Origin: Desulfuromonas sp.
GTDB lineage: Bacteria > Desulfobacterota > Desulfuromonadia > Desulfuromonadales > BM501
Direction of reading: 5' to 3'
NCBI RefSeq assembly: GCF_002868845.1
Contig: NZ_PKUB01000018.1
Location: forward strand, 45,807 to 109,806
DNA: 64,000 bases
The position numbers and the translations under genes were made by a program. The notes beneath the pieces are model-generated. The model was not told where the DNA came from. It did not search any database and saw only the letters and a list, made by a program, of their open reading frames with translations. How positions within the stretch are numbered: the stretch's first letter is position 1; every line of letters starts with the position of its first letter. This document shows positions 1 to 64,000 of this stretch, in pieces.

Positions 1-1
1 T

Positions 2-517
2 AAGGCCATCGAGGCGCTGAAGAAGGGGTTCAACAAGGTCCGCACCGGACGTGCCTCCACCACCCTCATGGACGAGATTCGGGTTGACTACTACGGAACC
101 CCGACGCCCCTCAATCAGATCGGGACCATGGCAGTTCCCGAGCCGCGGCTGATCACTATCACGCCGTGGGAAAAACAGCTGATTACCGAAATCGAAAAGG
201 CCATTCTCAAGTCGGACCTTGGGCTCAACCCCAGTTCGGACGGCCAGTTGGTGAGGATCGCCTTTCCGGTGCTGACCGAAGAGCGCCGCAAGGAGATGGT
301 CAAGGGGATCAAACGGATGGGCGAGGAGGCCAAAGTCGCCATCCGGAATTCCAGGAGAGATGCCAACGAGGGGTTGAAAAAGCTCGAGAAGGAAAAGGAA
401 ATCTCGGAAGACGAACAGAAACGCGGTGAAAAAGAGATCCAGGATCTCACCGATAAATATGTGAAAAAGATTGACGAAGTCGTAGCGGCCAAGGAAAACG
501 AAGTGATGGAGATTTAG
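2..517 (+). CDS. frr: ribosome recycling factor (5' end cut by window edge)
   Basis: The frame is open from position 2 and reads [39 protein letters not shown]...[18 protein letters not shown], the typical Frr sequence. The track ORF 68..517 is only the part after an internal Met. Stop is TAG at 515-517. Confidence 0.93.
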
Positions 518-554
518 TCTCTCCGTCCGACAACCCCAAAGGAGGAAACAAAAC

Positions 555-713
555 ATGAAAATCAATGAAGAATGCATTGCTTGTGGCACCTGTGTTGACA
601 CCTGCCCGGTTGGCGCCATCGTCGAATCCGGGGACACCTACATCATCAACGACGACTGCACCGATTGCCAGGCCTGTGTTGACAGCTGCCCCGTAAGCGC
701 CATCGTCGAGTAA
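555..713 (+). CDS. 2x[4Fe-4S] clostridial-type ferredoxin (52 aa; below the ORF-track size cutoff)
   Basis: ATG at 555 is preceded by AGGAGG at 539-544. Translation is MKINEECIACGTCVDTCPVGAIVESGDTYIINDDCTDCQACVDSCPVSAIVE, with two CxxCxxCxxxCP motifs. Stop is TAA at 711-713. Confidence 0.8.
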   Translation: MKINEECIACGTCVDTCPVGAIVESGDTYIINDDCTDCQACVDSCPVSAIVE

Positions 714-781
714 TCGATGATCCCTGCGCCCACGGGCTCAGCCGTTGAGAACAGATGTTGGCATAAATGACATCAATGAAA

Positions 782-816
782 GAAACCCCCTTCAGATTTG
801 AAGGGGGTTTCTTTTT
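782..816. terminator. bidirectional intrinsic terminator between the ferredoxin gene and ilvY
   Basis: Perfect 13-bp stem GAAACCCCCTTCA (782-794) / TGAAGGGGGTTTC (799-811) with loop GATT. It is followed by TTTTT on + and by TTTC on -. Confidence 0.8.
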
Positions 817-844
817 GGCCTTTTACATACAAATCCCGGTTCCT

Positions 845-1729
845 TCAGAGCGATTTTTCTTCCGCCAACCTCCAGAAAGCCAGCACGCTGGAACGTTGCA
901 GATTGCGTTTCGTCGAACAGAGCCCGACCACGTACGGTTCGAGTCGAGGGGCTTTCCCCAGGATCTGGATCTCGTCGCGGAAAGGGCTGCGGTCCAGGAC
1001 CAGTTGCGGAACAACGCCGACGCCGCAACCGAGCCTGACCATTGGAATGATCGCCTCGTTGCCGGAGACTTCAGAACTGATATTCGGCGTGATGCGGTTG
1101 CTCTTGAGCCACTTGTCGAGCCGCCGGCGCGACAGGCCGGCCCGGGGCAAAACCAGCGGCGCCCGCGACAGGTCGAGTTGCCCCTGGATGGCCGCCGCGA
1201 TCGAATCGTCCGGCTGTTGCGGGGCAATGAAGATCAGCGGGGTGGTGGTGATCGGCAGAAACTCGATCTGCGAACGATCCCGGTCGGGCAGCGCCGCCAC
1301 CGCAAGGTCGATTTCTCCGGTCTGCACCTGGCTCACGGCCTGCTCGGCCGTGCCTGTGCGCAGATCGAGCTGGACCTTGGGATAGGCACCGCGATACGAT
1401 TCCAGCAGGTTCGGCAGCAGGCTGTAGACGGCGGTGATCGAGGCATAGATGGAGAGCGCCCCGGCAATCGCCTGCTCAGCCTGGATCTCCGCATGGAAAC
1501 GCTGCCACTCCTGCAGCGCCTGGCGGGCGTAGATGCGGAACTGTTCTCCAGCCGCAGAGAGGGAGACCGTCCGGTTGTCCCGCAGGAAAAGCGGCTGTTC
1601 GACCTCTTCTTCGAGCCGCTGGATGGTTCGGGTCAGAGCCGACGGGCTCAGATTGCACGCCTGGCTGGCCCGCTTGAAATGGAGCAGGTCGGCGACGGTG
1701 AGAAAAATTTCGAGTTCGCGGATATCCAT
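845..1729 (-). CDS. ilvY: LysR-family transcriptional regulator, IlvY-like (divergent from ilvC)
   Basis: N-terminal LysR HTH (MDIRELEIFLTVADLLHFKRASQACNLSPSALTRTIQRLEEEV) is followed by a LysR substrate-binding domain. The gene is divergently adjacent to a long-form ilvC, as in the enterobacterial ilvY-ilvC arrangement. Confidence 0.8.
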   Translation of the reverse strand: MDIRELEIFLTVADLLHFKRASQACNLSPSALTRTIQRLEEEVEQPLFLRDNRTVSLSAAGEQFRIYARQALQEWQRFHAEIQAEQAIAGALSIYASITAVYSLLPNLLESYRGAYPKVQLDLRTGTAEQAVSQVQTGEIDLAVAALPDRDRSQIEFLPITTTPLIFIAPQQPDDSIAAAIQGQLDLSRAPLVLPRAGLSRRRLDKWLKSNRITPNISSEVSGNEAIIPMVRLGCGVGVVPQLVLDRSPFRDEIQILGKAPRLEPYVVGLCSTKRNLQRSSVLAFWRLAEEKSL

Positions 1730-1975
1730 GCAGGACCTCTCTGCCGATGGCCACCTCTACAGGCGTCACTGAGATGAAAAGATAAACGGTCGGATTCTGC
1801 TATGCTGTTGCACTGTCGGGGTCACTTTTCAGCCGCCGGAGAATATGGTGTTGCGGTGAGGGCAACATTGTGTGCATAAAAAATCAATTTACGCAATGTT
1901 AACTTTCCGCTATGGTACGCACCATCCACTCTTGCCTGCCGTTCACACACAGCCATAAATAAGGGAGAATTCACC

Positions 1976-3454
1976 ATGGGTCAGAATTATTTCAACACAC
2001 TGCCGTTGCGTCGTCAGCTGGAGGAACTCGGGACCTGCCATTTCATGGACAGCAGCGAGTTCAACGGCGTCGACTACCTCAAGGGGAAAAAGATCGTCGT
2101 CGTCGGCTGCGGCGCCCAGGGCCTGAACCAGGGCCTGAACATGCGCGACAGCGGTCTCGACGTCGCCTACGCCCTGCGCAAGGTCGAGATCGACGAAAAG
2201 CATATCTCCTGGCAGAACGCCACCGAGAACAACTTCGAGTTCGACACCATCGAAAACATGGTCCCCAAGGGCGACCTGGTCCTGAACCTGACCCCGGACA
2301 AGTACCATTCCCCGGTCGTTAACCACATTATGCCCCTGATGAAACAGGGTGCCTGCCTCTCCTATTCCCACGGCTTCAATATCGTCGAGGAAGGGATGCA
2401 GATCCGTAAGGACCTGACGGTTATCATGGTTGCGCCCAAGTCCCCCGGTTCGGAGGTTCGCGCCGAGTTCCTGCGCGGTTTCGGCGTGCCGACCCTGATC
2501 GCCGTCCACGGTGAGAACGATCCCAACGGCGACGGCCTCGATATCGCCAAGGCGTACTGCTGCGGTACCGGCGGCGACAAGGCCGGCGTGCTGCTGTCCT
2601 CCTTCGTGGCCGAAGTCAAATCGGACCTGATGGGCGAGCAGACCATCCTCTGCGGCGTGCTGCAGACCGGTTCCATCCTCTTCTACAACAAGATGGTCGC
2701 CTCCGGCATCGACTCCGGGTATGCCGCCAAGCTGATCCAGTACGGCTGGGAGACCACCACCGAAGCTCTCAAGCACGGCGGCATCACCAACATGATGGAC
2801 CGGCTCTCCAACCCGGCCAAGCTGAGGGCTTTCGCGCTGGCCGACGAACTGAAGGAGATCATGACTCCTCTGTTCGAGAAGCATATGGACGACATCATGT
2901 CCGGGCATTTCTCCGAGACCATGATGGCGGACTGGGCCAACAACGACGCGGACCTGCTGCGCTGGCGTGAAGAGACCAACAACGAGCCCTTTGAAAAAGC
3001 CGAAGCGCAGACCGCGGAGATCCCCGAGCAGGAGTACTTCGATAACGGCATCCTGATGGTGGCCATGGTCAAGGCGGGTGTCGAGCTGGCCTTCGACACC
3101 ATGGTGGCCGCCGGCATCAAGGAGGAGTCGGCCTACTACGAGTCGCTGCACGAGACGCCTCTGATCGCCAACGTCATCGCCAAGAAGAAGCTCTACGAGA
3201 TGAACAAGGTCATCTCCGACACGGCCGAGTACGGCTGCTACCTCTTCGCTCACGCCGCCGTGCCGCTGCTGAAGGACTTCATGGACACGGTCGGTACCGA
3301 CGTGATCGGCAAGGGGCTCGAGCTCAAGGACAACGGCGTCGACAACCAGATGCTGGTGGCCGTCAATGCCGAGATTCGCGGAACCCTGATCGAAGAGGTC
3401 GGCGAGGAACTGCGTGAGGTTATGGAGGGCATGCAGGCGATCGCCTCGGCCTGA
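1976..3454 (+). CDS. ilvC: ketol-acid reductoisomerase, long form (class II, ~491 aa type)
   Basis: 492 aa. The N-terminus NYFNTL.LR.QL..LG.C.FM...EF....[31 protein letters not shown] and the duplicated knotted domain length match the enterobacterial long-form KARI, not the ~335-aa class I form. Confidence 0.93.
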
Positions 3455-3484
3455 GCAACGGCAATCCAGAAACAATGACAAAAA

Positions 3485-3511
3485 GACCCCGTCTAGCGAC
3501 GGGGTCTTTTT
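3485..3511 (+). terminator. intrinsic terminator after ilvC
   Basis: Stem GACCCCGTC (3485-3493) / GACGGGGTC (3498-3506), loop TAGC, then TTTTT. Confidence 0.8.
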
Positions 3512-3700
3512 GTCTGGAAGGGTTTGAGCGTTGGGAGGATCTTGATTCCTCAGCTTTTAACGGGCTGGCCGCTCATTTTTTCTGAACATCAGCCCTTCAG
3601 GGGCGGCCTGTTTTTTCCCTTGCCAACAGACCCCGCTCCACTTGCCCGGAAGCATGTTTCATGCTAGGGTGATCCCCTTTTCGACAGCCCCTCTGCGTGA

Positions 3701-4456
3701 GTGTTGCACATGTCTTACCCACAGCACCTGGCCATTATTATGGATGGGAACGGCCGCTGGGCCGAACAACGCCGGTTGCCCCGGATTGCCGGGCATCGCA
3801 GGGGTGTGGAGACCGTTCAGGAAATCGTTAAGGAATGCCGTTCTCTTGGCATCCCCCACCTGACCCTCTACGCTTTCAGTTCGGAGAACTGGGGGCGTCC
3901 GCATGATGAGGTGGGAGCCCTCATGGAACTGCTCGGCCTCTTCCTGAAGAGGGAATTGCAGACTATGCTCGCCAACGACATCCGGCTGAAGGTCATCGGC
4001 GAGGTCGGGCGACTGCCCGGCAAGGTTCGCGAAATTCTGGAGCAGACCGTCTCCCGCACCGCCGCCAACTCTGGAATGGTCTTGACCCTCGCCCTTTCCT
4101 ACGGGGCCCGGAACGAACTGCTCCGGGCGGTGCGCGACGTCGCCGAGGAGGTGCGGGCGGGGAGGGTCGAGCCCGAAGCGATTGACGAGTCCTGCTTTGC
4201 CGGGCACCTGGATACCGCCGAGCTTCCCGACCCGGATTTCCTTATTCGCACCAGCGGCGAGATGCGCATCAGCAATTTCCTGCTCTGGCAACTTGCCTAT
4301 GCGGAACTCTACTTCACCGAAGCCCTGTGGCCCGATTTCAGCTCCCGGGAGTTGCACCGGGCCCTAGAGGAGTTCGGGCGCAGACAGAGACGCTTCGGCC
4401 TGACCGGCGCCCAGGTCCAAAAGCCGGCCCGGCGCCAGGGGGAGAAAAACCATTAA
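3701..4456 (+). CDS. uppS: undecaprenyl diphosphate synthase
   Basis: Contains HLAIIMDGNGRWA...RGHRRGV...LTLYAFSSENW...IRTSGEMRISNFLLWQLAYAELYF. The start may be GTG 3701 or ATG 3710. Confidence 0.92.
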   Translation: MLHMSYPQHLAIIMDGNGRWAEQRRLPRIAGHRRGVETVQEIVKECRSLGIPHLTLYAFSSENWGRPHDEVGALMELLGLFLKRELQTMLANDIRLKVIGEVGRLPGKVREILEQTVSRTAANSGMVLTLALSYGARNELLRAVRDVAEEVRAGRVEPEAIDESCFAGHLDTAELPDPDFLIRTSGEMRISNFLLWQLAYAELYFTEALWPDFSSRELHRALEEFGRRQRRFGLTGAQVQKPARRQGEKNH

Positions 4457-5252
4457 ACAGCGAATCATCACGGCCATTATCGGGCTTCCCCTGCTGCTGC
4501 TCTTTATTCATTACGCCAATTCCATCTTCTTTTTGGGTTTTGTTTGCGTGCTCACTTCTCTGGCTCTCTGGGAATACCTCGAAATGAGTCTGCCCGAGGG
4601 GCGCACCCTGGAGAAGGCCCTGGCGGTCCTTGCAGGGACGGGGCTCGTGGCTCTTGTAGGGGCAGGGCAGCCGGTCCTTTTTCAGGGCGCCCTCACCGCG
4701 GCGCTGCTCTTTTTCGCGGTCCTTTTCCTGCTGCGCTATCGGGATTTGACCACCGTCTCCCAGCAACTGGGGCTGGTCCTGTTCGGCTTTCTTTACCTGC
4801 CCCTGCTCCTCGGTCACATGTCCTTGCTGCGCGGCCTCGCTCATGGGCAAAAGTGGATCTTCCTGGTTCTGTTCGCGGTGATGGCCTGCGACACCATGGC
4901 CTACTTCGTCGGAACCTCCTTCGGTCGGCGTCGCCTCTATCCAGCCATCAGTCCCAAAAAGAGCATCGAGGGCGCCCTCGGCGGCCTGGTCGGCAGTCTC
5001 TGTGGCGTCTTGTTGGCCAAGTTTCTGTTTTTTCCTGCTCTCGCCATCTCCGACTGCCTTGTCCTCGGTCTTCTGCTCGGTCTTTTCGGGCAGGTCGGGG
5101 ACCTCTTTGAGTCGATGCTCAAGCGCAGTTTCGGAGTCAAAGACTCGGGAACCCTGATCCCCGGGCATGGAGGGCTTCTCGATCGGCTCGACAGCCTGCT
5201 CTTCTCCTTCGCACCCGTCTACTATTTCGCCCTCTGGCGAATGGTCGGATAG
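4452..5252 (+). CDS. cdsA: phosphatidate cytidylyltransferase (start uncertain: ATT 4452 vs TTG 4533)
   Basis: C-terminal CTP_transf_1 signature SxxKRxxGVKDSGxLIPGHGGxLDRxDS is present. The frame is open from 4404 and reads (I)[20 protein letters not shown], a typical CdsA N-terminus. There is no ATG/GTG/TTG before TTG 4533. Confidence 0.85.
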
Positions 5253-5263
5253 AATCGCTTGCC

Positions 5264-6424
5264 ATGAAGAACCTTTGTATACTCGGATCGACAGGCTCCA
5301 TCGGCGTCAGCACCCTCGACATCGTCGCCGCTCATCCAGAACGCTACCGGGTTGTGGCTCTGACCGGGGGGAACAACCTGGAACGGCTTCGGGAGCAGAC
5401 CCTGCGCTTTTCGCCCAAGGTCGTTGCGGTCGTCTCCGAGCAAGACGCCCTTCGCCTGAAGGAATCCCTCGGGGCCCAGGCGCCCGAAATCCTTGCCGGG
5501 GTTGAGGGCATGGCCGCTTGCGCAAGCCATTCGGAGGCCGACATGGTCGTTTCTGCCATTGTCGGCGCCGCCGGGCTGGTCCCCACAATGGCCGCCATAG
5601 AGGCGGGCAAGGACGTTGCCCTGGCCAACAAGGAAACCCTGGTCGCAGCCGGCCCTCTCGTCATGGAGGCCGTGCGCCGCCGGGGGGTGAACCTCTTTCC
5701 CGTCGATAGCGAGCATTCCGCCATTTTTCAGTCCTTGACCGGGCACCGCAGAGCGGACGTGCAGCGCCTGATCCTGACCGCCTCCGGGGGGCCGTTCCGG
5801 GACAGTTCACTGGAAGAGCTGAGGGGGGTGACCCCCGCCCAGGCCCTTGCCCATCCCAATTGGGACATGGGGCGAAAGATCTCCATCGACTCGGCCACCA
5901 TGATGAACAAGGGGCTGGAGGTGATCGAGGCACGATGGCTTTTCGACCTGCCTGCCGATCGGATCGGCGTGCATATCCACCCTCAAAGCATTGTCCACTC
6001 GATGGTCGAATACGTTGACGGCTCGGTGATCGCCCAGATGGGCATTCCCGACATGAAGACCCCGATCGCCTACGCCCTGTCTTATCCCGAACGACTTTCC
6101 CTGCCACTTCCTCCCCTCGACCTTTGCGCCGTCGGGACCCTGACCTTTGACCAGCCCGACACCGAACGTTTCGCCTGCCTCTCCCTCGCCTACCAGGCGC
6201 TGGAGTCCGGCGGAACGGCCCCTGCGGTCGTCAACGCGGCCAACGAAGTTGCGGTCGAGGCGTTCTTGGAGGGGCGGGTCGCGTTCCTGCAGATTCCCGA
6301 GGTGATCCGGGCGGCTCTCGATCGTCATCGGAGCGAACCGCTCGACAGCATCGAGGCGGCCCAGCGGGCCGATCGCTGGGGCCGGGCCGAGGCCCGGCGG
6401 ATTATTCAAACTTTTATTGCCTGA
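5264..6424 (+). CDS. dxr: 1-deoxy-D-xylulose 5-phosphate reductoisomerase
   Basis: Contains [16 protein letters not shown]...LANKE...DSEHSAIFQ...LTASGGPFR...[27 protein letters not shown]. Confidence 0.95.
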
Positions 6425-6435
6425 ACGGAGGCTTC

Positions 6436-7767
6436 ATGTTCACCGTGATTGTTGGTATCATCATGCTCGGTATCCTCGTTTTCGTCCACGAATTCGGGCA
6501 TTTCTGCGTGGCCAAGCTGACCGGTGTCAAGGTTCTCAAGTTCTCCCTCGGTTTCGGGCCGCGTCTGATTTCCAAGACCTGGGGCGAGACCGAGTACATG
6601 ATCTGCGCCGTCCCTCTCGGGGGATATGTCCAGATGCTCGGGGAGGGGACCGGCGAGGAGGGCGAAGAGGCCGAGCTGACCCCCGAGGAGAGGAAGCGCT
6701 CCTTTGGTGAAAAAGCGGTGTCCCAGCGCACCGCCATCGTCGCCGCCGGGCCCTTTATGAACCTGCTCCTGCCCTTTCTGGTCCTGCCGCTGGCCTACAT
6801 GGTGGGGGTCAACCTGCCGGCCTTTCTCGAGGGTTCCCCCTGTGTCGGCTACGTGGTGGCCCAGTCCGAAGCCGGCTCCGCCGGCTTTGCGGCTGGCGAT
6901 TGCATTGTTGCGATCAACGGCGAGGCGGTGGAGACCTGGACCGATACCAACCAGGCTCTGATCTCCAACGCGGGGTCTCCCCTGGAGTTTGCCGTTGAGC
7001 GGGGGGGGCAGGGGATGACCCTGTCCATTCCCAAATCAGAGGACGGCATCGAGGGGCTCCAGTCCCTCGGCGTGCTTCCGCCCCAAGAGGCGGTGGTTGG
7101 GGCCCTGGCCCCGGGGATGCCGGCCCAGGCGGCCGGGTTCCTTGAAGGTGACCGGATCGTGGCCATCGAGAACCAGCCAGTCAGCTCCTGGTATGACCTG
7201 AGGGGGTTGATCCAGGAGTCTCAAGGCCAACCGCAGACCTTTGTCCTCGATCGCAACGGCGAGGAGTTGTCCCTCTCCATCCAGCCCATCACGCAGGAGG
7301 GGAACGGCCCCGATTTCCTTATTGGAATCGCTCCGAGGCAGCAGACCGTGTTTAAACGCTTCGGCGTTTACGACTCCATCAAGGCCGGGGCTGATCGCTC
7401 CGTCGAGCTGATCAAACTCACCCTCGTCTTCATTCAAAAACTCTTTGCCGGACACGTCTCAACCAAAAGCATCGGCGGCCCCATCACCGTTGTTCAGATC
7501 GCCGGGCAGGCCGCCCAGACCGACCTGGCCAGCATCCTGACCGTCCTGGCCTTTCTCAGCATCCAGTTGGGAATCCTCAACCTCCTTCCCATCCCGATTC
7601 TCGATGGGGGGCACCTGTTCTTTAACCTCTTCGAATTCGTCTTTCGCCGTCCCATGTCCCTGCGGGCGAGAGAGGTCGCCCAGCAGATCGGCCTGATCCT
7701 GATCCTGCTGCTGATGGTTCTCGCCTTTTACAATGACATCATGCGGATTTTCTTCGGGGGCCAGTGA
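6436..7767 (+). CDS. rseP: RIP zinc metalloprotease RseP (S2P family, PDZ domains)
   Basis: HEFGH motif near the N-terminus, central PDZ-like regions, and C-terminal NLLPIPILDGGH motif. It sits in the conserved position after dxr. Confidence 0.92.
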   Translation: MFTVIVGIIMLGILVFVHEFGHFCVAKLTGVKVLKFSLGFGPRLISKTWGETEYMICAVPLGGYVQMLGEGTGEEGEEAELTPEERKRSFGEKAVSQRTAIVAAGPFMNLLLPFLVLPLAYMVGVNLPAFLEGSPCVGYVVAQSEAGSAGFAAGDCIVAINGEAVETWTDTNQALISNAGSPLEFAVERGGQGMTLSIPKSEDGIEGLQSLGVLPPQEAVVGALAPGMPAQAAGFLEGDRIVAIENQPVSSWYDLRGLIQESQGQPQTFVLDRNGEELSLSIQPITQEGNGPDFLIGIAPRQQTVFKRFGVYDSIKAGADRSVELIKLTLVFIQKLFAGHVSTKSIGGPITVVQIAGQAAQTDLASILTVLAFLSIQLGILNLLPIPILDGGHLFFNLFEFVFRRPMSLRAREVAQQIGLILILLLMVLAFYNDIMRIFFGGQ

Positions 7768-8483
7768 TGAACGAAGTCCTGCTGACCATCGACACCTCGA
7801 CCCAGGTGGGGAGCGTCGCCCTGTCCCGGGGAGAGGTGCTCCTAGGTGAAAATCTTCTCAACGGGCCGCGCACCCAGACCGACAGCGTTCTTGTCTCCAT
7901 TGGCCGGCTTCTCGAAGACGCTGGCCTCGGCATCGGAGATGTCGACGGCCTCGGCGTGGTCCTCGGGCCCGGCTCCTTCACCGGGGTCCGGGTGGGGGTT
8001 GCCAGCGTCAAGGGGCTGGCCCTGGCCACCGGAAAGCCGGTTTTCGGGGTCTCCTCGCTGAGGGCTCTGGCCCTGCAGGCCCCCGCGGCCCGACATCCGG
8101 TCTGCGCCTTGCTCGACGCCCGGAAAAAAGAGGTCTACGCCGGGGTCTACGGTTGGGAGCGCGGATTGCCCGCCCCCCTCGGTCCCGAGGCCGTGCTGCC
8201 CCCGGAAAAACTTCTCTCGGCGCTCGAGGGGGAGGTCCTGTTTCTCGGTGACGGGGCGACCGTCTATCGGACCCTCATCGCCCGGCAGATGGGCGATCGG
8301 GCCCACTTCGCGCCCTGGCCCCTTCACGCGCCCCGGGCCTCGAATGCCGCCGTTCTCGCCCTTCTGGAGATGAGAGAGGGCCGTTCCGTTCCCCTGGAGT
8401 TTCTCACCCCCAGCTATATTCGTCTCTCCGAGGCGGAAATCACTTGGGCAAGGCGTCGGGCCGAAGGGGTGATTGACGGTTGA
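7764..8483 (+). CDS. tsaB: tRNA t6A37 biosynthesis protein TsaB (YeaZ family)
   Basis: Reads LLTIDTSTQVGSVAL...GPGSFTGVRVGVASVKGLALA. It overlaps the rseP stop by 4 nt. Confidence 0.85.
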   Translation: MMNEVLLTIDTSTQVGSVALSRGEVLLGENLLNGPRTQTDSVLVSIGRLLEDAGLGIGDVDGLGVVLGPGSFTGVRVGVASVKGLALATGKPVFGVSSLRALALQAPAARHPVCALLDARKKEVYAGVYGWERGLPAPLGPEAVLPPEKLLSALEGEVLFLGDGATVYRTLIARQMGDRAHFAPWPLHAPRASNAAVLALLEMREGRSVPLEFLTPSYIRLSEAEITWARRRAEGVIDG

Positions 8484-8508
8484 CAAGGAAAAATCCATTG
8501 GTTATTTT
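8480..8508 (+). promoter_or_regulatory. sigma70-like promoter candidate
   Basis: TTGACA (8480-8485), 17-nt spacer, TATTTT (8503-8508). It lies ~45 nt upstream of the 8555 ORF. Confidence 0.45.
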
Positions 8509-8554
8509 AAAATATCGTTTCGGGTCTTATTAACCTTTTTCGTGGAGGTGCTCG

Positions 8555-8776
8555 ATGGAGGAAAGCGATCAGGCCTTTGTTCAACAACTGTTTGACAATA
8601 ATCCCCGCTTCCGGTTGCTCTACGAAGAACACCTTTTGCTCGAGAGGGAACTGGAGGACCTTGATCAAAGATCCTACTTGACGCCCGAAGAAGAAGTCGA
8701 AAGAAAAAAGGTGCAAAAAATGAAGCTGGCCGGCAAGGATGAGATGGAGCTAATCCTGAGCAAGTTCCGCCAGTGA
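8555..8776 (+). CDS. DUF465 (YdcH-like) small coiled-coil protein
   Basis: 73 aa. The pattern F..L...N..F..L...H..L...L..L.....L.P.EE.E...LKK.KL..KDEM is characteristic of DUF465. Confidence 0.7.
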   Translation: MEESDQAFVQQLFDNNPRFRLLYEEHLLLERELEDLDQRSYLTPEEEVERKKVQKMKLAGKDEMELILSKFRQ

Positions 8777-8950
8777 CCTGAAGATATTCTGGAAGGGTTC
8801 GGGCCGCGCTCGAACCCTTTCTCCGTAAACAGGCCCGTTTGTTCGGCCTAAACAAAAATTTGCCGGTCCTTTAATTGTCCGGCGAACAGGGATCTTATGG
8901 TCCCTGTTCATTTATTTTCAGCTTTATACGAATCAGGGAGCAGTGAACTC

Positions 8951-10507
8951 ATGACAGCCCAACGCAGCGACGCCATCACCAAAGGCTTTGAACGCACCCC
9001 CCACCGGGCCCTTCTCAAGGGGACCGGAGTTCCCGAGGCCGAGATGGGCAAACCCTTCATCGGTATCGCCACCTCCTTCACCGACCTGATTCCCGGTCAT
9101 ACCGGGATGCGGGACTTGGAGCGGTACATCGAGAAGGGGGTCCACACTGGGGGGGGCTACTCCTTCCTGTTCGGCATCCCCGGTGTCTGCGACGGCATTG
9201 CCATGGGTCACAAGGGGATGCACTACTCCCTGCCCACCCGGGAGCTCATCGCCGACATGATCGAATCGATCGCCGAGGCCCACCGCCTCGACGGCCTGGT
9301 GCTGCTCACCAACTGCGACAAGATCACCCCCGGCATGCTGATGGCCGCCGCGCGCCTGGACATTCCCTGCATCGTTGTGACCGCCGGTCCGATGATGACC
9401 GGCGCCGGTCAGAAGGGGCGCCGCTTCTCCTTCGTCACCGACACCTTCGAGGCCATGGCCCAGTACAAGGCCGGGGTCATTGACGAACATGAACTCAAGA
9501 TCTGCGAAGATCACGCCTGCCCCACGACCGGAAGCTGTCAGGGGCTGTTCACCGCCAATACCATGGCGATTATCACAGAAACCCTCGGAATGAGCATGGT
9601 CCGCTGCGGCACTGCACTGGCCGTTTCCTCTCTCAAGCGGCGCATCGCTTTCGCCTCGGGCGAGCGCATCGTCGGCCTGGTCCGGGAGGGGATCACCCCC
9701 CGGCAGATCCTGACCAGCGAAGCTTTCGAGAACGCCATCCGGGTCGATCTCGCCCTGGGCGGTTCGAGCAACACCGTCCTGCACCTGCTGGCCATCGCCA
9801 AGGAGGCGGGCATCGAACTGCCCCTGGAGACCTTCGACAGCCTGAGCCGCACCACCCCGCAGCTCGCCTCCATGAACCCCGGAGGGGTGCATTTCATGGA
9901 AGATCTCGATGCCGCCGGGGGTGTGCCTGCCGTTTTCTATCAGTTGCGCGACCTGATCAAGGACAACCCGACCCTGACCGGTCCCACGGTCCGGCAGATC
10001 GTCGACAGCGTCGCCTCCGTCGAGGAGGACGTCGTCCACCCAGTCACCGACCCGGTGCGTCCCGAAGGGGGCATCGCCATTCTTTTCGGCAACCTCGCCC
10101 CGGACGGGGCCGTCGTCAAGCAGTCGGGGGTATCCGAGAAAATGATGAATTTCGAGGGCCGGGCCCGCTGCTTCGATTCCGAGGAGGCGGCCATGGAGGC
10201 TCTCATGGGCGGGGTCGTTGTCCCTGGCGATGTTGTGGTCATCCGCTATGAAGGGCCGAAGGGCGGTCCAGGGATGCGCGAGATGCTCGCCCCGACCGCC
10301 ACCCTCATGGGGCTCGGTCTTGGCGACAGCGTAGCCCTGGTGACCGACGGGCGTTTCTCCGGTGGAACCCGGGGGCCCTGCATCGGGCACATCTCCCCGG
10401 AGGCCGCCGAGGGCGGGCCCATCGCCCTGGTCGAGGACGGCGACGCCATCGTTCTCGACATCCCCAACCGGCGCCTCGAACTGTCGGTGGACGAGGCGAC
10501 CCTGTAG
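8951..10507 (+). CDS. ilvD: dihydroxy-acid dehydratase, interrupted by in-frame TAG at 10505-10507
   Basis: Contains [27 protein letters not shown]...[16 protein letters not shown]...[24 protein letters not shown]. The likely start is ATG 8951, since the track start at 8897 adds an atypical extension. The ORF ends ~40 codons before the family C-terminus. Confidence 0.9.
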
Positions 10508-10627
10508 GCGCGCCGGTCCCGCTGGCAGAAGCCGGAGCCCAAGATCAAGGGCGGTTGGCTGTCTCGCTACGCCGCGGTCGTGACCTCGGCAAATACCGGC
10601 GCCATCTGCAAGGGCGAGCAGGAGTAG
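10508..10627 (+). other. ilvD: in-frame continuation of ilvD after the TAG (conserved C-terminal tail)
   Basis: The same frame reads [39 protein letters not shown], then TAG at 10625-10627. This matches the conserved IlvD tail pattern W.P.P...G.L..YA..V.SA..GA. Confidence 0.8.
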
Positions 10628-10714
10628 GCATACACACGATGCCCCTGGTTCGCCCCCGGCGCAATTGGCCGGCGGTGCGATGGGCGTCGGATCTTTTTTT
10701 GGAGGAGGCTTTTT

Positions 10715-12412
10715 GTGAAAAAGACCGTATCGCAGATTCTCTTGGAATGCCTTCAGCTGGAAGGGGTGGAGACCGTTTTCGGCTACCCCGGGGGCACGGT
10801 TATCAATATCTACGATGACCTTATGGATTCTCCCATCACTCACGTCCTCACCCGCCATGAGCAGGCAGCGGTCCACGCCGCCGACGGCTTCGCCCGGGCC
10901 ACCGGCAAGGTCGGGGTGGCGATCGCCACAAGCGGCCCCGGCGCCACCAACACGGTGACCGGCATTGCCACCGCCTACATGGATTCCATCCCGATGGTGA
11001 TTATCACGGGGCAGGTTCCCACTCCCCTGATCGGCAACGACGCCTTTCAGGAGGCGGACATGGTCGGCATCACCCGGCCCGTCACCAAACACAACTACCT
11101 GGTCAAGGACGTCAAGGACCTGGCCCGCATCGTCAAGCAGGCCTTCTTCATCGCCCGCACCGGGCGTCCCGGGCCGGTCCTCATTGACCTGCCCAAGGAC
11201 GTCCAGATGGATTCCATCAAGTTCGAGTATCCCGACAAGGTCGAGTTGCGCGGCTACAAGCCGACCTACAGCGGCAACGTGCGCCAGATCGAGAAGGCGG
11301 CCAAGATGATTCTGGCCGCCAAGAAGCCGGTCATCTACGTCGGCGGCGGCGCGACCCTGGCCGACGCCCCGGCCGAACTATTGAGCTTTGCCGAGACGGT
11401 GCAGGTCCCGGTGACCACCACCCTGATGGGGATGGCCTCCTTCCCTCGCCGCCACCCCCTATCCCTCGGTATGCTCGGGATGCACGGCACCTACTACGCC
11501 AACATGGCGGTGACCAACTCGGACCTGCTGATCGCCGTCGGGGCCCGCTTCGACGACCGGGTCACGGGCAAGATTGCCACTTTTGCCCCCCACGCCAAGA
11601 TCATCCACATCGACATCGACCCGACCTCCATTAAAAAGAACGTGCGGGTCGACCTGCCGATCGTCGGCGACCTGTGCGACGTCCTGGGCAAGTTGACCAA
11701 GGCGGTAAAAGGCCACAAGGACGAGCTCAAGGCCTTGGTGGCCGACGGCGCCGCCTGGCGCGACGAGGTCCAGGTGTGGAAAGATGAGCACCCCATGGGC
11801 TACAAGGCCTCCAAGACCGTCATCAAGCCCCAGTTCGTCATCGAGAAGATCCGGGAGTTGACCGACGACGACGCCATCATCACCACCGAGGTGGGGCAGC
11901 ACCAGATGTGGACCGCCCAGTTTTTCGACTTCACCCAGCCGCGGACTTTCCTCAGCTCCGGCGGACTGGGGACGATGGGCTACGGGCTCCCCTCGGCCCT
12001 CGGCGCCCAGGCGGCCTTCCCCAAGCGGCAGGTCATCGACATCTCCGGCGACGGTTCCTTCCAGATGAACTCCCAGGAACTGGCCACTCTCGTTCAGTAC
12101 CGCCTGCCGGTCAAGATCGTCATCCTTAACAATAATTTCCTTGGGATGGTGCGCCAGTGGCAGCAGCTCTTCTTCGATAAGCGCTACAGCCAGACCTGCA
12201 TGGAGCTGCCTATCGACTTCATCAAGCTGGCCGAGGCCTACGGTGCAAACGGGTTCCGGGCCACCAAGCCGGAGGAGGTGGAGTCTGTCATCCGCCAGGG
12301 CCTCGAGACGCCGGGGCCTGTGATCATGGAGTTCAAGGTCGCCCGCGAGGAGAACGTCCTTCCCATGGTGCCCGCCGGTGCGGGCCTCAACGAGATGGTC
12401 CTGGCCTCCTAG
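10715..12412 (+). CDS. ilvB: acetolactate synthase large (catalytic) subunit
   Basis: GTG start preceded by GGAGGAGG. TPP-enzyme motifs are present: GYPGG...SGPGATN...[15 protein letters not shown]...GDGSFQMN. Confidence 0.95.
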
Positions 12413-12453
12413 GAGGGCGATTGAGTGCAAATTTTTTCGAGGAGAATGATCCT

Positions 12454-12948
12454 ATGAGACATACCATTTCGGTTTTGGTGGAAAACGAGTTCGGGGTGCT
12501 GACCCGGGTGGCCGGGCTGTTCTCGGGGAGGGGATTCAATATCGAGAGCCTCTCTGTGGCCCCCACCCTCGATCCGACCATTTCCCGCATGACCATTGTC
12601 ACCAGCGGCGACGACGCGATTCTGGAGCAGATCACCAAGCAACTCAACAAGCTGATCGATACCATTAAAGTCATCGACTTCACCGGGCAGGATTACGTGG
12701 AACGGGAGATGGCCATGGTCAAGGTGGCCGCCGAGGAGAACACCCGCGCCGAGGTCCTGCGCATCGCCGACATCTTCCGGGCCAAGGTGGTCGATATCAC
12801 CCCCCGCTCCTATACCATCGAGGTCACCGGGGCCCCGGGCAAAATCGACGCGATCATGGAATTGCTTCGGCCCATGGGGATTAAAGAGATCGTCCGCTCC
12901 GGCCCGGTCGTCCTTGGTCGCGGCGCCAAGGGCTGGAAATCAGCCTGA
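12454..12948 (+). CDS. ilvN: acetolactate synthase small (regulatory) subunit
   Basis: MRHTISVLVENEFGVLTRVAGLFSGRGFNIESLSV (ACT domain). ATG 12454 is preceded by GAGGAG. The track start at TTG 12421 is less likely. Confidence 0.93.
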   Translation: MRHTISVLVENEFGVLTRVAGLFSGRGFNIESLSVAPTLDPTISRMTIVTSGDDAILEQITKQLNKLIDTIKVIDFTGQDYVEREMAMVKVAAEENTRAEVLRIADIFRAKVVDITPRSYTIEVTGAPGKIDAIMELLRPMGIKEIVRSGPVVLGRGAKGWKSA

Positions 12949-13034
12949 GCAGGTGCTTGAGGGAAAACCGATTTAACAGGGTGCAACCTGCGGAAATTGC
13001 TTTTGCATCGGCACCTCGTTGTGATATAAATTCA

Positions 13035-13204
13035 GGTCCGGATCGGGAAGTACGTCTCCGAGGCGCCGGGGCCAAGGTCAATGCTCCGGTCAACGCCTGC
13101 ATCGCCAGGCTGCCACCGTCCCCATTGACAAGGTAGGCCAGGATTTGCGAGGCAAGATGAGCTGGATCGGCAAGAACAAGATGGCCGACAAAGAGCGCAA
13201 CTAG
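13035..13204 (+). pseudogene. ilvC: relic of the 3' end of a class I ketol-acid reductoisomerase gene (frameshifted; N-terminal ~280 codons missing)
   Basis: The frame ending at TAG 13202-13204 reads ...QRLHRQAATVPIDKVGQDLRGKMSWIGKNKMADKERN*. This resembles the class I KARI C-terminus as I recall it (..H.IE.VG..LR.MM.WI..NK.VD..KN). An upstream piece in another frame reads ...AGAKVNA. It sits exactly where Geobacter-type clusters carry ilvC, after ilvN. Confidence 0.6.
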
Positions 13205-13220
13205 AAATTATTACCCAACG

Positions 13221-13255
13221 ACGGGGGCAGGGTGACCTGCCCCCGTTTATTTTTT
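13221..13255 (+). terminator. intrinsic terminator following the ilvC relic
   Basis: Stem ACGGGGGCAGG (13221-13231) / CCTGCCCCCGT (13236-13246), loop GTGA, then TTATTTTTT. Confidence 0.8.
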
Positions 13256-13276
13256 ACACATTCAGAGGTTTGCCCC

Positions 13277-13921
13277 ATGAAAAACCAAAACCAGCCCGTC
13301 GCCAGTGAAGGGTACCCCTTTATCGGGCTCTTCGCCTTCGTGACCCTGGTCTTCGGCCTGCTCGACTGGGATTTCCTTGCCTTCGTCATGCTGGCCCTGA
13401 CCCTTTTTGCCATCTACTTCTTCCGCAACCCCGAGCGATGCATTCCCGACGAAGAGGGCGCCGTGGTCGCCCCGGCCGACGGCAAGGTCATTTTCGTCGG
13501 CCAGGTTCCCGAAGACCGCTACTTTCATGCCGAGGTCACCAAGGTCAGCATCTTCATGTCGGTCTTCAACGTTCACGTCAACCGCGCTCCCGCCGCCGGG
13601 AAAGTGATCGACATGTTCTACAACCGGGGGGAGTTCTTCAACGCCTCCCTCGACAAGGCCAGCATGCAGAATGAGCAGGGCGGGATCCTCCTCGAGACGC
13701 AAGGGGGCCAGAGGCTTCTTTTCGTCCAGATCGCCGGCCTCGTGGCCCGGCGTATCGTTACCTATCCCGTCGTCGGAGACCTGCTCGAGCGCGGCGCACG
13801 TTACGGCCTGATCCGCTTCGGCTCCCGCGTCGATGTATATTTTCCCTCCGGTGCCGAGGTCTCCGCCAAGGTCGGCGACCGGACCTGCGCCGGAGAGACC
13901 GTACTCGGGTACCTGCGATGA
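13277..13921 (+). CDS. psd: phosphatidylserine decarboxylase proenzyme (short, Asd-type)
   Basis: MKNQNQPVASEGYPFIG...APADGKV...IFMSVFNVHVNRAP..G...FGSRVDV, with a GS(R/T) self-cleavage-type motif. ATG 13277 gives the usual ~214 aa. Confidence 0.88.
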   Translation: MKNQNQPVASEGYPFIGLFAFVTLVFGLLDWDFLAFVMLALTLFAIYFFRNPERCIPDEEGAVVAPADGKVIFVGQVPEDRYFHAEVTKVSIFMSVFNVHVNRAPAAGKVIDMFYNRGEFFNASLDKASMQNEQGGILLETQGGQRLLFVQIAGLVARRIVTYPVVGDLLERGARYGLIRFGSRVDVYFPSGAEVSAKVGDRTCAGETVLGYLR

Positions 13922-14682
13922 CCAACGAGCGTCCGCCCATAGACCGGCGCGAGAGCCTGCGCAAAGGGGTCTACATTCTGCCCAACCTGTTTACCACGGG
14001 GAGCCTGTTCGCCGGGTTCTACTGTATCGTGGCAAGCATGAACGGCCAGTACAACATTGCCGCCTGGTTCATTCTGATCTCATCCATCTTCGACGGCCTC
14101 GACGGGAAGGTGGCTCGGATGACCGGCACCACCAGTCGTTTCGGCGTGGAGTACGACTCGCTGGCCGACATGGTGGCTTTCGGCGTCGCCCCCGGGATTC
14201 TCATGTACACCTGGGCCCTCAAGCCTTTCGGCAAGCTCGGCTGGCTCGCCGCCTTCGTCTACGTCGTTTGCGGCGCCCTGCGCCTGGCCCGTTTCAACGT
14301 ACAGGTCACGACCGTCGAATCGAAGCGCTTTCTGGGCCTGCCGATTCCGGCCGCGGCGAGCATAGTCGCCACATGCGTGTTGCTCTTTTACCATCTGGGC
14401 GGCTCCGGGACGATCAAGAAGGCCTCGGTCCTGATCCTTATCTATGTGCTCGCCTTTCTCATGGTGAGCAACTTCCGCTACTACTCCTTCAAGGACCCCG
14501 AACTGGTCAAGCGCCAGCCCTTCGGCATCCTGGTGATGGCGGTCATCTTTATCATCGTCATCGTTGCCCAGCCGGAAATCGTCCTGTTCCTGCTCTTTCT
14601 GGCCTACATGGTTTCCGGCCCGCTCGGGTTTCTGCTCAAGCTGTTCCGCAAGCCCCGGGGGGGAGGCAAGGTTTCCGCCTGA
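13918..14682 (+). CDS. pssA: CDP-diacylglycerol--serine O-phosphatidyltransferase
   Basis: CDP-alcohol phosphatidyltransferase motif DGLDGKVAR....S.FG.EYDSLADM. The ATGA overlaps the psd stop. Confidence 0.9.
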   Translation: MTNERPPIDRRESLRKGVYILPNLFTTGSLFAGFYCIVASMNGQYNIAAWFILISSIFDGLDGKVARMTGTTSRFGVEYDSLADMVAFGVAPGILMYTWALKPFGKLGWLAAFVYVVCGALRLARFNVQVTTVESKRFLGLPIPAAASIVATCVLLFYHLGGSGTIKKASVLILIYVLAFLMVSNFRYYSFKDPELVKRQPFGILVMAVIFIIVIVAQPEIVLFLLFLAYMVSGPLGFLLKLFRKPRGGGKVSA

Positions 14683-14791
14683 CCAAACGTTGTATGGCAT
14701 AGTCGAAAAAACGAGTCCCTTTCCCTCGGAAAGCTTAAAGTTTCTTGACATCCCGGGTGTTTGTCTGGTCTAGTGAATATAACAATTCTTT

Positions 14792-15042
14792 AAAGGCTGT
14801 GAAGAGGAGTAGTAGGCCCTGCCCCCTGTCTCAGAGAACCGGCGCTTGGTGCGAGTCGGTACAGGAGAGGGTCGAACTCGCCTCGGAGCCGCGAGGGTGA
14901 ACCGCCGGATCCCGTTCGGACCCAACTAGCCCTCGACGTGAACCTGCGTTAACGGTCAAAACAAGGGCCCTGCCTGCAGGGCCGAAACAGGGTGGTACCG
15001 CGAAGCGCAAGCTCTCGCCCCTGTACGGGGCGGGAGTTTTTT
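14792..15042 (+). promoter_or_regulatory. T-box leader RNA (Leu specifier CUC) with terminator, upstream of leuA
   Basis: T-box sequence AAACAGGGUGGUACCGCG lies at 14985-15002. Stem I elements are GA/K-turn-like GUGAAGAGGAGUAGUAGG, AGAGA at 14833-14837, and distal GGUGCGA. The specifier-loop GAA (14874-76) is followed by CUC (14877-79). The terminator has a 10-bp stem at 15012-15036 plus UUUUUU. Confidence 0.8.
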
Positions 15043-15245
15043 ATTTTGCGCGCTCCGGAATGACCCAACCCGCTGGCAGTCGATTCCTGTCAGCGGCTCT
15101 CCAAGCGAAAGGGGGTGGTGACGTGGAATCGGACCTAGGTGACCTGATGGCCTTAAAACAGTCGGTTAAACTGGAAACATTGATAAATCACGTGCTGCCC
15201 CATCCGGCCTGAATGGCCGTGGCGGAAGTCGAAAAAGGAGGCTCC

Positions 15246-16784
<1,539 letters not shown>

Positions 16785-16936
16785 CGGGCGGGACCGCCCG
16801 AGGCTCCCGGCCGGCGGAGAGGCAGACGCCTCTCCGCCGGCCTTTTCCTGCGCCGAGTCGGGGCCTTGCGCGATCCTCCCGACTTGGGTTAGAATCCCGA
16901 CCGTTGTTTCAGAAGATTTATAGCCAAGGAGTGACC

Positions 16937-18217
16937 ATGGGAAAGACGATAGCCGAAAAGATTTTTGACGCTCACCTGCGGGACGAGCCTTTTGCCGGGA
17001 CCAAGGTTCTCGACATCGACCGGGTCCTGTGCCACGAGATCACCACCCCGGTGGCCATCGCCGACCTCGAGTGGCGGGGCAAGGACCGGGTCTTCAACCG
17101 CGAGAAGATCAAGGCGGTCATCGACCACGTGACCCCCTCGAAGGACAGCAAGACCGCCATTCAGGCCAAGATGCTGCGCGACTGGGCCCGCCGCCACGAG
17201 ATCCAGGATTTCTTCGACGTCGGCCGCAACGGCGTCTGTCACGCCATCTTCCCCGAGAAGGGCTACATCCGCCCCGGCTTCACCGTCATCATGGGCGACA
17301 GCCACACCTGCACCCACGGGGCCTTCTGCGCCTTCGCCGCAGGCATCGGCACCACCGATCTCGAGGTCGGAATTCTCAAGGGGGTCTGCGCCTTTCGCGA
17401 ACCGGCCACTATCCGGGTCAACCTGAACGGCTCGCTGCCCGAGGGAGTCTACGCCAAGGACGTGATCCTCTACGTCATCGGCCAGCTAGGGGTCAACGGC
17501 GCCACAGACCGGGTCATCGAGTTCCGCGGCGAGGTCGTCGATGCCATGAGCATGGAGGCGCGGATGACCCTGTGCAACATGGCCATTGAGGCCGGCGGCA
17601 CCAGCGGCATCTGCCTGCCCGACAGCGTCACCGTCGATTACCTGTGGCCCTTTATCGAGGGCGAGTACGACAGCAGGGAAGCCGCCCTGGCCGACTTCCA
17701 GAAATGGCACTCGGATGCCGACGCCGCCTACGAGAAAGTGCTCGACCTGGACGTCAGCGTCATCGAGCCGATGGTGACCTACGGCTTCAAGCCCGACTGC
17801 GTCAAGCCCGTCGGCGAGATGGCCGGCACCCCCGTCGACCAGGTTTATATCGGCACCTGCACTAACGGCCGCATCGAAGACCTGCGGGTCGCCGCCGAAG
17901 TGCTGAAGGGCAAGGTCATCGCGGACAGCGTGCGCGGCATCGTTTCGCCGGCCACTCCCAAGATCTTCAACGACGCTCTTGCAGAGGGGATCATCCAGGT
18001 CTTCATGGACGCCGGCTTCTGCGTCACCAACCCGACCTGCGGCGCCTGCCTCGGCATGAGCAACGGCGTCATGGCCGAAGGGGAGGTCTGCGCCTCCACC
18101 AGCAACCGCAACTTCAACGGCCGCATGGGCAAGGGGGGGATGGTTCACCTGATGAGCCCCGCCACCGCCGCCGCCTCGGCCGTCGCCGGGGTTATCGCCG
18201 ACGCTCGAAAAATCTAA
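16937..18217 (+). CDS. leuC: 3-isopropylmalate dehydratase large subunit
   Basis: MGKTIAEKIFDAHL...CHEITTP...MGDSHTCTHGAFCAFAAGIGTTD...GTCTNGR...CGACLG...STSNRNF.GRMG. The track ORF 15470..18217 is a run-on, and its upstream part is out of frame within leuA. Confidence 0.95.
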   Translation: MGKTIAEKIFDAHLRDEPFAGTKVLDIDRVLCHEITTPVAIADLEWRGKDRVFNREKIKAVIDHVTPSKDSKTAIQAKMLRDWARRHEIQDFFDVGRNGVCHAIFPEKGYIRPGFTVIMGDSHTCTHGAFCAFAAGIGTTDLEVGILKGVCAFREPATIRVNLNGSLPEGVYAKDVILYVIGQLGVNGATDRVIEFRGEVVDAMSMEARMTLCNMAIEAGGTSGICLPDSVTVDYLWPFIEGEYDSREAALADFQKWHSDADAAYEKVLDLDVSVIEPMVTYGFKPDCVKPVGEMAGTPVDQVYIGTCTNGRIEDLRVAAEVLKGKVIADSVRGIVSPATPKIFNDALAEGIIQVFMDAGFCVTNPTCGACLGMSNGVMAEGEVCASTSNRNFNGRMGKGGMVHLMSPATAAASAVAGVIADARKI

Positions 18218-18336
18218 AAAGGCCGTCTCACGCAACGCCGAAAAAAATGCGGTTCGCTTTTGTTTGCTTGGCGATTTTGCGGCTTGAGCGAGCGCCGCGA
18301 GCGGGCGTGAGATCGGATTTTGCAAAGGAGTTTCAG

Positions 18337-18867
18337 ATGAAAAAAACCTTCGGCGGCCCGGCGATCTTCCTCGACCGGTCCGACATCAACACCGACGAGA
18401 TCATTCCCGCCAAGTACCTCACCGAGGTGACCAAGGAGGCCCTTCAGCCCTACATGCTCGAGGATCTCAAGCTCGAAGGCTTCGATCCCAAGGGGGAGAA
18501 ACTGAAGAACGCCCGGGTGGTCGTCAGCCGCGAGAATTTCGGCTGCGGCTCCTCCCGCGAGCACGCTCCCTGGGTCTTCGAGGTCAACGGGGTGCATACC
18601 ATCATCGCCCAGAGCTACGCCCGCATCTTCCGCCAGAACACTTTCAACGGCGGCATGCTCGCCATCGAGCTGCCGAAAGACGACCTCGACCGGCTCTTTG
18701 CTCTGGAGGGGGCAGGGGAGGTGGAGATCGCCGTCGATCTGGAGAAGCAGGCCGTCGTCGCCAAGGCCGGCGGCAAGACGGAGAGCTTCGCTTTCGAAAT
18801 CACCCCTTTCGACAAGGCCCTGGTGGAAGCCGGCGGCTGGGTGGAGTTCGCCGACGCGCGTTACTAG
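18337..18867 (+). CDS. leuD: 3-isopropylmalate dehydratase small subunit
   Basis: [28 protein letters not shown]...[16 protein letters not shown] 18337 is preceded by AAAGGAG. Confidence 0.93.
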
Positions 18868-18896
18868 CCGGCGGCAGATCGCAGGGAAGACCGAAG

Positions 18897-18932
18897 CGGG
18901 GGCCGGACGCCATGTCCGGCCCCCGTTTTTTT
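18897..18932 (+). terminator. intrinsic terminator after leuD
   Basis: Stem CGGGGGCCGGAC (18897-18908) / GTCCGGCCCCCG (18914-18925), then TTTTTTT. Confidence 0.85.
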
Positions 18933-19159
18933 CTCCCTTTCCGACCGAGGTCGGGGGAGAGGGTTCGATTTTCCCCACCGCCGGAATTACGGGGCCGAAG
19001 GGAAGGGGTGGGACCGTCGGGTTGTCGTAGGGTTTGGCCGAAGGGGACGCGGTTTGGCGCGCCCAAAAATTGGGAAGTGTTAGAAGAATGTAAGTATTAT
19101 CGAGGCTTTTTTAGTTTTAGATTGGGCGCTAAAACACCGTTAAAGAATAAACCACATAC

Positions 19160-19306
19160 CTCCGATAAGAGCAAAACCGGGGCAACCCGGCGACGCAATG
19201 CCACGGGTCCCGAAAGGGACGGCCGGGCTGCCGAAGAGAGTCGATTGCCCCGCTTTTGCCAGGGAGTATCTCTACCCGCCTTCGGATTCGAAGGCGGGTT
19301 TTTTTT
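19160..19306 (+). promoter_or_regulatory. candidate GEMM-I (cyclic-dinucleotide) riboswitch with intrinsic terminator
   Basis: AGAGCAAAACC (19168-19178) is followed by hairpin CCGGG-GCAA-CCCGG (19177-19190, GNRA loop). Next come CGACGCAAUGCC (19191-19202) and a long hairpin at 19200-19228 capped by GAAA. CUGCCGA follows at 19228-19234. The terminator is ACCCGCCTTCG/CGAAGGCGGGT (19274-19299) plus T7-8. These blocks match the conserved GEMM-I blocks GCAAA..CC[GNRA hairpin]GG.GACGCAAAGCC...CCGA as I recall them. The outer P1 helix was not resolved by eye. Confidence 0.55.
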
Positions 19307-19427
19307 CGAGTCGCATATTTTTCAGACGTTCAAGATGGTCGGTTTTTTGTCCTTTATAAAATACCTGACATCGTCTGAGTATCCCTCGCGGTGTAATCCC
19401 ACGGGGGGTAAAGCCGTGCCCCAAACC

Positions 19428-22400
19428 ATGAGAAATCCCATGCACTATTGGATGCGAACTTGCGTTGTCTTCTTGATGATTCTGTCGGGCTCCGTTTTTA
19501 CTGCCGCTGATGCAAGCGCGTCTTTGCTTTGCGACCGGACCTACGGAACATCCGGGGTCGATGCAAACCCGGGAAGCAATAACTCCGTGGTCGCTGGCCA
19601 TGAACGGTACGGGGCGGCGACGGCACAGCTTGACCTAAACACGAGCGCGGGCCGGTCGGAAGAGGGGCCGAGGGAGCTGGTTTTTATCGAGGGGGACGTC
19701 GCCGACTACCCGAGTCTGGTAGAAGGAAGGGCCCCTGGAAAAGAGTATTTCATCCTCAATCCGACCCTACCAGGTCTTGAGCAGGTCGCGAAGATCCTGG
19801 AGGGGAAAAGCGGCATCCGCACCCTTCACCTCGTCACCCACGGTTCGGAAGGGGGCATCCACCTGGGGACAGAAACCCTGACCGAAAAGAACCTCTTTGG
19901 ACACTCTGCCGCGCTGGAGGCTGTTGGCCGTGCCTTAGGCGGGGACGCCGAGATTCTGCTCTATGGCTGCAACGTGGCGAGGGGCGCGCGCGGTGCGTCC
20001 TTTGTCTCGGCACTGGCCGAGGCGACCGGTGCAACCGTCGCGGCTTCGACCGACATCACCGGATCCCGGGACGGGGGGGGCGATAGCGTACTGGAATTCT
20101 CCACCGGCAGGGTCACGAGTGAGGTGCTCGCTGGTCTGAGCCGTTATTCCCACACCCTGGTTGCATCCACCACGACCTATACCTTCGACTCCGATAAGGA
20201 GGGCTGGACGGGTGATCGTTTTGGGTGGTGGGATGGTGCTATCTCTGCCCCCACAAACTCCCCTATCATCAACCTTGCCCCCCCGGCAGCGGCCTACATT
20301 CAGAGCCTTCAGATTCGCTCTTATCTGGGTACCGGGAATAACTTTACACTGCGGGTCTCTTACCAAGGCAGCGTGGTCTACTCGACCACAATCACGTACA
20401 CACAAACCGCTTATTCCACTTTGACGATCAACCAGAATGTCGATCGTTTGGAATTTGAAATTTCGGGAGCCGGCAATGGGTGGATGTACCCGGAAATCGA
20501 TAATGTCGTCACGCAAGGCGTAGTAAATCTCAACGCCCCCCCGACGGCCGCCAACAACACCGTCTACCCCCTCGCGGGGGAGGGCTTTGGCTTCAATGCG
20601 TCCCATTTCGGGTACCAAGACGCCGACGGCGACCCCCTGGCCAAGGTGACCATCGTCACCGTGCCGGCTGCAGGGACTTTGGTGATACCCGCTGAAGGTG
20701 GGAGGGAGAGAACCCTTACCAATGGCGCGACAGTCACCAAGGAGGAACTCGCCGCCGGCAGCCTGAGATACACCCCGAGCGGGAGCACCGACTCCTCCTT
20801 CACCTTCAAGGTCAACGACGGCACCGACGACAGCGTCGCCACCTATACCATGACCCTTGACGTCGTCTCCGCCCCGAAGATCACCGGGGTCTCCTCGACG
20901 ACTGCCGACGGCACCTATAAGGCCGGCGACACGGTGGCGGTGACCGTCACCTTCGACCAGGCGGTCACCGTGACCGGGGCGCCCCAGCTGACCCTGGAGA
21001 CCGGCGCCACCGACGCGGTCGTGAACTACGCCTCCGGCTCGGGGGCGAACACCCTGACCTTCAATTACACCGTTGCGGCGGGCCACGCCAGTGTTGATCT
21101 CGACTACACCGGAACCGCCGCCCTCGCCCTCAACGCCGGCACCATCAGGGGGGAAGGCAACATCGACGCGGTCCTGACCCTTGCCTCCCCGGGGGCCTCG
21201 GGCTCCCTCGGGGCCGGCAAGGCGATCGTGATCGACGGCGTCAAGCCCACCGTTTCCTCGGTCAGCGTCCCCGCCGCCGGCACCTACGGCGTCTTCGACA
21301 CCCTCGACTTCACCGTCACCTTCGGCGAGCCGGTCACCGTTAGCGGGACGGCCTCGAAACTCGGGCTGACCGTGGGCAGCATTTCCAAGGAGGCGTCTTA
21401 CCTGTCGAGCGAAGGTGCCTCGGTGGTCTACCGGTACACGGTGCAGGACGGCGACGACGACGGGGACGGCATCTCCGTAGGGGCCCTCGCCCTGAACCAC
21501 GGCTCCATCGTGGATGGGGCCGGCAACGCCGCCGATCTGACCCTGAACAGCGTCGGCGACACCTCCGGGGTCCTCGTGGGCAGCGCCTCCATCGGCGACC
21601 TCGTCTGGAACGACTCGAACGGCAACGGAGCGCGGGACGGCGGCGAAACCGGCATCGACGGCGTCACGATAGACCTCATCGCTGATGCCAACGAAAACGG
21701 GCGAATTGACGGCGGAGAATCTGCCGTGGATACTGCGACCACCGCCGTCGGCGGGGCCTACGACTTTACCAATCTCCCCGCCGGCAAATACGTCGTCGAC
21801 GTTACCGACACCGAGGGCGTCCTCGACGGCTACAATGTGACTACCGACAACGACCCCCTGGCCGTGACCCTGGCCTCCGGTGAGGATTCCAACGTCGCCG
21901 ACTTCGGCTACAAACCGGCCGACTCCACCGCCCCGACCCTGGCCGAGGTGACCAAGGTGGACACCCCGACAAAGAACACCACCCCTTCGTACACCTTCAG
22001 CACCGACGAGGCCGGCACCCTCGCCGTCGGCGGCAGCTGCGGCACCAGCAGCAGCACCTCCGTTGCCGCGGGGAACGTTACCGTCACCCTGACCAAACCC
22101 GATAACCACAGCGCCTTGGCCGACGGGAGCTACGACGACTGCACCTTGAAGGTCACCGACGCTGCGAACAATTCCAGCGAGGCCCTCGCCATTTCGACCT
22201 TCACCATCGACACCAAGGCCCCGACGGCGAGCATCGGTGCGCCCGACGTTCAGCTCACCCGTGGCGGGCCGGTCAGCTACACCGTCACCTACGCAGGGGC
22301 CGACAGCGTCTCGCTGGCCGCCGGCGACGTCACCCTGTCCACCACGGGGACGGCCAGCGGCTCCGTCGAGGTCTCCGGCACAGGTACACAGAGCCGAACC

Positions 22401-25400
22401 GTGAAGATCACCTCCGTTACCGGAAGCGGCACCCTCGGGATCAGCCTCGCCGCCGACACCGCGGCCGACGCGGCCGGCAACAGCGCTGCGGCCGCCGGCC
22501 CGAGCGCCACCGTATTCGTGGACAACGCCGCGCCGGCGATCCAGAGCGCGACTTTCGACAGCGATTACATCAACGCCGCCGGCGCCGCCGCGGTCAGCTT
22601 CACCCTCGGCGCCGCCGAGGTGGAGGCCGACTACAGCTACACCATCACCTCCGGCGACTGCGGCAGCAACGTCCAATCCAGCCTTCCCCTCGAAGGCCTG
22701 CCGAACTGCCAGGTCAGCGGCGCCGGCACTGTGACCTCGGGGACTCTTCAGGTCGGGTCGATCGACGTGAGCGGCCTGGCCGACGGCACCCTGACCCTGA
22801 GCGGGACCCTGACCGACAAGGCGGGCAACAGCGCCGACCCGGTCACCGACACGGCGATCAAGGACACCGTCGCCCCGGGCGTTTTCTCCGTGGCGATCGA
22901 TCAGGAGCGCATCAACGCTGCCAACGCCAAGGCGATGAGTTTCACCTTTGGCGGGGCCGAGGTCGACACGACCTATGTATATACGGTTGAATCTGACAAA
23001 GGCGGAAAACCGGTAATTGGAAAGGGCCCTTTGAAAAGCGCCGACCAAACACTCGGTTCCATCGACGTGAGCGGTCTGAGCGACGGCACCCTGACCCTGG
23101 TCGTGATCCTGGCCGATGCGGCCGGCAACGTGAGCAAGAAGGCCGTCACCGAAGTCATCAAGGACGCCAGTGCCCCGGGCATGAAAGGGGTCACCATCGA
23201 CCAGCAGCTGATCAACGCGGCCACGAGCCGCGCCCTGAGCTTCACCCTCAGCGGGGCTGAGGTGGGGGCCAGCTTCGACTACACCATGACATCCAGCGGC
23301 TGCGGGAACAACGCGCTGACCAGCACCCACCAACCCCAACCGGCCTGCGGCGACGTCTTCGGCAGCGGCACGGTGTCGATGTCCCCGCAGAAGGTCGCTC
23401 AGGTCGACGTGAGCGGCCTTCCCGATGGCACCCTGACCCTGACCGTCACCCTGGCGGACAAGTTCGGCAACAAGAGCAAGCCGTATACCGGCCAGGTCGA
23501 AAAGGACGCCTCCGCGCCCGGCCAGCACTCGGTGGCGATCGACCAGCAGACGATCAACGCCGGCAACTCCACGATGATGTCTTTCACCTTCAGCAGCGCC
23601 GAGGTGGGCGCTATCTACAGCTATACGGTCACCTCCGGCGGCAGTTCGAACAAAACCCCGGCCCATCTAGCCAACGCCCCTGCTCCGGTCGTTAGCGGGA
23701 AGGGCACGGTCCAGGGAGCCACCGAGACCATAAAGGGGATCGACGTGTCCCAATTGGCCGACGGCACTCTGACCCTAAGCGTGACCCTCTCCGACAAGGC
23801 GGACAATGTCGCCGCCCCGGTCACCGACACGGCGACAAAAGACACCGTTGCTCCCGATGCCCCTTCGGTCCCCGACCTGGTGCAGGATAGCGACACCGGC
23901 GCTTCGAACGCTGACGACGTGACCGCCGACAACACCCCCACCTTCAGCGGCACCGCCGAACCGGGTGCCACGGTGTCTGTCCATTTCGTGCTTCAGGCAA
24001 ACAATGCCCCCATCCAGCATGGCGGTCCCGTTCCGTTCAAGCTGCAGCCCACGACCGTCGCCGACGGCGACGGGGAATGGACCCTGACTCTTTCCGAGCA
24101 GGCCGGCGGCGACTACGCGGTTTACGCCACCGCCGTCGACACCGCAGGCAATGGGAGCAACGAGTCGAAGTCGATCAGCGTGACCATCGACACGACCTCG
24201 CCGGAGCAGCCCGCCGGGGCTCTCAGCGTCGCCGAGAACGCGGCCAAGGGAACGGCTGTCGGCACCGTGACCGCCAAAGAGGCCTTGGGCTTCTCCCTCG
24301 CGGACGACGCCGATGGGCGCTTCGCCATCGACTCTGCCGGTTCGGTCACCGTCGTCGACGATAACAAGCTCGACTACGAGACGAGCACGAGCCACGACAT
24401 CACCGTCGTCGCCTCCGACCTTGCCGGCAACCAGAGCAAGGCCGTCCTGAGCGTCACCGTGACCAACGTCAACGAGGCCCCGACCCTCGAAACGGAGATC
24501 CCCGACCAGCCTGCGGTCGAGGACCAGAAGTTCCATTTCGCGGTTCCGCAAGGGACCTTCGCCGACGAGGACGCCGGGGACAGCCTGACCCTGAGCGCAA
24601 CCCTGGCCGATGGCGGGGCACTGCCGGCGTGGCTCGGTTTCGCTCACGACGCCTTCAGCGGCACCCCGGGCAACGACGAGGTCGGGGTTCTGGAGATCAA
24701 GGTGACCGGCACTGACGGCCGCAGCGCCTCGGTCTCCGATACCTTCAAGATCACCGTGGCCAACGTCAATGACGCCCCGACCGTGGCCATGCCGATCTCC
24801 GACCAGCCGGCGAACGAAGACGAGAAGTTTAACTTCGCCGTTCCGCAGGGGACCTTCGCCGACGTGGACGCCGGTGACAGCCTGACCTTGAGCGCCACCC
24901 TGGCCGATGGCGGGGCGCTGCCGGCGTGGCTCGCTTTCGAGCAGAACACCTTCAGCGGCACCCCGGCCAACGACGACGTCGGCATCCTGGCGGTCAAGGT
25001 GACCGCCACCGACGGCAACAGCGCTTCGGTTTCCGATACCTTCGAGATTACCGTGGCGAACGTCAACGATGCCCCGACCGTGGCGGCGCCGATTCCCGAC
25101 ATGCCGGCCATCGAGGATGAGCGTTTCTCCTTCATCGTGCCCGCCGGGACCTTCGCAGACGATGACGAAGGCGATACCCTGACCCTGAACTCTGCCCTGG
25201 CCGACGGCTCGGCGCTGCCTGCGTGGCTTGGTTTCGCTAACGGCACCTTTAGCGGTACCCCGACCAACGACGATGTCGGGGCCCTGGAGGTGAAGGTGAG
25301 TGCCACCGACGGCAGCAATGCCTCGGTCTCCGACACCTTCGTGATCACCGTGGCCAACGTCAACGACGCCCCCATCGTGGCGACACCGATCGCCGACCAA

Positions 25401-27734
25401 CCGGCGACCGAGGACGAGCCTTTCGCCTTCGCCGTGCCGGAGGGGACCTTCGCCGACGAGGACGAAGGCGACAGCCTGACCCTGGTGGCCACCCTGGCCG
25501 ACGGTTCGGCGCTGCCGGCGTGGCTGGCTTTCGAACAGAACACCTTTACCGGCACCCCTACAAACGACGACGTCGGCATCCTGGAGGTCAAGGTGACCGC
25601 CACCGACGGCAACAGCGCTTCGGTTTCCGATACCTTCGAGATTACCGTGGCGAATGTCAACGACGCCCCGACCGTGGAGACGGAAATCCCTGACCTGCCG
25701 GCGACCGAGGACGAGCCCTTTGTCTTCACCGTGCCGGCCGGGTCCTTTGCCGACGTGGACGAAGGAGACACCCTGATACTGGACGCCACCCTGGCCGACG
25801 GTTCAGCGCTGCCGGCGTGGCTGGCCTTCGAACAGAACACCTTTACCGGCACCCCTACAAACGACGACGTCGCCATCCTGGAGGTCAAGGTGACCGCCAC
25901 CGACGGGGAGGGCGCCACGGTCTCCGACACCTTCGTCATTACCGTGATCAACGTCAACGACCCGCCGGTCGCTGGGGACGACACGGTCTCCACCAGGGAG
26001 GACAACAGCGTGACCTTCTCGCCCCTGGGTAACGACGGCGACGTGGACAGCGCCGTTCTGACCGTGGCGAGTGTTTCCAAGGCGGCCCACGGCAGTGTCA
26101 GCATGGGTCAGGACGGAACCGTTACCTACGCCCCTGTTGCAAACTATAACGGCCCGGACAGCTTCTCCTACACCGTCAGCGACGGGAAGGCGACCGACAG
26201 CGCCACGGTGAGCGTCACCGTCACCGCGGTCAACGACCGGCCGGTGATCACCGGGCAGGCCTTCGAACTCAGCGTCGCCCAAGGGGGCAGCCTCACCCTG
26301 GCCGTCACCGACCTGCTTGTGACGGACCCCGACGACACTGCCTTCACCCTCGGGGTGCGCGACGGCCTGCGCTACAGCGTCAACGGCACGACCGTGACCG
26401 CCGCAGCCGGCGCCAAAGGAACCCTGACAGTCCCGGTGGCGGTCCACGACGGCACTACCGCCAGCGAATTCTTCGCCGTCACCCTCATCGTCACCGACGG
26501 CACCGCCCCGACGGTCACTGCCGACCCGGCAGGCGGGCTCTTCAAGGACGATGTGAGCGTGATCCTGTCGGCCGAGGACAACGAGGATGCCAACCCGACC
26601 ATCACCTACAGCCTCGACGGGGGCGCCCCGGCGACTCCCTATGACGGCGGCGCCATCCATATCGAGGAGAGCCTGACCCTGCGCTTCGCTGCCGAGGACG
26701 CCGACGGCAACCGCAGCGCGACGGCCGAGGCGGCCTTCACCATCGACCTTGAGGCGCCGGTCATCGTCCTGTCCACCCTGGCCGATGGCAGCGTCACCGC
26801 CGAAGAGGTCCTCAACGTCTCCGGCACCGTCACCGACGATGTCGGCGTGAAGGGCCTGACCGTCAACGAGCAGGAGGTTCTCCTCGGCTCCGACGGCAGC
26901 TTCAGCGCCGCGGTCGCCCTCGAGGAGGGGGCCAACAGCGTCACCGCCCTGGCCACCGATCAGGTCGGGCGACAGGCGAGCCAGACCTTCAGCGTGACCC
27001 GGGACGCCAAGGCCCCCCAACTGACCGTTACCGCTCCGGCCGATGGCAGCGTGGTCGACAGGGAGCTGGTCACGGTGAGCGGAAGCGCCGATGAGGGCGC
27101 GACCGTGACCGTCGCACTCAACGGCGGGGACGCCGAGCAGGCCGTGAGGGTCGGGGACAAGTTCTCCGCGACTGTCACCCTGCAGCCCGGCATGAACACC
27201 ATCTCCGTGGCCGCCCAAGCCAAGGGCAAGACGAGCAGCGCCAAGCGTTCGGTCACCCTGGGCGAAAAGCAGCTCAGCCTGGCGATCACCGACCCGGCCA
27301 AGGACGGAGCGGTCTACCGCAAGAGCATGACCCTGAAGGGGACCGTGAATAGTTCCGACCCGGAGAAGGTGACAGTCACCGTCGGCGAGACGACCCATTC
27401 CCCGAAACTCAGCGAGAGCGGCGCCTTCGAACAGGAGTTGACCTTCCCGAAGGCCGGAACCTTCTCCGTGATCGTTACCGCCACGGACGCCTCGGGAGAG
27501 ACCGTCAGCGCGGTGCGCAACGTCATCTACGACCCGCCGATCCTCATGGACGTCAACGGGGACGGAAAGGTCACCCCGCTGGACGTGCTGCTCGTGATCA
27601 ACTTCCTCAACAATAACGGATCCTCTCCGACCCCGAAGGCGTTTGCCGCAGGGGATGTCAACCACGACGGTTACATCACCGCCATTGACGCCCTGATGAT
27701 CATCAATCACCTCAACTCCGGGTCAGGTGGTTAA
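19428..27734 (+). CDS. giant secreted multi-repeat adhesin-like protein (DUF4347 + Ig-like + SdrD/Cna-B-like + cadherin-like repeats + C-terminal dockerin-type module)
   Basis: Signal peptide [32 protein letters not shown] 19416 and ATG 19440/19452 are alternative starts. The track start at 18912 is rejected because that stretch contains two terminators and the riboswitch. Domain content is read from the translation (see sub-features). Length is 2,768 aa from ATG 19428. Confidence 0.9.
19674..20066 (+). other. DUF4347-like N-terminal module of the giant protein
   Basis: [16 protein letters not shown]....[16 protein letters not shown]....[18 protein letters not shown]...L........L...[37 protein letters not shown] follows the DUF4347 pattern seen at N-termini of very large repetitive proteins. 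Confidence 0.6.
21591..21915 (+). other. SdrD B-like / Cna-B-type domain
   Basis: [30 protein letters not shown]....NG..D.....[22 protein letters not shown]. Confidence 0.6.
22552..23860 (+). repeat. four tandem ~100-115-aa Ig-like repeats (in-frame, coding)
   Basis: The repeating unit is (V/F)(A/T)IDQ..INA.N...MSFTF..AEV...Y.YT..S...[variable]..G.GTV......[21 protein letters not shown]......T...KD..AP. Unit starts are near 22552, 22891, 23190 and 23533. Confidence 0.75.
24465..25970 (+). repeat. five tandem ~297-300-bp dystroglycan-type cadherin-like repeats (in-frame, coding)
   Basis: Each unit reads PI.DQPA.EDE.F.F.VP.GTFAD.D.GD.LTL.ATLADG.ALPAWL.F....[37 protein letters not shown]. The VANVNDAP boundaries lie near 24770, 25060, 25355, 25655 and 25950. 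Units 2, 4 and 5 share long near-identical DNA stretches. Confidence 0.85.
27549..27731 (+). other. dockerin type I-like duplicated Ca-binding segment (C-terminus of giant protein)
   Basis: [22 protein letters not shown]...(14-aa linker)...[23 protein letters not shown]. There are two DxNxDGxxxxxD loops, each followed by a helix, which is the dockerin repeat architecture. Confidence 0.75.
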
Positions 27735-27812
27735 GGGGACCCCTTCGTTCGCTCCGCCCCGTGAGCCGGGGCGGAAAACACAACAGGATCACGGGGGCGT
27801 CCCCGTTGAACG

Positions 27813-29015
27813 ATGCGAAAAGGAATACACCAGATGAGAAACAGAGGACTGAAACAGATCGCGACCCTCCTGCTCCTACTCGGCTTCGGCCTGCTGACCG
27901 CCTGCGGCGGTGGCGGCGGGGGAGGGGATGGCTCCGGCTCTCTCACCGAGGTAGGCGGCACCGTCTCCAAGGGCCCGGTGGCTGGTGCGGCCGTGGCCAT
28001 CTACGCCCTTGACGAGGTGGGAGTGAAGGGCGAGCTGCTCGCCGAGGCGACCACTGACGGTAGCGGCGCATACCTCGCCGATCTCGGCGAGTACGAGGGT
28101 CCGGTCCTTGCCGAGGCGACCGGCGGCAGCTACCTCGACGAGGGGAGCGGCGAGACATTGAGCATCCCGGCGGACGCCTCACTGCGAGCGGTCCACTCGG
28201 CGGCCAGCGGGGTTGTGACCCTGCACGTGAGCGGACTGACCGAGCTGGCGGTGCAGGTCGCCGAGGCCGCAGGCCTCTCCCTCGAGACGATCGCCGCCGC
28301 CTACGATCAGCTCGAAGAGGTCTTCGGCTTCGAGGCCGAGACGACGGCGCCGGTCGCACCCGTCTCCGCCGCCCTGGCCGGTGCCAGTGACGCCGAGGTC
28401 GACTACGCCCTGACCCTGGCGACCCTCTCCCGGCTCGCTTTCGACTGGAACCTGGACTTCGACGCTCTGCTCGCCGAGTTGGCCGATGAACTGGCAGTCG
28501 ACGGGGTCCTGAGCGCCGCGACCCTGGCTGCCTTCGACGCGGCCGCGGCGGCCCTGCTCGACCCGGAGAACCCGGACAACGCCACCGGCCTAGCGGGAAC
28601 GGCCGGCACCGGACTGGCCTCCGTGGGACGCACCCCGGCGACCCTGACCCTCTTCGTCGGGGGGGACCTTCCGGCCGGGAGCATCGGCGCCCTGCAGCTC
28701 AACCTGGTGATTCCGGAAGAGGCCTTCGTCGCTTTGGATGCAGAAGGGGAGGCCGACGTCACCCTCCTCGCTGAGGGGATCGACCCCGATTGGGGCTGGG
28801 GGGCCTTCTGGGACATGGCCGCCGGGACCCTCAATCTGACCTTCCTCAGTTTCGAGGGGTTAGGCTCGGGGGAGCTGGTGACGATCGATCTCGACCTGGT
28901 ACTTGGGGACGAGGTTGCGGCCGAGGATTTCGTCCCCACAAACGTGGTTGCCCTCGATCCCCTCGTTGCCGAACTCGACGATGTCGAATTCGAACTGGAA
29001 CTGGTGACAGAGTAG
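27813..29015 (+). CDS. lipoprotein with Gly-rich linker, CarboxypepD_reg-like N-domain and cohesin-like C-terminal region
   Basis: Signal peptide plus lipobox LLTA|C (Gly at +2), then GGGGGGGDGSGS. GGTVSKGPVAGAAVAIYALD..G.....ATTDGSGAY is a carboxypeptidase-regulatory-like fold pattern. The start is ATG 27813 or ATG 27834. It begins 79-100 nt after the giant gene. Confidence 0.8.
   Translation: MRKGIHQMRNRGLKQIATLLLLLGFGLLTACGGGGGGGDGSGSLTEVGGTVSKGPVAGAAVAIYALDEVGVKGELLAEATTDGSGAYLADLGEYEGPVLAEATGGSYLDEGSGETLSIPADASLRAVHSAASGVVTLHVSGLTELAVQVAEAAGLSLETIAAAYDQLEEVFGFEAETTAPVAPVSAALAGASDAEVDYALTLATLSRLAFDWNLDFDALLAELADELAVDGVLSAATLAAFDAAAAALLDPENPDNATGLAGTAGTGLASVGRTPATLTLFVGGDLPAGSIGALQLNLVIPEEAFVALDAEGEADVTLLAEGIDPDWGWGAFWDMAAGTLNLTFLSFEGLGSGELVTIDLDLVLGDEVAAEDFVPTNVVALDPLVAELDDVEFELELVTE
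28635..29012 (+). other. cohesin-like beta-sandwich candidate (C-terminal ~125 aa of the lipoprotein)
   Basis: PATLTLFVGGDLPAGSIGALQLNLVIPEEAFVALD...GTLNLTFLSFEGLGSGELVTIDLDLVLGD. The alternating hydrophobic beta pattern resembles cohesin blocks (I.a.qf.l.yd / g.i.f.f.....g.G.l..i.f.v). This is a by-eye judgement only. Confidence 0.35.
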
Positions 29016-29050
29016 GAGAGGGGTCGATACCTTTCCGGCACCGAAGTAGC

Positions 29051-29088
29051 GAAGGCCCTCGCCCTGGAGAAGAGGGCCTTCCTCTTTT
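29051..29088 (+). terminator. intrinsic terminator after the lipoprotein gene
   Basis: Stem GAAGGCCCTC (29051-29060) / GAGGGCCTTC (29072-29081), then CTCTTTT. Confidence 0.7.
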
Positions 29089-29190
29089 GTCAGCAGGCAT
29101 AAGGAGGGGCGATAATTTCACTCTTTCGAGTGAAAATGGGTCCTTTTGAGGTAGACTTATAATCCCACGAACGAACGATGCAGAGTCCCC

Positions 29191-29400
29191 ATGGAGCCAA
29201 CTATGTTGAGAAAACTGCTAGGACCGCTGAGCCGTGAGGAGCAGGATCTGGTGCGCTTTTACCGGGCGCTCCCCATGCCGCTGCAGAACGAACTGCTGCA
29301 GCGGGCCGAAGCCAGCCACAATGCCGTCCTGCGCATGAAAGAGCTGATGAGCCGGGACGTGGAGAAGTCCTTTCCCTACGACGAGAACGGGCTGCACTGA
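29191..29400 (+). CDS. hypothetical small protein (69 aa, or 65 aa from ATG 29203)
   Basis: The ORF has host-like high GC3 codon usage. No motif was recognised and no clear RBS is present. Confidence 0.4.
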   Translation: MEPTMLRKLLGPLSREEQDLVRFYRALPMPLQNELLQRAEASHNAVLRMKELMSRDVEKSFPYDENGLH

Positions 29401-29541
29401 TTCTGCCGGCCAGTGGGCCCTTCAGGGACAACGATTTTTCTGGTCGGGGAGTAGAAAACCGGCCGTGTACGGCCCGGCTCGCCCCGTGGGTCAGAAGTGC
29501 CCCAGTTGCTGTCAGTCGGGGCGTTCCCCGCTAAAAAATAT

Positions 29542-29570
29542 TTGACAAACCATTGCTCCCTTCCTATAGT
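29542..29570 (+). promoter_or_regulatory. near-consensus sigma70 promoter upstream of leuB
   Basis: TTGACA (29542-29547), 17-nt spacer, TATAGT (29565-29570), preceded by an A-rich stretch (AAAAAATAT). It lies ~87 nt upstream of the leuB ATG. Confidence 0.65.
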
Positions 29571-29584
29571 GACTTCCGTTTTGA

Positions 29585-30745
<1,161 letters not shown>

Positions 30746-30793
30746 CCCGGCGCTCAGACTTCTCTTATTCCATCGCAGAAAAGGAACATTCGA

Positions 30794-31891
30794 ATGAACG
30801 TCGGACTTGTCGGTTGGCGTGGCATGGTCGGGTCGGTCCTCCTGCAGCGCATGCAGGAGGAGGACGATTTCGCGGGTATCGAGCCCGTCTTCTTCTCTAC
30901 GTCCCAGGCCGGGGATCCCGCCCCGATGAACGCCGGGACTCTCAAGGACGCATCGGACCTGGACGAGCTCAAGAAGCTCGACGTCATCATCACCTGCCAG
31001 GGGGGCGACTACACAAAGTCGGTCCACCCCGAACTGCGCAAGGCCGGCTGGCAGGGGTACTGGATCGATGCGGCCAGCTCCCTGCGCATGGAGCCCGACG
31101 CCGTCATTATCCTTGACCCGGTCAACCGGGGTGTCATCGACGCGGCATTGGCCAAGGGGCAGAAGGACTTCATCGGCGGCAACTGCACCGTCAGCCTCAT
31201 GCTGATGGCTCTCGGCGGGCTGTTCCGCGCCGGGCTGGTGGAGTGGCTCTCCGCCATGACCTACCAGGCGGCCTCGGGAGCCGGCGCTCCAAACATGCGC
31301 GAGCTTCTCTCCCAGATGGGCGTCCTGGAGGGCTCGGTGGCCGGCCTGCTCGCCGACCCGGCCTCGGCCATCCTCGACATCGACCAGAAGGTCACCGCTA
31401 CCCTGCGCGGAGACGCCCTGCCGGCGAAGGAGTTCGGCTTTCCCCTGGCCGGCAGCCTGCTGCCCTGGATCGACCGCGAGGTGGAGGACGGCCAGAGCCG
31501 GGAGGAGTGGAAGGGCTTCGCCGAGACCAACAAGATCCTCGGCGGTGCAAGCCCGATCCCCGTCGACGGGATCTGCGTGCGGGTCGGCGCCATGCGCTGC
31601 CACAGTCAGGCGCTGACGATCAAGCTGACCCGGGACGTGCCGATCGCCGAGATCGAGGCGCTGCTCGCAAACGACAACGACTGGGTCGAGCTGGTCCCCA
31701 ACACCAAGGCCGACACCCTGGCCCGACTCACCCCGACCGCCATCTCGGGAACCCTGTCCGTTCCCGTCGGCAGGGTGCGCAAGATGAAGATGGGGCCGCA
31801 GTACCTTTCGGCCTTTACCTGCGGCGATCAGCTGCTGTGGGGCGCGGCTGAGCCGCTACGGCGCATGCTGCGCATCCTGATGGAAAAATAG
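30794..31891 (+). CDS. asd: aspartate-semialdehyde dehydrogenase, long enterobacterial-type (~365 aa)
   Basis: [33 protein letters not shown]...[10 protein letters not shown]....[18 protein letters not shown]...[11 protein letters not shown]...[15 protein letters not shown]...[17 protein letters not shown]. This closely parallels the E. coli-type Asd as I recall it. Confidence 0.9.
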
Positions 31892-31925
31892 CCGAGCTTT
31901 AGAGGCTTTCGGCGAGGAGATAGAC

Positions 31926-32945
31926 GTGTCCAGGGAATTCAGCGTGGCCGTCGTCGGCGCCACCGGCGCGGTTGGCAACGAAATACTGCGAGTGCTCGAG
32001 GAACGCCAGTTCCCCGTGAAGGAGCTGCGCCTGCTCGCCTCCGAGCGGTCCGAGGGGACGTTTCTCGAATTCCGCGGGGAGGAGATCGTTGTCGAGGCCC
32101 TCGGCAATGATTCCTTCGGGGGAATTGATCTGGCCCTTTTCTCCGCCGGGGGGGAGCTCAGTCAGGAGTATTGCCCGGTCGCGGCGGCCGCCGGGGCGGT
32201 CTGCGTGGACAACTCCAGCGCGTGGCGCATGGACCCTGAGGTGCCGCTGGTGGTCCCGGAGGTCAATCCCGGGGAGATCGCCCGATTCCGAAACAAGGGG
32301 ATCGTCGCCAACCCCAACTGCTCCACCATCCAGATGGTGCTGCCGCTGAAGGCGCTGCACGACTTCAGCCCGGTGAAGAGGGTGGTCGTCTCGACCTACC
32401 AGGCGGTTTCGGGCAGCGGCCAGAAGGCCGTCGATGAACTGCGCATCCAGTCCGGCGAACTGCTCAACGGCCGGCCCATCGAGTGCAAGGTCTACCCCCA
32501 CCAGATCGGCTTCAACTGTCTGCCCCAGATCGACGCCTTCCTCGACAACGGCTACACGAAGGAAGAGATGAAGATGGTCAACGAGACCAGGAAGATCCTG
32601 GGGGACGATGGCATCAGGGTCACGGCGACGGCGGTGCGGGTGCCGGTCTTCTACGGTCACAGCGAGTCGGTGAACGTGGAGACGACAGGGAAGATCACCG
32701 CAGTCAAGGCCCGTGAACTGTTCGCCGCCTTCCCCAGCCTGGAGGTTCTCGACGACGCGGCGAAAGGCGTCTACCCCATGCCGGTCGCTTCCGCCGGGGA
32801 GGACCTCACCTACGTGGGGCGCATCCGCGAGGACGAGTCCGTGGACAACGGTCTCAATCTCTGGGTCGTGGCCGACAACGTCCGCAAGGGGGCGGCGACC
32901 AACGCCGTGCAGATCGCCGAAATCCTCGCGGAGAAGTACCTGTAG
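31926..32945 (+). CDS. asd: aspartate-semialdehyde dehydrogenase, short type (~339 aa)
   Basis: GTG start. VAVVGATGAVG....VL.ER.FPV.ELRLLAS.RS.G......G.E..V.........D.ALFSAG...S......A...GA.VDNSSA.RMDP.VPLVVPEVN....IVANPNCSTIQMV, with the active-site Cys in NPNCST. Confidence 0.88.
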   Translation: MSREFSVAVVGATGAVGNEILRVLEERQFPVKELRLLASERSEGTFLEFRGEEIVVEALGNDSFGGIDLALFSAGGELSQEYCPVAAAAGAVCVDNSSAWRMDPEVPLVVPEVNPGEIARFRNKGIVANPNCSTIQMVLPLKALHDFSPVKRVVVSTYQAVSGSGQKAVDELRIQSGELLNGRPIECKVYPHQIGFNCLPQIDAFLDNGYTKEEMKMVNETRKILGDDGIRVTATAVRVPVFYGHSESVNVETTGKITAVKARELFAAFPSLEVLDDAAKGVYPMPVASAGEDLTYVGRIREDESVDNGLNLWVVADNVRKGAATNAVQIAEILAEKYL

Positions 32946-33010
32946 CCTTGCCGGATAATACCGAACGATTGCGGGAAGGGGGCTCTGCCCCCTTTTTGCG
33001 CATATAAGCC

Positions 33011-33805
33011 ATGGCGGTATTGGAACATCTCACCCTTGGGCGCTACCTCGACGGGGACTCTCTCCTCCACCGGCTCGATCCGAGGATCAAGCTCGCGGGA
33101 GTGCCCCTGCTGGTGGTGGCCTCCTTCTCGGGGACAAGCTTCTCCCGCGTGGCCGTTCTGGCCGTCCTGGCGTTCGCCTGTTTGCTCGCTTCGGGCATCG
33201 GCTGGCGGGTCTGGGGGCGGGGGCTGTGGGTCTTTCGCTGGCTCTTTCTCTTCACCCTCCTGCTCCACCTGCTGCTGTCTCCCGGCCATACCCTGTTCGG
33301 AACCGCCTGGCTCTCCAGGGACGGCCTGCTGAGGGGGCTGCTGGTCTGCGCCCAGCTTGGTCTGACCGTGGTGTTCGCCTCTCTGCTGACCCTGACGACG
33401 ACGCCCCGGGAGCTGGCCGCCTCCTTCGCGGCCCTTCTCGCGCCGTTGCGGCGGATCGGTTTTCCCCTTCAGGAGGCCACGAGACTCCTTCTGCTGGTCC
33501 TTCAGTTTATTCCCATTCTTCGGGACGAGGCCCTCAGGGTCGCCGAGGAGGGGCGGGCCGCCGGTCTCGACCCGGGGGGCGCGACCCTCGTCGGGCGTGG
33601 ACGTTTTGCCGGGCGACTCGTCGCGCCCCTGGTGCTCGGCCTTGTGGACCATGCCGATGCCCTGGCTCGCGCCGAAGCGGCGGGGGAGAATGTCGGGGGC
33701 GAGTTGCCCCGGCTGCGGGCGGTGGGCGAATTGAAGCTCTTTGAATGGCTCTTTTTGATTGCCGTCGGCTTCGGCCTGGCGGCCCTATGGACGATGCTCC
33801 CATGA
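33011..33805 (+). CDS. ecfT: energy-coupling factor (ECF) transporter transmembrane T component (CbiQ/EcfT family)
   Basis: S.LHRLDPR.KL is followed by multiple TM helices and the conserved R...A...RG-type loop (ILRDEALRVAEEGRAAG). It is translationally coupled to truA through an ATGA overlap. Confidence 0.7.
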   Translation: MAVLEHLTLGRYLDGDSLLHRLDPRIKLAGVPLLVVASFSGTSFSRVAVLAVLAFACLLASGIGWRVWGRGLWVFRWLFLFTLLLHLLLSPGHTLFGTAWLSRDGLLRGLLVCAQLGLTVVFASLLTLTTTPRELAASFAALLAPLRRIGFPLQEATRLLLLVLQFIPILRDEALRVAEEGRAAGLDPGGATLVGRGRFAGRLVAPLVLGLVDHADALARAEAAGENVGGELPRLRAVGELKLFEWLFLIAVGFGLAALWTMLP

Positions 33806-34557
33806 CAACTGTTCGCCTGACCTTGGAATACGACGGGACGGCCTACGCCGGCTGGCAAATCCAGCCCAACGGGCTCTCTGTTCAGCAGGTGGTGGAGGAT
33901 GCCCTGGCCCGGGTGGTCGGGGAGCCGGTGCGTCTGCACTCCTCCGGCCGTACCGACGCCGGGGTGCATGCTCTGGGCATGGTAGCCCACTTCCAGACCG
34001 AGAGGGCACTTCCGTTGTCCGCCTATCGCGAAGGGGTGAACCGTTTCCTGCCCCGGGATGTGGCGGTGACCGAGGCCGCCATCGCCCCCGAAGGGTTCCA
34101 TGCCCGCTTTTCAGCCCGGGGCAAGTGGTATCGTTATATCATTTACCAGGGACCTGTCCGGTCCCCGCTGCGGGAACGGACCAGTTGGCACATCCGCTCC
34201 GCCCTCGACGTGGCTGCCATGGCCCTGGGGGCCAGGTCTATGGTCGGTCGCCACGACTTTGCCGCCTTCCGATCATCATCATGCGAGGCTCGCACCTCGA
34301 TTCGGGAGATCTTTTCCCTGGAGATCCTCCCCCATGGCGACCTCCTCTTCGTCGATGTGAAAGGTTCAGGATTCCTGAAGAACATGGTACGGATCATGGT
34401 CGGAACCTTGGTGGAGATCGGAATGGGGAAGCGCTCTGTCCGCGATGTGGAGACATTGCTGCGGGAGGGACGGCGGGAGGGGGCCGGCTGCACCGCCCCG
34501 GCCCAGGGGCTGTGCCTGAAGGAGGTATGGTACGAGACGCCCGGTATCGAGGGTTGA
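33802..34557 (+). CDS. truA: tRNA pseudouridine(38-40) synthase
   Basis: MTTVRLTLEYDGTAYAGWQIQPN..SVQ..VE.AL.......V....SGRTDAGVHA.G...HF. The start is ATG 33802, since the track start at 33745 lies inside ecfT. Confidence 0.92.
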   Translation: MTTVRLTLEYDGTAYAGWQIQPNGLSVQQVVEDALARVVGEPVRLHSSGRTDAGVHALGMVAHFQTERALPLSAYREGVNRFLPRDVAVTEAAIAPEGFHARFSARGKWYRYIIYQGPVRSPLRERTSWHIRSALDVAAMALGARSMVGRHDFAAFRSSSCEARTSIREIFSLEILPHGDLLFVDVKGSGFLKNMVRIMVGTLVEIGMGKRSVRDVETLLREGRREGAGCTAPAQGLCLKEVWYETPGIEG

Positions 34558-34618
34558 AAATTGCCGCGCAGGTTCTATAGTTCCCCTGCGGTATAATCCG
34601 AAACCGGAGGAGGGAGTC

Positions 34619-35080
34619 ATGAGACCTTTCAAAGTGCTGGTGCCCATCGATCTTTCCCCGTCAAGCCTGCAAATCCTGGACTTCGCCCTGTCCCGGGAGA
34701 GGTTGGGCGGAGCCGAATTTACCCTGCTCTACGTGGTGCCGAGCGGTGAGGTGGAGACCTTCGCATCCCTCGGTGGGGGACCGGAGGAGGGGTTTTCGAA
34801 AATCCGTAAGGAGGCCCTGGTACGCCTTGAAAAGGAGGCGCGGAACCGCTCGGGAGGGGAAGGCGCGCCCGATATCGTGTGCCGGGTCTCCGCCGGCGTG
34901 CCCTTTCGGGAGATCTGCCGTTTGGCCGAGGATGAGTCATTCGACCTTATTGTCCTCGGGACCCACGGTCGCACCGGTCTTCCCCATCTTCTGCTCGGAA
35001 GCAATGCCGAAAGGGTGGTTCAACATGCATCCTGTCCGGTTTTGAGCGTGACCCCCCGGGTCCTGCGCGGGGAAGATTGA
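34619..35080 (+). CDS. universal stress protein (UspA family)
   Basis: FKVLVPIDLS..S..............L.LLYVV...DLIVLGTHGRTGL.HLLLGSNAERVV..A.CPVL.V. Confidence 0.85.
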   Translation: MRPFKVLVPIDLSPSSLQILDFALSRERLGGAEFTLLYVVPSGEVETFASLGGGPEEGFSKIRKEALVRLEKEARNRSGGEGAPDIVCRVSAGVPFREICRLAEDESFDLIVLGTHGRTGLPHLLLGSNAERVVQHASCPVLSVTPRVLRGED

Positions 35081-35119
35081 CGATCGTTAGATCCTGTGCC
35101 GTCAGTCCGGAAAAAACTC

Positions 35120-35148
35120 TTGACATGGCAAAACCTTTTCGATACATT
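35120..35148 (+). promoter_or_regulatory. sigma70 promoter candidate for rplM-rpsI
   Basis: TTGACA (35120-35125), 17-nt spacer, TACATT (35143-35148). Confidence 0.6.
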
Positions 35149-35203
35149 CACGGCTTCTGTGAGCCCCGATACCCATTCACAGATCGGCTGAGAGAGGAAA
35201 TTC

Positions 35204-35632
35204 ATGAGTACCCAAGTAGCTAAAGAAGCAGACGTTAAACGGAATTGGTTCGTTGTCGACCTGGAGGACAAGGTCCTCGGCAGGGCCGCGACGGAAATTG
35301 CTCGCATTCTGCGAGGCAAGCACAAGCCTATTTATACCCCGAGTGTGGACACCGGTGATTTCGTCGTCGTTGTCAATGCCGACAAGGTTAAGTTGACCGG
35401 GAAAAAGATGGCGGACAAGATGTACTACCGTCATTCCGGTTACCCTGGGGGGATAAAAGGCGTCAATGCCGAGAAACTCCAACAGGCAAAGCCTGAGGAG
35501 TTGATCAAGAAGGCGGTTAAGGGAATGCTGCCCAAGAACAAGTTGGGACGGCAGATGTTCAAGAAGCTCAAGGTTTACACAGGCGGCGAACATCCCCATT
35601 CCGCCCAGCAGCCCAAAGAAAAGACCCTTTAG
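35204..35632 (+). CDS. rplM: 50S ribosomal protein L13
   Basis: [49 protein letters not shown]...[11 protein letters not shown]. Confidence 0.97.
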
Positions 35633-35651
35633 GGGGAACGAGGAGATATAA

Positions 35652-36044
35652 ATGGCTGAGGAAAAGTTCTACGCCACTGGAAAGAAAAAGACCTCTGTTG
35701 CCCGCGTCTGGATGCGTCCGGGAACCGGTAGCATCATCATCAACAAGCGTCCGCTCGACGAGTTCTTCGGCCGGGAAACGTCCAAGATGGTGGTCAACCA
35801 GCCCCTGGAACTGACCGACAACGTCGGCAAGTTCGACGTCTCCGTCAACGTTCAGGGCGGCGGCCCCTCGGGTCAGGCCGGTGCGATCAAGCACGGCATC
35901 ACCAAGGCCCTGCTCGAGGCCGACCCCGAATTGCGCGCGGTTCTTAAGAAGGCCGGGTTCATTACCCGCGACAGCCGCATCAAGGAACGTAAGAAGTACG
36001 GTCGCCGCGGTGCCCGCCGCAGCTTCCAGTTCTCCAAGCGTTAA
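35652..36044 (+). CDS. rpsI: 30S ribosomal protein S9
   Basis: [21 protein letters not shown]......VQGGG.SGQAGAI.HGI..AL......R..LKKAGF.TRD.R..ERKKYG...ARR.FQFSKR. Confidence 0.97.
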
Positions 36045-36083
36045 TCGGTTCGAAATGCCGGTTTCCGGCATTGCACTTTACGA

Positions 36084-36120
36084 GAAAAGGGAAACCCGAG
36101 GGTTTCCCTTTTCGTTTTTT
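36084..36120 (+). terminator. intrinsic terminator after rpsI
   Basis: 13-bp stem GAAAAGGGAAACC / GGTTTCCCTTTTC with loop CGAG, then GTTTTTT. Confidence 0.85.
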
Positions 36121-36131
36121 GGGAGGTTGCC

Positions 36132-37169
36132 ATGGTTAAAGTCGCTGTTGTCGGGGCGAGTGGCTACACGGGGGTTGAGCTCGTGCGCCTGCTCTGTGAC
36201 CATCCCGCGGTGGAGTTGGCCTGCGTCACCTCGCGGCAACACGCCGGGGAGGAGATCGCCGCGGTTTTCCCCAGCCTGCGCGATCGGGCCGAACTGGTCT
36301 GCGAGCCGGTTTCAACTGAGGAGATCGCCGACCGGGCCGATTTCGTATTTACCGCTCTGCCCCACAAGACCGCCATGGAGGTCGTCCCTGACTTGTTGGC
36401 CGCCGGCAAGAAGGTCGTCGACCTTTCGGCGGACTATCGCTTGAAGGACCGCTCGCTCTACGAAGCCTGGTATCAGGTTCACAGCAGCCCCCACCTGCTG
36501 GAAGAAGCGGTGTACGGCCTTCCGGAACTCTACAGGGAGAAGATCGGGGCTGCCCGCCTTGTGGCGAACCCCGGTTGTTATCCTACCAGCGTCGCCCTGG
36601 GGCTGGCGCCTCTGCTCCTGGGAAAACGCATCGTCCTCGACAGCCTTGTCATCGACAGCAAATCGGGTGCCAGCGGAGCGGGGCGGGGCGCTAAGACGGG
36701 GAGCTTGTTCTGCGAGGTCAACGAGGGATTTAAGGCCTACGGGGTCGCCGCGCATCGGCACACGCCGGAAATCGAACAGACCCTGGGGGAGCTCGCCGGC
36801 CGTGATGTGACGGTCACCTTCACCCCCCACCTGCTTCCGGTCAATCGTGGCATTCTCTCCACCTGCTACGCGACTCTCAGCGCACCGGCGCAGACCGCGG
36901 ACCTCGTGGAACTGTACCAGGACCACTATCGCGGCGAGCCTTTCGTTCGCGTGCATCCGGTGGGGAGTCTGCCTAATGTGGCCTTTGTCAAAGGGGGGAA
37001 CTACTGCGACGTCGGGGTGGTGAGCGACCCCCGGACCGGAAGGGCGATTGTGGTGTCCGCCATCGATAACCTGGTCAAGGGCGCTGCCGGCCAGGCGGTG
37101 CAGAACATGAACCTCATGCTTGGCATCGAGGAGGATACCGGTTTGACCGCTGTCCCTCTTTTCCCCTAG
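36132..37169 (+). CDS. argC: N-acetyl-gamma-glutamyl-phosphate reductase
   Basis: [20 protein letters not shown]...........G........[13 protein letters not shown].....IDSKSG.SGAGR. Confidence 0.93.
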
Positions 37170-37316
37170 AACTGCCGGACGGGCGAGTACGAACTCGTGT
37201 CGTGAAGGGCCGAGACATGGAATGCGGCGCGGGTCGCCCCCTTTAGGGCTGCACCCGCACCCGGTTCGCTTGTACAAACCGGGCAAGCATGGGTCCAAAA
37301 TATTTGGTTTTTCTCT

Positions 37317-37352
37317 CCGGGCAAGGTCGAAAGGCTTGGCCCGGTTTTTTTT
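37317..37352 (+). terminator. intrinsic terminator candidate downstream of argC
   Basis: CCGGGC-AAG ... CTT-G-GCCCGG stem (one bulge) followed by T8 at 37345-37352. Confidence 0.5.
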
Positions 37353-37494
37353 CCGATACCCGGCCTTGCCTCTCATTAAGCGAAGGGGCGGAGGGCCGTG
37401 TCTTCGCCTTTCGGCCCGCTTCGATGTGGCAATCCCGGACGAATCTGTCCGGGGACGGGTGGGTGGGGGAGGCTGCGAGCGCGTCGGGAGGGGA

Positions 37495-39546
37495 TCAGGC
37501 GTGGGGACTCGTCTTCGGCATGCCTGTGTCCCGGAAGAGGTCGATGAAGGACTTGGCCACCCTGGGGTCAAACTGTGCCCAGGCTTGGCTCTCGATCTCA
37601 AGGAGGGCGGTTTGGTGGGAGAGGGCGCTGCGATAGGGGCGGTCGGAGGTCATGGCGTCATAGGTGTCGGCCACGGCGAGAATGCGCGCCTCGATGAGCA
37701 ACTCTTCCCCCCGGAGGCCGTAGGGATAGCCGGCGCCGTCGTAACGTTCGTGATGTTGGGCGATGATATCCCGAACTCCGTCCAGGAACTCGATCGGCTC
37801 CAGGATGCGGACCCCGATGACCGGGTGCTGCTGCAACAGGCCAACGTCTTCCTCGGAGAGAACGCCCTTTTTATGTAGCAGTTCTATGGCGATGCCGATC
37901 TTACCGACGTCGTGGAGAATGGCGGCTTGTTCCAGGCGGCGCAGGGCGGCCTGCCGCATGCCGAGGTGACGGGCGAGGGCGAGGCTGTAGCGGGTGACCC
38001 GTTCGGAGTGGCCGCTGGTGTAGGCGTCGCTCGCCTCGATGGCCGAAACGAGGGCCTGTACTGTGTTCAGGTATGTGTTCTGCTGTTCCCGGTAGAGACG
38101 GACGTTGTAAATGGCCACGCTGGCCTGGTTGGAAATGGTCGAAAGAAGGTCCAGGTCCTCGTTGGTGAAGGAAGACATGTCCGTCTTGTTGGTGATGGTG
38201 ATGGTGCCGATCACCTCAGCCTTGATGACCAGGGGCGCACAGATGACTGTTTCGTTGGTGAAGCCGAAGGGGCCGTCAGCGGCGTCCTGGAGTTGGTCGT
38301 CGCTGGTGATCAGCAAGGGCTTCCGGTCCTCGATCACCCGGTGGGATATGTTGACAGCCCTCGGAGGGAGATGGGCTCCGGGGTTTTGCCTCTCGGGCAG
38401 GCCGACGGCGTTGACGAGGCGGAGTTCTTTCGGGTTTTGGCCCAACAGAAGGATATAGCCAGCTTGGGCCTGGAGGGTTTCCAGGGTTTTTTTGATCAGG
38501 AGGGGGAAGAGGGTTTCCAACTCCCGGGCCGAGTTAATGGTCAAACCCATCTCGTTGAGGGCCGACAAGCGGGTGACCGCCTGTCGAAGGGTGGTGTTTT
38601 TGGCCTCCAGGTCTCCGGCCAGGTCGGCGATCTTGAGGTTGGCGCTCTCGATCTCCTCGATTCGGCTCTCGAGGGTGGTATTAAGATATTCGATCTCCCG
38701 GAGGCGCTCTTCCAGGGTGAGGTTCATGTTGTGGATCTCTTCGTGGTAGGCGAGCTTCTCCTGGGAGACGGTGATTTCCTTTTCCTGGCGGAGCTTGGTC
38801 TCGATAAGGCTCTTGAGGCGGTCCACCATCTGGTTGAATTTTGAGGAGAGGAGGGACATCTCTGCGGAGCTGTCAATGGCCGTGGTCGCATGCTCGAAAT
38901 CCCCCTGTTCCAGATGCTGCATTCCCGCCACCAGTTTGCGGATGGGAAGGTCCACGTAGACGAGGATGAACAGCGTGATGGAGAGCATCAGAACCAGGAG
39001 CATGACGGCTGAGGATGTCAGCGCTGCCGAGCGGCTTTCGTCCCGCAGGGGATCGAGGGCGCTCATAGAGAGGTGCATATTGAGAACGCCGAGCACCTGG
39101 CGGGCAGGTTCGTGACAGCTGTGGCACGCCTGCGTGTTGTGGATGGGAAGCAGGGTGACGTGGTATTCCTTTCCCATGATCTTTTTGGAGATAAAGGGTT
39201 TTCCGGATCGGAACCCGAGGAATTCAGCCGTCGGCACGGAGTCGCCGATCTCTTCCGGTTGCGCGGAGATGAGGATCCGGCCGGTCTCATCGAAGATGCG
39301 CACAGTTTCGAAAGCCGGTTCTTTGTGGATTTTCTCCAGGATCGTGGGCACCTCTATGCTCTGTCCGTTGGTCATGTGGGCGATGATGACATTGCGGACG
39401 GTCTCCCCCAGGAGTTGGGAGTCCTGGGTGATGACCTGGGAGAGGGCGGATTTTTGGCTATGAAGGTTTTGCCACGCGGAAAGGCCGAGGGTGAGGACGA
39501 GGAGGACTGCGGTCAGACCCAGGATTTTGATTTTGAGCGAATTCAT
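37495..39546 (-). CDS. membrane sensor HD-GYP phosphodiesterase (TM - periplasmic CXXCH domain - TM - HAMP - coiled coil - GAF - HD-GYP)
   Basis: N-terminal TM (LGLTAVLLVLTLGLSA). The periplasmic segment contains ACHSCH. A second TM (AVMLLVLMLSITLFILVYV) is followed by a HAMP-like region (PIRKLVAGMQHLEQGDF), a long heptad region, a GAF-like region, and HD-GYP motifs (HDVGKIGI ... HHERYDGAGYPYGL). Confidence 0.85.
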   Translation of the reverse strand: MNSLKIKILGLTAVLLVLTLGLSAWQNLHSQKSALSQVITQDSQLLGETVRNVIIAHMTNGQSIEVPTILEKIHKEPAFETVRIFDETGRILISAQPEEIGDSVPTAEFLGFRSGKPFISKKIMGKEYHVTLLPIHNTQACHSCHEPARQVLGVLNMHLSMSALDPLRDESRSAALTSSAVMLLVLMLSITLFILVYVDLPIRKLVAGMQHLEQGDFEHATTAIDSSAEMSLLSSKFNQMVDRLKSLIETKLRQEKEITVSQEKLAYHEEIHNMNLTLEERLREIEYLNTTLESRIEEIESANLKIADLAGDLEAKNTTLRQAVTRLSALNEMGLTINSARELETLFPLLIKKTLETLQAQAGYILLLGQNPKELRLVNAVGLPERQNPGAHLPPRAVNISHRVIEDRKPLLITSDDQLQDAADGPFGFTNETVICAPLVIKAEVIGTITITNKTDMSSFTNEDLDLLSTISNQASVAIYNVRLYREQQNTYLNTVQALVSAIEASDAYTSGHSERVTRYSLALARHLGMRQAALRRLEQAAILHDVGKIGIAIELLHKKGVLSEEDVGLLQQHPVIGVRILEPIEFLDGVRDIIAQHHERYDGAGYPYGLRGEELLIEARILAVADTYDAMTSDRPYRSALSHQTALLEIESQAWAQFDPRVAKSFIDLFRDTGMPKTSPHA

Positions 39547-39798
39547 TCATGCCCTGAGTTCAGTATTAGCGGAGACATCGAGTAATTTAGCTGTCTGCGG
39601 GCCGGGGTGTCAATGGAAATGAGCCCATCCTGTTATCCCTCAAGGCAACTCCTCACCCTTGGAACGGAGGGCAAAAGCTATACCTTCGGGGACGCTTTCA
39701 AGGCTGTTCCTTCGGCTTGACAGTCCCCTGGGTAGGGTTTAAGATGCGCTCCTCTTTGCCCTCGTTGACGGGGCGCGCCTGGGGTATCCAAAAAGCCT

Positions 39799-39984
39799 AT
39801 GGAATTTTTTCTGACAGTTATCGGGGTGGTTATGATTGTCGAGGGGGTCCCCTGGTTCCTCTCCCCTCGGGGAGTCAAAAGGCTTTTGCTTCAGGCGGCG
39901 ACCACCCCGGAGTATGTCCTTCGTTTTTTGGGTCTTTCTCTCATGCTGGCGGGCCTTTTTCTGGTCTACCTGACTATCGGCTAG
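39799..39984 (+). CDS. DUF2065 (YjeT-like) small membrane protein
   Basis: 61 aa with two TM segments. The pattern ..V..V..VEG...FL.P...K.......P...LR..G...M..G..L is similar to E. coli YjeT as I recall it. Confidence 0.6.
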   Translation: MEFFLTVIGVVMIVEGVPWFLSPRGVKRLLLQAATTPEYVLRFLGLSLMLAGLFLVYLTIG

Positions 39985-40058
39985 GTTGCCGAAAATAATT
40001 GACTTTCCCCCCCATATGTGGTTGTGTTAGACCCTGTGTTTCGGGGGAGGAAAGGTCG

Positions 40059-41105
40059 ATGGACGTATCCGCCATGCGACTTGATGACTTCCATTTCGAA
40101 CTTCCCGAAGAACAAATCGCCCAGACACCTCCACCGTCCCGCGAGGACGCCCGGCTGATGACCCTGTCTCGCCGGGGAGGGGCGATCCGGACGGGAGATT
40201 TTCCCGAGATTCTCGACCTTTTCGTCGAAGGCGATGTCCTAGTCGTTAACGATACACGGGTCATCCCGGCCCGGCTCCTGGGGAACAAGGAGTCCGGAGG
40301 GAAAATCGAGGTTTTTCTGGTGCGTCGGCTGGTCGGCGAGGAGGAAACCTGGGCCTGTCTGACCAAGAGTTCCAAGCCGCCCCGGACTGGATCCCGCCTG
40401 ATCCTCGGCGGTGGCATCGAAGGGACTATGGTGGTTGGGGGGGACGCGCCCTTCAGGCACATCCGGTTTGACTGCGAGGGCGAATTTCACGCCGCGCTGG
40501 AGCAGGTCGGGCGAATTCCGCTTCCCCCCTATATCCGGAGGGAAGACGGCCCCCTTGACCGGGACCGTTACCAGACGGTCTTCGCAAGGGCCAAGGGCGC
40601 TGTGGCCGCCCCCACCGCGGGACTGCACTTCACCCCGTCCATTCTCGAAGCCCTGCGGAAGCGGGGAGTGGAAATCGTTTCCCTGACCCTGCACGTGGGG
40701 CTGGGCACTTTTCTTCCCGTCAGGGTGGATAACACTCGGGAGCACCGGATGCACGAGGAGACCTACCACCTGCCCCGGGCCACCGCGGAGGCGGTGAACC
40801 TGGCCAAGGAGGAGGGACGACGAGTCTTTGCGCTCGGCACAACGGCGACCCGGACCCTCGAACATGCTGTGGACGGAAGCGGACGTCTGGTTCCAGGAAG
40901 CGGCACCACCGATATCTTTATCTATCCCGGGTTCAACTTCCGGATCGTTGACGCGCTGATCACAAATTTTCACCTGCCTCGTTCTACGCTGCTGATGCTG
41001 GTATCCGCCTTTGCGGGCAGAGAACTGATCCTGGAGGGGTACCGCAGGGCCGTGGAGGAGGGGTTTCGGTTCTTCAGTTACGGCGACTGCATGGTGATTC
41101 TCTGA
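40059..41105 (+). CDS. queA: S-adenosylmethionine:tRNA ribosyltransferase-isomerase
   Basis: L.DF.F.LPEE.IAQ.P...R..ARL.......DVLV.NDTRVIPARL.G.K.SGGK.E....LPPYI.R......DR.RYQTV.A...GAVAAPTAGLHFT. ATG 40059 is preceded by GGGGGAGGAAAGG. Confidence 0.92.
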   Translation: MDVSAMRLDDFHFELPEEQIAQTPPPSREDARLMTLSRRGGAIRTGDFPEILDLFVEGDVLVVNDTRVIPARLLGNKESGGKIEVFLVRRLVGEEETWACLTKSSKPPRTGSRLILGGGIEGTMVVGGDAPFRHIRFDCEGEFHAALEQVGRIPLPPYIRREDGPLDRDRYQTVFARAKGAVAAPTAGLHFTPSILEALRKRGVEIVSLTLHVGLGTFLPVRVDNTREHRMHEETYHLPRATAEAVNLAKEEGRRVFALGTTATRTLEHAVDGSGRLVPGSGTTDIFIYPGFNFRIVDALITNFHLPRSTLLMLVSAFAGRELILEGYRRAVEEGFRFFSYGDCMVIL

Positions 41106-41135
41106 TTGCCACGGGCGTGCGTTTCACCACGATGA

Positions 41136-42305
<1,170 letters not shown>

Positions 42306-42385
42306 CGCGGAATCACAGGAAACTTCAGTCGGCCGACTTTTCGGCCGGTCATTTTGATCCAAACCATTCAAGGAGGTAACGTCTC

Positions 42386-42703
42386 ATGGTTTCAGAAGCC
42401 TACGCCATGGCGAATAACGCCGCCGCTCAGCAGGGGGGTCGTCCCGGTTACGAGGGGATCATCATGCTGGTCATCATGTTCGCTATTTTCTATTTCCTGC
42501 TTATCCGTCCCCAGCAGAAGAGGGCCAAGCAGCACAAGCAGCTCGTCGAATCACTCAAGGTCGGCGATCAGGTGGTGACCGCCGGTGGGGTCCACGGCAA
42601 GGTGGCGGCCGTTCAGGAGACGGTCGTGACTCTGGAGGTGGCGACCGGGGTGAAAATCAAGGTCAACCGCTCATCCGTGGTGGGCGCCAAGCAGGAGCAG
42701 TAA
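42386..42703 (+). CDS. yajC: preprotein translocase subunit YajC
   Basis: A single TM is followed by FYFLLIRPQQKR.K.H..L...LK.GD.VVT.GG..GKV. Confidence 0.9.
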   Translation: MVSEAYAMANNAAAQQGGRPGYEGIIMLVIMFAIFYFLLIRPQQKRAKQHKQLVESLKVGDQVVTAGGVHGKVAAVQETVVTLEVATGVKIKVNRSSVVGAKQEQ

Positions 42704-42784
42704 TTCCGCTTCGTGGCGAACCTCCCCGGAAACGCCGCTCATGGCGGATCCGGAAAATGAACCTGAAAGGAGAAGGTTGGCACC

Positions 42785-44383
42785 ATGTACAAAAGCATCA
42801 AGTTGAGGGGGGTGCTGGTTCTCGGCTGCATCCTGGTCTCGCTCGTCTCTCTGGGGCCCACCCTGTTCAAAGGGGGGCTGCCCGAATTCTGGCGAAATGC
42901 CTTTGATCCCATTCACCTGGGGCTCGACCTCCAGGGGGGAATGCACCTTGTTCTGGGCGTCGATGTGGACAAGGCCGTTGAGAGCCGCATCGACACCGTC
43001 GTCGACCAGGGGGAGACCCTCCTGAACGATAAGGACATCATCTTCAAGCGCATCGAGCGCCAGCCCGGAGAGCGCCTCGCCATTACCGTCTACGATCAGG
43101 CGGCGGGCGCCGAGGTGGACGCCCTGATGGAGGAGAACTTTCCCTACCTGGAGGCCTTGACCCTTACTGACGAGGGGGGCTACATCCAGAAGAACTACCG
43201 CCTCAGCGACCGGGAGGTGACCAACATCAAGGACTACGCCGTGCGTCAGGCTCTTGAGACCCTGCGCAACAGGGTCGACCAGTTCGGCGTCAGCGAGCCG
43301 ACCCTGCAGCGTCAAAGCGGCAACCGCATCCTGATCCAGTTGCCTGGCGTGAAGGATCCTGACCGGGCCATCGCACTGCTCGGCAAGACCGCCCGCCTGG
43401 AATTCAAGATGGTCGCCGAGGACGCCAACCCCCAGGACGCCCTCAAGGGCGTTTTCGCACCCGGCACCCAGCTTCTCTACGAGCGGAAGGTAGACAGCAC
43501 CACCGACGCGGTGACCGAAACCCCCATCGTGGTCTACGACAAGACGGCTCTGACCGGCGACCTCCTCGCCGACGCCCAGGTGCGTATCGACACCCGCTTC
43601 AATGAGCCCTACGTGGCCATTGACTTCAATTCCGTCGGCGCCAAGCGCTTCGACCAGATCACCGCGGCCAACGTCGGCAAGCGCATGGCGATCGTCCTCG
43701 ATGACAGCGTCTACTCGGCGCCCGTCATCCGCGAGCGGATCTCCGGCGGATCCGCCCAGATCAGCGGCTCCTTTACCGAGCAGGAGGCGACCGACCTGGC
43801 CATCGTGCTTCGGGCGGGTTCCCTGCCTGCACCTGTGAATATCCTCGAGAACCGCACCGTCGGTCCCTCCCTGGGGGTCGATTCGATCAACAAAGGTATC
43901 CTCTCGGTTGTCGTCGGCGGGGTCCTGGTGATCCTGGCCATGTTCGCCTACTACAATCTCTCCGGCCTGGTGGCCAACATCGCCCTGGCCCTGAACCTGA
44001 TCTTCATCATGGCCATGCTGTCGCTGTTCAAGGCGACTCTTACCCTGCCGGGCATCGCCGGCATCGTGCTGACCGTCGGCATGGCGGTCGATGCCAATGT
44101 GCTCATTTTCGAGCGCATCCGGGAGGAGCTGCGCCTCGGCAAGACTCCCAAGATCGCCCTGGATGCAGGTTACAGCAAGGCCCTTCTGACTATCGTGGAT
44201 GCCAACGTCACAACCCTCATCGCGGCTTTGGTCCTGTTCCAGTTCGGTACCGGTCCGGTCAAAGGTTTCGCCGTCACCCTGTCCATCGGCATTCTCGCCT
44301 CGCTGTTTACGGCGATTTTCGTCAGCCGGGTCATCTTCGACTTCTTCCTGGAACGCCGCCAGGTCAAGCGACTGAGCATATAA
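42785..44383 (+). CDS. secD: protein translocase subunit SecD
   Basis: LGLDLQGG.HLVL.VD...LRNRVDQFGVSEP.LQRQ..NRI.IQLPGV.DP.RA..L.G.TA.LEF, plus a C-terminal 6-TM domain. Confidence 0.95.
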   Translation: MYKSIKLRGVLVLGCILVSLVSLGPTLFKGGLPEFWRNAFDPIHLGLDLQGGMHLVLGVDVDKAVESRIDTVVDQGETLLNDKDIIFKRIERQPGERLAITVYDQAAGAEVDALMEENFPYLEALTLTDEGGYIQKNYRLSDREVTNIKDYAVRQALETLRNRVDQFGVSEPTLQRQSGNRILIQLPGVKDPDRAIALLGKTARLEFKMVAEDANPQDALKGVFAPGTQLLYERKVDSTTDAVTETPIVVYDKTALTGDLLADAQVRIDTRFNEPYVAIDFNSVGAKRFDQITAANVGKRMAIVLDDSVYSAPVIRERISGGSAQISGSFTEQEATDLAIVLRAGSLPAPVNILENRTVGPSLGVDSINKGILSVVVGGVLVILAMFAYYNLSGLVANIALALNLIFIMAMLSLFKATLTLPGIAGIVLTVGMAVDANVLIFERIREELRLGKTPKIALDAGYSKALLTIVDANVTTLIAALVLFQFGTGPVKGFAVTLSIGILASLFTAIFVSRVIFDFFLERRQVKRLSI

Positions 44384-44392
44384 GGAGGCACC

Positions 44393-45313
44393 ATGCAGTT
44401 TGTAAAGCCAGACATCAACGTCGATTTTGTCGGCAAGCGCAAGGCGGCCGCCATTTTCTCCCTGGTGCTCATCCTGGTCGGCCTCATCTCCCTGATGGTA
44501 AAGGGCGGGCCTAATTACGGCATCGATTTCGCCGGCGGCACCCTCGTTCAGGTCAAGTTCGAGGACAAGGCCAGTGCGGGCGACATCAAGGACGCCTTGG
44601 AAGAACTGGACCTCGGCGGGGTCGTGGTTCAGCAGTTCGGCGACGAGGCCAACGAGTTCCTGATCCGCGCCCAGAACACCAGCGGGGAGCTCAAGGGCAT
44701 TTCCCAGGGGATCTCCGGGGCTCTCGAGAAAAGCTACGGCGACGGAAAGGTGGAGATGCGCCGCACCGAAATGGTCGGCCCCCAGGTCGGAAAGGACCTG
44801 CGTGCGAAGGGGATGATGGCCCTGGTCTACGCCATGATCGGCATTCTCATCTACATCACCATGCGTTTCGAATTCCGCTTCGCCGTGGGGGCAATCATCG
44901 CCCTTGTCCACGACGTCCTCATCACCCTCGGGGTCTTTTCCCTCTTTGGCAAGGAGATCGACCTGCCCATCATCGCCGCTTTTCTCGCGATCATCGGTTA
45001 TTCCCTGAACGACACCATTATCGTCTACGACCGTATCAGGGAAAACATGGGCAAGCACGGTCGAGAGGGCTTCACGGCGGTGGTCAACCGCAGTATTAAC
45101 GAGACCCTCTCCCGGACCATCCTGACCTCGGGTACAACCATGCTGGTTGTTTTGGCCCTCTTTGTCCTCGGCGGCGGGGTGATTCACAACTTTGCCTTCG
45201 CCCTTCTGGTCGGGGTTGTTGTCGGGACCTACTCCTCCATCTTCGTTGCCAGTCCCCTGCTGATTTTCTGGGAAGAACGCAGAAGCCAAAAGGCAGAAAC
45301 GACCGCAGCCTAA
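44393..45313 (+). CDS. secF: protein translocase subunit SecF
   Basis: NYGIDF.GGT.VQV.F.... is followed by a 6-TM domain (HDVLITLGVFSLFG.EIDL..IAA.L.IIGYSLNDTI.V.DRIREN). Confidence 0.95.
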   Translation: MQFVKPDINVDFVGKRKAAAIFSLVLILVGLISLMVKGGPNYGIDFAGGTLVQVKFEDKASAGDIKDALEELDLGGVVVQQFGDEANEFLIRAQNTSGELKGISQGISGALEKSYGDGKVEMRRTEMVGPQVGKDLRAKGMMALVYAMIGILIYITMRFEFRFAVGAIIALVHDVLITLGVFSLFGKEIDLPIIAAFLAIIGYSLNDTIIVYDRIRENMGKHGREGFTAVVNRSINETLSRTILTSGTTMLVVLALFVLGGGVIHNFAFALLVGVVVGTYSSIFVASPLLIFWEERRSQKAETTAA

Positions 45314-45324
45314 AGGAGTCGGCT

Positions 45325-45894
45325 ATGAAAAAAGAGACCATTCTCCTTGTTGTTGTCACTCTGGTGGTGGGGCTCCTTGTCGTAATCCTCGTCAACCAGA
45401 GTGCGCGGCGTTCCAGACCGGCTACTGTCACTTCTCCGCAGGCAGTACCGCAGGTCGATTATCAGAAACAGATCCAGATGCTTGAAAGGGTCGTCGCCGA
45501 CGACCCCGGCAACAGCAACGCCTGGGTGGAACTCGGGCATCTCTACTTCGATCTCGGGCAGCACATGCAAGCGGTCGAGGCATACGACAAGGCCTTGGAG
45601 CTTCAACCCTCGAATCCCAACGTTCTGACCGACCAGGGGGTCATGTTTCGCAGGCTCGGATGGTACGATCGGGCTGTGGGGAATTTCCTGAAAGCTCAGG
45701 AGGTCGATCCGACACATCCCCAGAGCATGTTCAATCTGGGGGTTGTTTACCGGTATGACCTGCAGGACTTCCCCAAGGCGAGGGAGGTCTGGAAAAAATT
45801 CCTGACCGTGGTTTCGACCGGTCCGACTGCCGACCAGGTCCGTGCCGAACTCAGGGCCCTTGAGACCCTCCCGGCTCCACCGCCGGGTCGGTAG
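45325..45894 (+). CDS. membrane-anchored TPR-repeat protein
   Basis: N-terminal TM (ILLVVVTLVVGLLVVILV), then about three TPR units (AWVELGHLYFDLGQHMQAVEAYDKALELQPSNPNVL...). Confidence 0.75.
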   Translation: MKKETILLVVVTLVVGLLVVILVNQSARRSRPATVTSPQAVPQVDYQKQIQMLERVVADDPGNSNAWVELGHLYFDLGQHMQAVEAYDKALELQPSNPNVLTDQGVMFRRLGWYDRAVGNFLKAQEVDPTHPQSMFNLGVVYRYDLQDFPKAREVWKKFLTVVSTGPTADQVRAELRALETLPAPPPGR

Positions 45895-45905
45895 CCAGAG
45901 AACAT

Positions 45906-45937
45906 CGGGCCGGGGATTTCCCCGGCCCGTTTTTTTT
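45906..45937 (+). terminator. intrinsic terminator after the TPR gene
   Basis: CGGGCCGGGG / CCCCGGCCCG stem with loop ATTT, then T8. Confidence 0.85.
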
Positions 45938-46167
45938 GACCTGTAATCGAATCCTTTTTCTTTACACAGAGGCGAAGAGGACGCAGGGGCAATCGGGAAA
46001 AGCGTTTTTTTGCCGCCTGTCTCTGTTGGTTGATGCTTGATTGTTTCGACTCCAGTGCCTTTCTGGTTATATGACCGAAACCGTTGGGGGCGGAGCGGCC
46101 ATCCCCTTGCCTTGACTGGACGGCCAAGGACGCCGGGTGCCATGATGGACGTGAAAGAGTGAAGAAG

Positions 46168-47892
46168 ATGACGCAACGCAGGTGGGTGACGCGGGGAGAG
46201 CGATTCGGCGAGGAGGCCCTGGCCGGGCTGCGATCGCGGCTTGAGGTCGGTTCCCTGACCGCTGAAGCGCTTCTGCGCAGGGGGATCACCACTGCGGAGG
46301 CCGGCCGGGCTTTTCTCCAGAGCCGGTTGGCCCATTTGCCGGATCCCTCAGGTCTGGCCGGGATCGATCGTGCCGTGGCTCGGTTGGTGAAGGCCATCGA
46401 GGGGGAGGAGGCCATCTCTGTTCACGGCGATTATGATGTGGACGGTGTGACCGGAACCGCCCTTCTGGTCGAGATTCTGCGGGCATTCGGCGGGCGGGTA
46501 GACTATCACATTCCCGAACGGCTCAAGGACGGTTACGGCCTTTCTGGGCAGGCGCTGAAAGATTCCGCCATGGCAGGGACCCGGGTCGTCGTTTCCGTTG
46601 ACTGCGGTATCTCGGCGATCGAAGAGGCCGAACTCGCAGCCTCTCTCGGGCTGGACCTGATCATCACAGATCACCATCAACCCCCTCCTGGTCTGCCCCG
46701 GGCTTACGCCTTGGTGAACCCTCACCTGGATGAGGGGAGGACTCCCTTTCAGGCACTAGCAGGGGTCGGAGTAGCCTTTTTTCTGCTGATAGCGCTGCGC
46801 AAGGTCCTGCGGGAAAGGGGGTGGTTTGTCTCCCGTCCCGAACCGGACCTGCGTCTCTGCCTGGACCTTGTGGCCCTCGGAACGGTTGCCGACCTCGTTC
46901 CCCTGACGGGGGTCAACCGCACGATGGTGAAGGCGGGGCTGTCGGTCCTCTCCGGCGGGGAACGCGTTGGAATAGAAGCCCTCAAGGAGGTCTCCGGCGT
47001 CAAGGAGGTCAGCAGTGGAAACGTCGGGTTCCAGCTGGCGCCTCGGCTCAATGCAGCAGGGCGTCTGGTCGATGCGGGCCGGGGTGTCGAACTTCTTCTC
47101 ACGCGATCGGCCGACGAGGCCAGGAGCGCGGCGCAGGATCTGGACGCTCTCAACCAGGAACGCCGGCGCATCGAGGCGCAAACCTTGGAACAGGCATTGG
47201 AACGCCTGGAAGGGGAGGGAGCCGAGGGGTTGGGGCGTTCCATCGTCCTGGCCGATGCGCGCTGGCATTCGGGGGTGATCGGGATTGTGGCAAGCCGGTT
47301 GGTGGAGAGGTACTATCGCCCTACCGTCTTGATTTCCCTGGAGAACGGGCGGGGCAAGGGGTCGGCCCGATCCATCAGCGGTTTTCACCTTTACCGGGCA
47401 TTCGACCAATGTCGCGACCATCTGCTCGGGTTCGGAGGGCATGCATATGCCGCGGGGCTGACAATCGAGTCAGGCCAGGTTGGCGCTTTCGCCGATCGTC
47501 TGGAGGAGGAGGCCCGAGACGCCCTCTGTGAGGAGGACCTGCACCAGCGGATCGTTCATGACGGGGAGGTGGCGTTGGATACCTTGAGTTTTGAGGCCGT
47601 TTCAGAATTGCAGGGCCTCGCTCCCTTTGGAATGGGCAATCCGGAACCGGCCTTTGTGGCCCGTGGGGTCGAGGTGGAGAGGGTGCGCAAGGCCGGGCAG
47701 CAGCACCTCGCCTTTGATGTCCGGCAGGGCGGGGTAAGCCTTCCCTGTATCGCTTTCGGATTGGCCGACCGGCAGGCGGAACTGTCTGGGCCGATCGACC
47801 TGCTCTTTGCTCCATCCTTGAATCGGTGGAGGGGACGCAGTTCGGTTCAGCTGAAGGTCAAGGACTGGCGGCCAGGGGAGTGCGGCGATTAG
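46168..47892 (+). CDS. recJ: single-stranded-DNA-specific exonuclease RecJ
   Basis: DHH motifs are present: I.VHGDYDVDGVT..A...........D.HIP.R..DGYGL...V.VDCG....E......G.D.IITDHH, followed by DHHA1 GGH..AAG. The start is ATG 46168 or GTG 46159. Confidence 0.9.
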   Translation: MTQRRWVTRGERFGEEALAGLRSRLEVGSLTAEALLRRGITTAEAGRAFLQSRLAHLPDPSGLAGIDRAVARLVKAIEGEEAISVHGDYDVDGVTGTALLVEILRAFGGRVDYHIPERLKDGYGLSGQALKDSAMAGTRVVVSVDCGISAIEEAELAASLGLDLIITDHHQPPPGLPRAYALVNPHLDEGRTPFQALAGVGVAFFLLIALRKVLRERGWFVSRPEPDLRLCLDLVALGTVADLVPLTGVNRTMVKAGLSVLSGGERVGIEALKEVSGVKEVSSGNVGFQLAPRLNAAGRLVDAGRGVELLLTRSADEARSAAQDLDALNQERRRIEAQTLEQALERLEGEGAEGLGRSIVLADARWHSGVIGIVASRLVERYYRPTVLISLENGRGKGSARSISGFHLYRAFDQCRDHLLGFGGHAYAAGLTIESGQVGAFADRLEEEARDALCEEDLHQRIVHDGEVALDTLSFEAVSELQGLAPFGMGNPEPAFVARGVEVERVRKAGQQHLAFDVRQGGVSLPCIAFGLADRQAELSGPIDLLFAPSLNRWRGRSSVQLKVKDWRPGECGD

Positions 47893-48704
47893 GGCCTGCC
47901 GTTGCGCCCGCCCCGCAGGTGGATGAACCAGTAGGCGAAGGCGACGAAAACCACGCCGCCGACGATGTTGCCGAGGGTGACCGGCAGCAGGTTGGCCAGG
48001 AAGAAATTGTTCCATGATAGGCCGGGTTCAACCAGTTGGCGGGCATCGGCCAGAAGCAGGCCGGTGGGAATGAAGTACATGTTGGCCACCGAGTGTTCGA
48101 ATCCGCTGGCCACAAAGGTCATGATGGGAACATAGCAGGCCAGCAGTTTTCCGGGAACGTCCCGGGCGGCCGTGGCCATGAAGACGGCCAGGCAGACCAG
48201 CCAGTTGCAGAGAATGCCGCGAATGAAGGCGACCTCGAAGGGAAGGCGGCACTTGGCTGAGGCGATGTTGACGGCGTGTTCGGCGACCTGGCCTGCCTGC
48301 CAGAGTTCCGATCGGTACATCAGCCAGGCGAAAAAGAGAGAGCCGACCAGATTGCCGAGGATGACCACGATCCAGTTCTCGGCGAGCTTGGACCATGGGA
48401 TCTGCCCGAGAAGGGCAGCTTTGGTCAGCAGGCTGTTTCCCGTGAAGAGTTCCGCCCCGCAGACCACCACCAGCATCAGTCCTACGGAAAAGACACTGCC
48501 TCCAAGCAGGCGGGCCACCCCGGTGCCGAGAAACGGCGCTGCGTCCTGGGTCACCACCGTGGCCAGCTGTGCCCCGAAGGCGATATAGAAGCCAGCCAGG
48601 AGGCTCAGGACGACGGTGCGGGCAAAAGACTGGGTCATGACCCGCTGACCGTTGTCGACAATGGCCTGAACCGCTTCGCGTGGCGTGAGGAAACGTTTTT
48701 CCAT
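47889..48704 (-). CDS. formate/nitrite transporter (FNT) family channel
   Basis: AG.YIAFG.......LLGG..FS.GL.LVVV.GAELFTGN..........NL.G......ILCNWLVCLAV.M.......GK......PI..FVASGFEHSVANMYFIP. The start is ATG 48704 (AGGGA upstream) or the TTG at 48725, which overlaps the upstream gene's stop. Confidence 0.85.
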   Translation of the reverse strand: MEKRFLTPREAVQAIVDNGQRVMTQSFARTVVLSLLAGFYIAFGAQLATVVTQDAAPFLGTGVARLLGGSVFSVGLMLVVVCGAELFTGNSLLTKAALLGQIPWSKLAENWIVVILGNLVGSLFFAWLMYRSELWQAGQVAEHAVNIASAKCRLPFEVAFIRGILCNWLVCLAVFMATAARDVPGKLLACYVPIMTFVASGFEHSVANMYFIPTGLLLADARQLVEPGLSWNNFFLANLLPVTLGNIVGGVVFVAFAYWFIHLRGGRNGRP

Positions 48705-48721
48705 CTTGTCTATCCCTGCCT

Positions 48722-49912
48722 TCAACCCAGCCCGACTTCGCGGGCCAACCGCTCCCAGGCGGGGAGGCTGCGGTGGATCATTTCCGCATCCACGCAGTAT
48801 GCGATGCGGAAATGACCCGGGGCGCCGAATCCCACTCCGGGGACCAGGAGGATATTGTGCTTCTGGGCCAGGCCGACGAATTCCACGTCGTCGGCCAGCG
48901 GGGACTCGGGGAAGAGGTAAAATCCCCCCTCGGGCCGGACCATTCGGAAACCCATGGTGGTGAGGTTGTCATACAGCAGATCCCGCTTGGCCTGGTACTC
49001 GGAAACATCCACGCTCGAACGCTGCAGCTTGGCAACGAGGCGCTGCATGAGGGCGGGGGCGTTGACGAACCCGAGCACCCGGTTGCAGAAGACCGCCCCC
49101 TCGATGAACTGCGCGGCGTTGCCCATGGCCGGATTGACGGCAAGGTAGCCGATCCGGGCTCCGGGCAGAGCCAGGTCCTTGGAGTGGGAAGTGACCACAA
49201 TGGCGTTCTCGACGCAGGAGAAAATGCCCGGCACCTCTCGGCCGTCGTAGGCCAGGCGGGCGTAGGGCTCGTCGGAGATGACGTAGATCTGCCGCTCCAG
49301 TTCCTTCCCCTTGCGCTCCACGGCTTCGCCGAGGGCAGTCAGTCTCTCCCGCGAATAGATAACCCCGGTGGGGTTGTTGGGGGAGTTGACGATGATGGCC
49401 CGGGTGTTGGGGCCGATGGCCTTCTCTATGGCCGCAATGTCGAGCTGGAACGTTGCCGGGTCGGTGGGCACTTCTCGAGTGACGCCGCCGTGGTTGTCGG
49501 CGTAGAACTTGTACTCGACGAAGTAGGGGGCGAGGATGATGACCTCCTCCCCGGGGTTGAGAATGGTCTTCAGGACCACGTTGAGGGCCCCGCCGGCCCC
49601 GCAGGTCATGACCACGTGGCGGGCCTCTACCGGGAGGGGTGATTTCTCGGTCAGGACCTCGGCCACCGCAGCCCTAGTCTCCAGGTAGCCGGCGTTGTCC
49701 ATGTAGCGGAACATCCCCGGTTCGCAGGATTGGGCCAGGCTCTGAAGTTCCCGGCGGAAGTCCTCGGGCGGTTCCGTTGAGGGGTTGCCGAGGCTGAAAT
49801 CGAAAACGTTTTCGGCGCCGTGGATTTTGCGAAGGGCTGCACCCTCCTCGAACATCTTGCGGATCCAGGAGGACCGTTCGATGTAGTTCATTACCTTGAC
49901 GGAAATGGTCAT
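48722..49912 (-). CDS. class I/II PLP-dependent aminotransferase (AspC/AlaA-like)
   Basis: F.LGNP....P...........Y....G....R..VA.......V.......GA..AL......L.PG.EV....P.F.EY....NSPNNPTG.....E.L..L........I.SDE.Y......TSHSKDLALPG.RIGY. The PLP Lys is in SHSK. Confidence 0.8.
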   Translation of the reverse strand: MTISVKVMNYIERSSWIRKMFEEGAALRKIHGAENVFDFSLGNPSTEPPEDFRRELQSLAQSCEPGMFRYMDNAGYLETRAAVAEVLTEKSPLPVEARHVVMTCGAGGALNVVLKTILNPGEEVIILAPYFVEYKFYADNHGGVTREVPTDPATFQLDIAAIEKAIGPNTRAIIVNSPNNPTGVIYSRERLTALGEAVERKGKELERQIYVISDEPYARLAYDGREVPGIFSCVENAIVVTSHSKDLALPGARIGYLAVNPAMGNAAQFIEGAVFCNRVLGFVNAPALMQRLVAKLQRSSVDVSEYQAKRDLLYDNLTTMGFRMVRPEGGFYLFPESPLADDVEFVGLAQKHNILLVPGVGFGAPGHFRIAYCVDAEMIHRSLPAWERLAREVGLG

Positions 49913-50088
49913 GGTCTGTTCCTCCGAGCTTTCATGAAATTGTTGGCAGTTTAGCCGGGCACCGAAAGCGGGTCAAGGGGAAAGGGCGGGGGCTTCTGGA
50001 CGGGGGCCGTTGTACTGGGGGCGTTGATTTTTCTAAGAGGATAGGCTAGATTCTCGATTCCTTAAAAGTTTATTCAGGGGGTGACAAG

Positions 50089-51162
50089 GTGGCCAAGAAA
50101 ATTCTTGACGATTACCGAAGGCAGATTGACAGCATCGACGACCAGATCCTCGACCTGCTCAACCGTCGCGGCGACGTCGTGGTCGAGGTGGGCAAGCTCA
50201 AGGCCGGGCAGAGCAAGGAGTTCTACGTTGCCAGCCGCGAGCGGGCCATTTACGAACGGCTCATCTCGGGCAATCCAGGCCCTTTTCCTCCCGAGGGCAT
50301 CCGGAGGGTGTTTCGCGAGATCATCTCCGCCTGCCTTTCTCTCGAACAGCCGATGAAGGTGGCTTTCCTCGGTCCCCAGGCTACGTTCACCCATGTGGCG
50401 ACCATGCGCCAGTTCGGTTTCTCCGCGCAACTGGTCCCGCAGAAAAGCATTTCGGCTGTCTTTGAGGAGGTCGCCAGGGAGCGGGTCCACTACGGGGTTG
50501 TGCCGGTGGAGAACTCCAACGAGGGGATTGTCTCCCATACTCTCGACATGTTCATGGAGTCGGACCTCCAGATCAACGCGGAAATCCTCCTGGAAATCTC
50601 CCACGACCTGCTGTCCCGTTCCGGGAGTCTCGAGGTGATCCGGAAGGTCATTTCCCACCCCCAGGCTCTCGCCCAGTGCCGCAATTGGCTGGAAGAGAAT
50701 CTTCCCGATGTGCCCCTGGTCGATGTGGCCAGTACCGCCCTTGCCGCTCAGATGGTTGCCGAGGACGAGACCGCGGCGGCCATTGCCAGCGAGATGGCCG
50801 CCACCCTCTACGGTCTCAAGCTGGCCAAGCGGAAGATCGAGGACAACCCCAACAATTTTACCCGCTTTCTGGTCATCGGGCGGAAAACGCCCGATCGCAG
50901 CGGCCGGGACAAGACGACCATTATGTTCAGCGTAAAGGACGAACCGGGAATCCTTTACAGGATGCTGGAGCCCTTCAGCAAGAGGGACATCAACCTGTCC
51001 AAGATCGAAAGCCGGCCGCTGAAGAAAAAAGCCTGGGAATATATATTCTTTCTCGATATTGAAGGCCACGTTGCCGAAGACAACGTCAGCGACGCCATCG
51101 AGGAGTTGAGGGGGCATTGTCAATTCCTCAAGGTGCTGGGCTCCTACCCGGTGGCCAAATAG
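50089..51162 (+). CDS. pheA: bifunctional chorismate mutase / prephenate dehydratase (P-protein)
   Basis: GTG start. The CM_2 helix region (R.QID.ID.QILDLLN.R) is followed by a PDT domain (V.FLGP.ATF.H.A......) and a C-terminal ACT domain with ESRP (SKIESRPLKK..WEY.FF.D.EGH). Confidence 0.92.
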   Translation: MAKKILDDYRRQIDSIDDQILDLLNRRGDVVVEVGKLKAGQSKEFYVASRERAIYERLISGNPGPFPPEGIRRVFREIISACLSLEQPMKVAFLGPQATFTHVATMRQFGFSAQLVPQKSISAVFEEVARERVHYGVVPVENSNEGIVSHTLDMFMESDLQINAEILLEISHDLLSRSGSLEVIRKVISHPQALAQCRNWLEENLPDVPLVDVASTALAAQMVAEDETAAAIASEMAATLYGLKLAKRKIEDNPNNFTRFLVIGRKTPDRSGRDKTTIMFSVKDEPGILYRMLEPFSKRDINLSKIESRPLKKKAWEYIFFLDIEGHVAEDNVSDAIEELRGHCQFLKVLGSYPVAK

Positions 51163-51197
51163 ATACCGGCATTTTTGCTGGCGAAGGGACTTCGTTC

Positions 51198-52064
51198 ATG
51201 AACCAACCGCTCATCCCGAAACTGGCCGTCATCGGCGTCGGTCTCATAGGGGGGTCTCTGGCCCTCTCCCTCAAGTCCGCCGGAGCCGTCGGCGAAGTCA
51301 TCGGCATCGGCCGCGGCCTCCCCAACCTGGAGAAAGCCCTCGAACTGGGGGTTGTTGACCGCATTACCCGGGACCCCGGGGAAGGCGTCGGCGACGCTGA
51401 TCTGGTCTTCCTCGCCACTCCGGTTCTCACTCTTCCGGAGATGGCGGCTGCCGTGCTGCCCCGGATGAAGCCCGGCGCCGTTCTCACCGACGGCGGCAGC
51501 GTCAAGAAGTCGGTGGTGGCCGCTATCGAGCCCCTGGTTCCTGAGGGGGTTCACTTCGTCCCCGGTCATCCCATAGCGGGCACCGAGAAGAGCGGGGCCG
51601 AGGCCGCCTTTGCAACCCTGTACCAAAACCGCCGCTGTATCCTGACCCCCACGGAGCGGACCGACCGGAACGCCCTCGCCCTGGTTCACCGGGTCTGGGA
51701 GACTGCAGGGAGCGAGGTTGTGGTGATGGACGTGGACAAGCACGATCGGGTGCTGGCGGCCATCAGCCACCTGCCGCACATGGTCGCTTATTCACTGGTC
51801 AACGCCATGGGCTCTTATGATCGCTACGAAGAGAACATCCTCGAATATTCCGCCGGAGGGTTTCGGGACTTTACCCGCATCGCCTCTTCGGATCCAACGA
51901 TGTGGCGGGACATCGCCATGACCAACCGCGACGCACTGGTCGAGATGATGGAGCGGTTTGAAACAACCTTTGCCGAACTCAAGGAAGACGTCCGTAGCGG
52001 TGACGGCTCCAGGCTGTTCGAGTTCTTCCTGCGCTCAAAGAAGAGCCGGGACGCGATCCTTTAA
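51198..52064 (+). CDS. tyrA: prephenate dehydrogenase
   Basis: [18 protein letters not shown]........G......................V.DGGSVK........HF.PGHPIAG.E.SG. ATG 51198. Confidence 0.88.
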
Positions 52065-52089
52065 GGTCATTCTACCGGTGGGGGAAATT

Positions 52090-53391
52090 ATGAAGAGAGA
52101 GACCCAGTCCGTTCGCCCCGCACAGCGCCTTGGCGGCGAGATCACCGTTCCGGGCGACAAGTCCATTTCCCATCGATCCGTGATGTTCGGCTCTCTCGCC
52201 GAGGGACCCACGATCGTTCGCGGGTTTTTGCGGGGAGAAGACAACCTGGCCACCCTTAATGCTTTTCGCGCCATGGGGATTTCCATCGAGGAACGTGCCG
52301 GCGGGGAGCTCCGGATCGAAGGGCGGGGCCTTCACGGGTTGACCGAACCTGAGGACGTCATCGACTGCGGCAATTCGGGCACCACCATTCGGCTCATGAC
52401 CGGTTTGCTCTCAGGGCAGTACTTTTTTTCGGTGCTCACCGGGGACCGCTATCTGCGGCGCCGTCCCATGAAAAGGGTGGTCTCCCCCCTTGCATCCATG
52501 GGCGCTTCTATCTGGGGGCGGGGAGGGGGGGATCTCGCTCCTCTGGCTATCCGGGGCGGCGGGCTTCGGGCGGCTGAGTACGAATCGCCCATCGCCAGTG
52601 CCCAGGTCAAGTCGGCTCTGCTCCTTGCCGGGTTGTATGCCGATGGCACAACGACGGTCCGTGAGCCGCACCTCTCCCGGGACCACAGCGAGAGAATGCT
52701 TGATTATTTCGGCGCTGATCTTCAGGTCTTCGACGACGGGGTCTCCTTGAACGGCGGGCCGCGCCTTGAGGGAAGGGAGGTCTCCGTCCCCGGTGACATC
52801 TCCTCGGCGGCCTTTTTCATGGTGGCCGCCCTGATCTGTCCCGATACCGAGTTGGTGATCCGCAATGTGGGGGTCAATCCCACCCGCAGCGGAATCATCG
52901 ACATTCTGCAGGGGATGGGTGGCCGGTTGGAACTCCTCGACCAGCGTGAGGTCTCCGGGGAGCCGGTCGCGGACATTCTCGTGAAAAGCAGCACCCTCAA
53001 GGGGATCGAGATCGGCGGGAGCCTCGTGCCCCGCGCCATCGACGAATTTCCCGTCATCAGCGTCGCAGCCGCCTTTGCCGAGGGGACGACCGTGATTCGG
53101 GACGCTCGTGAGCTGAAGGTCAAGGAGACCGACCGTATCGCTGCCATGACATCGGAACTCGGCAAGCTGGGAGGCCGGATTGTGGCCCTTGAGGATGGCA
53201 TGGAGATTACCGGGGTCGAAGAACTCGAAGGCGGCAGCGTCTCCTCCTGGGGAGACCATCGCATCGCCATGAGTCTGGCCGTGGCCGGCCTTCGGAGCAA
53301 AGCGCAGGTGACGATCGACGACACCGGATGCACCGCCACATCCTTTCCAAGCTTCTGGTCTCTGTTGGACGGGGTGAGGGCAGAGAGGTAG
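52090..53391 (+). CDS. aroA: 3-phosphoshikimate 1-carboxyvinyltransferase (EPSP synthase)
   Basis: [36 protein letters not shown]......CGNSGTT.RL..G.L.......LTGD..LR.RPM.RV..PL..MGA. ATG 52090. Confidence 0.93.
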
Positions 53392-53446
53392 GTGCCGATC
53401 CTGTACCGCCGAGTATCTGAATGAACCGATCTGATAAGGACGAAGT

Positions 53447-54013
53447 GTGTCACAGCGAGAACTGATCATTGCCATCGACGGGCCGTCCGGTGCAGGCAAA
53501 AGTACCCTGAGTCGCCTTCTGGCACGGATCCTGGGGTACGTCAACATCGATACCGGCGCCATGTACCGGGCCGTGGCCCTGCAGGCCCACCGGCTGAATG
53601 TTTCCCCGGAGGATGCCGCTGGGCTGGGGCGTCTCTGCGAAGGCCTGCGCATCGAATTCGAACGGAGCGAGGCGGGCGACCGGGTGCTTCTCAATGGTGA
53701 GGATGTTTCCGAGGCCATCCGCACTCCCGAAGTCAGCCTTCTGACCTCCCGGGTCGCGGCTTGCCCATGCGTGCGTACGGCCCTCGTTCGCCTCCAGCGG
53801 TCCCTGGGAGAGCAGGGGGGGGTGGTTCTTGAGGGAAGGGATATCGGCACGGTCGTCTTTCCCCGGGCCGAAGCTAAATTCTTTCTCCTCGCCTCCGCCC
53901 GGGAGCGGGGACACCGGCGTTACCTGGAACTGAAGGAGAAGGGGCTGGTGGTCGACCTGGAACAGACCATCGCCGAGGTGGAAGAACGCGATGCAGCCGA
54001 CGGAGCTCGGTAG
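53447..54013 (+). CDS. cmk: cytidylate kinase, interrupted by in-frame TAG at 54011-54013
   Basis: IIAIDGPSGAGKST.SR.LA..LGY...DTGAMYRAVAL.......V.L.G.DVS..IRT.EV....S.VA....VR..LV..QR......GVV.EGRDIGTVVFP.AE.KFFL.AS...R..RR...L...G.......I..V.ERD..D. The ORF stops ~50 codons short of the family C-terminus. Confidence 0.88.
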   Translation: MSQRELIIAIDGPSGAGKSTLSRLLARILGYVNIDTGAMYRAVALQAHRLNVSPEDAAGLGRLCEGLRIEFERSEAGDRVLLNGEDVSEAIRTPEVSLLTSRVAACPCVRTALVRLQRSLGEQGGVVLEGRDIGTVVFPRAEAKFFLLASARERGHRRYLELKEKGLVVDLEQTIAEVEERDAADGAR

Positions 54014-54163
54014 CATTCGCCTCTTCTGCAGGCCGAGGACGCCGTCGCTATCGACTCCACCGGTCTGAGTATCGAACAGGTTCTGGAGGAGATGCTGCAG
54101 GTGGTGCGCGCGCGGCGTCGCCATTCGGGATTGCCCGATATGCCCAGGGGGAGCACGGTTTGA
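54014..54163 (+). other. cmk: in-frame continuation of cmk after the TAG (conserved C-terminal region)
   Basis: The same frame reads HSPLLQAEDAVAIDSTGLSIEQVLEEMLQVVRARRRHSGLPDMPRGSTV, then TGA at 54161-54163. This matches the Cmk pattern SPL..A.DA..IDST.LSIE.V. The TGA overlaps the ispH TTG start (TTGA). Confidence 0.8.
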
Positions 54164-55002
54164 AGATCCTCCTTGCCAAGAGCGCCGGGTTTTGCTTTGG
54201 GGTCAAGAGGGCCATTAATATGGCTTACGAGGCTACCGAGAAGCATGAACATCTTTGCTCTCTGGGGCCGATTATACACTCTCCCCAGGTCGTGGAAAAA
54301 CTCCGGGAGAAGGGGGTGCGGGATGTTGAGTCTCTTGAGGAAGGTACCGAAGGTGCGGTCATCGTGCGCTCTCACGGGGTCACCGCACAAGAGTTGAGAA
54401 AGGCCCGCTCCTTCGAGCTGGAGATTGTCGATGCCACATGCCCCTTCGTCAAGAAGGCGCAGGAACATGCCGCCTCTTTGAACCGCGAGGGTTACGCCGT
54501 GGTTCTGGTCGGGGAAGAAGAGCATCCCGAGGTTCAGGGTATCCTCTCCTACGCCGAAGGCGGGGGAGAGGTCTTCGTCGTGGCCGACCGGAAGCAGGCG
54601 GAGGGGCTTCCACGGAAGAAACGGTTGGGGGTGGTTGCCCAGACCACCCAGTCTCTCGACAACCTGCGGCAGGTGGTGGAGGTCTGCTTGGAGAAAAGCC
54701 AGGAGTTGAGGGTTTTTAACACCATTTGCGACGCCACCGCCCTGCGGCAGGACGAGGCCCAGGCCATCGCCCGGCAGGTCGAGGTCATGCTGGTTCTCGG
54801 CGGCTACAACAGTGCCAATACCAACCGTCTTGCTGAGATCTGCCTGAATATCCAGCCGCGGACCCACCATGTGGAGACCGCCGCCGAGATCGATCCAGAC
54901 TGGTTCCATGGGGTCGAATCGGTCGGAATTACCGCCGGTGCCTCCACTCCCCTGTGGATTATCGATGAGGTTTTGGAAAAGGTTCGTTTTCGGGGAAAAT
55001 AA
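54160..55002 (+). CDS. ispH: 4-hydroxy-3-methylbut-2-enyl diphosphate reductase
   Basis: TTG start. KILLAKSAGFCFGVKRAI........GPIIH...V...L...GV.......V..R.HGV.......DATCP.V.K......GY.VV..G...HPEV.G... Confidence 0.92.
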   Translation: MKILLAKSAGFCFGVKRAINMAYEATEKHEHLCSLGPIIHSPQVVEKLREKGVRDVESLEEGTEGAVIVRSHGVTAQELRKARSFELEIVDATCPFVKKAQEHAASLNREGYAVVLVGEEEHPEVQGILSYAEGGGEVFVVADRKQAEGLPRKKRLGVVAQTTQSLDNLRQVVEVCLEKSQELRVFNTICDATALRQDEAQAIARQVEVMLVLGGYNSANTNRLAEICLNIQPRTHHVETAAEIDPDWFHGVESVGITAGASTPLWIIDEVLEKVRFRGK

Positions 55003-55103
55003 AGGTTTGTTTTTTAAAAAATTTATGTTATCGTCCCGCTTCATGGCTAAAAGCCATAACCTGCCGGGACACGGCAGGAAAATCGCTAGGGGGTAGGTTC
55101 TTA

Positions 55104-56852
55104 ATGGTGGAAAACAACGAAACAATCAACGAAGAAAACGAAGAAGAATCCATGGACATGGAAGAGATGGACATGGAGGAGATGGAAATGAGCTTCGAGG
55201 ACATGCTTGAGAGCGGTCTCAAGGAGCTCAAGGCCGGCAACGTGGTCAAAGGGACCATTGTGCAGGTCAACCCCGATTCGGTGGTCGTCGATGTCGGCGG
55301 CAAATCCGAAGGGGTGATCCCCTCCAATGAGTTCCGCATTGAAGATAAGCAGCTGGAACTCAAAGTCGGCGACGAATTCGACGTCCTGATCGAGCGCACC
55401 GAGAATGAAAGTGGGCTGATCAGTCTCTCCAAGGAAAAGGCCGACCGGCAAAAGGTCTGGAACACCCTCGAGGAGGGGGCCAACGTGGAGGGCCGGATCG
55501 TTTCCCGCATCAAGGGCGGGCTTTCCGTCGACATCGGCGTCAACGCTTTTCTGCCCGGTTCCCAGGTGGACCTTCGCCCGGTTCGCAATCTGGAGAAGAT
55601 GCTGGGGCAGAATTTCGAGTTCAAGATCATCAAGCTCAACAAGCGGCGCGGAAACATCGTCCTCTCGAGGCGCATCCTTCTGGAAGAACAGCGGGAGAGC
55701 CAGCGTTCCGATACGCTCAAGACTCTCGAAGAGGGGCAGACGGTCGAAGGGGTCGTTAAAAACCTCACCGACTACGGTGCGTTTATCGACCTCGGCGGGA
55801 TCGACGGCTTGCTGCACATCACCGATATGTCCTGGGGGCGGGTCACCCATCCTTCGGATATCCTTTCCGTCGGCGATAAGATCAACGTCAAGGTCCTCAA
55901 GTTCGACCGTGAAAAGGAGCGCGTCTCCCTCGGCCTGAAACAGATCGCGCCCGATCCTTGGCTGGAGGTCGAAGCGAAGTTCCCCGTCGGCTCCAGGGTC
56001 AATGGCAAGGTCGTCAGTCTGACCGATTACGGCTCTTTCGTCGAGCTCGAAGAGGGTGTCGAGGGCCTGATCCACGTCTCGGAAATGAGCTGGACCAAGC
56101 GGATCAAGCATCCCAACAAGACCCTGAGCATCGGCGACGAGATCGAGTCCGTTGTGCTGGCTCTCGATGTGCCCAATCGGCGCATCTCTCTCGGCCTCAA
56201 GCAGATCGAACCCAATCCCTGGGAGGTCATCGGGGAGAAGTTCCCGATCGGCACGGTCATCGAGGGACAGGTCAAGAATATCACCGATTTCGGTATCTTT
56301 GTCGGCGTCGACGAGGGCATCGATGGTCTGGTCCACATCTCCGACCTTTCGTGGGTTAAGCGGATCAAGCACCCTTCCGAACTCTACAAGAAGGGGGATC
56401 TTGTCAAGGCCGCCGTGCTCAATATCGATCGCGAAAACGAGCGCTTCTCCCTCGGGATCAAGCAGTTGACCCCTGATCCCTGGGAAGCGATTCCGAACCG
56501 ATTCGCACCCGGAACCATCCTCCGCGGCAAGGTGACCTCGGTTACCGATTTTGGGATTTTCCTCGAGGTTGAGGAGGGGATCGAGGGTCTGATCCACGTC
56601 TCCGAAATCAGCAAGGAGAAGATCGATACTCCCAAGAGCTTCGCCAATGTTGGGGACGATCTCGAGGCCGTCGTGTTGAACGTCGATACGGTTGATCGCA
56701 AGATCGCACTTTCCATCAAGCACCTCTCCGATCAGAAGGAGAAGGCCGAAGTGGACGCCTTCCTTGGCGCGCAGAAGAGCGCCACCTCCAATCTTGGAGC
56801 CCTGCTGCAGGGTGCCATGGATAAGGAAAGCGGCAAGAAGGACGAAGAGTAA
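55104..56852 (+). CDS. rpsA: 30S ribosomal protein S1 (six S1 domains) with acidic Met/Glu-rich N-terminal extension
   Basis: Repeated S1-domain units are present (G.VV.G.V........VD.G.K.EG.I...E; GL.HIS..SW.....P......GD...V.VL..D.E..R.SLG.KQ). Confidence 0.95.
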   Translation: MVENNETINEENEEESMDMEEMDMEEMEMSFEDMLESGLKELKAGNVVKGTIVQVNPDSVVVDVGGKSEGVIPSNEFRIEDKQLELKVGDEFDVLIERTENESGLISLSKEKADRQKVWNTLEEGANVEGRIVSRIKGGLSVDIGVNAFLPGSQVDLRPVRNLEKMLGQNFEFKIIKLNKRRGNIVLSRRILLEEQRESQRSDTLKTLEEGQTVEGVVKNLTDYGAFIDLGGIDGLLHITDMSWGRVTHPSDILSVGDKINVKVLKFDREKERVSLGLKQIAPDPWLEVEAKFPVGSRVNGKVVSLTDYGSFVELEEGVEGLIHVSEMSWTKRIKHPNKTLSIGDEIESVVLALDVPNRRISLGLKQIEPNPWEVIGEKFPIGTVIEGQVKNITDFGIFVGVDEGIDGLVHISDLSWVKRIKHPSELYKKGDLVKAAVLNIDRENERFSLGIKQLTPDPWEAIPNRFAPGTILRGKVTSVTDFGIFLEVEEGIEGLIHVSEISKEKIDTPKSFANVGDDLEAVVLNVDTVDRKIALSIKHLSDQKEKAEVDAFLGAQKSATSNLGALLQGAMDKESGKKDEE

Positions 56853-56868
56853 TCCTGTCCTAACTCTG

Positions 56869-56903
56869 GGGCCCCCGTGGGACCGTCCACGGGGGCCCTT
56901 TTT
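56869..56903 (+). terminator. intrinsic terminator after rpsA
   Basis: 12-bp stem GGGCCCCCGTGG / CCACGGGGGCCC with loop GACCGT, then TTTTT. Confidence 0.8.
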
Positions 56904-56918
56904 CTTGGCCTTGCCCCC

Positions 56919-57809
56919 ATGAAAAAGAGACCCTTCCTGATGGCCCTGGCGCTCCTTGGCGCCATCTTTTTGTTTTTCCTAGTTCTCATTTACCTTCTTG
57001 CCGGTTTCATGGGGCGGACGACGAGCTTCCCTTTGGGTGAGAAAGTCGGGGTGGTCGAGGTCCTTGGGGTAATTACGTCCTCGAAGAAAACCATCGAACA
57101 CCTGAATCAATTCAAAAAGGACGATTCGGTTAAGGCCATCGTTCTGCGCATCGAATCTCCCGGCGGCGGGGTCGGACCCTCTCAGGAGATCCACGATGAG
57201 GTTCGTAAGCTTGCTGAGGTCAAGCCCGTCGTCGTTTCGATGGGGTCTGTTGGCGCTTCGGGAGGTTACTATGTAGCGGTTCCCGCCCGGCGCATATTTG
57301 CCAATGCGGGGACCATCACAGGCAGTATCGGTGTCATCATGGAGTTCACCAGTGTTCAGGAGCTCCTTGGGAAAATCGGTCTGAGCAGTCAGGTTGTCAA
57401 GAGTGGCCAGCACAAAGACATCGGATCACCTCTGAGAGAAATGACTGAAGAGGACCGCACCATCCTTCAGGGGGTCATTGACGACGTGCATGTGCAATTC
57501 GTACATGCCGTCGCCGAGGGGCGTGGTCTTCCCGTTGAGGAAGTCGCATCCCTCGCCGATGGACGCATCTTTACCGGCAGGCAGGCGATGGAAGCTGGCC
57601 TGGTCGATGACCTTGGCAACATGCAGGATGCCGTAGTGGCGGCCGCAGAGTATGCCGGTCTGGACGGGGAGCCGAGAATCGTCTATCCCCCGAAGGACAA
57701 GGGGGAGGTTCTGGAATATTTCATCCAGGAGGCCGTCAGCGGTTTCGGGCGCGGCCTTCAGGAACGAACGGGAACGGGTCTGCAGTTTCTTTGGCCCGGA
57801 GTTGAATAG
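56919..57809 (+). CDS. sppA: signal peptide peptidase SppA, 36K type (S49 family)
   Basis: MKKRPFLMALALLGAIFLFFLVLI (TM), then ....D..VKAIVLRI.SPGG.V..S.EI......L.....PVV.SMG...ASGGYY.A......A...T.TGSIGV. ATG 56919 is used because the track start at 56877 lies inside the rpsA terminator. Confidence 0.88.
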   Translation: MKKRPFLMALALLGAIFLFFLVLIYLLAGFMGRTTSFPLGEKVGVVEVLGVITSSKKTIEHLNQFKKDDSVKAIVLRIESPGGGVGPSQEIHDEVRKLAEVKPVVVSMGSVGASGGYYVAVPARRIFANAGTITGSIGVIMEFTSVQELLGKIGLSSQVVKSGQHKDIGSPLREMTEEDRTILQGVIDDVHVQFVHAVAEGRGLPVEEVASLADGRIFTGRQAMEAGLVDDLGNMQDAVVAAAEYAGLDGEPRIVYPPKDKGEVLEYFIQEAVSGFGRGLQERTGTGLQFLWPGVE

Positions 57810-57828
57810 TGCAGGAGGATCGAGTCCG

Positions 57829-58107
57829 ATGACGAAAAGTGAACTAGTGGAGCGGCTTTCGCTATCCAATGACGAGTTAAACAAAAAAGAGGCCGAGCTG
57901 GTGGTCAATACGATCTTCGACAGTATCGGCAATGCCCTGGTGGGTGGGGACCGGGTCGAGATCCGGGGCTTCGGGTACTTTAGCATTCGGCTTCGGGATG
58001 CCCGGGAAGCCAGAAACCCCAAGAGCGGGGAGGTCGTCAAGATCCCGAGGAAGAAAACCCCTTTCTTCAAGACCGGCAAAGAACTTCGGGAAAGAGTTAA
58101 CAGCTAA
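57829..58107 (+). CDS. ihfB: integration host factor subunit beta (HU/IHF family)
   Basis: MTKSELVERLS.......K.E..V..IF.....AL..G.RVEIRGFG.FS.R.R..R..RNPK.GE.V.IP.K..P.FK.GKELRERV. ATG 57829 is preceded by AGGAGGA. Confidence 0.85.
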   Translation: MTKSELVERLSLSNDELNKKEAELVVNTIFDSIGNALVGGDRVEIRGFGYFSIRLRDAREARNPKSGEVVKIPRKKTPFFKTGKELRERVNS

Positions 58108-58149
58108 AGTTCTTCCTGGCCGAACCTCGCAGCCTTTTCGGAGGGCCAC

Positions 58150-58533
58150 ATGGATCTCAAAACCCATCCGTCCATTTCGGCCCAATGGGTCGGCGAACCG
58201 GTGGAACTCGCTCCCAGGAGGGCTGTGGCCCGTCTTCAGACACGGCAGGAGATGTGCGCGGACGGCAGAGGACTGGTACACGGAGGGTTCGCTTTTGGCC
58301 TGGCAGACTATGCGGCCATGCTGGCAGTCAACGACCCTCATGTCGTTCTCGGCGCAGCAGAGGTGAAATTCCTTGCACCTGTTCGTTGCGGGGAAACCCT
58401 TACGGCGCGAGCTCAAGTCGAGGAGAAGAACGGAAAGAAGCGCCTGGTGACCTGCTCCGTGACTTCCGACCGGGAGGTTTTTGTCGGGACGTTTACCTGT
58501 TTCGTCCTTCCGGGGCATGTGTTGGACCAGTGA
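58150..58533 (+). CDS. PaaI-family hotdog-fold thioesterase
   Basis: 127 aa. ......G.VHGG..F.LAD.A.......... is the typical hotdog thioesterase core. Confidence 0.7.
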   Translation: MDLKTHPSISAQWVGEPVELAPRRAVARLQTRQEMCADGRGLVHGGFAFGLADYAAMLAVNDPHVVLGAAEVKFLAPVRCGETLTARAQVEEKNGKKRLVTCSVTSDREVFVGTFTCFVLPGHVLDQ

Positions 58534-58590
58534 GCGGGATTTTCCTTTAACCTTTACATAGAACCCCCGGTTTCGCAGGACCAAGGAAAA

Positions 58591-58626
58591 CGCAGAGGCC
58601 CCGTCCGATTGGACGGGGCCTCTGCG
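58591..58626. terminator. strong 16-bp hairpin (terminator-like; U-tract better on the - strand)
   Basis: CGCAGAGGCCCCGTCC / GGACGGGGCCTCTGCG with loop GATT. The + strand downstream is TTGAAAAAA. The - strand downstream is TTTTCCTTGG. Confidence 0.55.
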
Positions 58627-59237
58627 TTGAAAAAACAATTGGCATTGCGGGTCCAGTGTTTTCTATCCTGTGGTGGAGTCTACTCGAAGGCCCCGGTAAC
58701 AGATCATGATCGATCTGTTCCGGTAGCGTATCTTTCGTTTCCGACCCTTGGGGAGATTCATGTTGCTCTCTCCCTGCGGATAGAAGGGTTTTACAAGGTA
58801 TGCCGGGCCACGCAATGCCAATTTCAATTTCGCTCCGGGATGCCGTTCTCCTTCTTGCGGTTTTGACCTTGAATTTATCGTCTGCCTCTGAAAATCACTT
58901 CAGGCGTCCCACTCGGAGGTGGGCTGGCTCACCGCGATTTTGGCCGAGGTCTCAAGCTTGCGGTCTGTTGGTCAACCCCCCAAGGCCGCAAATCGAACAT
59001 CCCAGAGAATGTCAAAGAGCTTTTTGATTGAACTTGATTTCATGGTAGCATATGCGCAGATTCTGTCAAAGGGGCCCGTGAGTTTTTTTGATGGTCCCTT
59101 TCGAAGTCCCGCCTTCCGCCAGCAGTAATATGTCACGTATCCAACCATGGCGATGGGAATCGTGATCCACTTGTCTGGTCGAGGTGCTTGAACCCCTGGG
59201 GGACTTTTGCTTGACTTTTCTTCGAAGGAACGGATCG

Positions 59238-60155
59238 GTGGCAAAAAGCCGTTATCTATTTTTTCCAGATCACGATGACGCGGGGACGCGTCTCGACCAA
59301 TTCCTTTTTCTCAGCATGAAGGACCTCTCCCGCACCGTCCTGCGAAAGGTGATCGACTTGGGTGGGGTGCATGTGGGAGGTCGTCGCCTGCGGCGCTGCT
59401 CTTACCCGGTCAAAAAGGGCGAGAAGGTGGAAGTCTTTCTGGATAGCGGTCCCTTGGACGCCTTTTCTCTGTCGGAGAAGGACATTGTATTCAGGGACCC
59501 GTACCTCCTTGCCCTCGCCAAGCCCTCCGGAGTTGAAACCCAGCCAACGCCGGCCCGTTATCGGGGTACCCTCTACGAGGCCCTGTTGCGTTTTTTGCAC
59601 AATCCCTATCGTCCTCATGACCGACCGGAACTCGGGATGGTGCAGCGACTCGACCGTGAGACTTCGGGAATCATGGTCTTTTCCATACATCCCAGGGCCC
59701 ATCGGGGATTGACGGGGACATTTTCCGAACGGCGGGTCCACAAGGTCTATCTGGCCCTGGTGGCAGGATGCCCCGAACCGAAACAGGGGGAGTTCCGATC
59801 CCTGTTGGCGCGTAAACGATCGACCAACCTCATGACGTCCGTGGAAAAAGGGGGAAAAGAGGCCATCACACGATACCGGGTTGTCGAGGGGGGGGCCGAA
59901 GCCTCCCTGGTTGAGGTGGAAATCCTTACCGGCCGTTCACACCAGATCCGAGTTCATTTCGCCGAAGCGGGCCATCCCATCCTTGGAGATACGCGCTACG
60001 GTGGCACTCGACGCCTGGGTGAGCACGAGGTCCCCCGGCAGATGCTCCATGCCTGGCGTCTCGATTTCCGCCACCCGGTGGGGGAGGAAAAACTAGAACT
60101 GGAGGCATCTCCTCCGGAGGACATGGCAAGGCTCATGCGCGCGCTGGGCGGCTAG
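59238..60155 (+). CDS. RluA-family 23S rRNA/tRNA pseudouridine synthase (RluD/RluC-like, S4 domain)
   Basis: S4-like RLDQFL......SR..L.K.I..G.V.V.G, then the catalytic block HRLDRETSG..VF and GRSHQIRVH.A..GHPILGD..YG. The start is uncertain (GTG 59238 or TTG 59184). Confidence 0.85.
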   Translation: MAKSRYLFFPDHDDAGTRLDQFLFLSMKDLSRTVLRKVIDLGGVHVGGRRLRRCSYPVKKGEKVEVFLDSGPLDAFSLSEKDIVFRDPYLLALAKPSGVETQPTPARYRGTLYEALLRFLHNPYRPHDRPELGMVQRLDRETSGIMVFSIHPRAHRGLTGTFSERRVHKVYLALVAGCPEPKQGEFRSLLARKRSTNLMTSVEKGGKEAITRYRVVEGGAEASLVEVEILTGRSHQIRVHFAEAGHPILGDTRYGGTRRLGEHEVPRQMLHAWRLDFRHPVGEEKLELEASPPEDMARLMRALGG

Positions 60156-60232
60156 CCATTCGACTGCGATTTCAGCAGGGGGCTTCGGACGGCCTTCCCT
60201 GCATTTTCTAAAATGGACAATCGAGGATCTCC

Positions 60233-61018
60233 ATGCTGACTTATCCCCAGATCGATCCGGTCATTTTTCACCTCGGCCCCCTCGCCGTTCGCTGGTACGG
60301 TTTCATGTACCTGGTGGGCTTCGTGGCGGGGTATTTCATTATCCGGCGTCTGGCCCGCCTTAGGAATCTTCCCCTGAAGGGGGAGGAGCTGTCCGACCTG
60401 CTGTTCTATGCCGTACTCGGTGTTATTCTCGGGGCGCGCCTGGGGTATACCCTGATCTACAACCTTTCTTATTACCTTCAGCACCCCCTGGAGATTTTCG
60501 CCGTTTGGGAAGGTGGGATGAGTTTTCATGGTGGCCTGATCGGCGTCATCGTGGGGACGATTCTCTTTTGCCGGAAAAAGGGGCTGCCGATCCTGCTGAC
60601 CGGGGACATTCTTGTCAGCGCAGCACCCATCGGACTGGGGTGCGGACGGATTGGAAACTTCATCAACGGCGAGTTGTGGGGACGGGTAACGGACGTTCCC
60701 TGGGGAATGGTCTTCCCGGGCGCAGGGGCTGCTCCCCGGCATCCAAGCCAGCTTTACGAGGCGTTTCTCGAGGGCGGGGTCCTGTTCCTGATTCTCTGGA
60801 TTCTTCAACATCGCAAGGTGCCCGCGGGTGTCCCTATGGCCGCGTTTTTCCTCTTCTACGGAGTTTTCCGTTTTTCCGTCGAATTTTTCCGTCAGCCCGA
60901 CGCCCACCTCGGGTTTCTCTGGGCCGGGGCCTCCATGGGCCAATTGCTGTCGCTGCCGATGATCCTTCTCGGGATTGCGGGGATCGTTGTTTTCGCGCGT
61001 CGGGGGAAAAAGGGATGA
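60233..61018 (+). CDS. lgt: prolipoprotein diacylglyceryl transferase
   Basis: P.IDPV.F.LGP...RWYG.MYL.GF.....................GGR.GY............W.GGMSFHGG..G......GR.GNF.NGEL.GR......WGMVFP.......RHPSQLYE...EG. Confidence 0.93.
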   Translation: MLTYPQIDPVIFHLGPLAVRWYGFMYLVGFVAGYFIIRRLARLRNLPLKGEELSDLLFYAVLGVILGARLGYTLIYNLSYYLQHPLEIFAVWEGGMSFHGGLIGVIVGTILFCRKKGLPILLTGDILVSAAPIGLGCGRIGNFINGELWGRVTDVPWGMVFPGAGAAPRHPSQLYEAFLEGGVLFLILWILQHRKVPAGVPMAAFFLFYGVFRFSVEFFRQPDAHLGFLWAGASMGQLLSLPMILLGIAGIVVFARRGKKG

Positions 61019-61635
61019 AAGGGATTCGCGGGGTCATTTTTGACTGCGACGGGGTTCTCTTCGAGAGCCGGCGGGCCAACCTCGCCTATTACAATGCCAT
61101 TTTTGAGCATTTGGGCGAGGCTCCGGTCCGCTCAGCGGACCGTGAGAAGGCCCATCTCTGTCACACAGCGGCGAGTCCGCAGGTCTTCGAGACTCTCCTC
61201 GGGCCGGAACGGCGCAAGGATGCCCTGGCTTTTGCCGCGGGCCTCGATTACCGGACCTTTATTCCCTACATGACTCCAGAGCCCGGGATGGTCGAGAGTC
61301 TGGCCGCCCTGTCACGGTTCCTGCCCCTCGCCGTGGCCACCAACCGGGGCACCAGCATGCCTGAAATTCTGGCCCATTTCGACCTGACCCGGTTCTTTCG
61401 CGCCGTGGTGACGAGTCGCGACGTGGCCCGGCCGAAGCCGCATCCCGACATGCTCCACTTGGCGGCAAGGCAACTGGGCCTTCCGGAAAGTTCTCTGTTG
61501 TTCGTCGGTGATTCGGAACTGGACCGCGATGCCGCCGGCGAGGCAGGGATCTGTTTCGCAGCCTATCAAGGTGGGGTGGACGGCGACGTCAGGATAGACC
61601 ATCACCAGGACCTGGTGAGGATGCTGGAGGGGTAA
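61015..61635 (+). CDS. HAD-IA family hydrolase (phosphoglycolate phosphatase-like)
   Basis: Motif I is VIFDCDGVLFES. Motif II is the T in VATN. Motifs III/IV are KP.P......VGDS..D. The ATGA overlaps the lgt stop. The track ORF 60505.. is an out-of-frame run-on through lgt. Confidence 0.85.
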   Translation: MKGIRGVIFDCDGVLFESRRANLAYYNAIFEHLGEAPVRSADREKAHLCHTAASPQVFETLLGPERRKDALAFAAGLDYRTFIPYMTPEPGMVESLAALSRFLPLAVATNRGTSMPEILAHFDLTRFFRAVVTSRDVARPKPHPDMLHLAARQLGLPESSLLFVGDSELDRDAAGEAGICFAAYQGGVDGDVRIDHHQDLVRMLEG

Positions 61636-61671
61636 AACGGTCTATTGACAATCGGGGTCGGGTCCGGGGGG

Positions 61672-62094
61672 CTACTGGAGTGATTTTTTCATTTCCAGGA
61701 CATGCCCCCCTTTGTATTTCCGATAGCTTACCTGGTCCATGAGGGAACGGATGATATAGACACCGCGCCCCCTCTCGTTGAGCCCCTTGATGTCCGGGCC
61801 CGGCAGGGTGCCGATGTCGAAGCCCCGGCCCTGATCGTAGACTTTGATGTTCAAAATCCTGTCCAGAATGCGGATCGTAATGCGGACCTCTTTTTCCGGA
61901 TCGTCCAGGTTGGCGTGGCGGATGGCGTTGGCCATGGCTTCGGTCAGGACCAGGTTGATGTGATAGGCCAGTTCCTCCCGGTCGCCCTTGTACCTCTTCA
62001 GGGTCCGGGCGATATCCTCCCCGATCTTCCCGATGAGGCTCAGGTAGCGGGTTTGGTTGGGAACTTTGATGGTCACTTCGATCTTGTCAGGCAT
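61672..62094 (-). CDS. anti-sigma regulatory factor / Ser-Thr kinase (RsbW/SpoIIAB-like, HATPase_c)
   Basis: 140 aa. The N-box is EA..NAI.HA and the G1 box is D.G.GFD. It lies downstream of a STAS gene. Confidence 0.8.
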   Translation of the reverse strand: MPDKIEVTIKVPNQTRYLSLIGKIGEDIARTLKRYKGDREELAYHINLVLTEAMANAIRHANLDDPEKEVRITIRILDRILNIKVYDQGRGFDIGTLPGPDIKGLNERGRGVYIIRSLMDQVSYRKYKGGHVLEMKKSLQ

Positions 62095-62183
62095 ATGCTC
62101 CCCGAGGGTAGATGGATTCCTGGGGTGGTCACAATAGCGGCCGAAGCGGTTGCGGCCCGGTCAGGAACGGTCTGCAGCAGGTC

Positions 62184-62519
62184 CTAAAAACTGGCAAACG
62201 CCTCTTCGGCATCGGGAAATATTTCAAAGACCCGGTGCAAACGCGTGAGTTCGAACATTGACTTGACTTGAGGTTGAAGGTTGCAGAGCTTGAGGTTTCC
62301 GCTCCGGGCGCTTGCGTTTTTAAACCCCGAAACCAGAGCACCCAGGCCCGACGAGTCGATGAAGCGCACTTCCTTGAGATCGATGATGATGTCGTTTTTG
62401 CCTTCCTCGAAAAGGTTCAGCATCTGAGCCTTCAACTCTCCGCTGTTGTGGGCGTCCAACCGTTCCTCCTTGACTTCGATCAGAACCACAGAGCCTTTTT
62501 CTTCGATGCGCACAATCAT
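62184..62519 (-). CDS. anti-sigma factor antagonist (STAS domain, RsbV/SpoIIAA-like)
   Basis: 111 aa. L....RLDA.N...L...........II.DL..V.FIDSSGLGALV, with the phosphorylatable Ser in DSSG. Confidence 0.85.
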   Translation of the reverse strand: MIVRIEEKGSVVLIEVKEERLDAHNSGELKAQMLNLFEEGKNDIIIDLKEVRFIDSSGLGALVSGFKNASARSGNLKLCNLQPQVKSMFELTRLHRVFEIFPDAEEAFASF

Positions 62520-62606
62520 TGAATCCTCCTTCTAAATGTGGATTTTTTTGAAGGTTCCCTTATCTGCTGAGATTTGCCTTATTAACATAGCACATTCCCC
62601 GCCGGA

Positions 62607-64000
62607 CTAACGACGCTCATCAACGGTTTCTTCGGAATCTCCTGAGATGGGCCCATCCTGTGCCCTCATGACCACGAGGGAGACGTCGTCCTGGAAGTTC
62701 TCGGCTCCGCTGAACAGCCGGACCTGGTGAAGCAGGTCGTCGATGATTTGCTGCGGCGAAGCATCTTTCAGCTGCGCCAGGATGGCGAACAGGCGGTCTT
62801 CGCCGAAGAAGTTCCCTTCCTTGTCCATCGCTTCGGTGATGCCGTCCGTGTACAGCAGGAGCAGGTCGCAGGGATCGAGCTGGATCTCATTTTCCTCGAA
62901 AAGAACATCCCGCTTCACCCCCAGGATCAGGCCCTCGGCATCGAGCCGTTCACAGGCCCCGGTTCGGGCCCGCAATACAAGGGGCAGATTGTGCCCAGCG
63001 TTGGCGAAGTGAAGGCGCCGCGTGGCGAGGTGGTATTTCAGGTAAAACATGGTGATGAACAGTTCGGAGCGGGTCAGATCGTCGTAGAAGAATTCGTTGA
63101 GAGCGCACAGGACGTCACTGGCGCTGTGCAGGCTCTGGGCCCTGGCCTTGATGAAGGTTCGGGTTTCGGCCATGATCAGGGCGGCTCCGATGTTGTGGCC
63201 CGAAACGTCGCCGATGACCAGGTCCAGGTAGCCCTCCTCACGGCTGAAGAAATCGTAATAGTCGCCTCCTACCTGGCGTGCCGGGACGCAGATCCCTGCC
63301 AGCCCTACACCTTCGGATTCGGGGACCTTGGCGGGGAGGAGGCTCATCTGGATGGTTTTGGCGATTTGCATCTCTCGTTCGTGCTGCCGGGCTTCTATGA
63401 GCCGCTGGGTCTGTTGCGCGTTGCGCCAGGCGACCCCGATCTGGCTTGCCAGGCTTGCGAAAAGCTCAATGAACTCGCGCCGGAATATGCCCTTGGCCGA
63501 TCGGGAAAAGGCGGAAAGGACCCCGATGGGTTGCCCCTCGATGGTGATCGGGGCGTGGGCCAGCGACTTGATGCCCTCCCGGTGAATGACCTGAGCGGAT
63601 ATCGGCTTGTCCATGAAGTCGGTATCGTTGACCACTACGGGGGAATTGGTCAGGAAGGCGGAACCGATGCAGGTGTTCATGGTCAGTTTGCGTTCGGACT
63701 CGCCCAGATGCTTGGAGGTCATCCCCTTCTGGCCCCTGACCGTCAGGGTGTTCTTCTCTTCGTCCAGAATGCGGATGACCACCAGGTCGAACTTGAACTG
63801 CTGGATAAGCAGTTCGAGGATATTGTCGAGGACCTTCTCCTGGTCGGCCCCGCTGGCAACCGTGCGGGCTGCGTCGTAAAGGACGGCCAGCTGTTCGCGG
63901 CTCGCCTTGCGGGCAATGGTGACAGAACCGAAAATGTCGAAGACATCCTCCATCTGGCTGCCCCGCGTGGCGAGATAGTTTTCGATGATGATTCGAGCCG
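62607..64000 (-). CDS. GAF domain-containing PP2C-type (SpoIIE/RsbU family) serine phosphatase; the 5' end may extend beyond the window
   Basis: A GAF-like region is followed by a PP2C/SpoIIE block (GGDYYDF.......L.IGDVSGH...AAL.MA...........LLLYTDGITEA). The first Met is at 63953, but the frame stays open to the window edge (..IIIENYLATRGSQMEDV..). Confidence 0.8.
   Translation of the reverse strand, partial: ARIIIENYLATRGSQMEDVFDIFGSVTIARKASREQLAVLYDAARTVASGADQEKVLDNILELLIQQFKFDLVVIRILDEEKNTLTVRGQKGMTSKHLGESERKLTMNTCIGSAFLTNSPVVVNDTDFMDKPISAQVIHREGIKSLAHAPITIEGQPIGVLSAFSRSAKGIFRREFIELFASLASQIGVAWRNAQQTQRLIEARQHEREMQIAKTIQMSLLPAKVPESEGVGLAGICVPARQVGGDYYDFFSREEGYLDLVIGDVSGHNIGAALIMAETRTFIKARAQSLHSASDVLCALNEFFYDDLTRSELFITMFYLKYHLATRRLHFANAGHNLPLVLRARTGACERLDAEGLILGVKRDVLFEENEIQLDPCDLLLLYTDGITEAMDKEGNFFGEDRLFAILAQLKDASPQQIIDDLLHQVRLFSGAENFQDDVSLVVMRAQDGPISGDSEETVDERR

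Follow-up and report, generated by a model that had tools for sequence, protein, structure and literature searches.

Gene organization at the locus

The window analysed here, a 64,000-nucleotide stretch of Desulfuromonas sp. DNA, carries at its left end frr (68–517), followed by fdx (556–714), which encodes a small 2x[4Fe-4S] ferredoxin, and by a pair of divergent genes, an ilvY-type LysR regulator gene (845–1729, minus strand) and an intact class II ilvC encoding the long form of the enzyme (492 residues; 1976–3454, plus strand). Downstream of the class II ilvC lie uppS, cdsA, dxr, rseP, tsaB, ilvD (from 8897) and ilvB (10715–12412); after ilvB follow ilvN, a gap of 328 bp, psd, pssA and leuA. 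The fdx gene contains an internal 65-nt direct repeat that corresponds to its two cluster-binding halves, and a perfect bidirectional terminator is located 3' of it at 779–814.

The two genes that flank the gap are assigned with confidence by their family models. On the left, ilvN (12454–12948, plus strand) encodes the small subunit of acetolactate synthase (243.6 bits against NF008864, cutoff 119; Pfam domains ALS_ss_C and ACT), and on the right, psd (13277–13921, plus strand) encodes phosphatidylserine decarboxylase (284 bits against NF003678, cutoff 225). Between the end of ilvN at 12948 and the start of psd at 13277 there is no open reading frame of ilvC length, in agreement with the first-pass annotation of this DNA; the open reading frames that can be called mechanically in the gap, i.e., one of 59 residues at 12957–13136 on the plus strand and two of 73 and 36 residues on the minus strand, have no family match.

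In the neighbouring ilvD, a nonsense codon at 10505–10507 (T at 10505, where the sibling assemblies L001 and L002 have a G that specifies Glu) removes the last 40 residues, and the in-frame reading continues beyond the stop. The codon may represent a strain variant or a sequencing error, and many of the differences between the window and L001 are changes to T.

A class I ilvC remnant between ilvN and psd

The frame that closes at the TAG codon 13202–13204 ends in RLHRQAATVPIDKVGQDLRGKMSWIGKNKMADKERN, as first read, and the proposal that this tail resembles the C-terminal end of class I (short-form) ketol-acid reductoisomerases (KARIs) is borne out by searches of PDB and NCBIfam, by tblastn, and by both protein and DNA profiles. 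A PDB search at E ≤ 10 yields nine matches, every one a class I KARI whose very C-terminus is the aligned part; 1np3 ranks first (residues 305–338 of 338, E 0.0016). NCBIfam contributes a single match, to NF004017, the model for class I KARI (positions 298–336 of 337, E 0.0011). When the class I KARI of the related locus L003 is searched against the entire 64-kb window with tblastn, it aligns to 13097–13201 with 66% identity over 35 residues (E 1.6e-9); no further class I ilvC was found in the window by this search, the only other KARI-like region being the class II gene. With a profile built from 120 class I KARIs, only model positions 303–338 are matched, at 28.9 bits, and the remaining two frames of the gap give no match.

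The homology is not confined to the coding sequence. DNA similarity to L003 starts at 13096 and extends beyond the stop codon as far as 13234, and a DNA profile derived from six intact ilvN-to-psd intervals aligns with 13028–13268 (79.1 bits, E 4e-27). Furthermore, the tail SWIGKNK..DKERN belongs to the 338-residue subtype of the clade that includes the window (L003, L004 and L006), and differs from the 336-residue subtype of other relatives.

Homology, position and truncation together identify 13094–13204 on the plus strand as a class I KARI relic, the firm core of which comprises the last 36 codons (303–338) and the TAG stop codon. Pfam has no match of any kind in any frame of the gap, the NADPH-binding Rossmann domain, KARI_N, included, and the earliest possible start codon in the relic frame, a TTG at 13145, leaves only 19 codons. 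Compared with a functional class I KARI, which has a full-length reading frame of about 330–340 codons with a start codon and a KARI_N domain, the segment thus shares the descent and lacks both the frame and the domain.

A chance similarity, or an assembly artefact (chimeric join or collapsed region) that conceals a full ilvC present in the real genome, is hardly credible. The source is a metagenome assembly, and the window differs from the sibling assembly L001 at 27 of 20,645 positions, the ilvD nonsense codon included, such that some base errors are possible; however, E values from 1e-9 to 4e-27 and DNA homology that stays collinear beyond the stop codon and on into the terminator do not lend support to chance, and the same 328-bp gap recurs with one or two differences in two other contigs, ENA ERZ794998 NODE_75 (145 kb, 250x coverage) and a contig of JGI 3300007102, both of which encode a Psd identical to that of the window. 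Comparable relics are also present in unrelated assemblies.

Decay of the remnant

The relic core bears the marks of a sequence on which constraint has been relaxed. Four of the 12 columns that are invariant across the 120 homologs are altered (A303R, H311V, E314D and V333A), nine of the 36 residues occur in none of the 120, and the most similar homolog is identical at 23 of 36 positions, compared with a median of 28 for intact genes. Identity to L003 at the first, second and third codon positions is 80, 83 and 69% for the relic, and 88, 94 and 65% for ilvN. In this sample of only 35–36 codons, the first and second positions have lost constraint, yet they still exceed the third, consistent with the gene having been lost recently in comparison with the split from L003.

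Left boundary of the remnant

The first-pass annotation had placed an upstream piece, read as GAGAKVNA in another frame, within the relic, and had estimated that about 55 codons and the terminator remain. The corresponding 55 nt (13039–13093, plus strand) are collinear with codons ~282–302 in the DNA-profile alignment, with several indels, and would represent a putative, heavily degraded continuation of the core that has accumulated at least four indels. With the firm core as an anchor, it contributes a further 6.7 bits, a gain reached by 2.6% of 500 shuffles. On its own it has no match to the DNA profile, nor in its own frame to the protein profile, and pairwise DNA tests return p values of 0.03–0.17. 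A rival alignment with the N-terminal codons 15–37 of the relic in L068 (p 0.006) is not significant against 11 intact genes.

The relic probably extends collinearly back to about 13039 (codon ~282), although the support for this is weak (p about 0.03). Consequently, the 36 codons and the terminator are firm, and the figure of ~55 codons, which draws on the anchored extension, is plausible rather than established; the same applies to the upstream piece, for which the anchored test is modestly favourable and the profile search in its own frame is empty. The left deletion junction can be placed near 13038/13039, since TGATATAAATTCAGGTC (13022–13038) matches the promoter-proximal part of the ilvN–ilvC spacer of L003, TGCTATAAGTTCAGGTC.

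The ilvN–psd interval in relatives

For comparison of the interval among relatives, a Psd scan with one genome per species yielded 45 loci, and a metagenome scan yielded 46 more; no relative closer than about 84% Psd identity was found in these genome and metagenome scans. The earlier expectation that a class I ilvC resides between ilvN and psd in related clusters holds for at least 25 loci, the nearest relatives included. An intact class I ilvC is located exactly between the two genes in 15 of the 40 genome loci that span the interval and in at least ten metagenome loci, and in three further contigs, which start inside or just upstream of ilvC, the gene adjoins psd. In about 23 genome loci the site is without ilvC and the gap spans 20–347 bp; L033, which is among these, retains a relic.

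The closest view of the ancestral arrangement is offered by L058, which stems from the same genome as L004 and is one of the two closest relatives; its gene order, frr-fdx-uppS-cdsA-dxr-rseP-tsaB-DUF465-ilvD-ilvB-ilvN-ilvC(I)-psd-pssA-leuA, is that of the window. The fdx–uppS gap in L058 measures 140 bp and holds no ilvY-ilvC cassette, and the two loci thus differ by two changes, an insertion of ~2.9 kb carrying ilvY and the class II ilvC, and the loss of the class I ilvC. As in the window, the same fdx gene is found 3' of frr in L058. In NJ trees based on IlvB, IlvN and Psd (the first tree also on LeuA), the window is placed beside L004, L006 and L065, all of which bear a class I gene; other relic bearers fall in clades apart from it.

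The gene downstream of psd also varies among relatives. In L003, L015, L017, L020, L030, L046 and L059, pssA is absent 3' of psd and a gap of ~600 bp precedes leuA, and a 15-residue trace of the PssA N-terminus is present at 10669–10713 of L022; pssA may represent a second gene loss or relocation within the same cluster.

Stages of loss in other lineages

Loss of the class I ilvC at this site is not special to the genome of the window, but is seen in several Desulfuromonadales lineages and at different stages. One genome, L022, holds both genes, a class I ilvC at 8743–9753 and ilvY with a class II ilvC at 15044–17447. The class I copy of L022 is an intact reading frame in which 11 unique substitutions, among them W343C, Y265D and P164I, fall on columns without variation in 13 other sequences; close relatives have zero to two such changes. 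This suggests that the copy is under relaxed selection ahead of its loss. The class I protein of L083 has 62% identity to that of L003, where 66–67% is usual, and may be a case similar to L022.

Three further types of remnant are observed. The relic in L033 (Geopsychrobacter) retains about the last 47–76 codons with stop codons inside; that in L070 consists of the 5' untranslated region, the first seven codons and the last ~38 codons, out of frame; and that in L068 and L069 comprises codons 1–37 and 249–338, with stops. A class II ilvC is present in two assemblies that have no ilvC at the site, namely MHXM01 (L017, L051) and PKUC01 (L037, L054). Since the other relic bearers belong to clades apart from the window, the losses are independent, and we estimate that the class I ilvC has been lost at least five times in Desulfuromonadales, bearing in mind that the NJ trees behind this number are rough and built on three to four proteins. 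Acquisition of the class II gene before loss of the class I gene is demonstrated in the L022 lineage only.

Promoter-like element, terminator and expression of psd

Two elements of the former gene border the remnant. On its left, comparison of relatives reveals a retained ilvC promoter-like element (13002–13038, plus strand), with a −35 hexamer TTTGCA (13002–13007), a 17-nt spacer and an extended −10 element TGaTATAAA (13022–13030), directly 3' of which lies the conserved TTCAGGTC (13031–13038). The corresponding motif, TTGGCA or TTGCCA, 17–18 nt and TGnTATAAA, occurs in the ilvN–ilvC spacer of nearly all class I loci, and it is kept in many loci that have no ilvC (L007, L015, L017, L024, L026, L029, L033, L034, L040 and L064), in whose gaps it is often followed by a terminator-like hairpin and then directly by psd. 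The motif was found only through this comparison; a consensus promoter scan of 12700–13500, which requires T at position 6 of the −10 element, found none. The motif at 13002–13030 would act as a promoter.

On the right, the remnant is followed by the intrinsic terminator of the former ilvC (13220–13256, plus strand), composed of a hairpin at 13220–13247, GACGGGGGCAGG-GTGA-CCTGCCCCCGTT, and a T-run. The strength claimed for this terminator at the outset is confirmed by its 12 pairs (nine of them G-C), 4-nt loop, folding energy of −27 kcal/mol and z score of −3.7. Equivalent G+C-rich hairpins are present 3' of the intact ilvC of relatives. A search with Rfam over 12400–13400 gave only a match, below threshold, between the terminator hairpin and the end of CsrC. 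The T-run ends about 21 nt 5' of the psd start with no promoter found between the two, which implies that psd-pssA would be expressed through read-through or from an unrecognised promoter.

This arrangement raises the question whether the ilvC 3' end and terminator are kept by selection as a cis-regulatory leader of psd-pssA, e.g., for tuned read-through, or because a promoter or RNA-stability element resides inside the old coding sequence; the fragment would then be more than neutral debris. All four relic types (the window, L033, L070 and L068/L069) keep the last 32–90 codons and the downstream hairpin, with varying 5' retention; psd, with no promoter found after the terminator, would be reached by read-through; and many genomes devoid of any ilvC coding sequence still have the promoter-like motif and a hairpin resembling a terminator. 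However, the relic is decaying, invariant codons included, no Rfam family or promoter consensus is found inside it, and the whole interval is gone in many relatives, where 20–57 bp are left, which indicates that it is dispensable. Furthermore, deletion bias alone predicts that remnants will survive beside constrained elements. We therefore regard a selected leader function as improbable.

The class II ilvC and its regulator

The gene at 1976–3454, ~10 kb upstream of the relic on the same contig, encodes a protein that scores 874 bits against NF003557 (cutoff 713) with residues 3–491 covered, contains KARI_N and two KARI_C stretches, and aligns with E. coli IlvC (1YRL) over its full length (716 bits, 488 residues). 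The protein encoded at 845–1729 scores 377 bits against the IlvY model NF008722 (cutoff 246), and the two genes, on opposite strands, share an intergenic region of 246 bp. This agrees with the first-pass proposal that the lost function is supplied by the long-form gene, here recognized as coding for a class II KARI of full length and as paired with the gene of a regulator of the IlvY type; on the basis of these protein assignments, the class II ilvC would provide the KARI function in this organism.

The nearest homologs of the class II KARI (86–93% identity) are from Desulfuromonadales MAGs, and the next nearest (75–79%) from Desulfobulbaceae and Desulfobacterales; the protein is therefore not a recent enterobacterial import but belongs to a lineage established in these bacteria. 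A divergent LysR gene stands beside every related class II ilvC examined. The unit of ilvY and class II ilvC is intact in L048, L049/L050, L051, L053, L054, L057, L022 and the window, with a different neighbourhood in almost all of them. At least six different contexts are found among relatives, and in L022 and L057 the cassette is situated immediately 3' of leuCD. The variety of neighbourhoods suggests that the cassette is mobile or has been acquired repeatedly. Scars were sought at its flanks, where there are no flanking direct repeats, tRNA or transposase, and the intergenic DNA is too diverged from that of L058 for mapping of the cassette boundaries. The G+C content of the cassette, about 0.60–0.64, is like that of its surroundings and carries no foreign mark.

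Discussion

The data presented here make it very probable that 13094–13204, and probably the sequence from ~13039 onward, is a non-functional remnant of a class I ilvC that has been replaced by a cassette consisting of a class II ilvC and an IlvY-type regulator. The ancestral order ilvB-ilvN-ilvC-psd-pssA is evident from the relatives. At least one deletion then removed the 5' part of the gene, from the untranslated region and start codon through about the first 280–300 codons; in outline this is shown, and it accords with the initial proposal that the first ~280 codons are missing, given that the relic begins firmly at codon 303 and probably at ~282. What is left of ilvC is its promoter-like element and its terminator, with a frameshifted 3' piece between them. 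With neither a start codon nor a ribosome-binding site, the remnant frame is expected to yield no useful product. The remnant has probably been kept only through its adjacency to the terminator and to the psd translation start, which could not be removed without harm. KARI activity would now come from the class II ilvC with its regulator (845–3454), which, relative to L058, appears as the ~2.9-kb insertion between fdx and uppS. The same replacement has taken place in several Desulfuromonadales lineages, at stages that differ among genomes. The order of events, the lack of a second class I copy and the transcription of the remnant are inferred.

A broader version of this account can be formulated, in which a mobile ilvY-ilvC(II) cassette has replaced the class I gene at least five times independently because a substrate-induced, IlvY-regulated long-form enzyme is advantageous, possibly with respect to regulation or cofactor use, and in which the retained promoter, 3' remnant and terminator were subsequently co-opted as a leader of psd-pssA. 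As a whole, we consider this scenario rather doubtful.

Compared with the class I IlvC of Geobacter and Desulfuromonas (~338 residues, encoded in ilvB-ilvN-ilvC-psd-pssA clusters), the relic shares residues 303–338, position, kind of terminator and tail; however, it keeps only about 36 to 57 of the 338 codons, has no start codon and neither a Rossmann nor a catalytic domain, and is altered at invariant residues. The relic thus derives from the class I IlvC family without being a functional member of it. Compared with ilvY-ilvC of E. coli, the window has the same divergent layout at 845–3454, and both proteins pass the NCBIfam equivalog cut-offs; the nearest homologs of the window's cassette are, however, from Desulfuromonadales, and their genomic contexts vary.

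It is a known pattern that a gene needed for an essential step gives way to a distant homolog at another locus and that the old copy decays in place. The relic is a well-supported, genuine pseudogene remnant of an event of this kind, and it reveals no new kind of system. Literature searches returned no published description of a displacement of class I by class II ilvC in these bacteria. What distinguishes the present case from the general pattern is that the stages can be seen side by side in a single bacterial order: both genes together, a copy that is degenerating, relics of four different types, and loss without a trace.

For the annotation of this genome, it follows that no ilvC should be called in the ilvN–psd gap and that the gene to be annotated with the KARI function is the class II ilvC at 1976–3454. 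For the order, the loci constitute a worked example of gene displacement, with only the old gene at the site, both genes (in one genome, with a degenerating old copy), four different remnants, and many loci without any ilvC at the site. Such a series could serve to study how fast biosynthetic genes decay once they are redundant, and what lies behind the repeated success of one KARI class over the other.

Follow-up and report, generated by a model that had tools for sequence, protein, structure and literature searches.

A 64-kb stretch of DNA (hereafter the window) from a Desulfuromonas sp. MAG carries a giant adhesin-like gene whose 5' leader contains a cyclic-dinucleotide riboswitch of the GEMM-I fold that is predicted to be functional. 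It is a genuine member of the GEMM-I family and bears the GEMM-Ib (cGAMP-type) signature. The complete explanation, in which this riboswitch acts via the intrinsic terminator at 19274-19306 and is likely to switch the gene off, has about an even chance of being right. The element is directly detectable by the standard Rfam model, belongs to a class already known and answers no open question alone. The GEMM-I fold has been known since 2008 and the cGAMP subtype since 2015.

The adhesin leader and its boundaries

All features described here lie on the forward strand. At its 5' end the adhesin leader is bounded by the terminator of the leuA-leuC-leuD unit (18892..18935), which consists of a 16-bp GC-rich hairpin (~18892-18928) and U7 (-46.3 kcal/mol, z = -5.3); the leader does begin after the leuD terminator, as the initial annotation had it. 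The leuD gene was assigned via Pfam Aconitase_C and P0029. The gene putatively regulated by the riboswitch (19440..27734) was delimited by domain search, its start being inferred. The encoded secreted adhesin-like protein combines a signal peptide, DUF4347, cadherin-like, five He_PIG, Big and SdrD_B domains with a C-terminal dockerin. Close homologues of its N-terminal 400 aa were absent, the best match showing 40% identity and covering DUF4347 only.

ATG 19440 is more likely than ATG 19428 to be the start codon of this gene, because of the gene call and a single-nucleotide difference in L131, a strain that is 99.84% identical. With G at position 19429, L131 has lost ATG 19428 and shows an AGGAG Shine-Dalgarno 8 nt before ATG 19440; the Shine-Dalgarno-like sequence of the adhesin gene is found at 19427-31. 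The start at ATG 19440 therefore places an AT-rich leader of 134 nt between the terminator and the gene.

L131 was the sole syntenic contig; being conspecific with the window and identical to it in the leader, it is uninformative on leader variation. Orthologous leaders were also sought through the adhesin, which led to a 52%-identical locus without a riboswitch in a Syntrophales MAG, and through synteny, where the relatives with ~90% identical LeuD carry other genes after leuD; neither search gave a usable leader. Elsewhere in the window, an HD-GYP/GAF/HAMP protein is encoded at 37495-39546.

Aptamer fold, binding-site bases and ligand

The aptamer, with P1 included, occupies 19160..19238, as defined by RF01051, the RF03168 alignment and covariation. 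In the covariance-model search, RF01051 (gathering score 35) matched 19160-19235 with 59.0 bits, covered model positions 1-87 of 87 and gave E = 5.4e-9 for both strands of the whole window. This match is far above chance and bears out the family call of the initial annotation. Direct sequence inspection also recovered in place every sequence block on which that call was built, including AGAGCAAAACC at 19168-19178, the hairpin CCGGG-GCAA-CCCGG at 19177-19190 and CGACGCAAUGCC at 19191-19202.

The GEMM-I architecture is present: a 2-bp helix connects P1b to P1a, which has a GNRA tetraloop, and P1 closes the whole. The outer P1 helix, which had not been found by eye, does exist. It is formed by CUCCG (19160..19164) with CG-AA-GAG (19232-38) through the pairs G19164-C19232, C19163-G19233, C19162-G19236, U19161-A19237 and C19160-G19238, with A19234 and A19235 bulged. 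The register of P1 covaries in 105 relatives, where this helix 1 shows compensatory changes at 5/7 pairs, and the RF03167 consensus structure on relatives pairs CG of CCGA with CG of CCGAA. By itself P1 is weak (duplex -1.4 kcal/mol).

The P1a hairpin (19176..19191) has five Watson-Crick pairs (19177-81 with 19186-90) under the tetraloop GCAA (19182-85), and the 2-bp helix G19171-C19196 / C19172-G19195 encloses it. Pairing in helices 2 and 3 is at 93-97% among 106 sequences, with compensatory changes in 8/8 pairs. The supposed extra A of the GCAAA block, A19176, is the first stem position of P1a; C-G is the usual pair at this position, locus L123 has A-U instead, and in the window A19176.C19191 is an A.C mismatch. 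The second hairpin, the bulged P1b (= P2/P3; 19199..19229), is capped by GAAA (19212-15) and followed by UGCCGAA. Its closing pair is U19199.U19229 instead of the usual A-U; in the U19199 column, 102 of the 106 sequences have A, and the window and L052 are the only ones with U. Across the same related sequences, paired cells amount to 88.7% versus 76.6% in shuffles, and compensatory cells to 316 versus 97. A19176.C19191 and U19199.U19229 are two unusual mismatches next to the pocket. Point mutations in the lower P2 region, where U19199.U19229 sits, are reported to alter selectivity (PMC9262584). If the reading is confirmed, the leader would supply a natural A20 aptamer whose odd mismatches beside the pocket could help in studying how discrimination of cGAMP from c-di-GMP is tuned.

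The variant families c-di-GMP-I-UAU (RF03168) and c-di-GMP-I-GGC (RF03167) belong to clan CL00126 together with RF01051. The RF03168 alignment agrees in register with that of RF01051; membership was rejected at 58.0 bits, below the gathering score of 65.9, with A rather than U at position 20 and C rather than U at position 92. The 58 bits arise because P1a (CCGGGG-NNAA-CCCGG) and the short P1b resemble the RF03168 model. Membership in RF03167 was likewise rejected, as the window has GCAAU with A19197 and not GCGAA, and yields no match at the gathering threshold; the close relatives L075 and L123 reach 65-68 bits on that model. Because the signature positions of the window read A, A, C, and neither U, A, U nor G, G, C, the likeness to both families reflects a common scaffold ancestry and not a variant binding site.

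The nucleotide at position 20 reads the alpha base of the ligand. The window has A19170 at this position (RF01051 model position 11, opposite the U of the UAU model), so that the c-di-GMP-specific G is absent. The assignment of A to the Vc2 G20 equivalent, originally made by eye, was reproduced in the RF01051, RF03168 and 106-sequence MAFFT alignments. In the last of these the column holds G in 96 sequences and A in 8; A20 is a marked departure, as 91% of relatives keep G there. The equivalent of A47, which intercalates between the two bases of the ligand, is A19197 by the RF01051 alignment and is A in 106/106 sequences. C92 binds the beta guanine of the ligand by Watson-Crick pairing. In both the RF01051 and RF03168 alignments its column holds C19231; the invariance of this cytosine among relatives carries zero independent weight because the search pattern fixed that base. 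The window thus combines A at G20 with retained A47 and C92, by which GEMM-Ib is defined (PMC6140456); A at G20 places the aptamer in the Ib subclass, still inside the GEMM-I fold family.

The GEMM-Ib (A20) subclass senses 3',3'-cGAMP in Geobacter, and the statement of the initial annotation that an A20 subclass of the Geobacter group binds this compound agrees with the literature (PMC6140456, PMC6456294). The Desulfuromonas host places the aptamer in the Geobacter-related group that has the cGAMP-sensing A20 subclass. Because A20 variants can also bind c-di-GMP, we infer the ligand with restraint and regard 3',3'-cGAMP as the likeliest one, with odds somewhat better than even.

The competing view that the ligand is c-di-GMP, or c-di-GMP together with cGAMP, and that A20 is a tolerated variant is possible and clearly the less probable of the two. 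The G20A variant of Vc2 binds both dinucleotides about equally, via a protonated adenine (c-di-GMP 53 nM, cGAMP 120 nM; PMC6140456). Bispecificity is also possible in natural A20 aptamers (PMC6140456, PMC9262584), as in Cbe 1-2, and c-di-GMP is bound even by Gs1761 (PMC6140456). Position 20 is described as a factor in selectivity and no hard filter (PMC9262584). The odd U.U at the base of P2 (U19199.U19229) points the same way. So does the gene content of the window, as a search of the 64 kb in every frame gave no GGDEF motif and neither a GGDEF nor a Hypr GGDEF gene is present there; Hypr GGDEFs such as GacA (Ser348 plus GGDEF) have been reported from Geobacter, myxobacteria and other deltaproteobacteria (PMC6456294). 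Against this view, the natural A20 aptamers of the Geobacter group are cGAMP-selective, the pgcA riboswitch by ~1200-fold (PMC6456294), and A at position 20 is common to the window and the pgcA-like loci L085 and L096.

Terminator, proposed switching strands and direction of control

The intrinsic terminator (19274..19306) has a perfect 11-bp stem (19274-84 with 19289-99), the loop GAUU and a U-tract at 19300-06 (U7-8). The stem and U-tract had been described correctly; the distance to the start codon is ~134 nt and not ~120 nt. The terminator fold has -21.1 kcal/mol and is formed in every predicted state. It is separate from the aptamer, starting 38 nt downstream without overlap, and both coexist in folds. 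Its 5' arm holds the conserved CUUCGG (19280-85). The terminator is the minimum-free-energy fold once 6 nt of its 3' arm have emerged, so any read-through could only be kinetic. A thermodynamic antiterminator was sought and rejected, all upstream segments being weaker than the terminator.

Two strands upstream of the terminator could take part in switching. The one proposed from complementarity and conservation is the aptamer tail with the P1 3' strand, CCGAAGAGAG (19231..19240). It can either form P1 and the ligand pocket or pair as CCGAAG:CUUCGG (19280-85) plus AGAG:CUCU (19270-73). The duplex of the tail with the terminator 5' arm has -8.7 kcal/mol, and the proposed antiterminators (-8.7 and -7.0 kcal/mol) are unable to match the stability of the terminator (-21.1 kcal/mol). 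In the window leader by itself this complementarity is not significant (p = 0.16; RNAduplex shuffles 189/500). Among relatives with a separate terminator, it is found at p <= 0.035 in 8/30, including the A20-type L012. The homologous leaders L075 and L123 have a tail, GGCUGCCGAAGAGAG, identical to that of the window, and share with it the terminator 5' arm CCCRYYUUCGG, in which UUCGG is kept while its 3'-arm partner differs. In L075 the tail:5'-arm helix forms in the co-transcriptional minimum-free-energy fold, and the full-length fold contains the aptamer and the terminator, which is a textbook OFF layout.

The other strand, X (19245..19266), reads UUGCCCCGCUUUUGC followed by CAGGGAG and was recognised from an inverted repeat, folds and duplex energies. 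It is complementary to 19171-85 at 14/15 positions, which makes it one arm of the inverted repeat I1 (15 nt, 93% complementary) with the aptamer 5' half, and also to 19159-63. The X:aptamer duplex has -21.2 to -25.9 kcal/mol and appears in the minimum-free-energy fold. RNAduplex energies of X and the tail with their partners are mostly shuffle-like in this GC-rich sequence; the pairing of X with the 5' half is the one that stands out in the GC-rich leader (7/500 shuffles), and its contiguous pairing was matched by just 0.5% of spacer shuffles. Pairing of X with the ribosome-binding region (19376-19412, -25.4 kcal/mol) was discarded as not significant (78/500 shuffles). X-like strands occur at p <= 0.005 in 4/27 leaders. 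Compared with homologous leaders, 19246-61 is a 16-nt insertion found only in the window. Since L075 and L123 keep the tail and the terminator arm without X, X is not the core of the ancestral switch. The aptamer-constrained fold lies 10.6 kcal/mol above the X-paired minimum, a gap of about the size that nM ligand binding could repay.

An OFF switch is, with moderate confidence, the most likely logic. In the ligand-bound state, the aptamer would lock its tail CCGAAGAG, which comprises C92 and the P1 3' strand. With the terminator 5' arm then free for the 3' arm, transcription would stop before the adhesin gene. In the ligand-free state P1 would be too weak to hold, and X (19245-66) would invade the aptamer 5' half, possibly from the undocked GCAA loop (GCAA:UUGC). 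The freed CCGA strands, either the tail at 19231-36 or the 5' strand at 19161-65, could pair with CUUCGG in the upper 5' arm of the terminator, and if CUUCGG were captured before the 3' arm is made, the polymerase would read through. The more specific version, a cGAMP-responsive OFF switch by "double strand capture" in which the aptamer 5' half would be captured by X and the CCGA tail by the terminator 5' arm, is tentative and falls well short of probable.

The OFF call is kept at this level because the predicted antiterminator is weak. Other observations also count against it. The tail:arm and X:aptamer helices together would make a pseudoknot. Cyclic dinucleotides usually induce, and do not repress, adhesins, so that an ON switch would also follow the usual biology. 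The characterised Geobacter GEMM-Ib switches are all ON (PMC6456294). A limited literature search found no published GEMM-Ib OFF switch, which does not prove absence.

An ON switch like those of Geobacter pgcA and pilM, in which the ligand would free X as a decoy antiterminator and the adhesin would be induced, is rather unlikely. Under such logic, the ligand-free RNA would have X paired with the aptamer 5' half beside the terminator, and this is the predicted minimum-free-energy fold. On ligand binding, CCCGCUUUUG of X (19249-58) would pair with CGAAGGCGGG of the 3' arm (19289-98), with an extension to the upper 5' arm. X does resemble the terminator 5' arm (CCCCGCUUUUG vs ACCCGCCUUCG), of which it is possibly a diverged copy, and its pairing with the 3' arm gives 10 bp at -14.6 kcal/mol, the extended alternative fold reaching -20.0 kcal/mol. 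In G. sulfurreducens, moreover, the genes behind GEMM-Ib switches all fall without cGAMP synthesis (PMC6456294). However, the true 5' arm sits between X and the 3' arm, adjoins the latter and pairs with it more strongly, the terminator fold being 9.4 kcal/mol better than the X:3'-arm fold. In the ligand-bound state nothing sequesters the terminator 5' arm, and the closest homologues, L075 and L123, have the same tail and terminator arm without X. A third reading makes the terminator nearly constitutive, acting as an attenuator or ending a short leader RNA, with the adhesin transcribed mainly from an unrecognised promoter in the AT-rich 19307-19427 and little control by the riboswitch. The terminator is indeed ahead in every thermodynamic comparison, a promoter search of 18600-19700 detected no sigma-70-like promoter, and the leader continues for 134 AT-rich nt beyond the terminator. 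This reading is nevertheless very improbable in view of the high aptamer score, the intact ligand-contacting bases, the identical leader of the second strain and the X:aptamer and tail:arm pairings, which are non-random or conserved; an aptamer and terminator right before surface-protein genes are the norm for the GEMM-I family.

Relation to known riboswitches

The closest characterised systems are the Geobacter GEMM-Ib riboswitches, namely Gs1761/pgcA of G. sulfurreducens (PDB 4YAZ) and pilM and Gmet_0970 of G. metallireducens, whose fold is that of the window aptamer. Gs1761 has A14 at the G20 position, an intercalating A and a guanine-pairing C, a triad common to the window, and the 3' strand GACNGCCGGGCUGCCGAA is also shared. 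The hosts belong to an order related to that of the window host. In both cases the aptamer precedes an extracellular or surface gene and is followed by an intrinsic terminator, and the metagenomic pgcA-like loci L085 and L096 fall into the same alignment as the window aptamer. The main difference is in the expression platform. The pgcA and pilM riboswitches build the terminator 5' arm from the 3' half of the aptamer and are thereby ON switches (PMC9262584, PMC6456294), whereas the window has a separate hairpin; the terminator starts at -19 in L085 and L096 and 38 nt after the aptamer in the window. The junction reads AAGA-GC in the window and AAUA-CU in Geobacter GEMM-Ib, and only the window has the A.C at the P1a base, the U.U at the P2 base and an anti-aptamer strand.

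If the cGAMP assignment is confirmed, the cGAMP-riboswitch regulon, which covers cytochromes and pili in Geobacter, would also include a giant cadherin/dockerin-type adhesin of Desulfuromonas. If control is also OFF, the GEMM-Ib subclass would be wired both ways, with cGAMP able to repress or induce surface functions. A cGAMP OFF switch in the window would have a polarity opposite to every characterised GEMM-Ib riboswitch; high cGAMP would shut down the giant dockerin-bearing adhesin. Such behaviour would be consistent with the notion that cGAMP promotes transient, not permanent, surface attachment.

The closest model for the OFF layout is Cd1, a c-di-GMP-I riboswitch of Clostridioides difficile that has, like the window, a separate downstream terminator compatible with the aptamer. 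The Cd1 antiterminator is a helix between the terminator 5' strand and the aptamer tail around C92 (PMC9262584); this tail:5'-arm layout is proposed for the window and is clear in the relatives L075, L012 and L032. Cd1 is a c-di-GMP sensor with G at position 20, where the window aptamer has A. The Cd1 antiterminator is long and stable, whereas that of the window would have 6 + 4 bp, and Cd1 works without a separate anti-aptamer strand such as X. Vc2 of Vibrio cholerae (3IRW) is thought to act on translation (PMC9262584). Its P1, 2-bp helix, P1a GNRA hairpin, P1b, A47 and C92 are also found in the window (numbering of PMC6140456), where A replaces G20, the tetraloop has the sequence GCAA and a short P1b lacks the 11-nt receptor.

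Aptamer fold and outer helix

All 4227 Rfam models, run over the entire window at their gathering thresholds, gave three matches, among them a full-model match to RF01051 (c-di-GMP-I) at 19160-19235 (+), scoring 59.0 bits (E = 5.4e-9) against a gathering threshold of 35. Because the standard Rfam model detects it, the element belongs to an already known class. The sequence elements that the initial annotation described at 19160-19306 are all present. In the numbering of Vc2, the Vibrio cholerae c-di-GMP-I reference, G20 lies directly 5' of the 2-bp helix G21-C22/G45-C46, A47 follows C46, and C92 stands just before the P1 3' strand (PMC6140456). In the RF01051 alignment the 2-bp helix is G19171-C19172 with G19195-C19196, the A47 column is A19197, the C92 column holds C (C19231), and the G20 column holds A19170, as had been proposed by eye. 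The same register was obtained with a second model, RF03168, and with a MAFFT alignment of the aptamer and 105 metagenomic relatives. Among these 106 sequences position 20 is G in 96 and A in 8, and the A47 column is invariant. The element has the GEMM-I fold and carries the signature of GEMM-Ib, the A20 cGAMP subclass; UAU or GGC variant identity was ruled out by comparison with RF03168 and RF03167.

The adenine once taken as extra (19176) is present, but it is the first base of P1a. The first P1a pair is usually C-G and is A-U in the close relative L123; in the window A19176 stands opposite C19191. Also rare is U19199.U19229, which is A-U in 102/106 relatives. These two mismatches flanking the pocket are mildly unusual, as is the inserted anti-aptamer strand downstream. 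An inverted repeat inside the aptamer (19181-19191 with 19222-19232, GGCAACCCGGC with GCCGGGCUGCC, 91% complementary) could provide an alternative pairing of the P1a 3' strand with the P1b 3' strand and C92 without ligand.

No convincing outer P1 had been seen by eye; the helix emerges in the window through the RF03167 consensus structure, in which, on close relatives, the conserved 5' CCGA and the 3' CCGAA pair through their CG dinucleotides. In this register, on the + strand, the inner pairs are G19164-C19232 and C19163-G19233, A19234/35 form a bulge, and C19162-G19236, U19161-A19237 and C19160-G19238 are the outer pairs. P1 columns show compensatory changes in the relatives. Taking all helices together, the paired cells amount to 88.7% versus 76.6% after shuffling and 29-45% with the partner slid, and compensatory cells number 316 versus 97, the informative parts being P1, the 2-bp helix and P1a only, as the alignment was partly set by the search pattern (P1b 3' strand, C92 region). 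P1 alone is very weak (-1.4 kcal/mol), as is usual for a ligand-dependent helix (PMC9262584).

Ligand

A20, A47 and C92 together make the GEMM-Ib signature, whose Geobacter members bind 3',3'-cGAMP; in Gs1761 the position-20 adenine pairs with the ligand adenine (PMC6140456). The pgcA switch is ~1200-fold selective (PMC6456294). Against this, the Vc2 G20A mutant shows similar binding of c-di-GMP and cGAMP, and Cbe 1-2, a naturally occurring A20 aptamer, recognises both; position 20 has been described not as a filter but as a selectivity factor, and lower-P2 mutations shift selectivity (PMC6140456, PMC9262584). For the present riboswitch cGAMP is the somewhat favoured ligand. No GGDEF gene was found within the 64-kb window. 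HD-GYP enzymes include cGAMP-specific phosphodiesterases, and a candidate cyclic-dinucleotide phosphodiesterase of 683 aa (Mcp40H-like sensor, HAMP, GAF and HD-GYP (HD_5) domains) is encoded at 37495-39546 (-), ~18 kb from the riboswitch.

Expression platform and direction of regulation

At 19274-19299 lies the terminator (-21.1 kcal/mol): its arms are perfectly complementary over 11 bp, the loop is GAUU, and seven more U residues come next. Upstream of it, the window carries a 16-nt insertion (19246-61) relative to its closest relatives, L075 and L123, both A20. With its flanks, the insertion forms strand X (19245-66), complementary to 19171-85 at 14 of 15 positions and extended by GGGAG 19262-66 pairing with CCUCC 19159-63. 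In the predicted ligand-free fold X pairing prevails: the X:aptamer duplex reaches -21 to -26 kcal/mol, and imposing the aptamer raises the energy by 10.6 kcal/mol above that of the X-paired fold. Comparable strands in L018, L067 and L087 bring the count, with the window, to 4/27 leaders at p <= 0.005, which suggests a recurrent module. These three loci are G20-type, and their aptamer-terminator spacer holds a 10-12-nt strand complementary to the aptamer 5' half or P1a.

A metagenome pattern scan for the shared P1b 3' strand gave 120 loci; among these relatives, 61 leaders have a convincing terminator. In 31 of them, including the A20 loci L085 and L096, the terminator 5' arm is the aptamer's own 3' half, the layout of the pgcA ON switch. 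The terminator is separate in the other 30/61, as in the window. Eight of these 30 (p <= 0.035), including the A20 locus L012, show clear complementarity between the tail/P1 3' strand and the terminator 5' arm, the same arrangement as in the Clostridioides difficile OFF switch Cd1 (PMC9262584). The window, L075 and L123 share the tail GGCUGCCGAAGAGAG and the 5' arm CCCRYYUUCGG. Because UUCGG is kept in all three though its pairing within each terminator differs or is near absent, sequence conservation points to a second partner, putatively the invariant CCGAA of the tail. For L075, the minimum-free-energy fold of a transcript that still lacks the 3' arm is the tail:arm helix; at full length, aptamer and terminator form.

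An OFF switch is the most coherent reading, with an even chance or slightly better of being correct. Bound ligand would lock the P1 3' strand together with C92, allowing the terminator to form. Without ligand, X would dismantle the aptamer, and a freed CCGA-containing strand (the tail, 19231-36, or the 5' strand, 19161-65, nested with the X helix) would occupy CUUCGG in the upper terminator 5' arm while the 3' arm has yet to emerge. The quantitative weakness is that the proposed antiterminator helices reach -7 to -9 kcal/mol versus -21 for the terminator, which is favoured from the point at which six bases of the 3' arm have been made; read-through would therefore have to be kinetic. An ON switch, in which released X acts as a decoy for the terminator 3' arm, fits precedent and biology; however, the decoy fold lies 9.4 kcal/mol above the terminator and gains nothing kinetically, and L075 and L123, which lack X, are left unexplained. 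This model is rather unlikely. That the riboswitch exerts no effective control is more improbable still. A separate terminator, probably wired for OFF control, is also mildly unusual. No GEMM-Ib OFF switch was found in the literature searched, which did not extend to the 2015 primary papers.

Among the relatives, L085 (contig Ga0134124_10004787) carries five GEMM-I aptamers within 10.9 kb (655-731, 3356-3435, 3701-3779, 8318-8394 and 8518-8594), including two tandem pairs ~200-350 nt apart; one pgcA-like A20 aptamer lies upstream of an NlpC/P60-like secreted protein.

Adhesin gene and its neighbourhood

Exact look-ups identified the window's proteins as PLX85089-PLX85123 of a Desulfuromonas sp. 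MAG (189-kb contig). The gene order is T-box leader, leuA, leuC, leuD, terminator, riboswitch leader, a ~2764-aa adhesin gene, a 400-aa ORF (27813-29015, no Pfam match), leuB and asd. The leuD terminator after which the leader had been said to start is real. The T-box leader (14790-15025, +; RF00230, 127.6 bits versus a gathering score of 93) immediately precedes leuA (15213-16784), which places the leu cluster under tRNA-sensing control.

The adhesin has a signal peptide, DUF4347, cadherin-like domains, five He_PIG domains, Big, SdrD_B and glucodextranase-B-like domains, and a C-terminal dockerin. A search of the protein collection returned no close homologue. Relatives with ~90% identical LeuD (window 18868-29015 compared with L002-L010) carry unrelated genes after leuD, and gene content thus suggests that the riboswitch leader, adhesin and 400-aa ORF are a lineage-specific insertion between leuD and leuB. 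Internal repeats of ~300 bp (~81% identity) occur at 24454-25980, in the He_PIG/cadherin-like repeat region.

L131, a second strain with 99.84% identity across 20.5 kb, carries the same gene, and its leader is identical. Position 19429 is T in the window and G in L131 (L131 11092-11104 = window 19428-19440); with G, ATG 19428 is lost and an AGGAG Shine-Dalgarno sequence arises 8 nt upstream of ATG 19440. The true start is probably ATG 19440, which gives the 2764 aa annotated in L131. The AT-rich part of the leader that separates the terminator from the start codon contains two hairpins, 19324-19330 with 19372-19378 (UCAGACG with CGUCUGA) and 19380-19412 (UAUCCCUCG with CGGGGGGUA); the fold of this stretch is not significant (z = -1.45). 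A 6S/SsrS RNA match (RF00013) at 58828-59011 (-) scores 48.0 bits, barely above its gathering score of 46.4.

Follow-up and report, generated by a model that had tools for sequence, protein, structure and literature searches.

A giant dockerin-ended adhesin and its neighbouring lipoprotein as a putative lipid-anchored form of the cohesin-dockerin system in Desulfuromonas sp.

The window, by which we mean the whole 64-kb stretch of DNA that was analysed, contains a riboswitch, a gene for a giant repeat adhesin and a lipoprotein gene, all on the same strand, with the gene pair located in the interval between leuD and leuB. The features are as follows.

19160-19235, plus strand: c-di-GMP-I (GEMM-I) riboswitch aptamer (Rfam RF01051)
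19274-19309, plus strand: intrinsic terminator, 11-bp GC-rich stem followed by T8 (terminator scan and sequence)
19428-27734, plus strand: giant adhesin gene, 2,768 aa (open reading frame and translation, Pfam domains, coding-type codon-position GC bias)
19428-19514, plus strand: Sec-type signal peptide, adhesin aa 1-29, ending in ADA (read by eye from the sequence)
19677-20129, plus strand: DUF4347 module, adhesin aa 84-234 (Pfam, 7.6e-44)
21585-21851, plus strand: SdrD_B / Cna-B-like domain, adhesin aa 720-808 (Pfam, 2.7e-16)
24225-26507 (outer limits approximate), plus strand: cadherin-like repeat region with Cadherin, five He_PIG repeats and Cadherin_5/Big_9/Cadherin_4 (Pfam; NCBIfam tandem-95 repeat)
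26745-27527 (approximate), plus strand: Ig-like stalk base, Glucodextran_B-like, three stretches directly before the dockerin (Pfam and comparison with the L001 adhesin)
27546-27716, plus strand: dockerin type I module, adhesin aa 2707-2763 (Pfam Dockerin_1 and motif scan)
27753-27775, plus strand: intergenic GC-rich hairpin with no T run (sequence and RNA fold)
27834-29015, plus strand: lipoprotein gene, 393 aa (alternative upstream ATG at 27813, giving an open reading frame of 27813-29015)
27834-27941, plus strand: lipoprotein signal peptide, lipobox LLTA|C24 and Gly-rich tether, aa 1-36 (sequence)
27945-28556, plus strand: N-module, predicted as a transthyretin-like beta domain (aa 38-129) and a helical bundle (aa 134-241) (AF2 model and Foldseek)
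28617-29012, plus strand: predicted divergent cohesin-like domain, lipoprotein aa 262-393, a nine-strand beta sandwich (AF2, Foldseek and profile link)
29061-29087, plus strand: weak terminator-like site 3' of the lipoprotein gene, 5-bp stem and tail CTTCCTCTTT (low confidence)

A first-pass annotation of this DNA had described a protein of about 2,768 aa with a Sec signal, DUF4347, an SdrD/Cna-B-like domain and Ig- and cadherin-like repeats, and Pfam and the translation agree with that description. The best cadherin-like stretches in Pfam are at aa 1600-1678, 1981-2075 and 2176-2266, He_PIG is matched in five stretches (1.5e-77), and Big_13 is also matched. When the protein was compared with the adhesin of the closest relative (L001), the C-terminal block, stalk base included, was 66% identical, and the N-terminal ~1,850 aa gave no match. 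The tail had been read as a type I dockerin, and the PF00404 search proposed at the time bears this out: over profile positions 2-57 of 57 the whole adhesin scores 59.4 bits (cut-off 22.9; E 4e-16), and the tail scanned alone scores 65.4 bits (5.4e-18). The module consists of two tandem, nearly symmetrical segments of ~22 residues, each with a Ca loop and then a helix, and by motif scan both loops carry D1, N3, D5 and D12, a complete set of Ca ligands. This canonical double-loop motif occurs only once within the 64-kb window. The annotation was also right that the C-terminus is not of the RTX or type I secretion kind, as Pfam found no RTX/HemolysinCabind match in the adhesin. With its Sec-type N-terminus and dockerin C-terminus, we rejected classification of the protein as an RTX or type I-secreted giant. 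A cellulosome was likewise rejected, the adhesin having no glycoside hydrolase or CBM and the lipoprotein having a single cohesin-like domain.

The riboswitch at the head of the operon was missing from the first-pass annotation. RF01051 aligns over its entire length (model positions 1-87 of 87) with a score of 59 bits, compared to a gathering score of 35. Column 11 of the aptamer model, which by our own indexing equates to Vc2 G20, is an A. The G20-to-A change defines cGAMP riboswitches, and G20A RNAs can bind both ligands (PMC6140456). Because an A occupies the ligand-selectivity position, the sequence suggests a candidate cGAMP-type (GEMM-Ib) switch. The terminator lies 39 nt beyond the aptamer and roughly 120 nt ahead of the adhesin start, and is probably the expression platform of the riboswitch; GEMM-Ib switches in Geobacter act via terminators, turning genes on (PMC6456294). 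Among the related pairs, one has tandem RF01051 copies upstream (L012), and RF01051 was absent at gathering score upstream of five others (L001, L009, L011, L013 and L014).

The lipoprotein had been placed some 80-100 nt downstream of the adhesin gene, with a lipobox, a poly-Gly linker and no terminator in between. This is what we observed. The distance from the adhesin stop is 78 nt to the ATG at 27813 and 99 nt to position 27834, the latter being the likely true start because it has an AAGGA ribosome-binding site, agrees with the NCBI annotation of 393 aa and is where homologues begin. The terminator scan found no terminator-like site in the gap; the hairpin at 27753-27775 has no T run and is therefore not a classical terminator, and the RNA fold of the whole spacer is not significant (z = -1.6). 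The protein is 100% identical to NCBI C0617_05290 from a Desulfuromonas sp. MAG. Its lipobox, which is followed by GGGGGGGDGSGS, agrees with the pattern [LVI][ASTVI][GAS]C of signal peptidase II substrates; neither C24 nor the Gly run varies among aligned homologues, and a lipobox was detected by regex in 59 of 84 short family members. In the full-length AF2 model (pLDDT 83.7), the signal and tether segment (aa 1-36) has low pLDDT, and the N-module that follows is putatively a stalk or anchor module.

The last ~125 aa had been guessed from their sequence pattern to resemble a cohesin, and on this point the fold and profile evidence agree. A direct Pfam Cohesin (PF00963) match had also been proposed and was not found, either in the lipoprotein at E<=1 or in the C-domains of 15 relatives at E<=10; NCBIfam likewise gave no match for this domain or for those of the relatives. 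Modelled alone, as had been suggested, the domain gave an AF2 prediction (pLDDT 94.6, pTM 0.87) with the nine-strand flattened beta sandwich (jelly-roll) of a cohesin. When this model was compared to the PDB with Foldseek, cohesins made up nine of the best ten matches, with TMq of 0.55-0.66 and rmsd of 3.0-4.1 A (8ajy, 0.66; OlpC 4dh2, 0.64; 9gvb, 0.64; 2xdh, 0.55), and many cohesins were among the matches of the full-length model as well. The domain's E-values, from 1e-3 to 2e-2, were modest, and its matches also included beta sandwiches of other kinds (Cna-type, CLIPPER). We then consider sequence kinship. From 1.84 billion cluster representatives, a profile built on the domain recovered 989 at E<=1e-3, of which 254 reached E<=1e-10, a family consisting mostly of lipoproteins of ~170 aa. 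Pfam Cohesin was present in five of the best 148 profile matches, and the scores of four of these five, which we inspected, were above the Pfam cut-off. The two models coincide on P0019 (Pfam 181-306, profile 188-302, profile E 3e-23) and on P0088 (440-547 and 435-560, 3e-14), such that the residues assigned to Cohesin by Pfam are those at which the domain profile matches these proteins, at E 1e-14 to 1e-23. A search of PDB sequences with the profile found nothing, and hhalign of the domain against the CipA cohesin 1AOH was not significant (probability 0.4%). Together, the model and the profile support a divergent cohesin at the C-terminus of the lipoprotein, one whose sequence kinship to accepted cohesins is indirect.

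Co-occurrence of the two genes in relatives had been put forward as a check. Of 31 informative loci, 26 have a dockerin-ended gene as the next gene upstream of the lipoprotein: 13 of the 14 with a long or short lipoprotein form, and 13 of the 17 from metagenomes. The adjacent dockerin gene was absent at P0006 and at four of the 17 metagenome loci. At all 11 loci with the full architecture (the window, L001, L003, L009-L015 and L024), the tail of the upstream gene matches Dockerin_1, and both of the short single-domain lipoproteins that were examined are preceded by a dockerin-ended gene. The 514 kb of DNA examined contain 28 dockerin-like tails, 25 of which immediately precede such a lipoprotein gene. 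The remaining three all belong to the L024 cluster, which has four dockerin genes and one lipoprotein, so the pairing is not strictly 1:1. The cargo bodies differ wholly between loci and include cadherin, fn3/MBG, RCC1-like repeats (identified by eye) and others; adjacency tracks the dockerin tail, not the cargo body, across unrelated cargos and contexts. Many two-membrane bacteria carry such a pair. In L001 it is found in the rplQ-trpE interval, a different chromosomal setting from that in the window, and therefore the pair moves as a unit. Between the window and L001, identity is 34% for the dockerin vs. 66% for the adjacent stalk, and 55% for the cohesin-like domain vs. 81% for the N-module. 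Across 24 pairs, dockerin and cohesin-like divergence were correlated (Mantel r = 0.60, permutation p = 2e-4), a result confounded by shared ancestry. From these alignments, the two modules appear to diverge together and faster than their flanks. Of the three outcomes named beforehand as speaking against a cohesin-dockerin pair, two were a C-domain without cohesin-like fold or HMM similarity and a lack of linkage in related genomes; what we found was the fold, the profile similarity and the linkage.

We propose, with a probability of roughly 0.65, that the locus encodes a surface adhesin and its lipid anchor in an operon of two genes, controlled by a cyclic-dinucleotide riboswitch, and that the dockerin is docked on the cohesin. 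Transcription would start upstream of 19160, and the GEMM-I aptamer and terminator would gate read-through into the genes, with 3',3'-cGAMP or c-di-GMP as the likely ligand and gene activation as the likely effect. The 2,768-aa adhesin would be exported by Sec and would probably cross the outer membrane by type II secretion, its Ig- and cadherin-like repeats forming a long, variable adhesive stalk that ends in the Ca-binding dockerin. The co-transcribed lipoprotein would receive its lipid at Cys24 and go to the outer membrane, its flexible Gly tether leading to the transthyretin-like and helical stalk module and then to the divergent cohesin at the C-terminus. A non-covalent dockerin-cohesin contact, expected to be Ca dependent and exposed at the surface, would keep the giant protein on the cell via the lipid anchor. 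The arrangement may be likened to the attachment of cellulosomes to Gram-positive cells by anchoring scaffoldins, except that the anchor would be a lipoprotein and that cargo and anchor form a 1:1 gene pair. The evidence thus supports the original reading of the lipoprotein as an anchor onto which the adhesin would dock by its C-terminus.

The 64-kb window holds nothing to show how the 2,768-aa adhesin or the lipoprotein reaches the cell surface. In the default sorting established for E. coli, lipoproteins without Asp at +2 end up in the outer membrane facing the periplasm, and the cassette has no gene for a surface-export factor. Both points favor an arrangement that we consider unlikely, in which the lipoprotein sits on the inner leaflet of the outer membrane, faces the periplasm and binds the dockerin there. 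The adhesin C-terminus would then be held inside while the rest threads out, or the adhesin would be held until secretion; functionally this would resemble a LapA-type retention module built from a cohesin and a dockerin, and the cohesin-dockerin and linkage evidence would serve it equally well. However, no outer-membrane pore gene is found in or beside the cassette at any locus seen. The same lipobox, Gly tether and N-module also occur in direct fusion with a PhoX/PhoD/5'-nucleotidase protein of 3,076 aa (L018) and with an Ig-domain protein (P0009), and phosphatases and nucleotidases are sensible cargo outside the cell. Furthermore, Foldseek matches the N-module to HIUase/transthyretin-like proteins and to 9i0d, the non-heme domain of PgcA. 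The module is similar to the first domain of this lipoprotein, which Geobacter exports across its outer membrane (PMC11520253).

Export of PgcA needs its lipid attachment motif (PMC11520253), which also lends something to a quite improbable scheme in which the dockerin-like tail is a tag and the lipoprotein a dedicated recognition factor, not a permanent anchor. The cargo might be presented to type II secretion, for example, or carried out with the lipoprotein, after which the adhesin would be set free or fixed at some other site. The lipoprotein genes here are tightly paired 1:1 in operons with highly varied cargo genes, as in tag/sorting-enzyme systems. Against this, Pfam, NCBIfam and the AF2 model reveal no enzyme-like or pore-like domain in the lipoprotein, and some family members have two or more cohesin-like domains in the manner of a scaffoldin (L013; P0019, P0094). 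To our knowledge, the cohesin-dockerin pairs characterised so far all make stable contacts, for assembly or for anchoring, which also speaks against the scheme. We give very little credence to the absence of any direct interaction, with the C-terminal domain a generic beta sandwich (e.g., a carbohydrate- or matrix-binding module), the genes adjoining through a shared envelope or biofilm role and the dockerin binding something else: the missing Pfam Cohesin match, the modest Foldseek E-values with other adhesin sandwiches listed and the five loci without the neighbor would fit, but the neighbor relation goes with the dockerin tail despite unrelated cargos and chromosomal settings, true cohesins are matched by the profile at the residues that make them cohesins in Pfam, and both modules seem to co-diverge faster than their flanks.

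We conclude that the adhesin and lipoprotein, as adhesin and surface anchor, are a putative new, lipid-anchored form of the cohesin-dockerin system. The recurrent pair may explain the binding partners of many "orphan" dockerins in two-membrane bacteria.

Among known systems, the anchoring scaffoldins of Clostridia (OlpC, SdbA, ScaE) share with this pair a C-terminal, two-Ca-loop dockerin on a secreted protein and, as partner, a nine-strand cohesin-fold domain (here a predicted fold) on an envelope-anchored protein; among solved structures, our domain model is matched best by 4dh2, the cohesin of OlpC. In contrast to the scaffoldins, the anchor here would be an N-terminal lipid in a diderm instead of SLH domains or sortase, there is one cohesin per neighboring cargo gene, the cargo is an Ig/cadherin adhesin without a glycoside hydrolase, and the cohesin is too divergent for PF00963. 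Cohesin-dockerin modules outside cellulose degradation also occur in Archaeoglobus fulgidus, whose cohesin 2xdh is among the top structural matches of the domain, and in ANME archaea and their sulfate-reducing partners. According to the available excerpts of two reports, the partner bacteria encode adjacent cohesin and dockerin domains beside an Ig-like adhesin, complexes of which were proposed to function in cell-cell adhesion (PMC10553843, PMC9012536). Those cohesins are recognised by standard domain models, whereas the family described here is invisible to Pfam and NCBIfam, and the same excerpts make no mention of a lipoprotein anchor or a riboswitch (PMC10553843, PMC9012536).

The GEMM-I/GEMM-Ib regulon of Geobacter (pgcA, omcS, pilMNOP and others) likewise couples an RF01051 aptamer to a terminator in a Desulfuromonadales genome and has been linked to attachment to extracellular surfaces (PMC6456294), but its reported targets are cytochrome, pilus and polysaccharide genes, with no dockerin adhesin and cohesin-like lipoprotein among them. 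LapA/LapG/LapD-type and other RTX adhesins are also giant Gram-negative repeat proteins whose surface retention is under cyclic-dinucleotide control. They differ in having RTX repeats and a C-terminal type I secretion signal where this adhesin has an N-terminal Sec signal, in using a c-di-GMP receptor and a protease where we find an mRNA riboswitch, and in being retained by an N-terminal plug where we propose a C-terminal dockerin. Finally, Cag_2037 and Cag_2038 of the Chlorochromatium epibiont are neighbor genes in a Gram-negative bacterium, Cag_2038 for a giant Ig-repeat protein that ends in a dockerin and Cag_2037 for a partner with a cohesin, and their binding was proposed from AlphaFold 3 modelling (bioRxiv 10.64898/2026.03.19.712371). 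In that pair the cohesin, recognised by InterPro, is on Cag_2037, a giant type I-secreted RTX protein, whereas here it is predicted on a 393-aa lipoprotein, next to an adhesin that has no RTX and carries a Sec signal.

Pfam recovered the modules that the first-pass annotation had read in the giant adhesin, namely DUF4347, the Ig- and cadherin-type repeats and SdrD_B, and NCBIfam additionally matched a tandem-95 repeat. The proposed dockerin end scored well over the Dockerin_1 cut-off and carries the full set of Ca ligands in both loops; in a motif scan, it was the sole canonical double-loop dockerin motif within the 64-kb window. No RTX signature was found in the adhesin by Pfam, in agreement with the RTX-free C-terminus noted earlier.

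Features of the adhesin gene
19428-27734, + strand: adhesin open reading frame, 2,768 aa
Adhesin aa 84-234: DUF4347 (Pfam, 7.6e-44)
Adhesin aa 720-808: SdrD_B (Pfam)
Adhesin: Cadherin_3, Big_13 and Cadherin (Pfam)
Adhesin, five stretches: He_PIG (Pfam, 1.5e-77)
Adhesin: Cadherin_5/Cadherin_4/Big_9 (Pfam)
Adhesin, three stretches: Glucodextran_B-like (Pfam)
27546-27716, + strand: Dockerin_1, adhesin aa 2707-2763 (Pfam, 59.4 bits, cut-off 22.9)

The next gene encodes the lipoprotein that had been proposed as the membrane anchor onto which the adhesin docks. Its open reading frame spans 27813-29015, and the start at 27834, which has an AAGGA ribosome-binding site, agrees with the NCBI model and with the homologues; the product is 100% identical to NCBI C0617_05290 from a Desulfuromonas sp. 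MAG. The lipobox (LLTA/C24) and Gly run are present as described and invariant across the lipoprotein family and, together with the adhesin features, confirm the descriptive part of the first-pass annotation. Between the two genes lies a GC-rich hairpin of 8-9 bp with no T run (27753-27775, + strand), which might influence read-through or how stable the mRNA is; folding of the entire spacer gave no significant result (z = -1.6).

Curated sequence models did not recognize the last domain of the lipoprotein (28617-29012, aa 262-393) as the cohesin that it had been taken to resemble. Pfam Cohesin matched neither the lipoprotein nor, with the threshold relaxed to E≤10, the C-domain of any of 15 relatives, and NCBIfam had no named family for any of these proteins. 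A C-domain profile had no match among PDB sequences at E≤10, and an hhalign comparison of the family with CipA cohesin 7, a canonical clostridial cohesin whose sequence was checked against 1AOH, was not significant. The structure predicted for the domain alone, however, was cohesin-like: the model of aa 262-393, built from a 60-sequence alignment, has nine strands (pLDDT 94.6, pTM 0.87), and nine of its ten best Foldseek matches in the PDB were cohesins, with a CLIPPER domain at rank 5. TMq values were 0.64 for 4dh2 (OlpC), 0.66 for 8ajy, 0.64 for 9gvb and 0.55 for 2xdh (Archaeoglobus), the cohesins 2vo8 and 4iu2 were also among the top ten, and the Foldseek E-values were modest (1e-3 to 2e-2). 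A search of 1.84 billion cluster representatives with a profile built from eight C-domains gave 989 matches at E≤1e-3, of which 254 reached E≤1e-10. Pfam Cohesin was carried by five of the best 148 of the 989 (four of the five scores were seen, all above the cut-off), and the Pfam and profile matches fell on the same residues, at 181-306 and 188-302, respectively, in the matched protein P0019 and at 440-547 and 435-560 in P0088. From the modeled fold and this profile link, we conclude that the C-terminal domain belongs to the cohesin superfamily but has diverged beyond the reach of current curated models.

A typical profile match is a protein of 150-185 aa with a signal peptide, a lipobox, a Gly-rich linker and one cohesin-like domain. 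The window lipoprotein is a longer form, with a transthyretin-like and helical module between tether and cohesin, and some members have two domain copies, as does the lipoprotein of related locus L013, or several. The cluster members listed were annotated only as "hypothetical protein," and a homologous-protein search with the broad profile A9 returned three matches only, all unnamed. The L013 protein (9905-11386, Geomonas sp. Red32), with its two tandem cohesin-like domains, is like a mini-scaffoldin. At locus L024 (1582-15880), three dockerin-ended genes precede, and a fourth follows, a 721-aa lipoprotein with Ig-like inserts. Other relatives (P0088, P0094, P0124, P0127, and P0045) combine cohesin or cohesin-like domains with a dockerin in a single chain, like adaptor scaffoldins, and such single-chain relatives sometimes bear BspA-type LRR, MBG or FIVAR domains.

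The AlphaFold2 model of the whole lipoprotein (pLDDT 83.7, pTM 0.82; 8-sequence alignment) divides into a beta domain (aa 38-129), a helical bundle (aa 134-241) and the beta sandwich (aa 266-392). Its Foldseek matches in the PDB included many cohesins, plus transthyretin/HIUase-like folds for the first domain. The first two parts, which form the N-module (27945-28556, aa 38-241), structurally resemble the non-heme first domain of PgcA (9i0d; Foldseek E 2e-4, 163 columns, 16% identity), an extracellular lipoprotein cytochrome of Geobacter. No sequence-level link between the N-module and PgcA was found, the full-length lipoprotein profile matching FimX alone, and that spuriously. In more distant homologues, similarity is limited to the lipobox, the tether and the N-module. 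In P0009, the N-module precedes Ig-like domains of kinds present in the window adhesin. At locus L018 (9899-19126, a Gammaproteobacteria MAG), lipobox, Gly tether and N-module head a 3,076-aa protein with PhoX, endonuclease/exonuclease/phosphatase (Exo_endo_phos), PhoD and 5'-nucleotidase domains, an assembly that resembles a giant, lipid-anchored array of enzymes for phosphate scavenging. Because the N-module is fused to other proteins in L018 and P0009, we suggest that it may tether extracellular proteins to the membrane; in the window pair, a cohesin-dockerin contact would stand in for the covalent link of these fusions.

The expected linkage of the two genes in related genomes was borne out. 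A gene with a dockerin-like tail lies upstream in every one of the 11 full-architecture lipoprotein loci and in most others, and Pfam Dockerin_1 matched 11/11 of these tails at E≤1 (the bit score listed is that of the window tail only). The closest relative, an uncultured Desulfuromonas whose lipoprotein is 68% identical (locus L001), has the same pair, and a genome scan for the lipoprotein found further loci in Geomonas, Geotalea, Geomesophilobacter and Geobacteraceae. A farmland-soil homologue (36% identical) starts 40 nt after the gene of a >3,002-aa fn3 and MBG protein that has the dockerin tail alone in common with the window adhesin. Two short single-domain lipoproteins from among the profile matches follow dockerin-ended genes at distances of 11 and 23 nt, the cargo being an RCC1-like repeat protein (by sequence reading) and an Ig-rich protein. 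In a metagenome scan seeded with another subfamily, 13 of the 17 loci with upstream sequence were organized likewise, the gaps being 17-165 nt; a dockerin neighbor was absent at the other four and at P0006, whose neighbor is a divergent PAS kinase. The 514 kb of fetched DNA contained 1,083 six-frame open reading frames (≥150 aa), 28 of which end in a dockerin-like motif. For 25 of the 28, the gene immediately downstream codes for a cohesin-like lipoprotein, and the remaining three belong to the L024 cluster. The unrelated cargo bodies and the tail counts across loci indicate that the gene association tracks the dockerin tail rather than the body of the cargo.

The cassette lies on the + strand and splits a leucine/branched-chain amino-acid cluster between leuD and leuB; the order is acetolactate synthase small subunit, psd, pssA, T-box leader, leuA, leuD, cassette, leuB and two asd-like genes. 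Mere residual synteny is ruled out as the cause of the linkage: in L001 (1-12866), the cassette is flanked by rplQ and trpE, and the pair has thus moved or been acquired as a unit.

Surroundings of the cassette and RNA elements in the window
14790-15025, + strand: T-box leader (127.6 bits), upstream of leuA (15213-16784)
18247-18867, upstream of the cassette: leuD (Aconitase_C)
19160-19235, + strand: complete c-di-GMP-I aptamer (Rfam, 59 bits, gathering score 35)
19274-19309, + strand: terminator with an 11-bp stem and T8, the strongest of the region
29591-30745, downstream of the cassette: leuB (Iso_dh)
30794-31891 and 31926-32945, + strand: adjacent genes, both matching Semialdhyde_dh and Semialdhyde_dhC (aspartate-semialdehyde dehydrogenase)
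58828-59011, - strand: 6S RNA (SsrS) match, 48 bits, barely over the gathering score of 46.4

The window and L001 adhesins align over their C-terminal ~900 aa only, and the first ~1,850 aa of the window adhesin have no match in the L001 adhesin. Identity in the conserved part is 66% for the stalk and 34% for the dockerin, while in the lipoprotein it is 81% for the N-module and 55% for the cohesin-like domain, both putative contact modules thus diverging much faster than their neighbors. Over 24 pairs, the identity matrix of the dockerin tails was correlated with that of the cohesin-like domains (Mantel r = 0.60, permutation p = 2e-4), and nearest neighbors agreed in 12/24, a co-divergence that would be consistent with an interface shifting its specificity and much of which shared ancestry alone could yield.

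The aptamer and terminator ahead of the adhesin start (19428) had no place in the first-pass finding. We rejected the terminator at 19274 as the end of leuD, which has its own hairpin and T run at ~18900-18933; the aptamer also precedes 19274. Column 11 of the aptamer model, which corresponds to Vc2 G20 by our own indexing, is an A in the window, and because of this base, the aptamer is a candidate cGAMP-type (GEMM-Ib) switch. In Geobacter, riboswitches of the cGAMP-sensing GEMM-Ib type characteristically have A in place of G20, and some of them bind both ligands (PMC6140456); in G. sulfurreducens, GEMM-Ib switches turn on extracellular cytochrome, pili and polysaccharide genes and are tied to attachment to extracellular surfaces (PMC6456294). 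The pair at locus L012 has two tandem aptamers ahead of its dockerin gene (6580-6654 and 6786-6860), and Rfam found none at gathering score upstream of the L001, L009, L011, L013, and L014 pairs.

The docking interpretation of the adhesin and lipoprotein is supported as far as computation allows. We infer that a cyclic dinucleotide, as the riboswitch ligand, would allow transcription past the terminator; that Sec would export the adhesin; that the lipoprotein would be lipidated and then sorted to the outer membrane; and that the dockerin would bind the cohesin-like domain in a Ca-dependent manner, so that the long Ig/cadherin stalk would be displayed from the lipid anchor. Alternatively, the lipoprotein may retain the adhesin in the periplasm, which we consider unlikely, or it may serve as a sorting adaptor, which seems to us slightly less likely still. 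That the two proteins act without direct contact is highly improbable. The pair is probably a new form of the cohesin-dockerin system, one with a lipid anchor, and it belongs to a large family that lacks annotation. We put at about one in two the probability that this family (~1,000 clusters at 50% identity, mostly ~170-aa lipoproteins) forms a branch of the cohesin superfamily that is the missing partner of the many "orphan" dockerins of diderms. Secreted proteins of every type with a dockerin tag, adhesins and RCC1-like repeat proteins among them, would then each be held at the outer membrane by a cognate lipid-anchored cohesin from the next gene downstream, in a general modular surface-display system that is here riboswitch-controlled.

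Many proteins of non-cellulolytic bacteria, Proteobacteria and Desulfuromonadales included, end in dockerin-like tails. To our knowledge, the matching cohesins are usually not found, which is why the role of such tails has stayed obscure. If the lipoprotein family is the partner, annotation pipelines overlook about a thousand cohesin clusters, and the biology could be tested by simple pull-downs, since the operon of each cargo also encodes a candidate anchor for it. Giant adhesins of two-membrane bacteria would gain a lipid-anchored, non-covalent tethering route in addition to type I/LapG systems, autotransporters and type IX sorting, and many small orthogonal cohesin-dockerin pairs would be available for Gram-negative surface display. 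Through the riboswitch, the system would also be linked to the way in which metal-reducing bacteria control surface attachment by cGAMP/c-di-GMP.

Our coverage of the literature, which was incomplete, turned up no account of lipoprotein-borne cohesins paired with dockerin adhesins or of riboswitch control of such pairs. Non-cellulosomal cohesin/dockerin proteins, some of them adjacent, are described in ANME archaea and their sulfate-reducing partners (PMC10553843, PMC9012536) and also in a Chlorobiota epibiont (bioRxiv 10.64898/2026.03.19.712371). Those reports rest on standard domain models and modeling, whereas the window family escapes Pfam and NCBIfam. The anchoring scaffoldins of cellulosomes follow the same logic as the window pair, which differs from them in having a lipid anchor in a diderm, a 1:1 operon pair, an adhesin as cargo and a cohesin outside the reach of Pfam.
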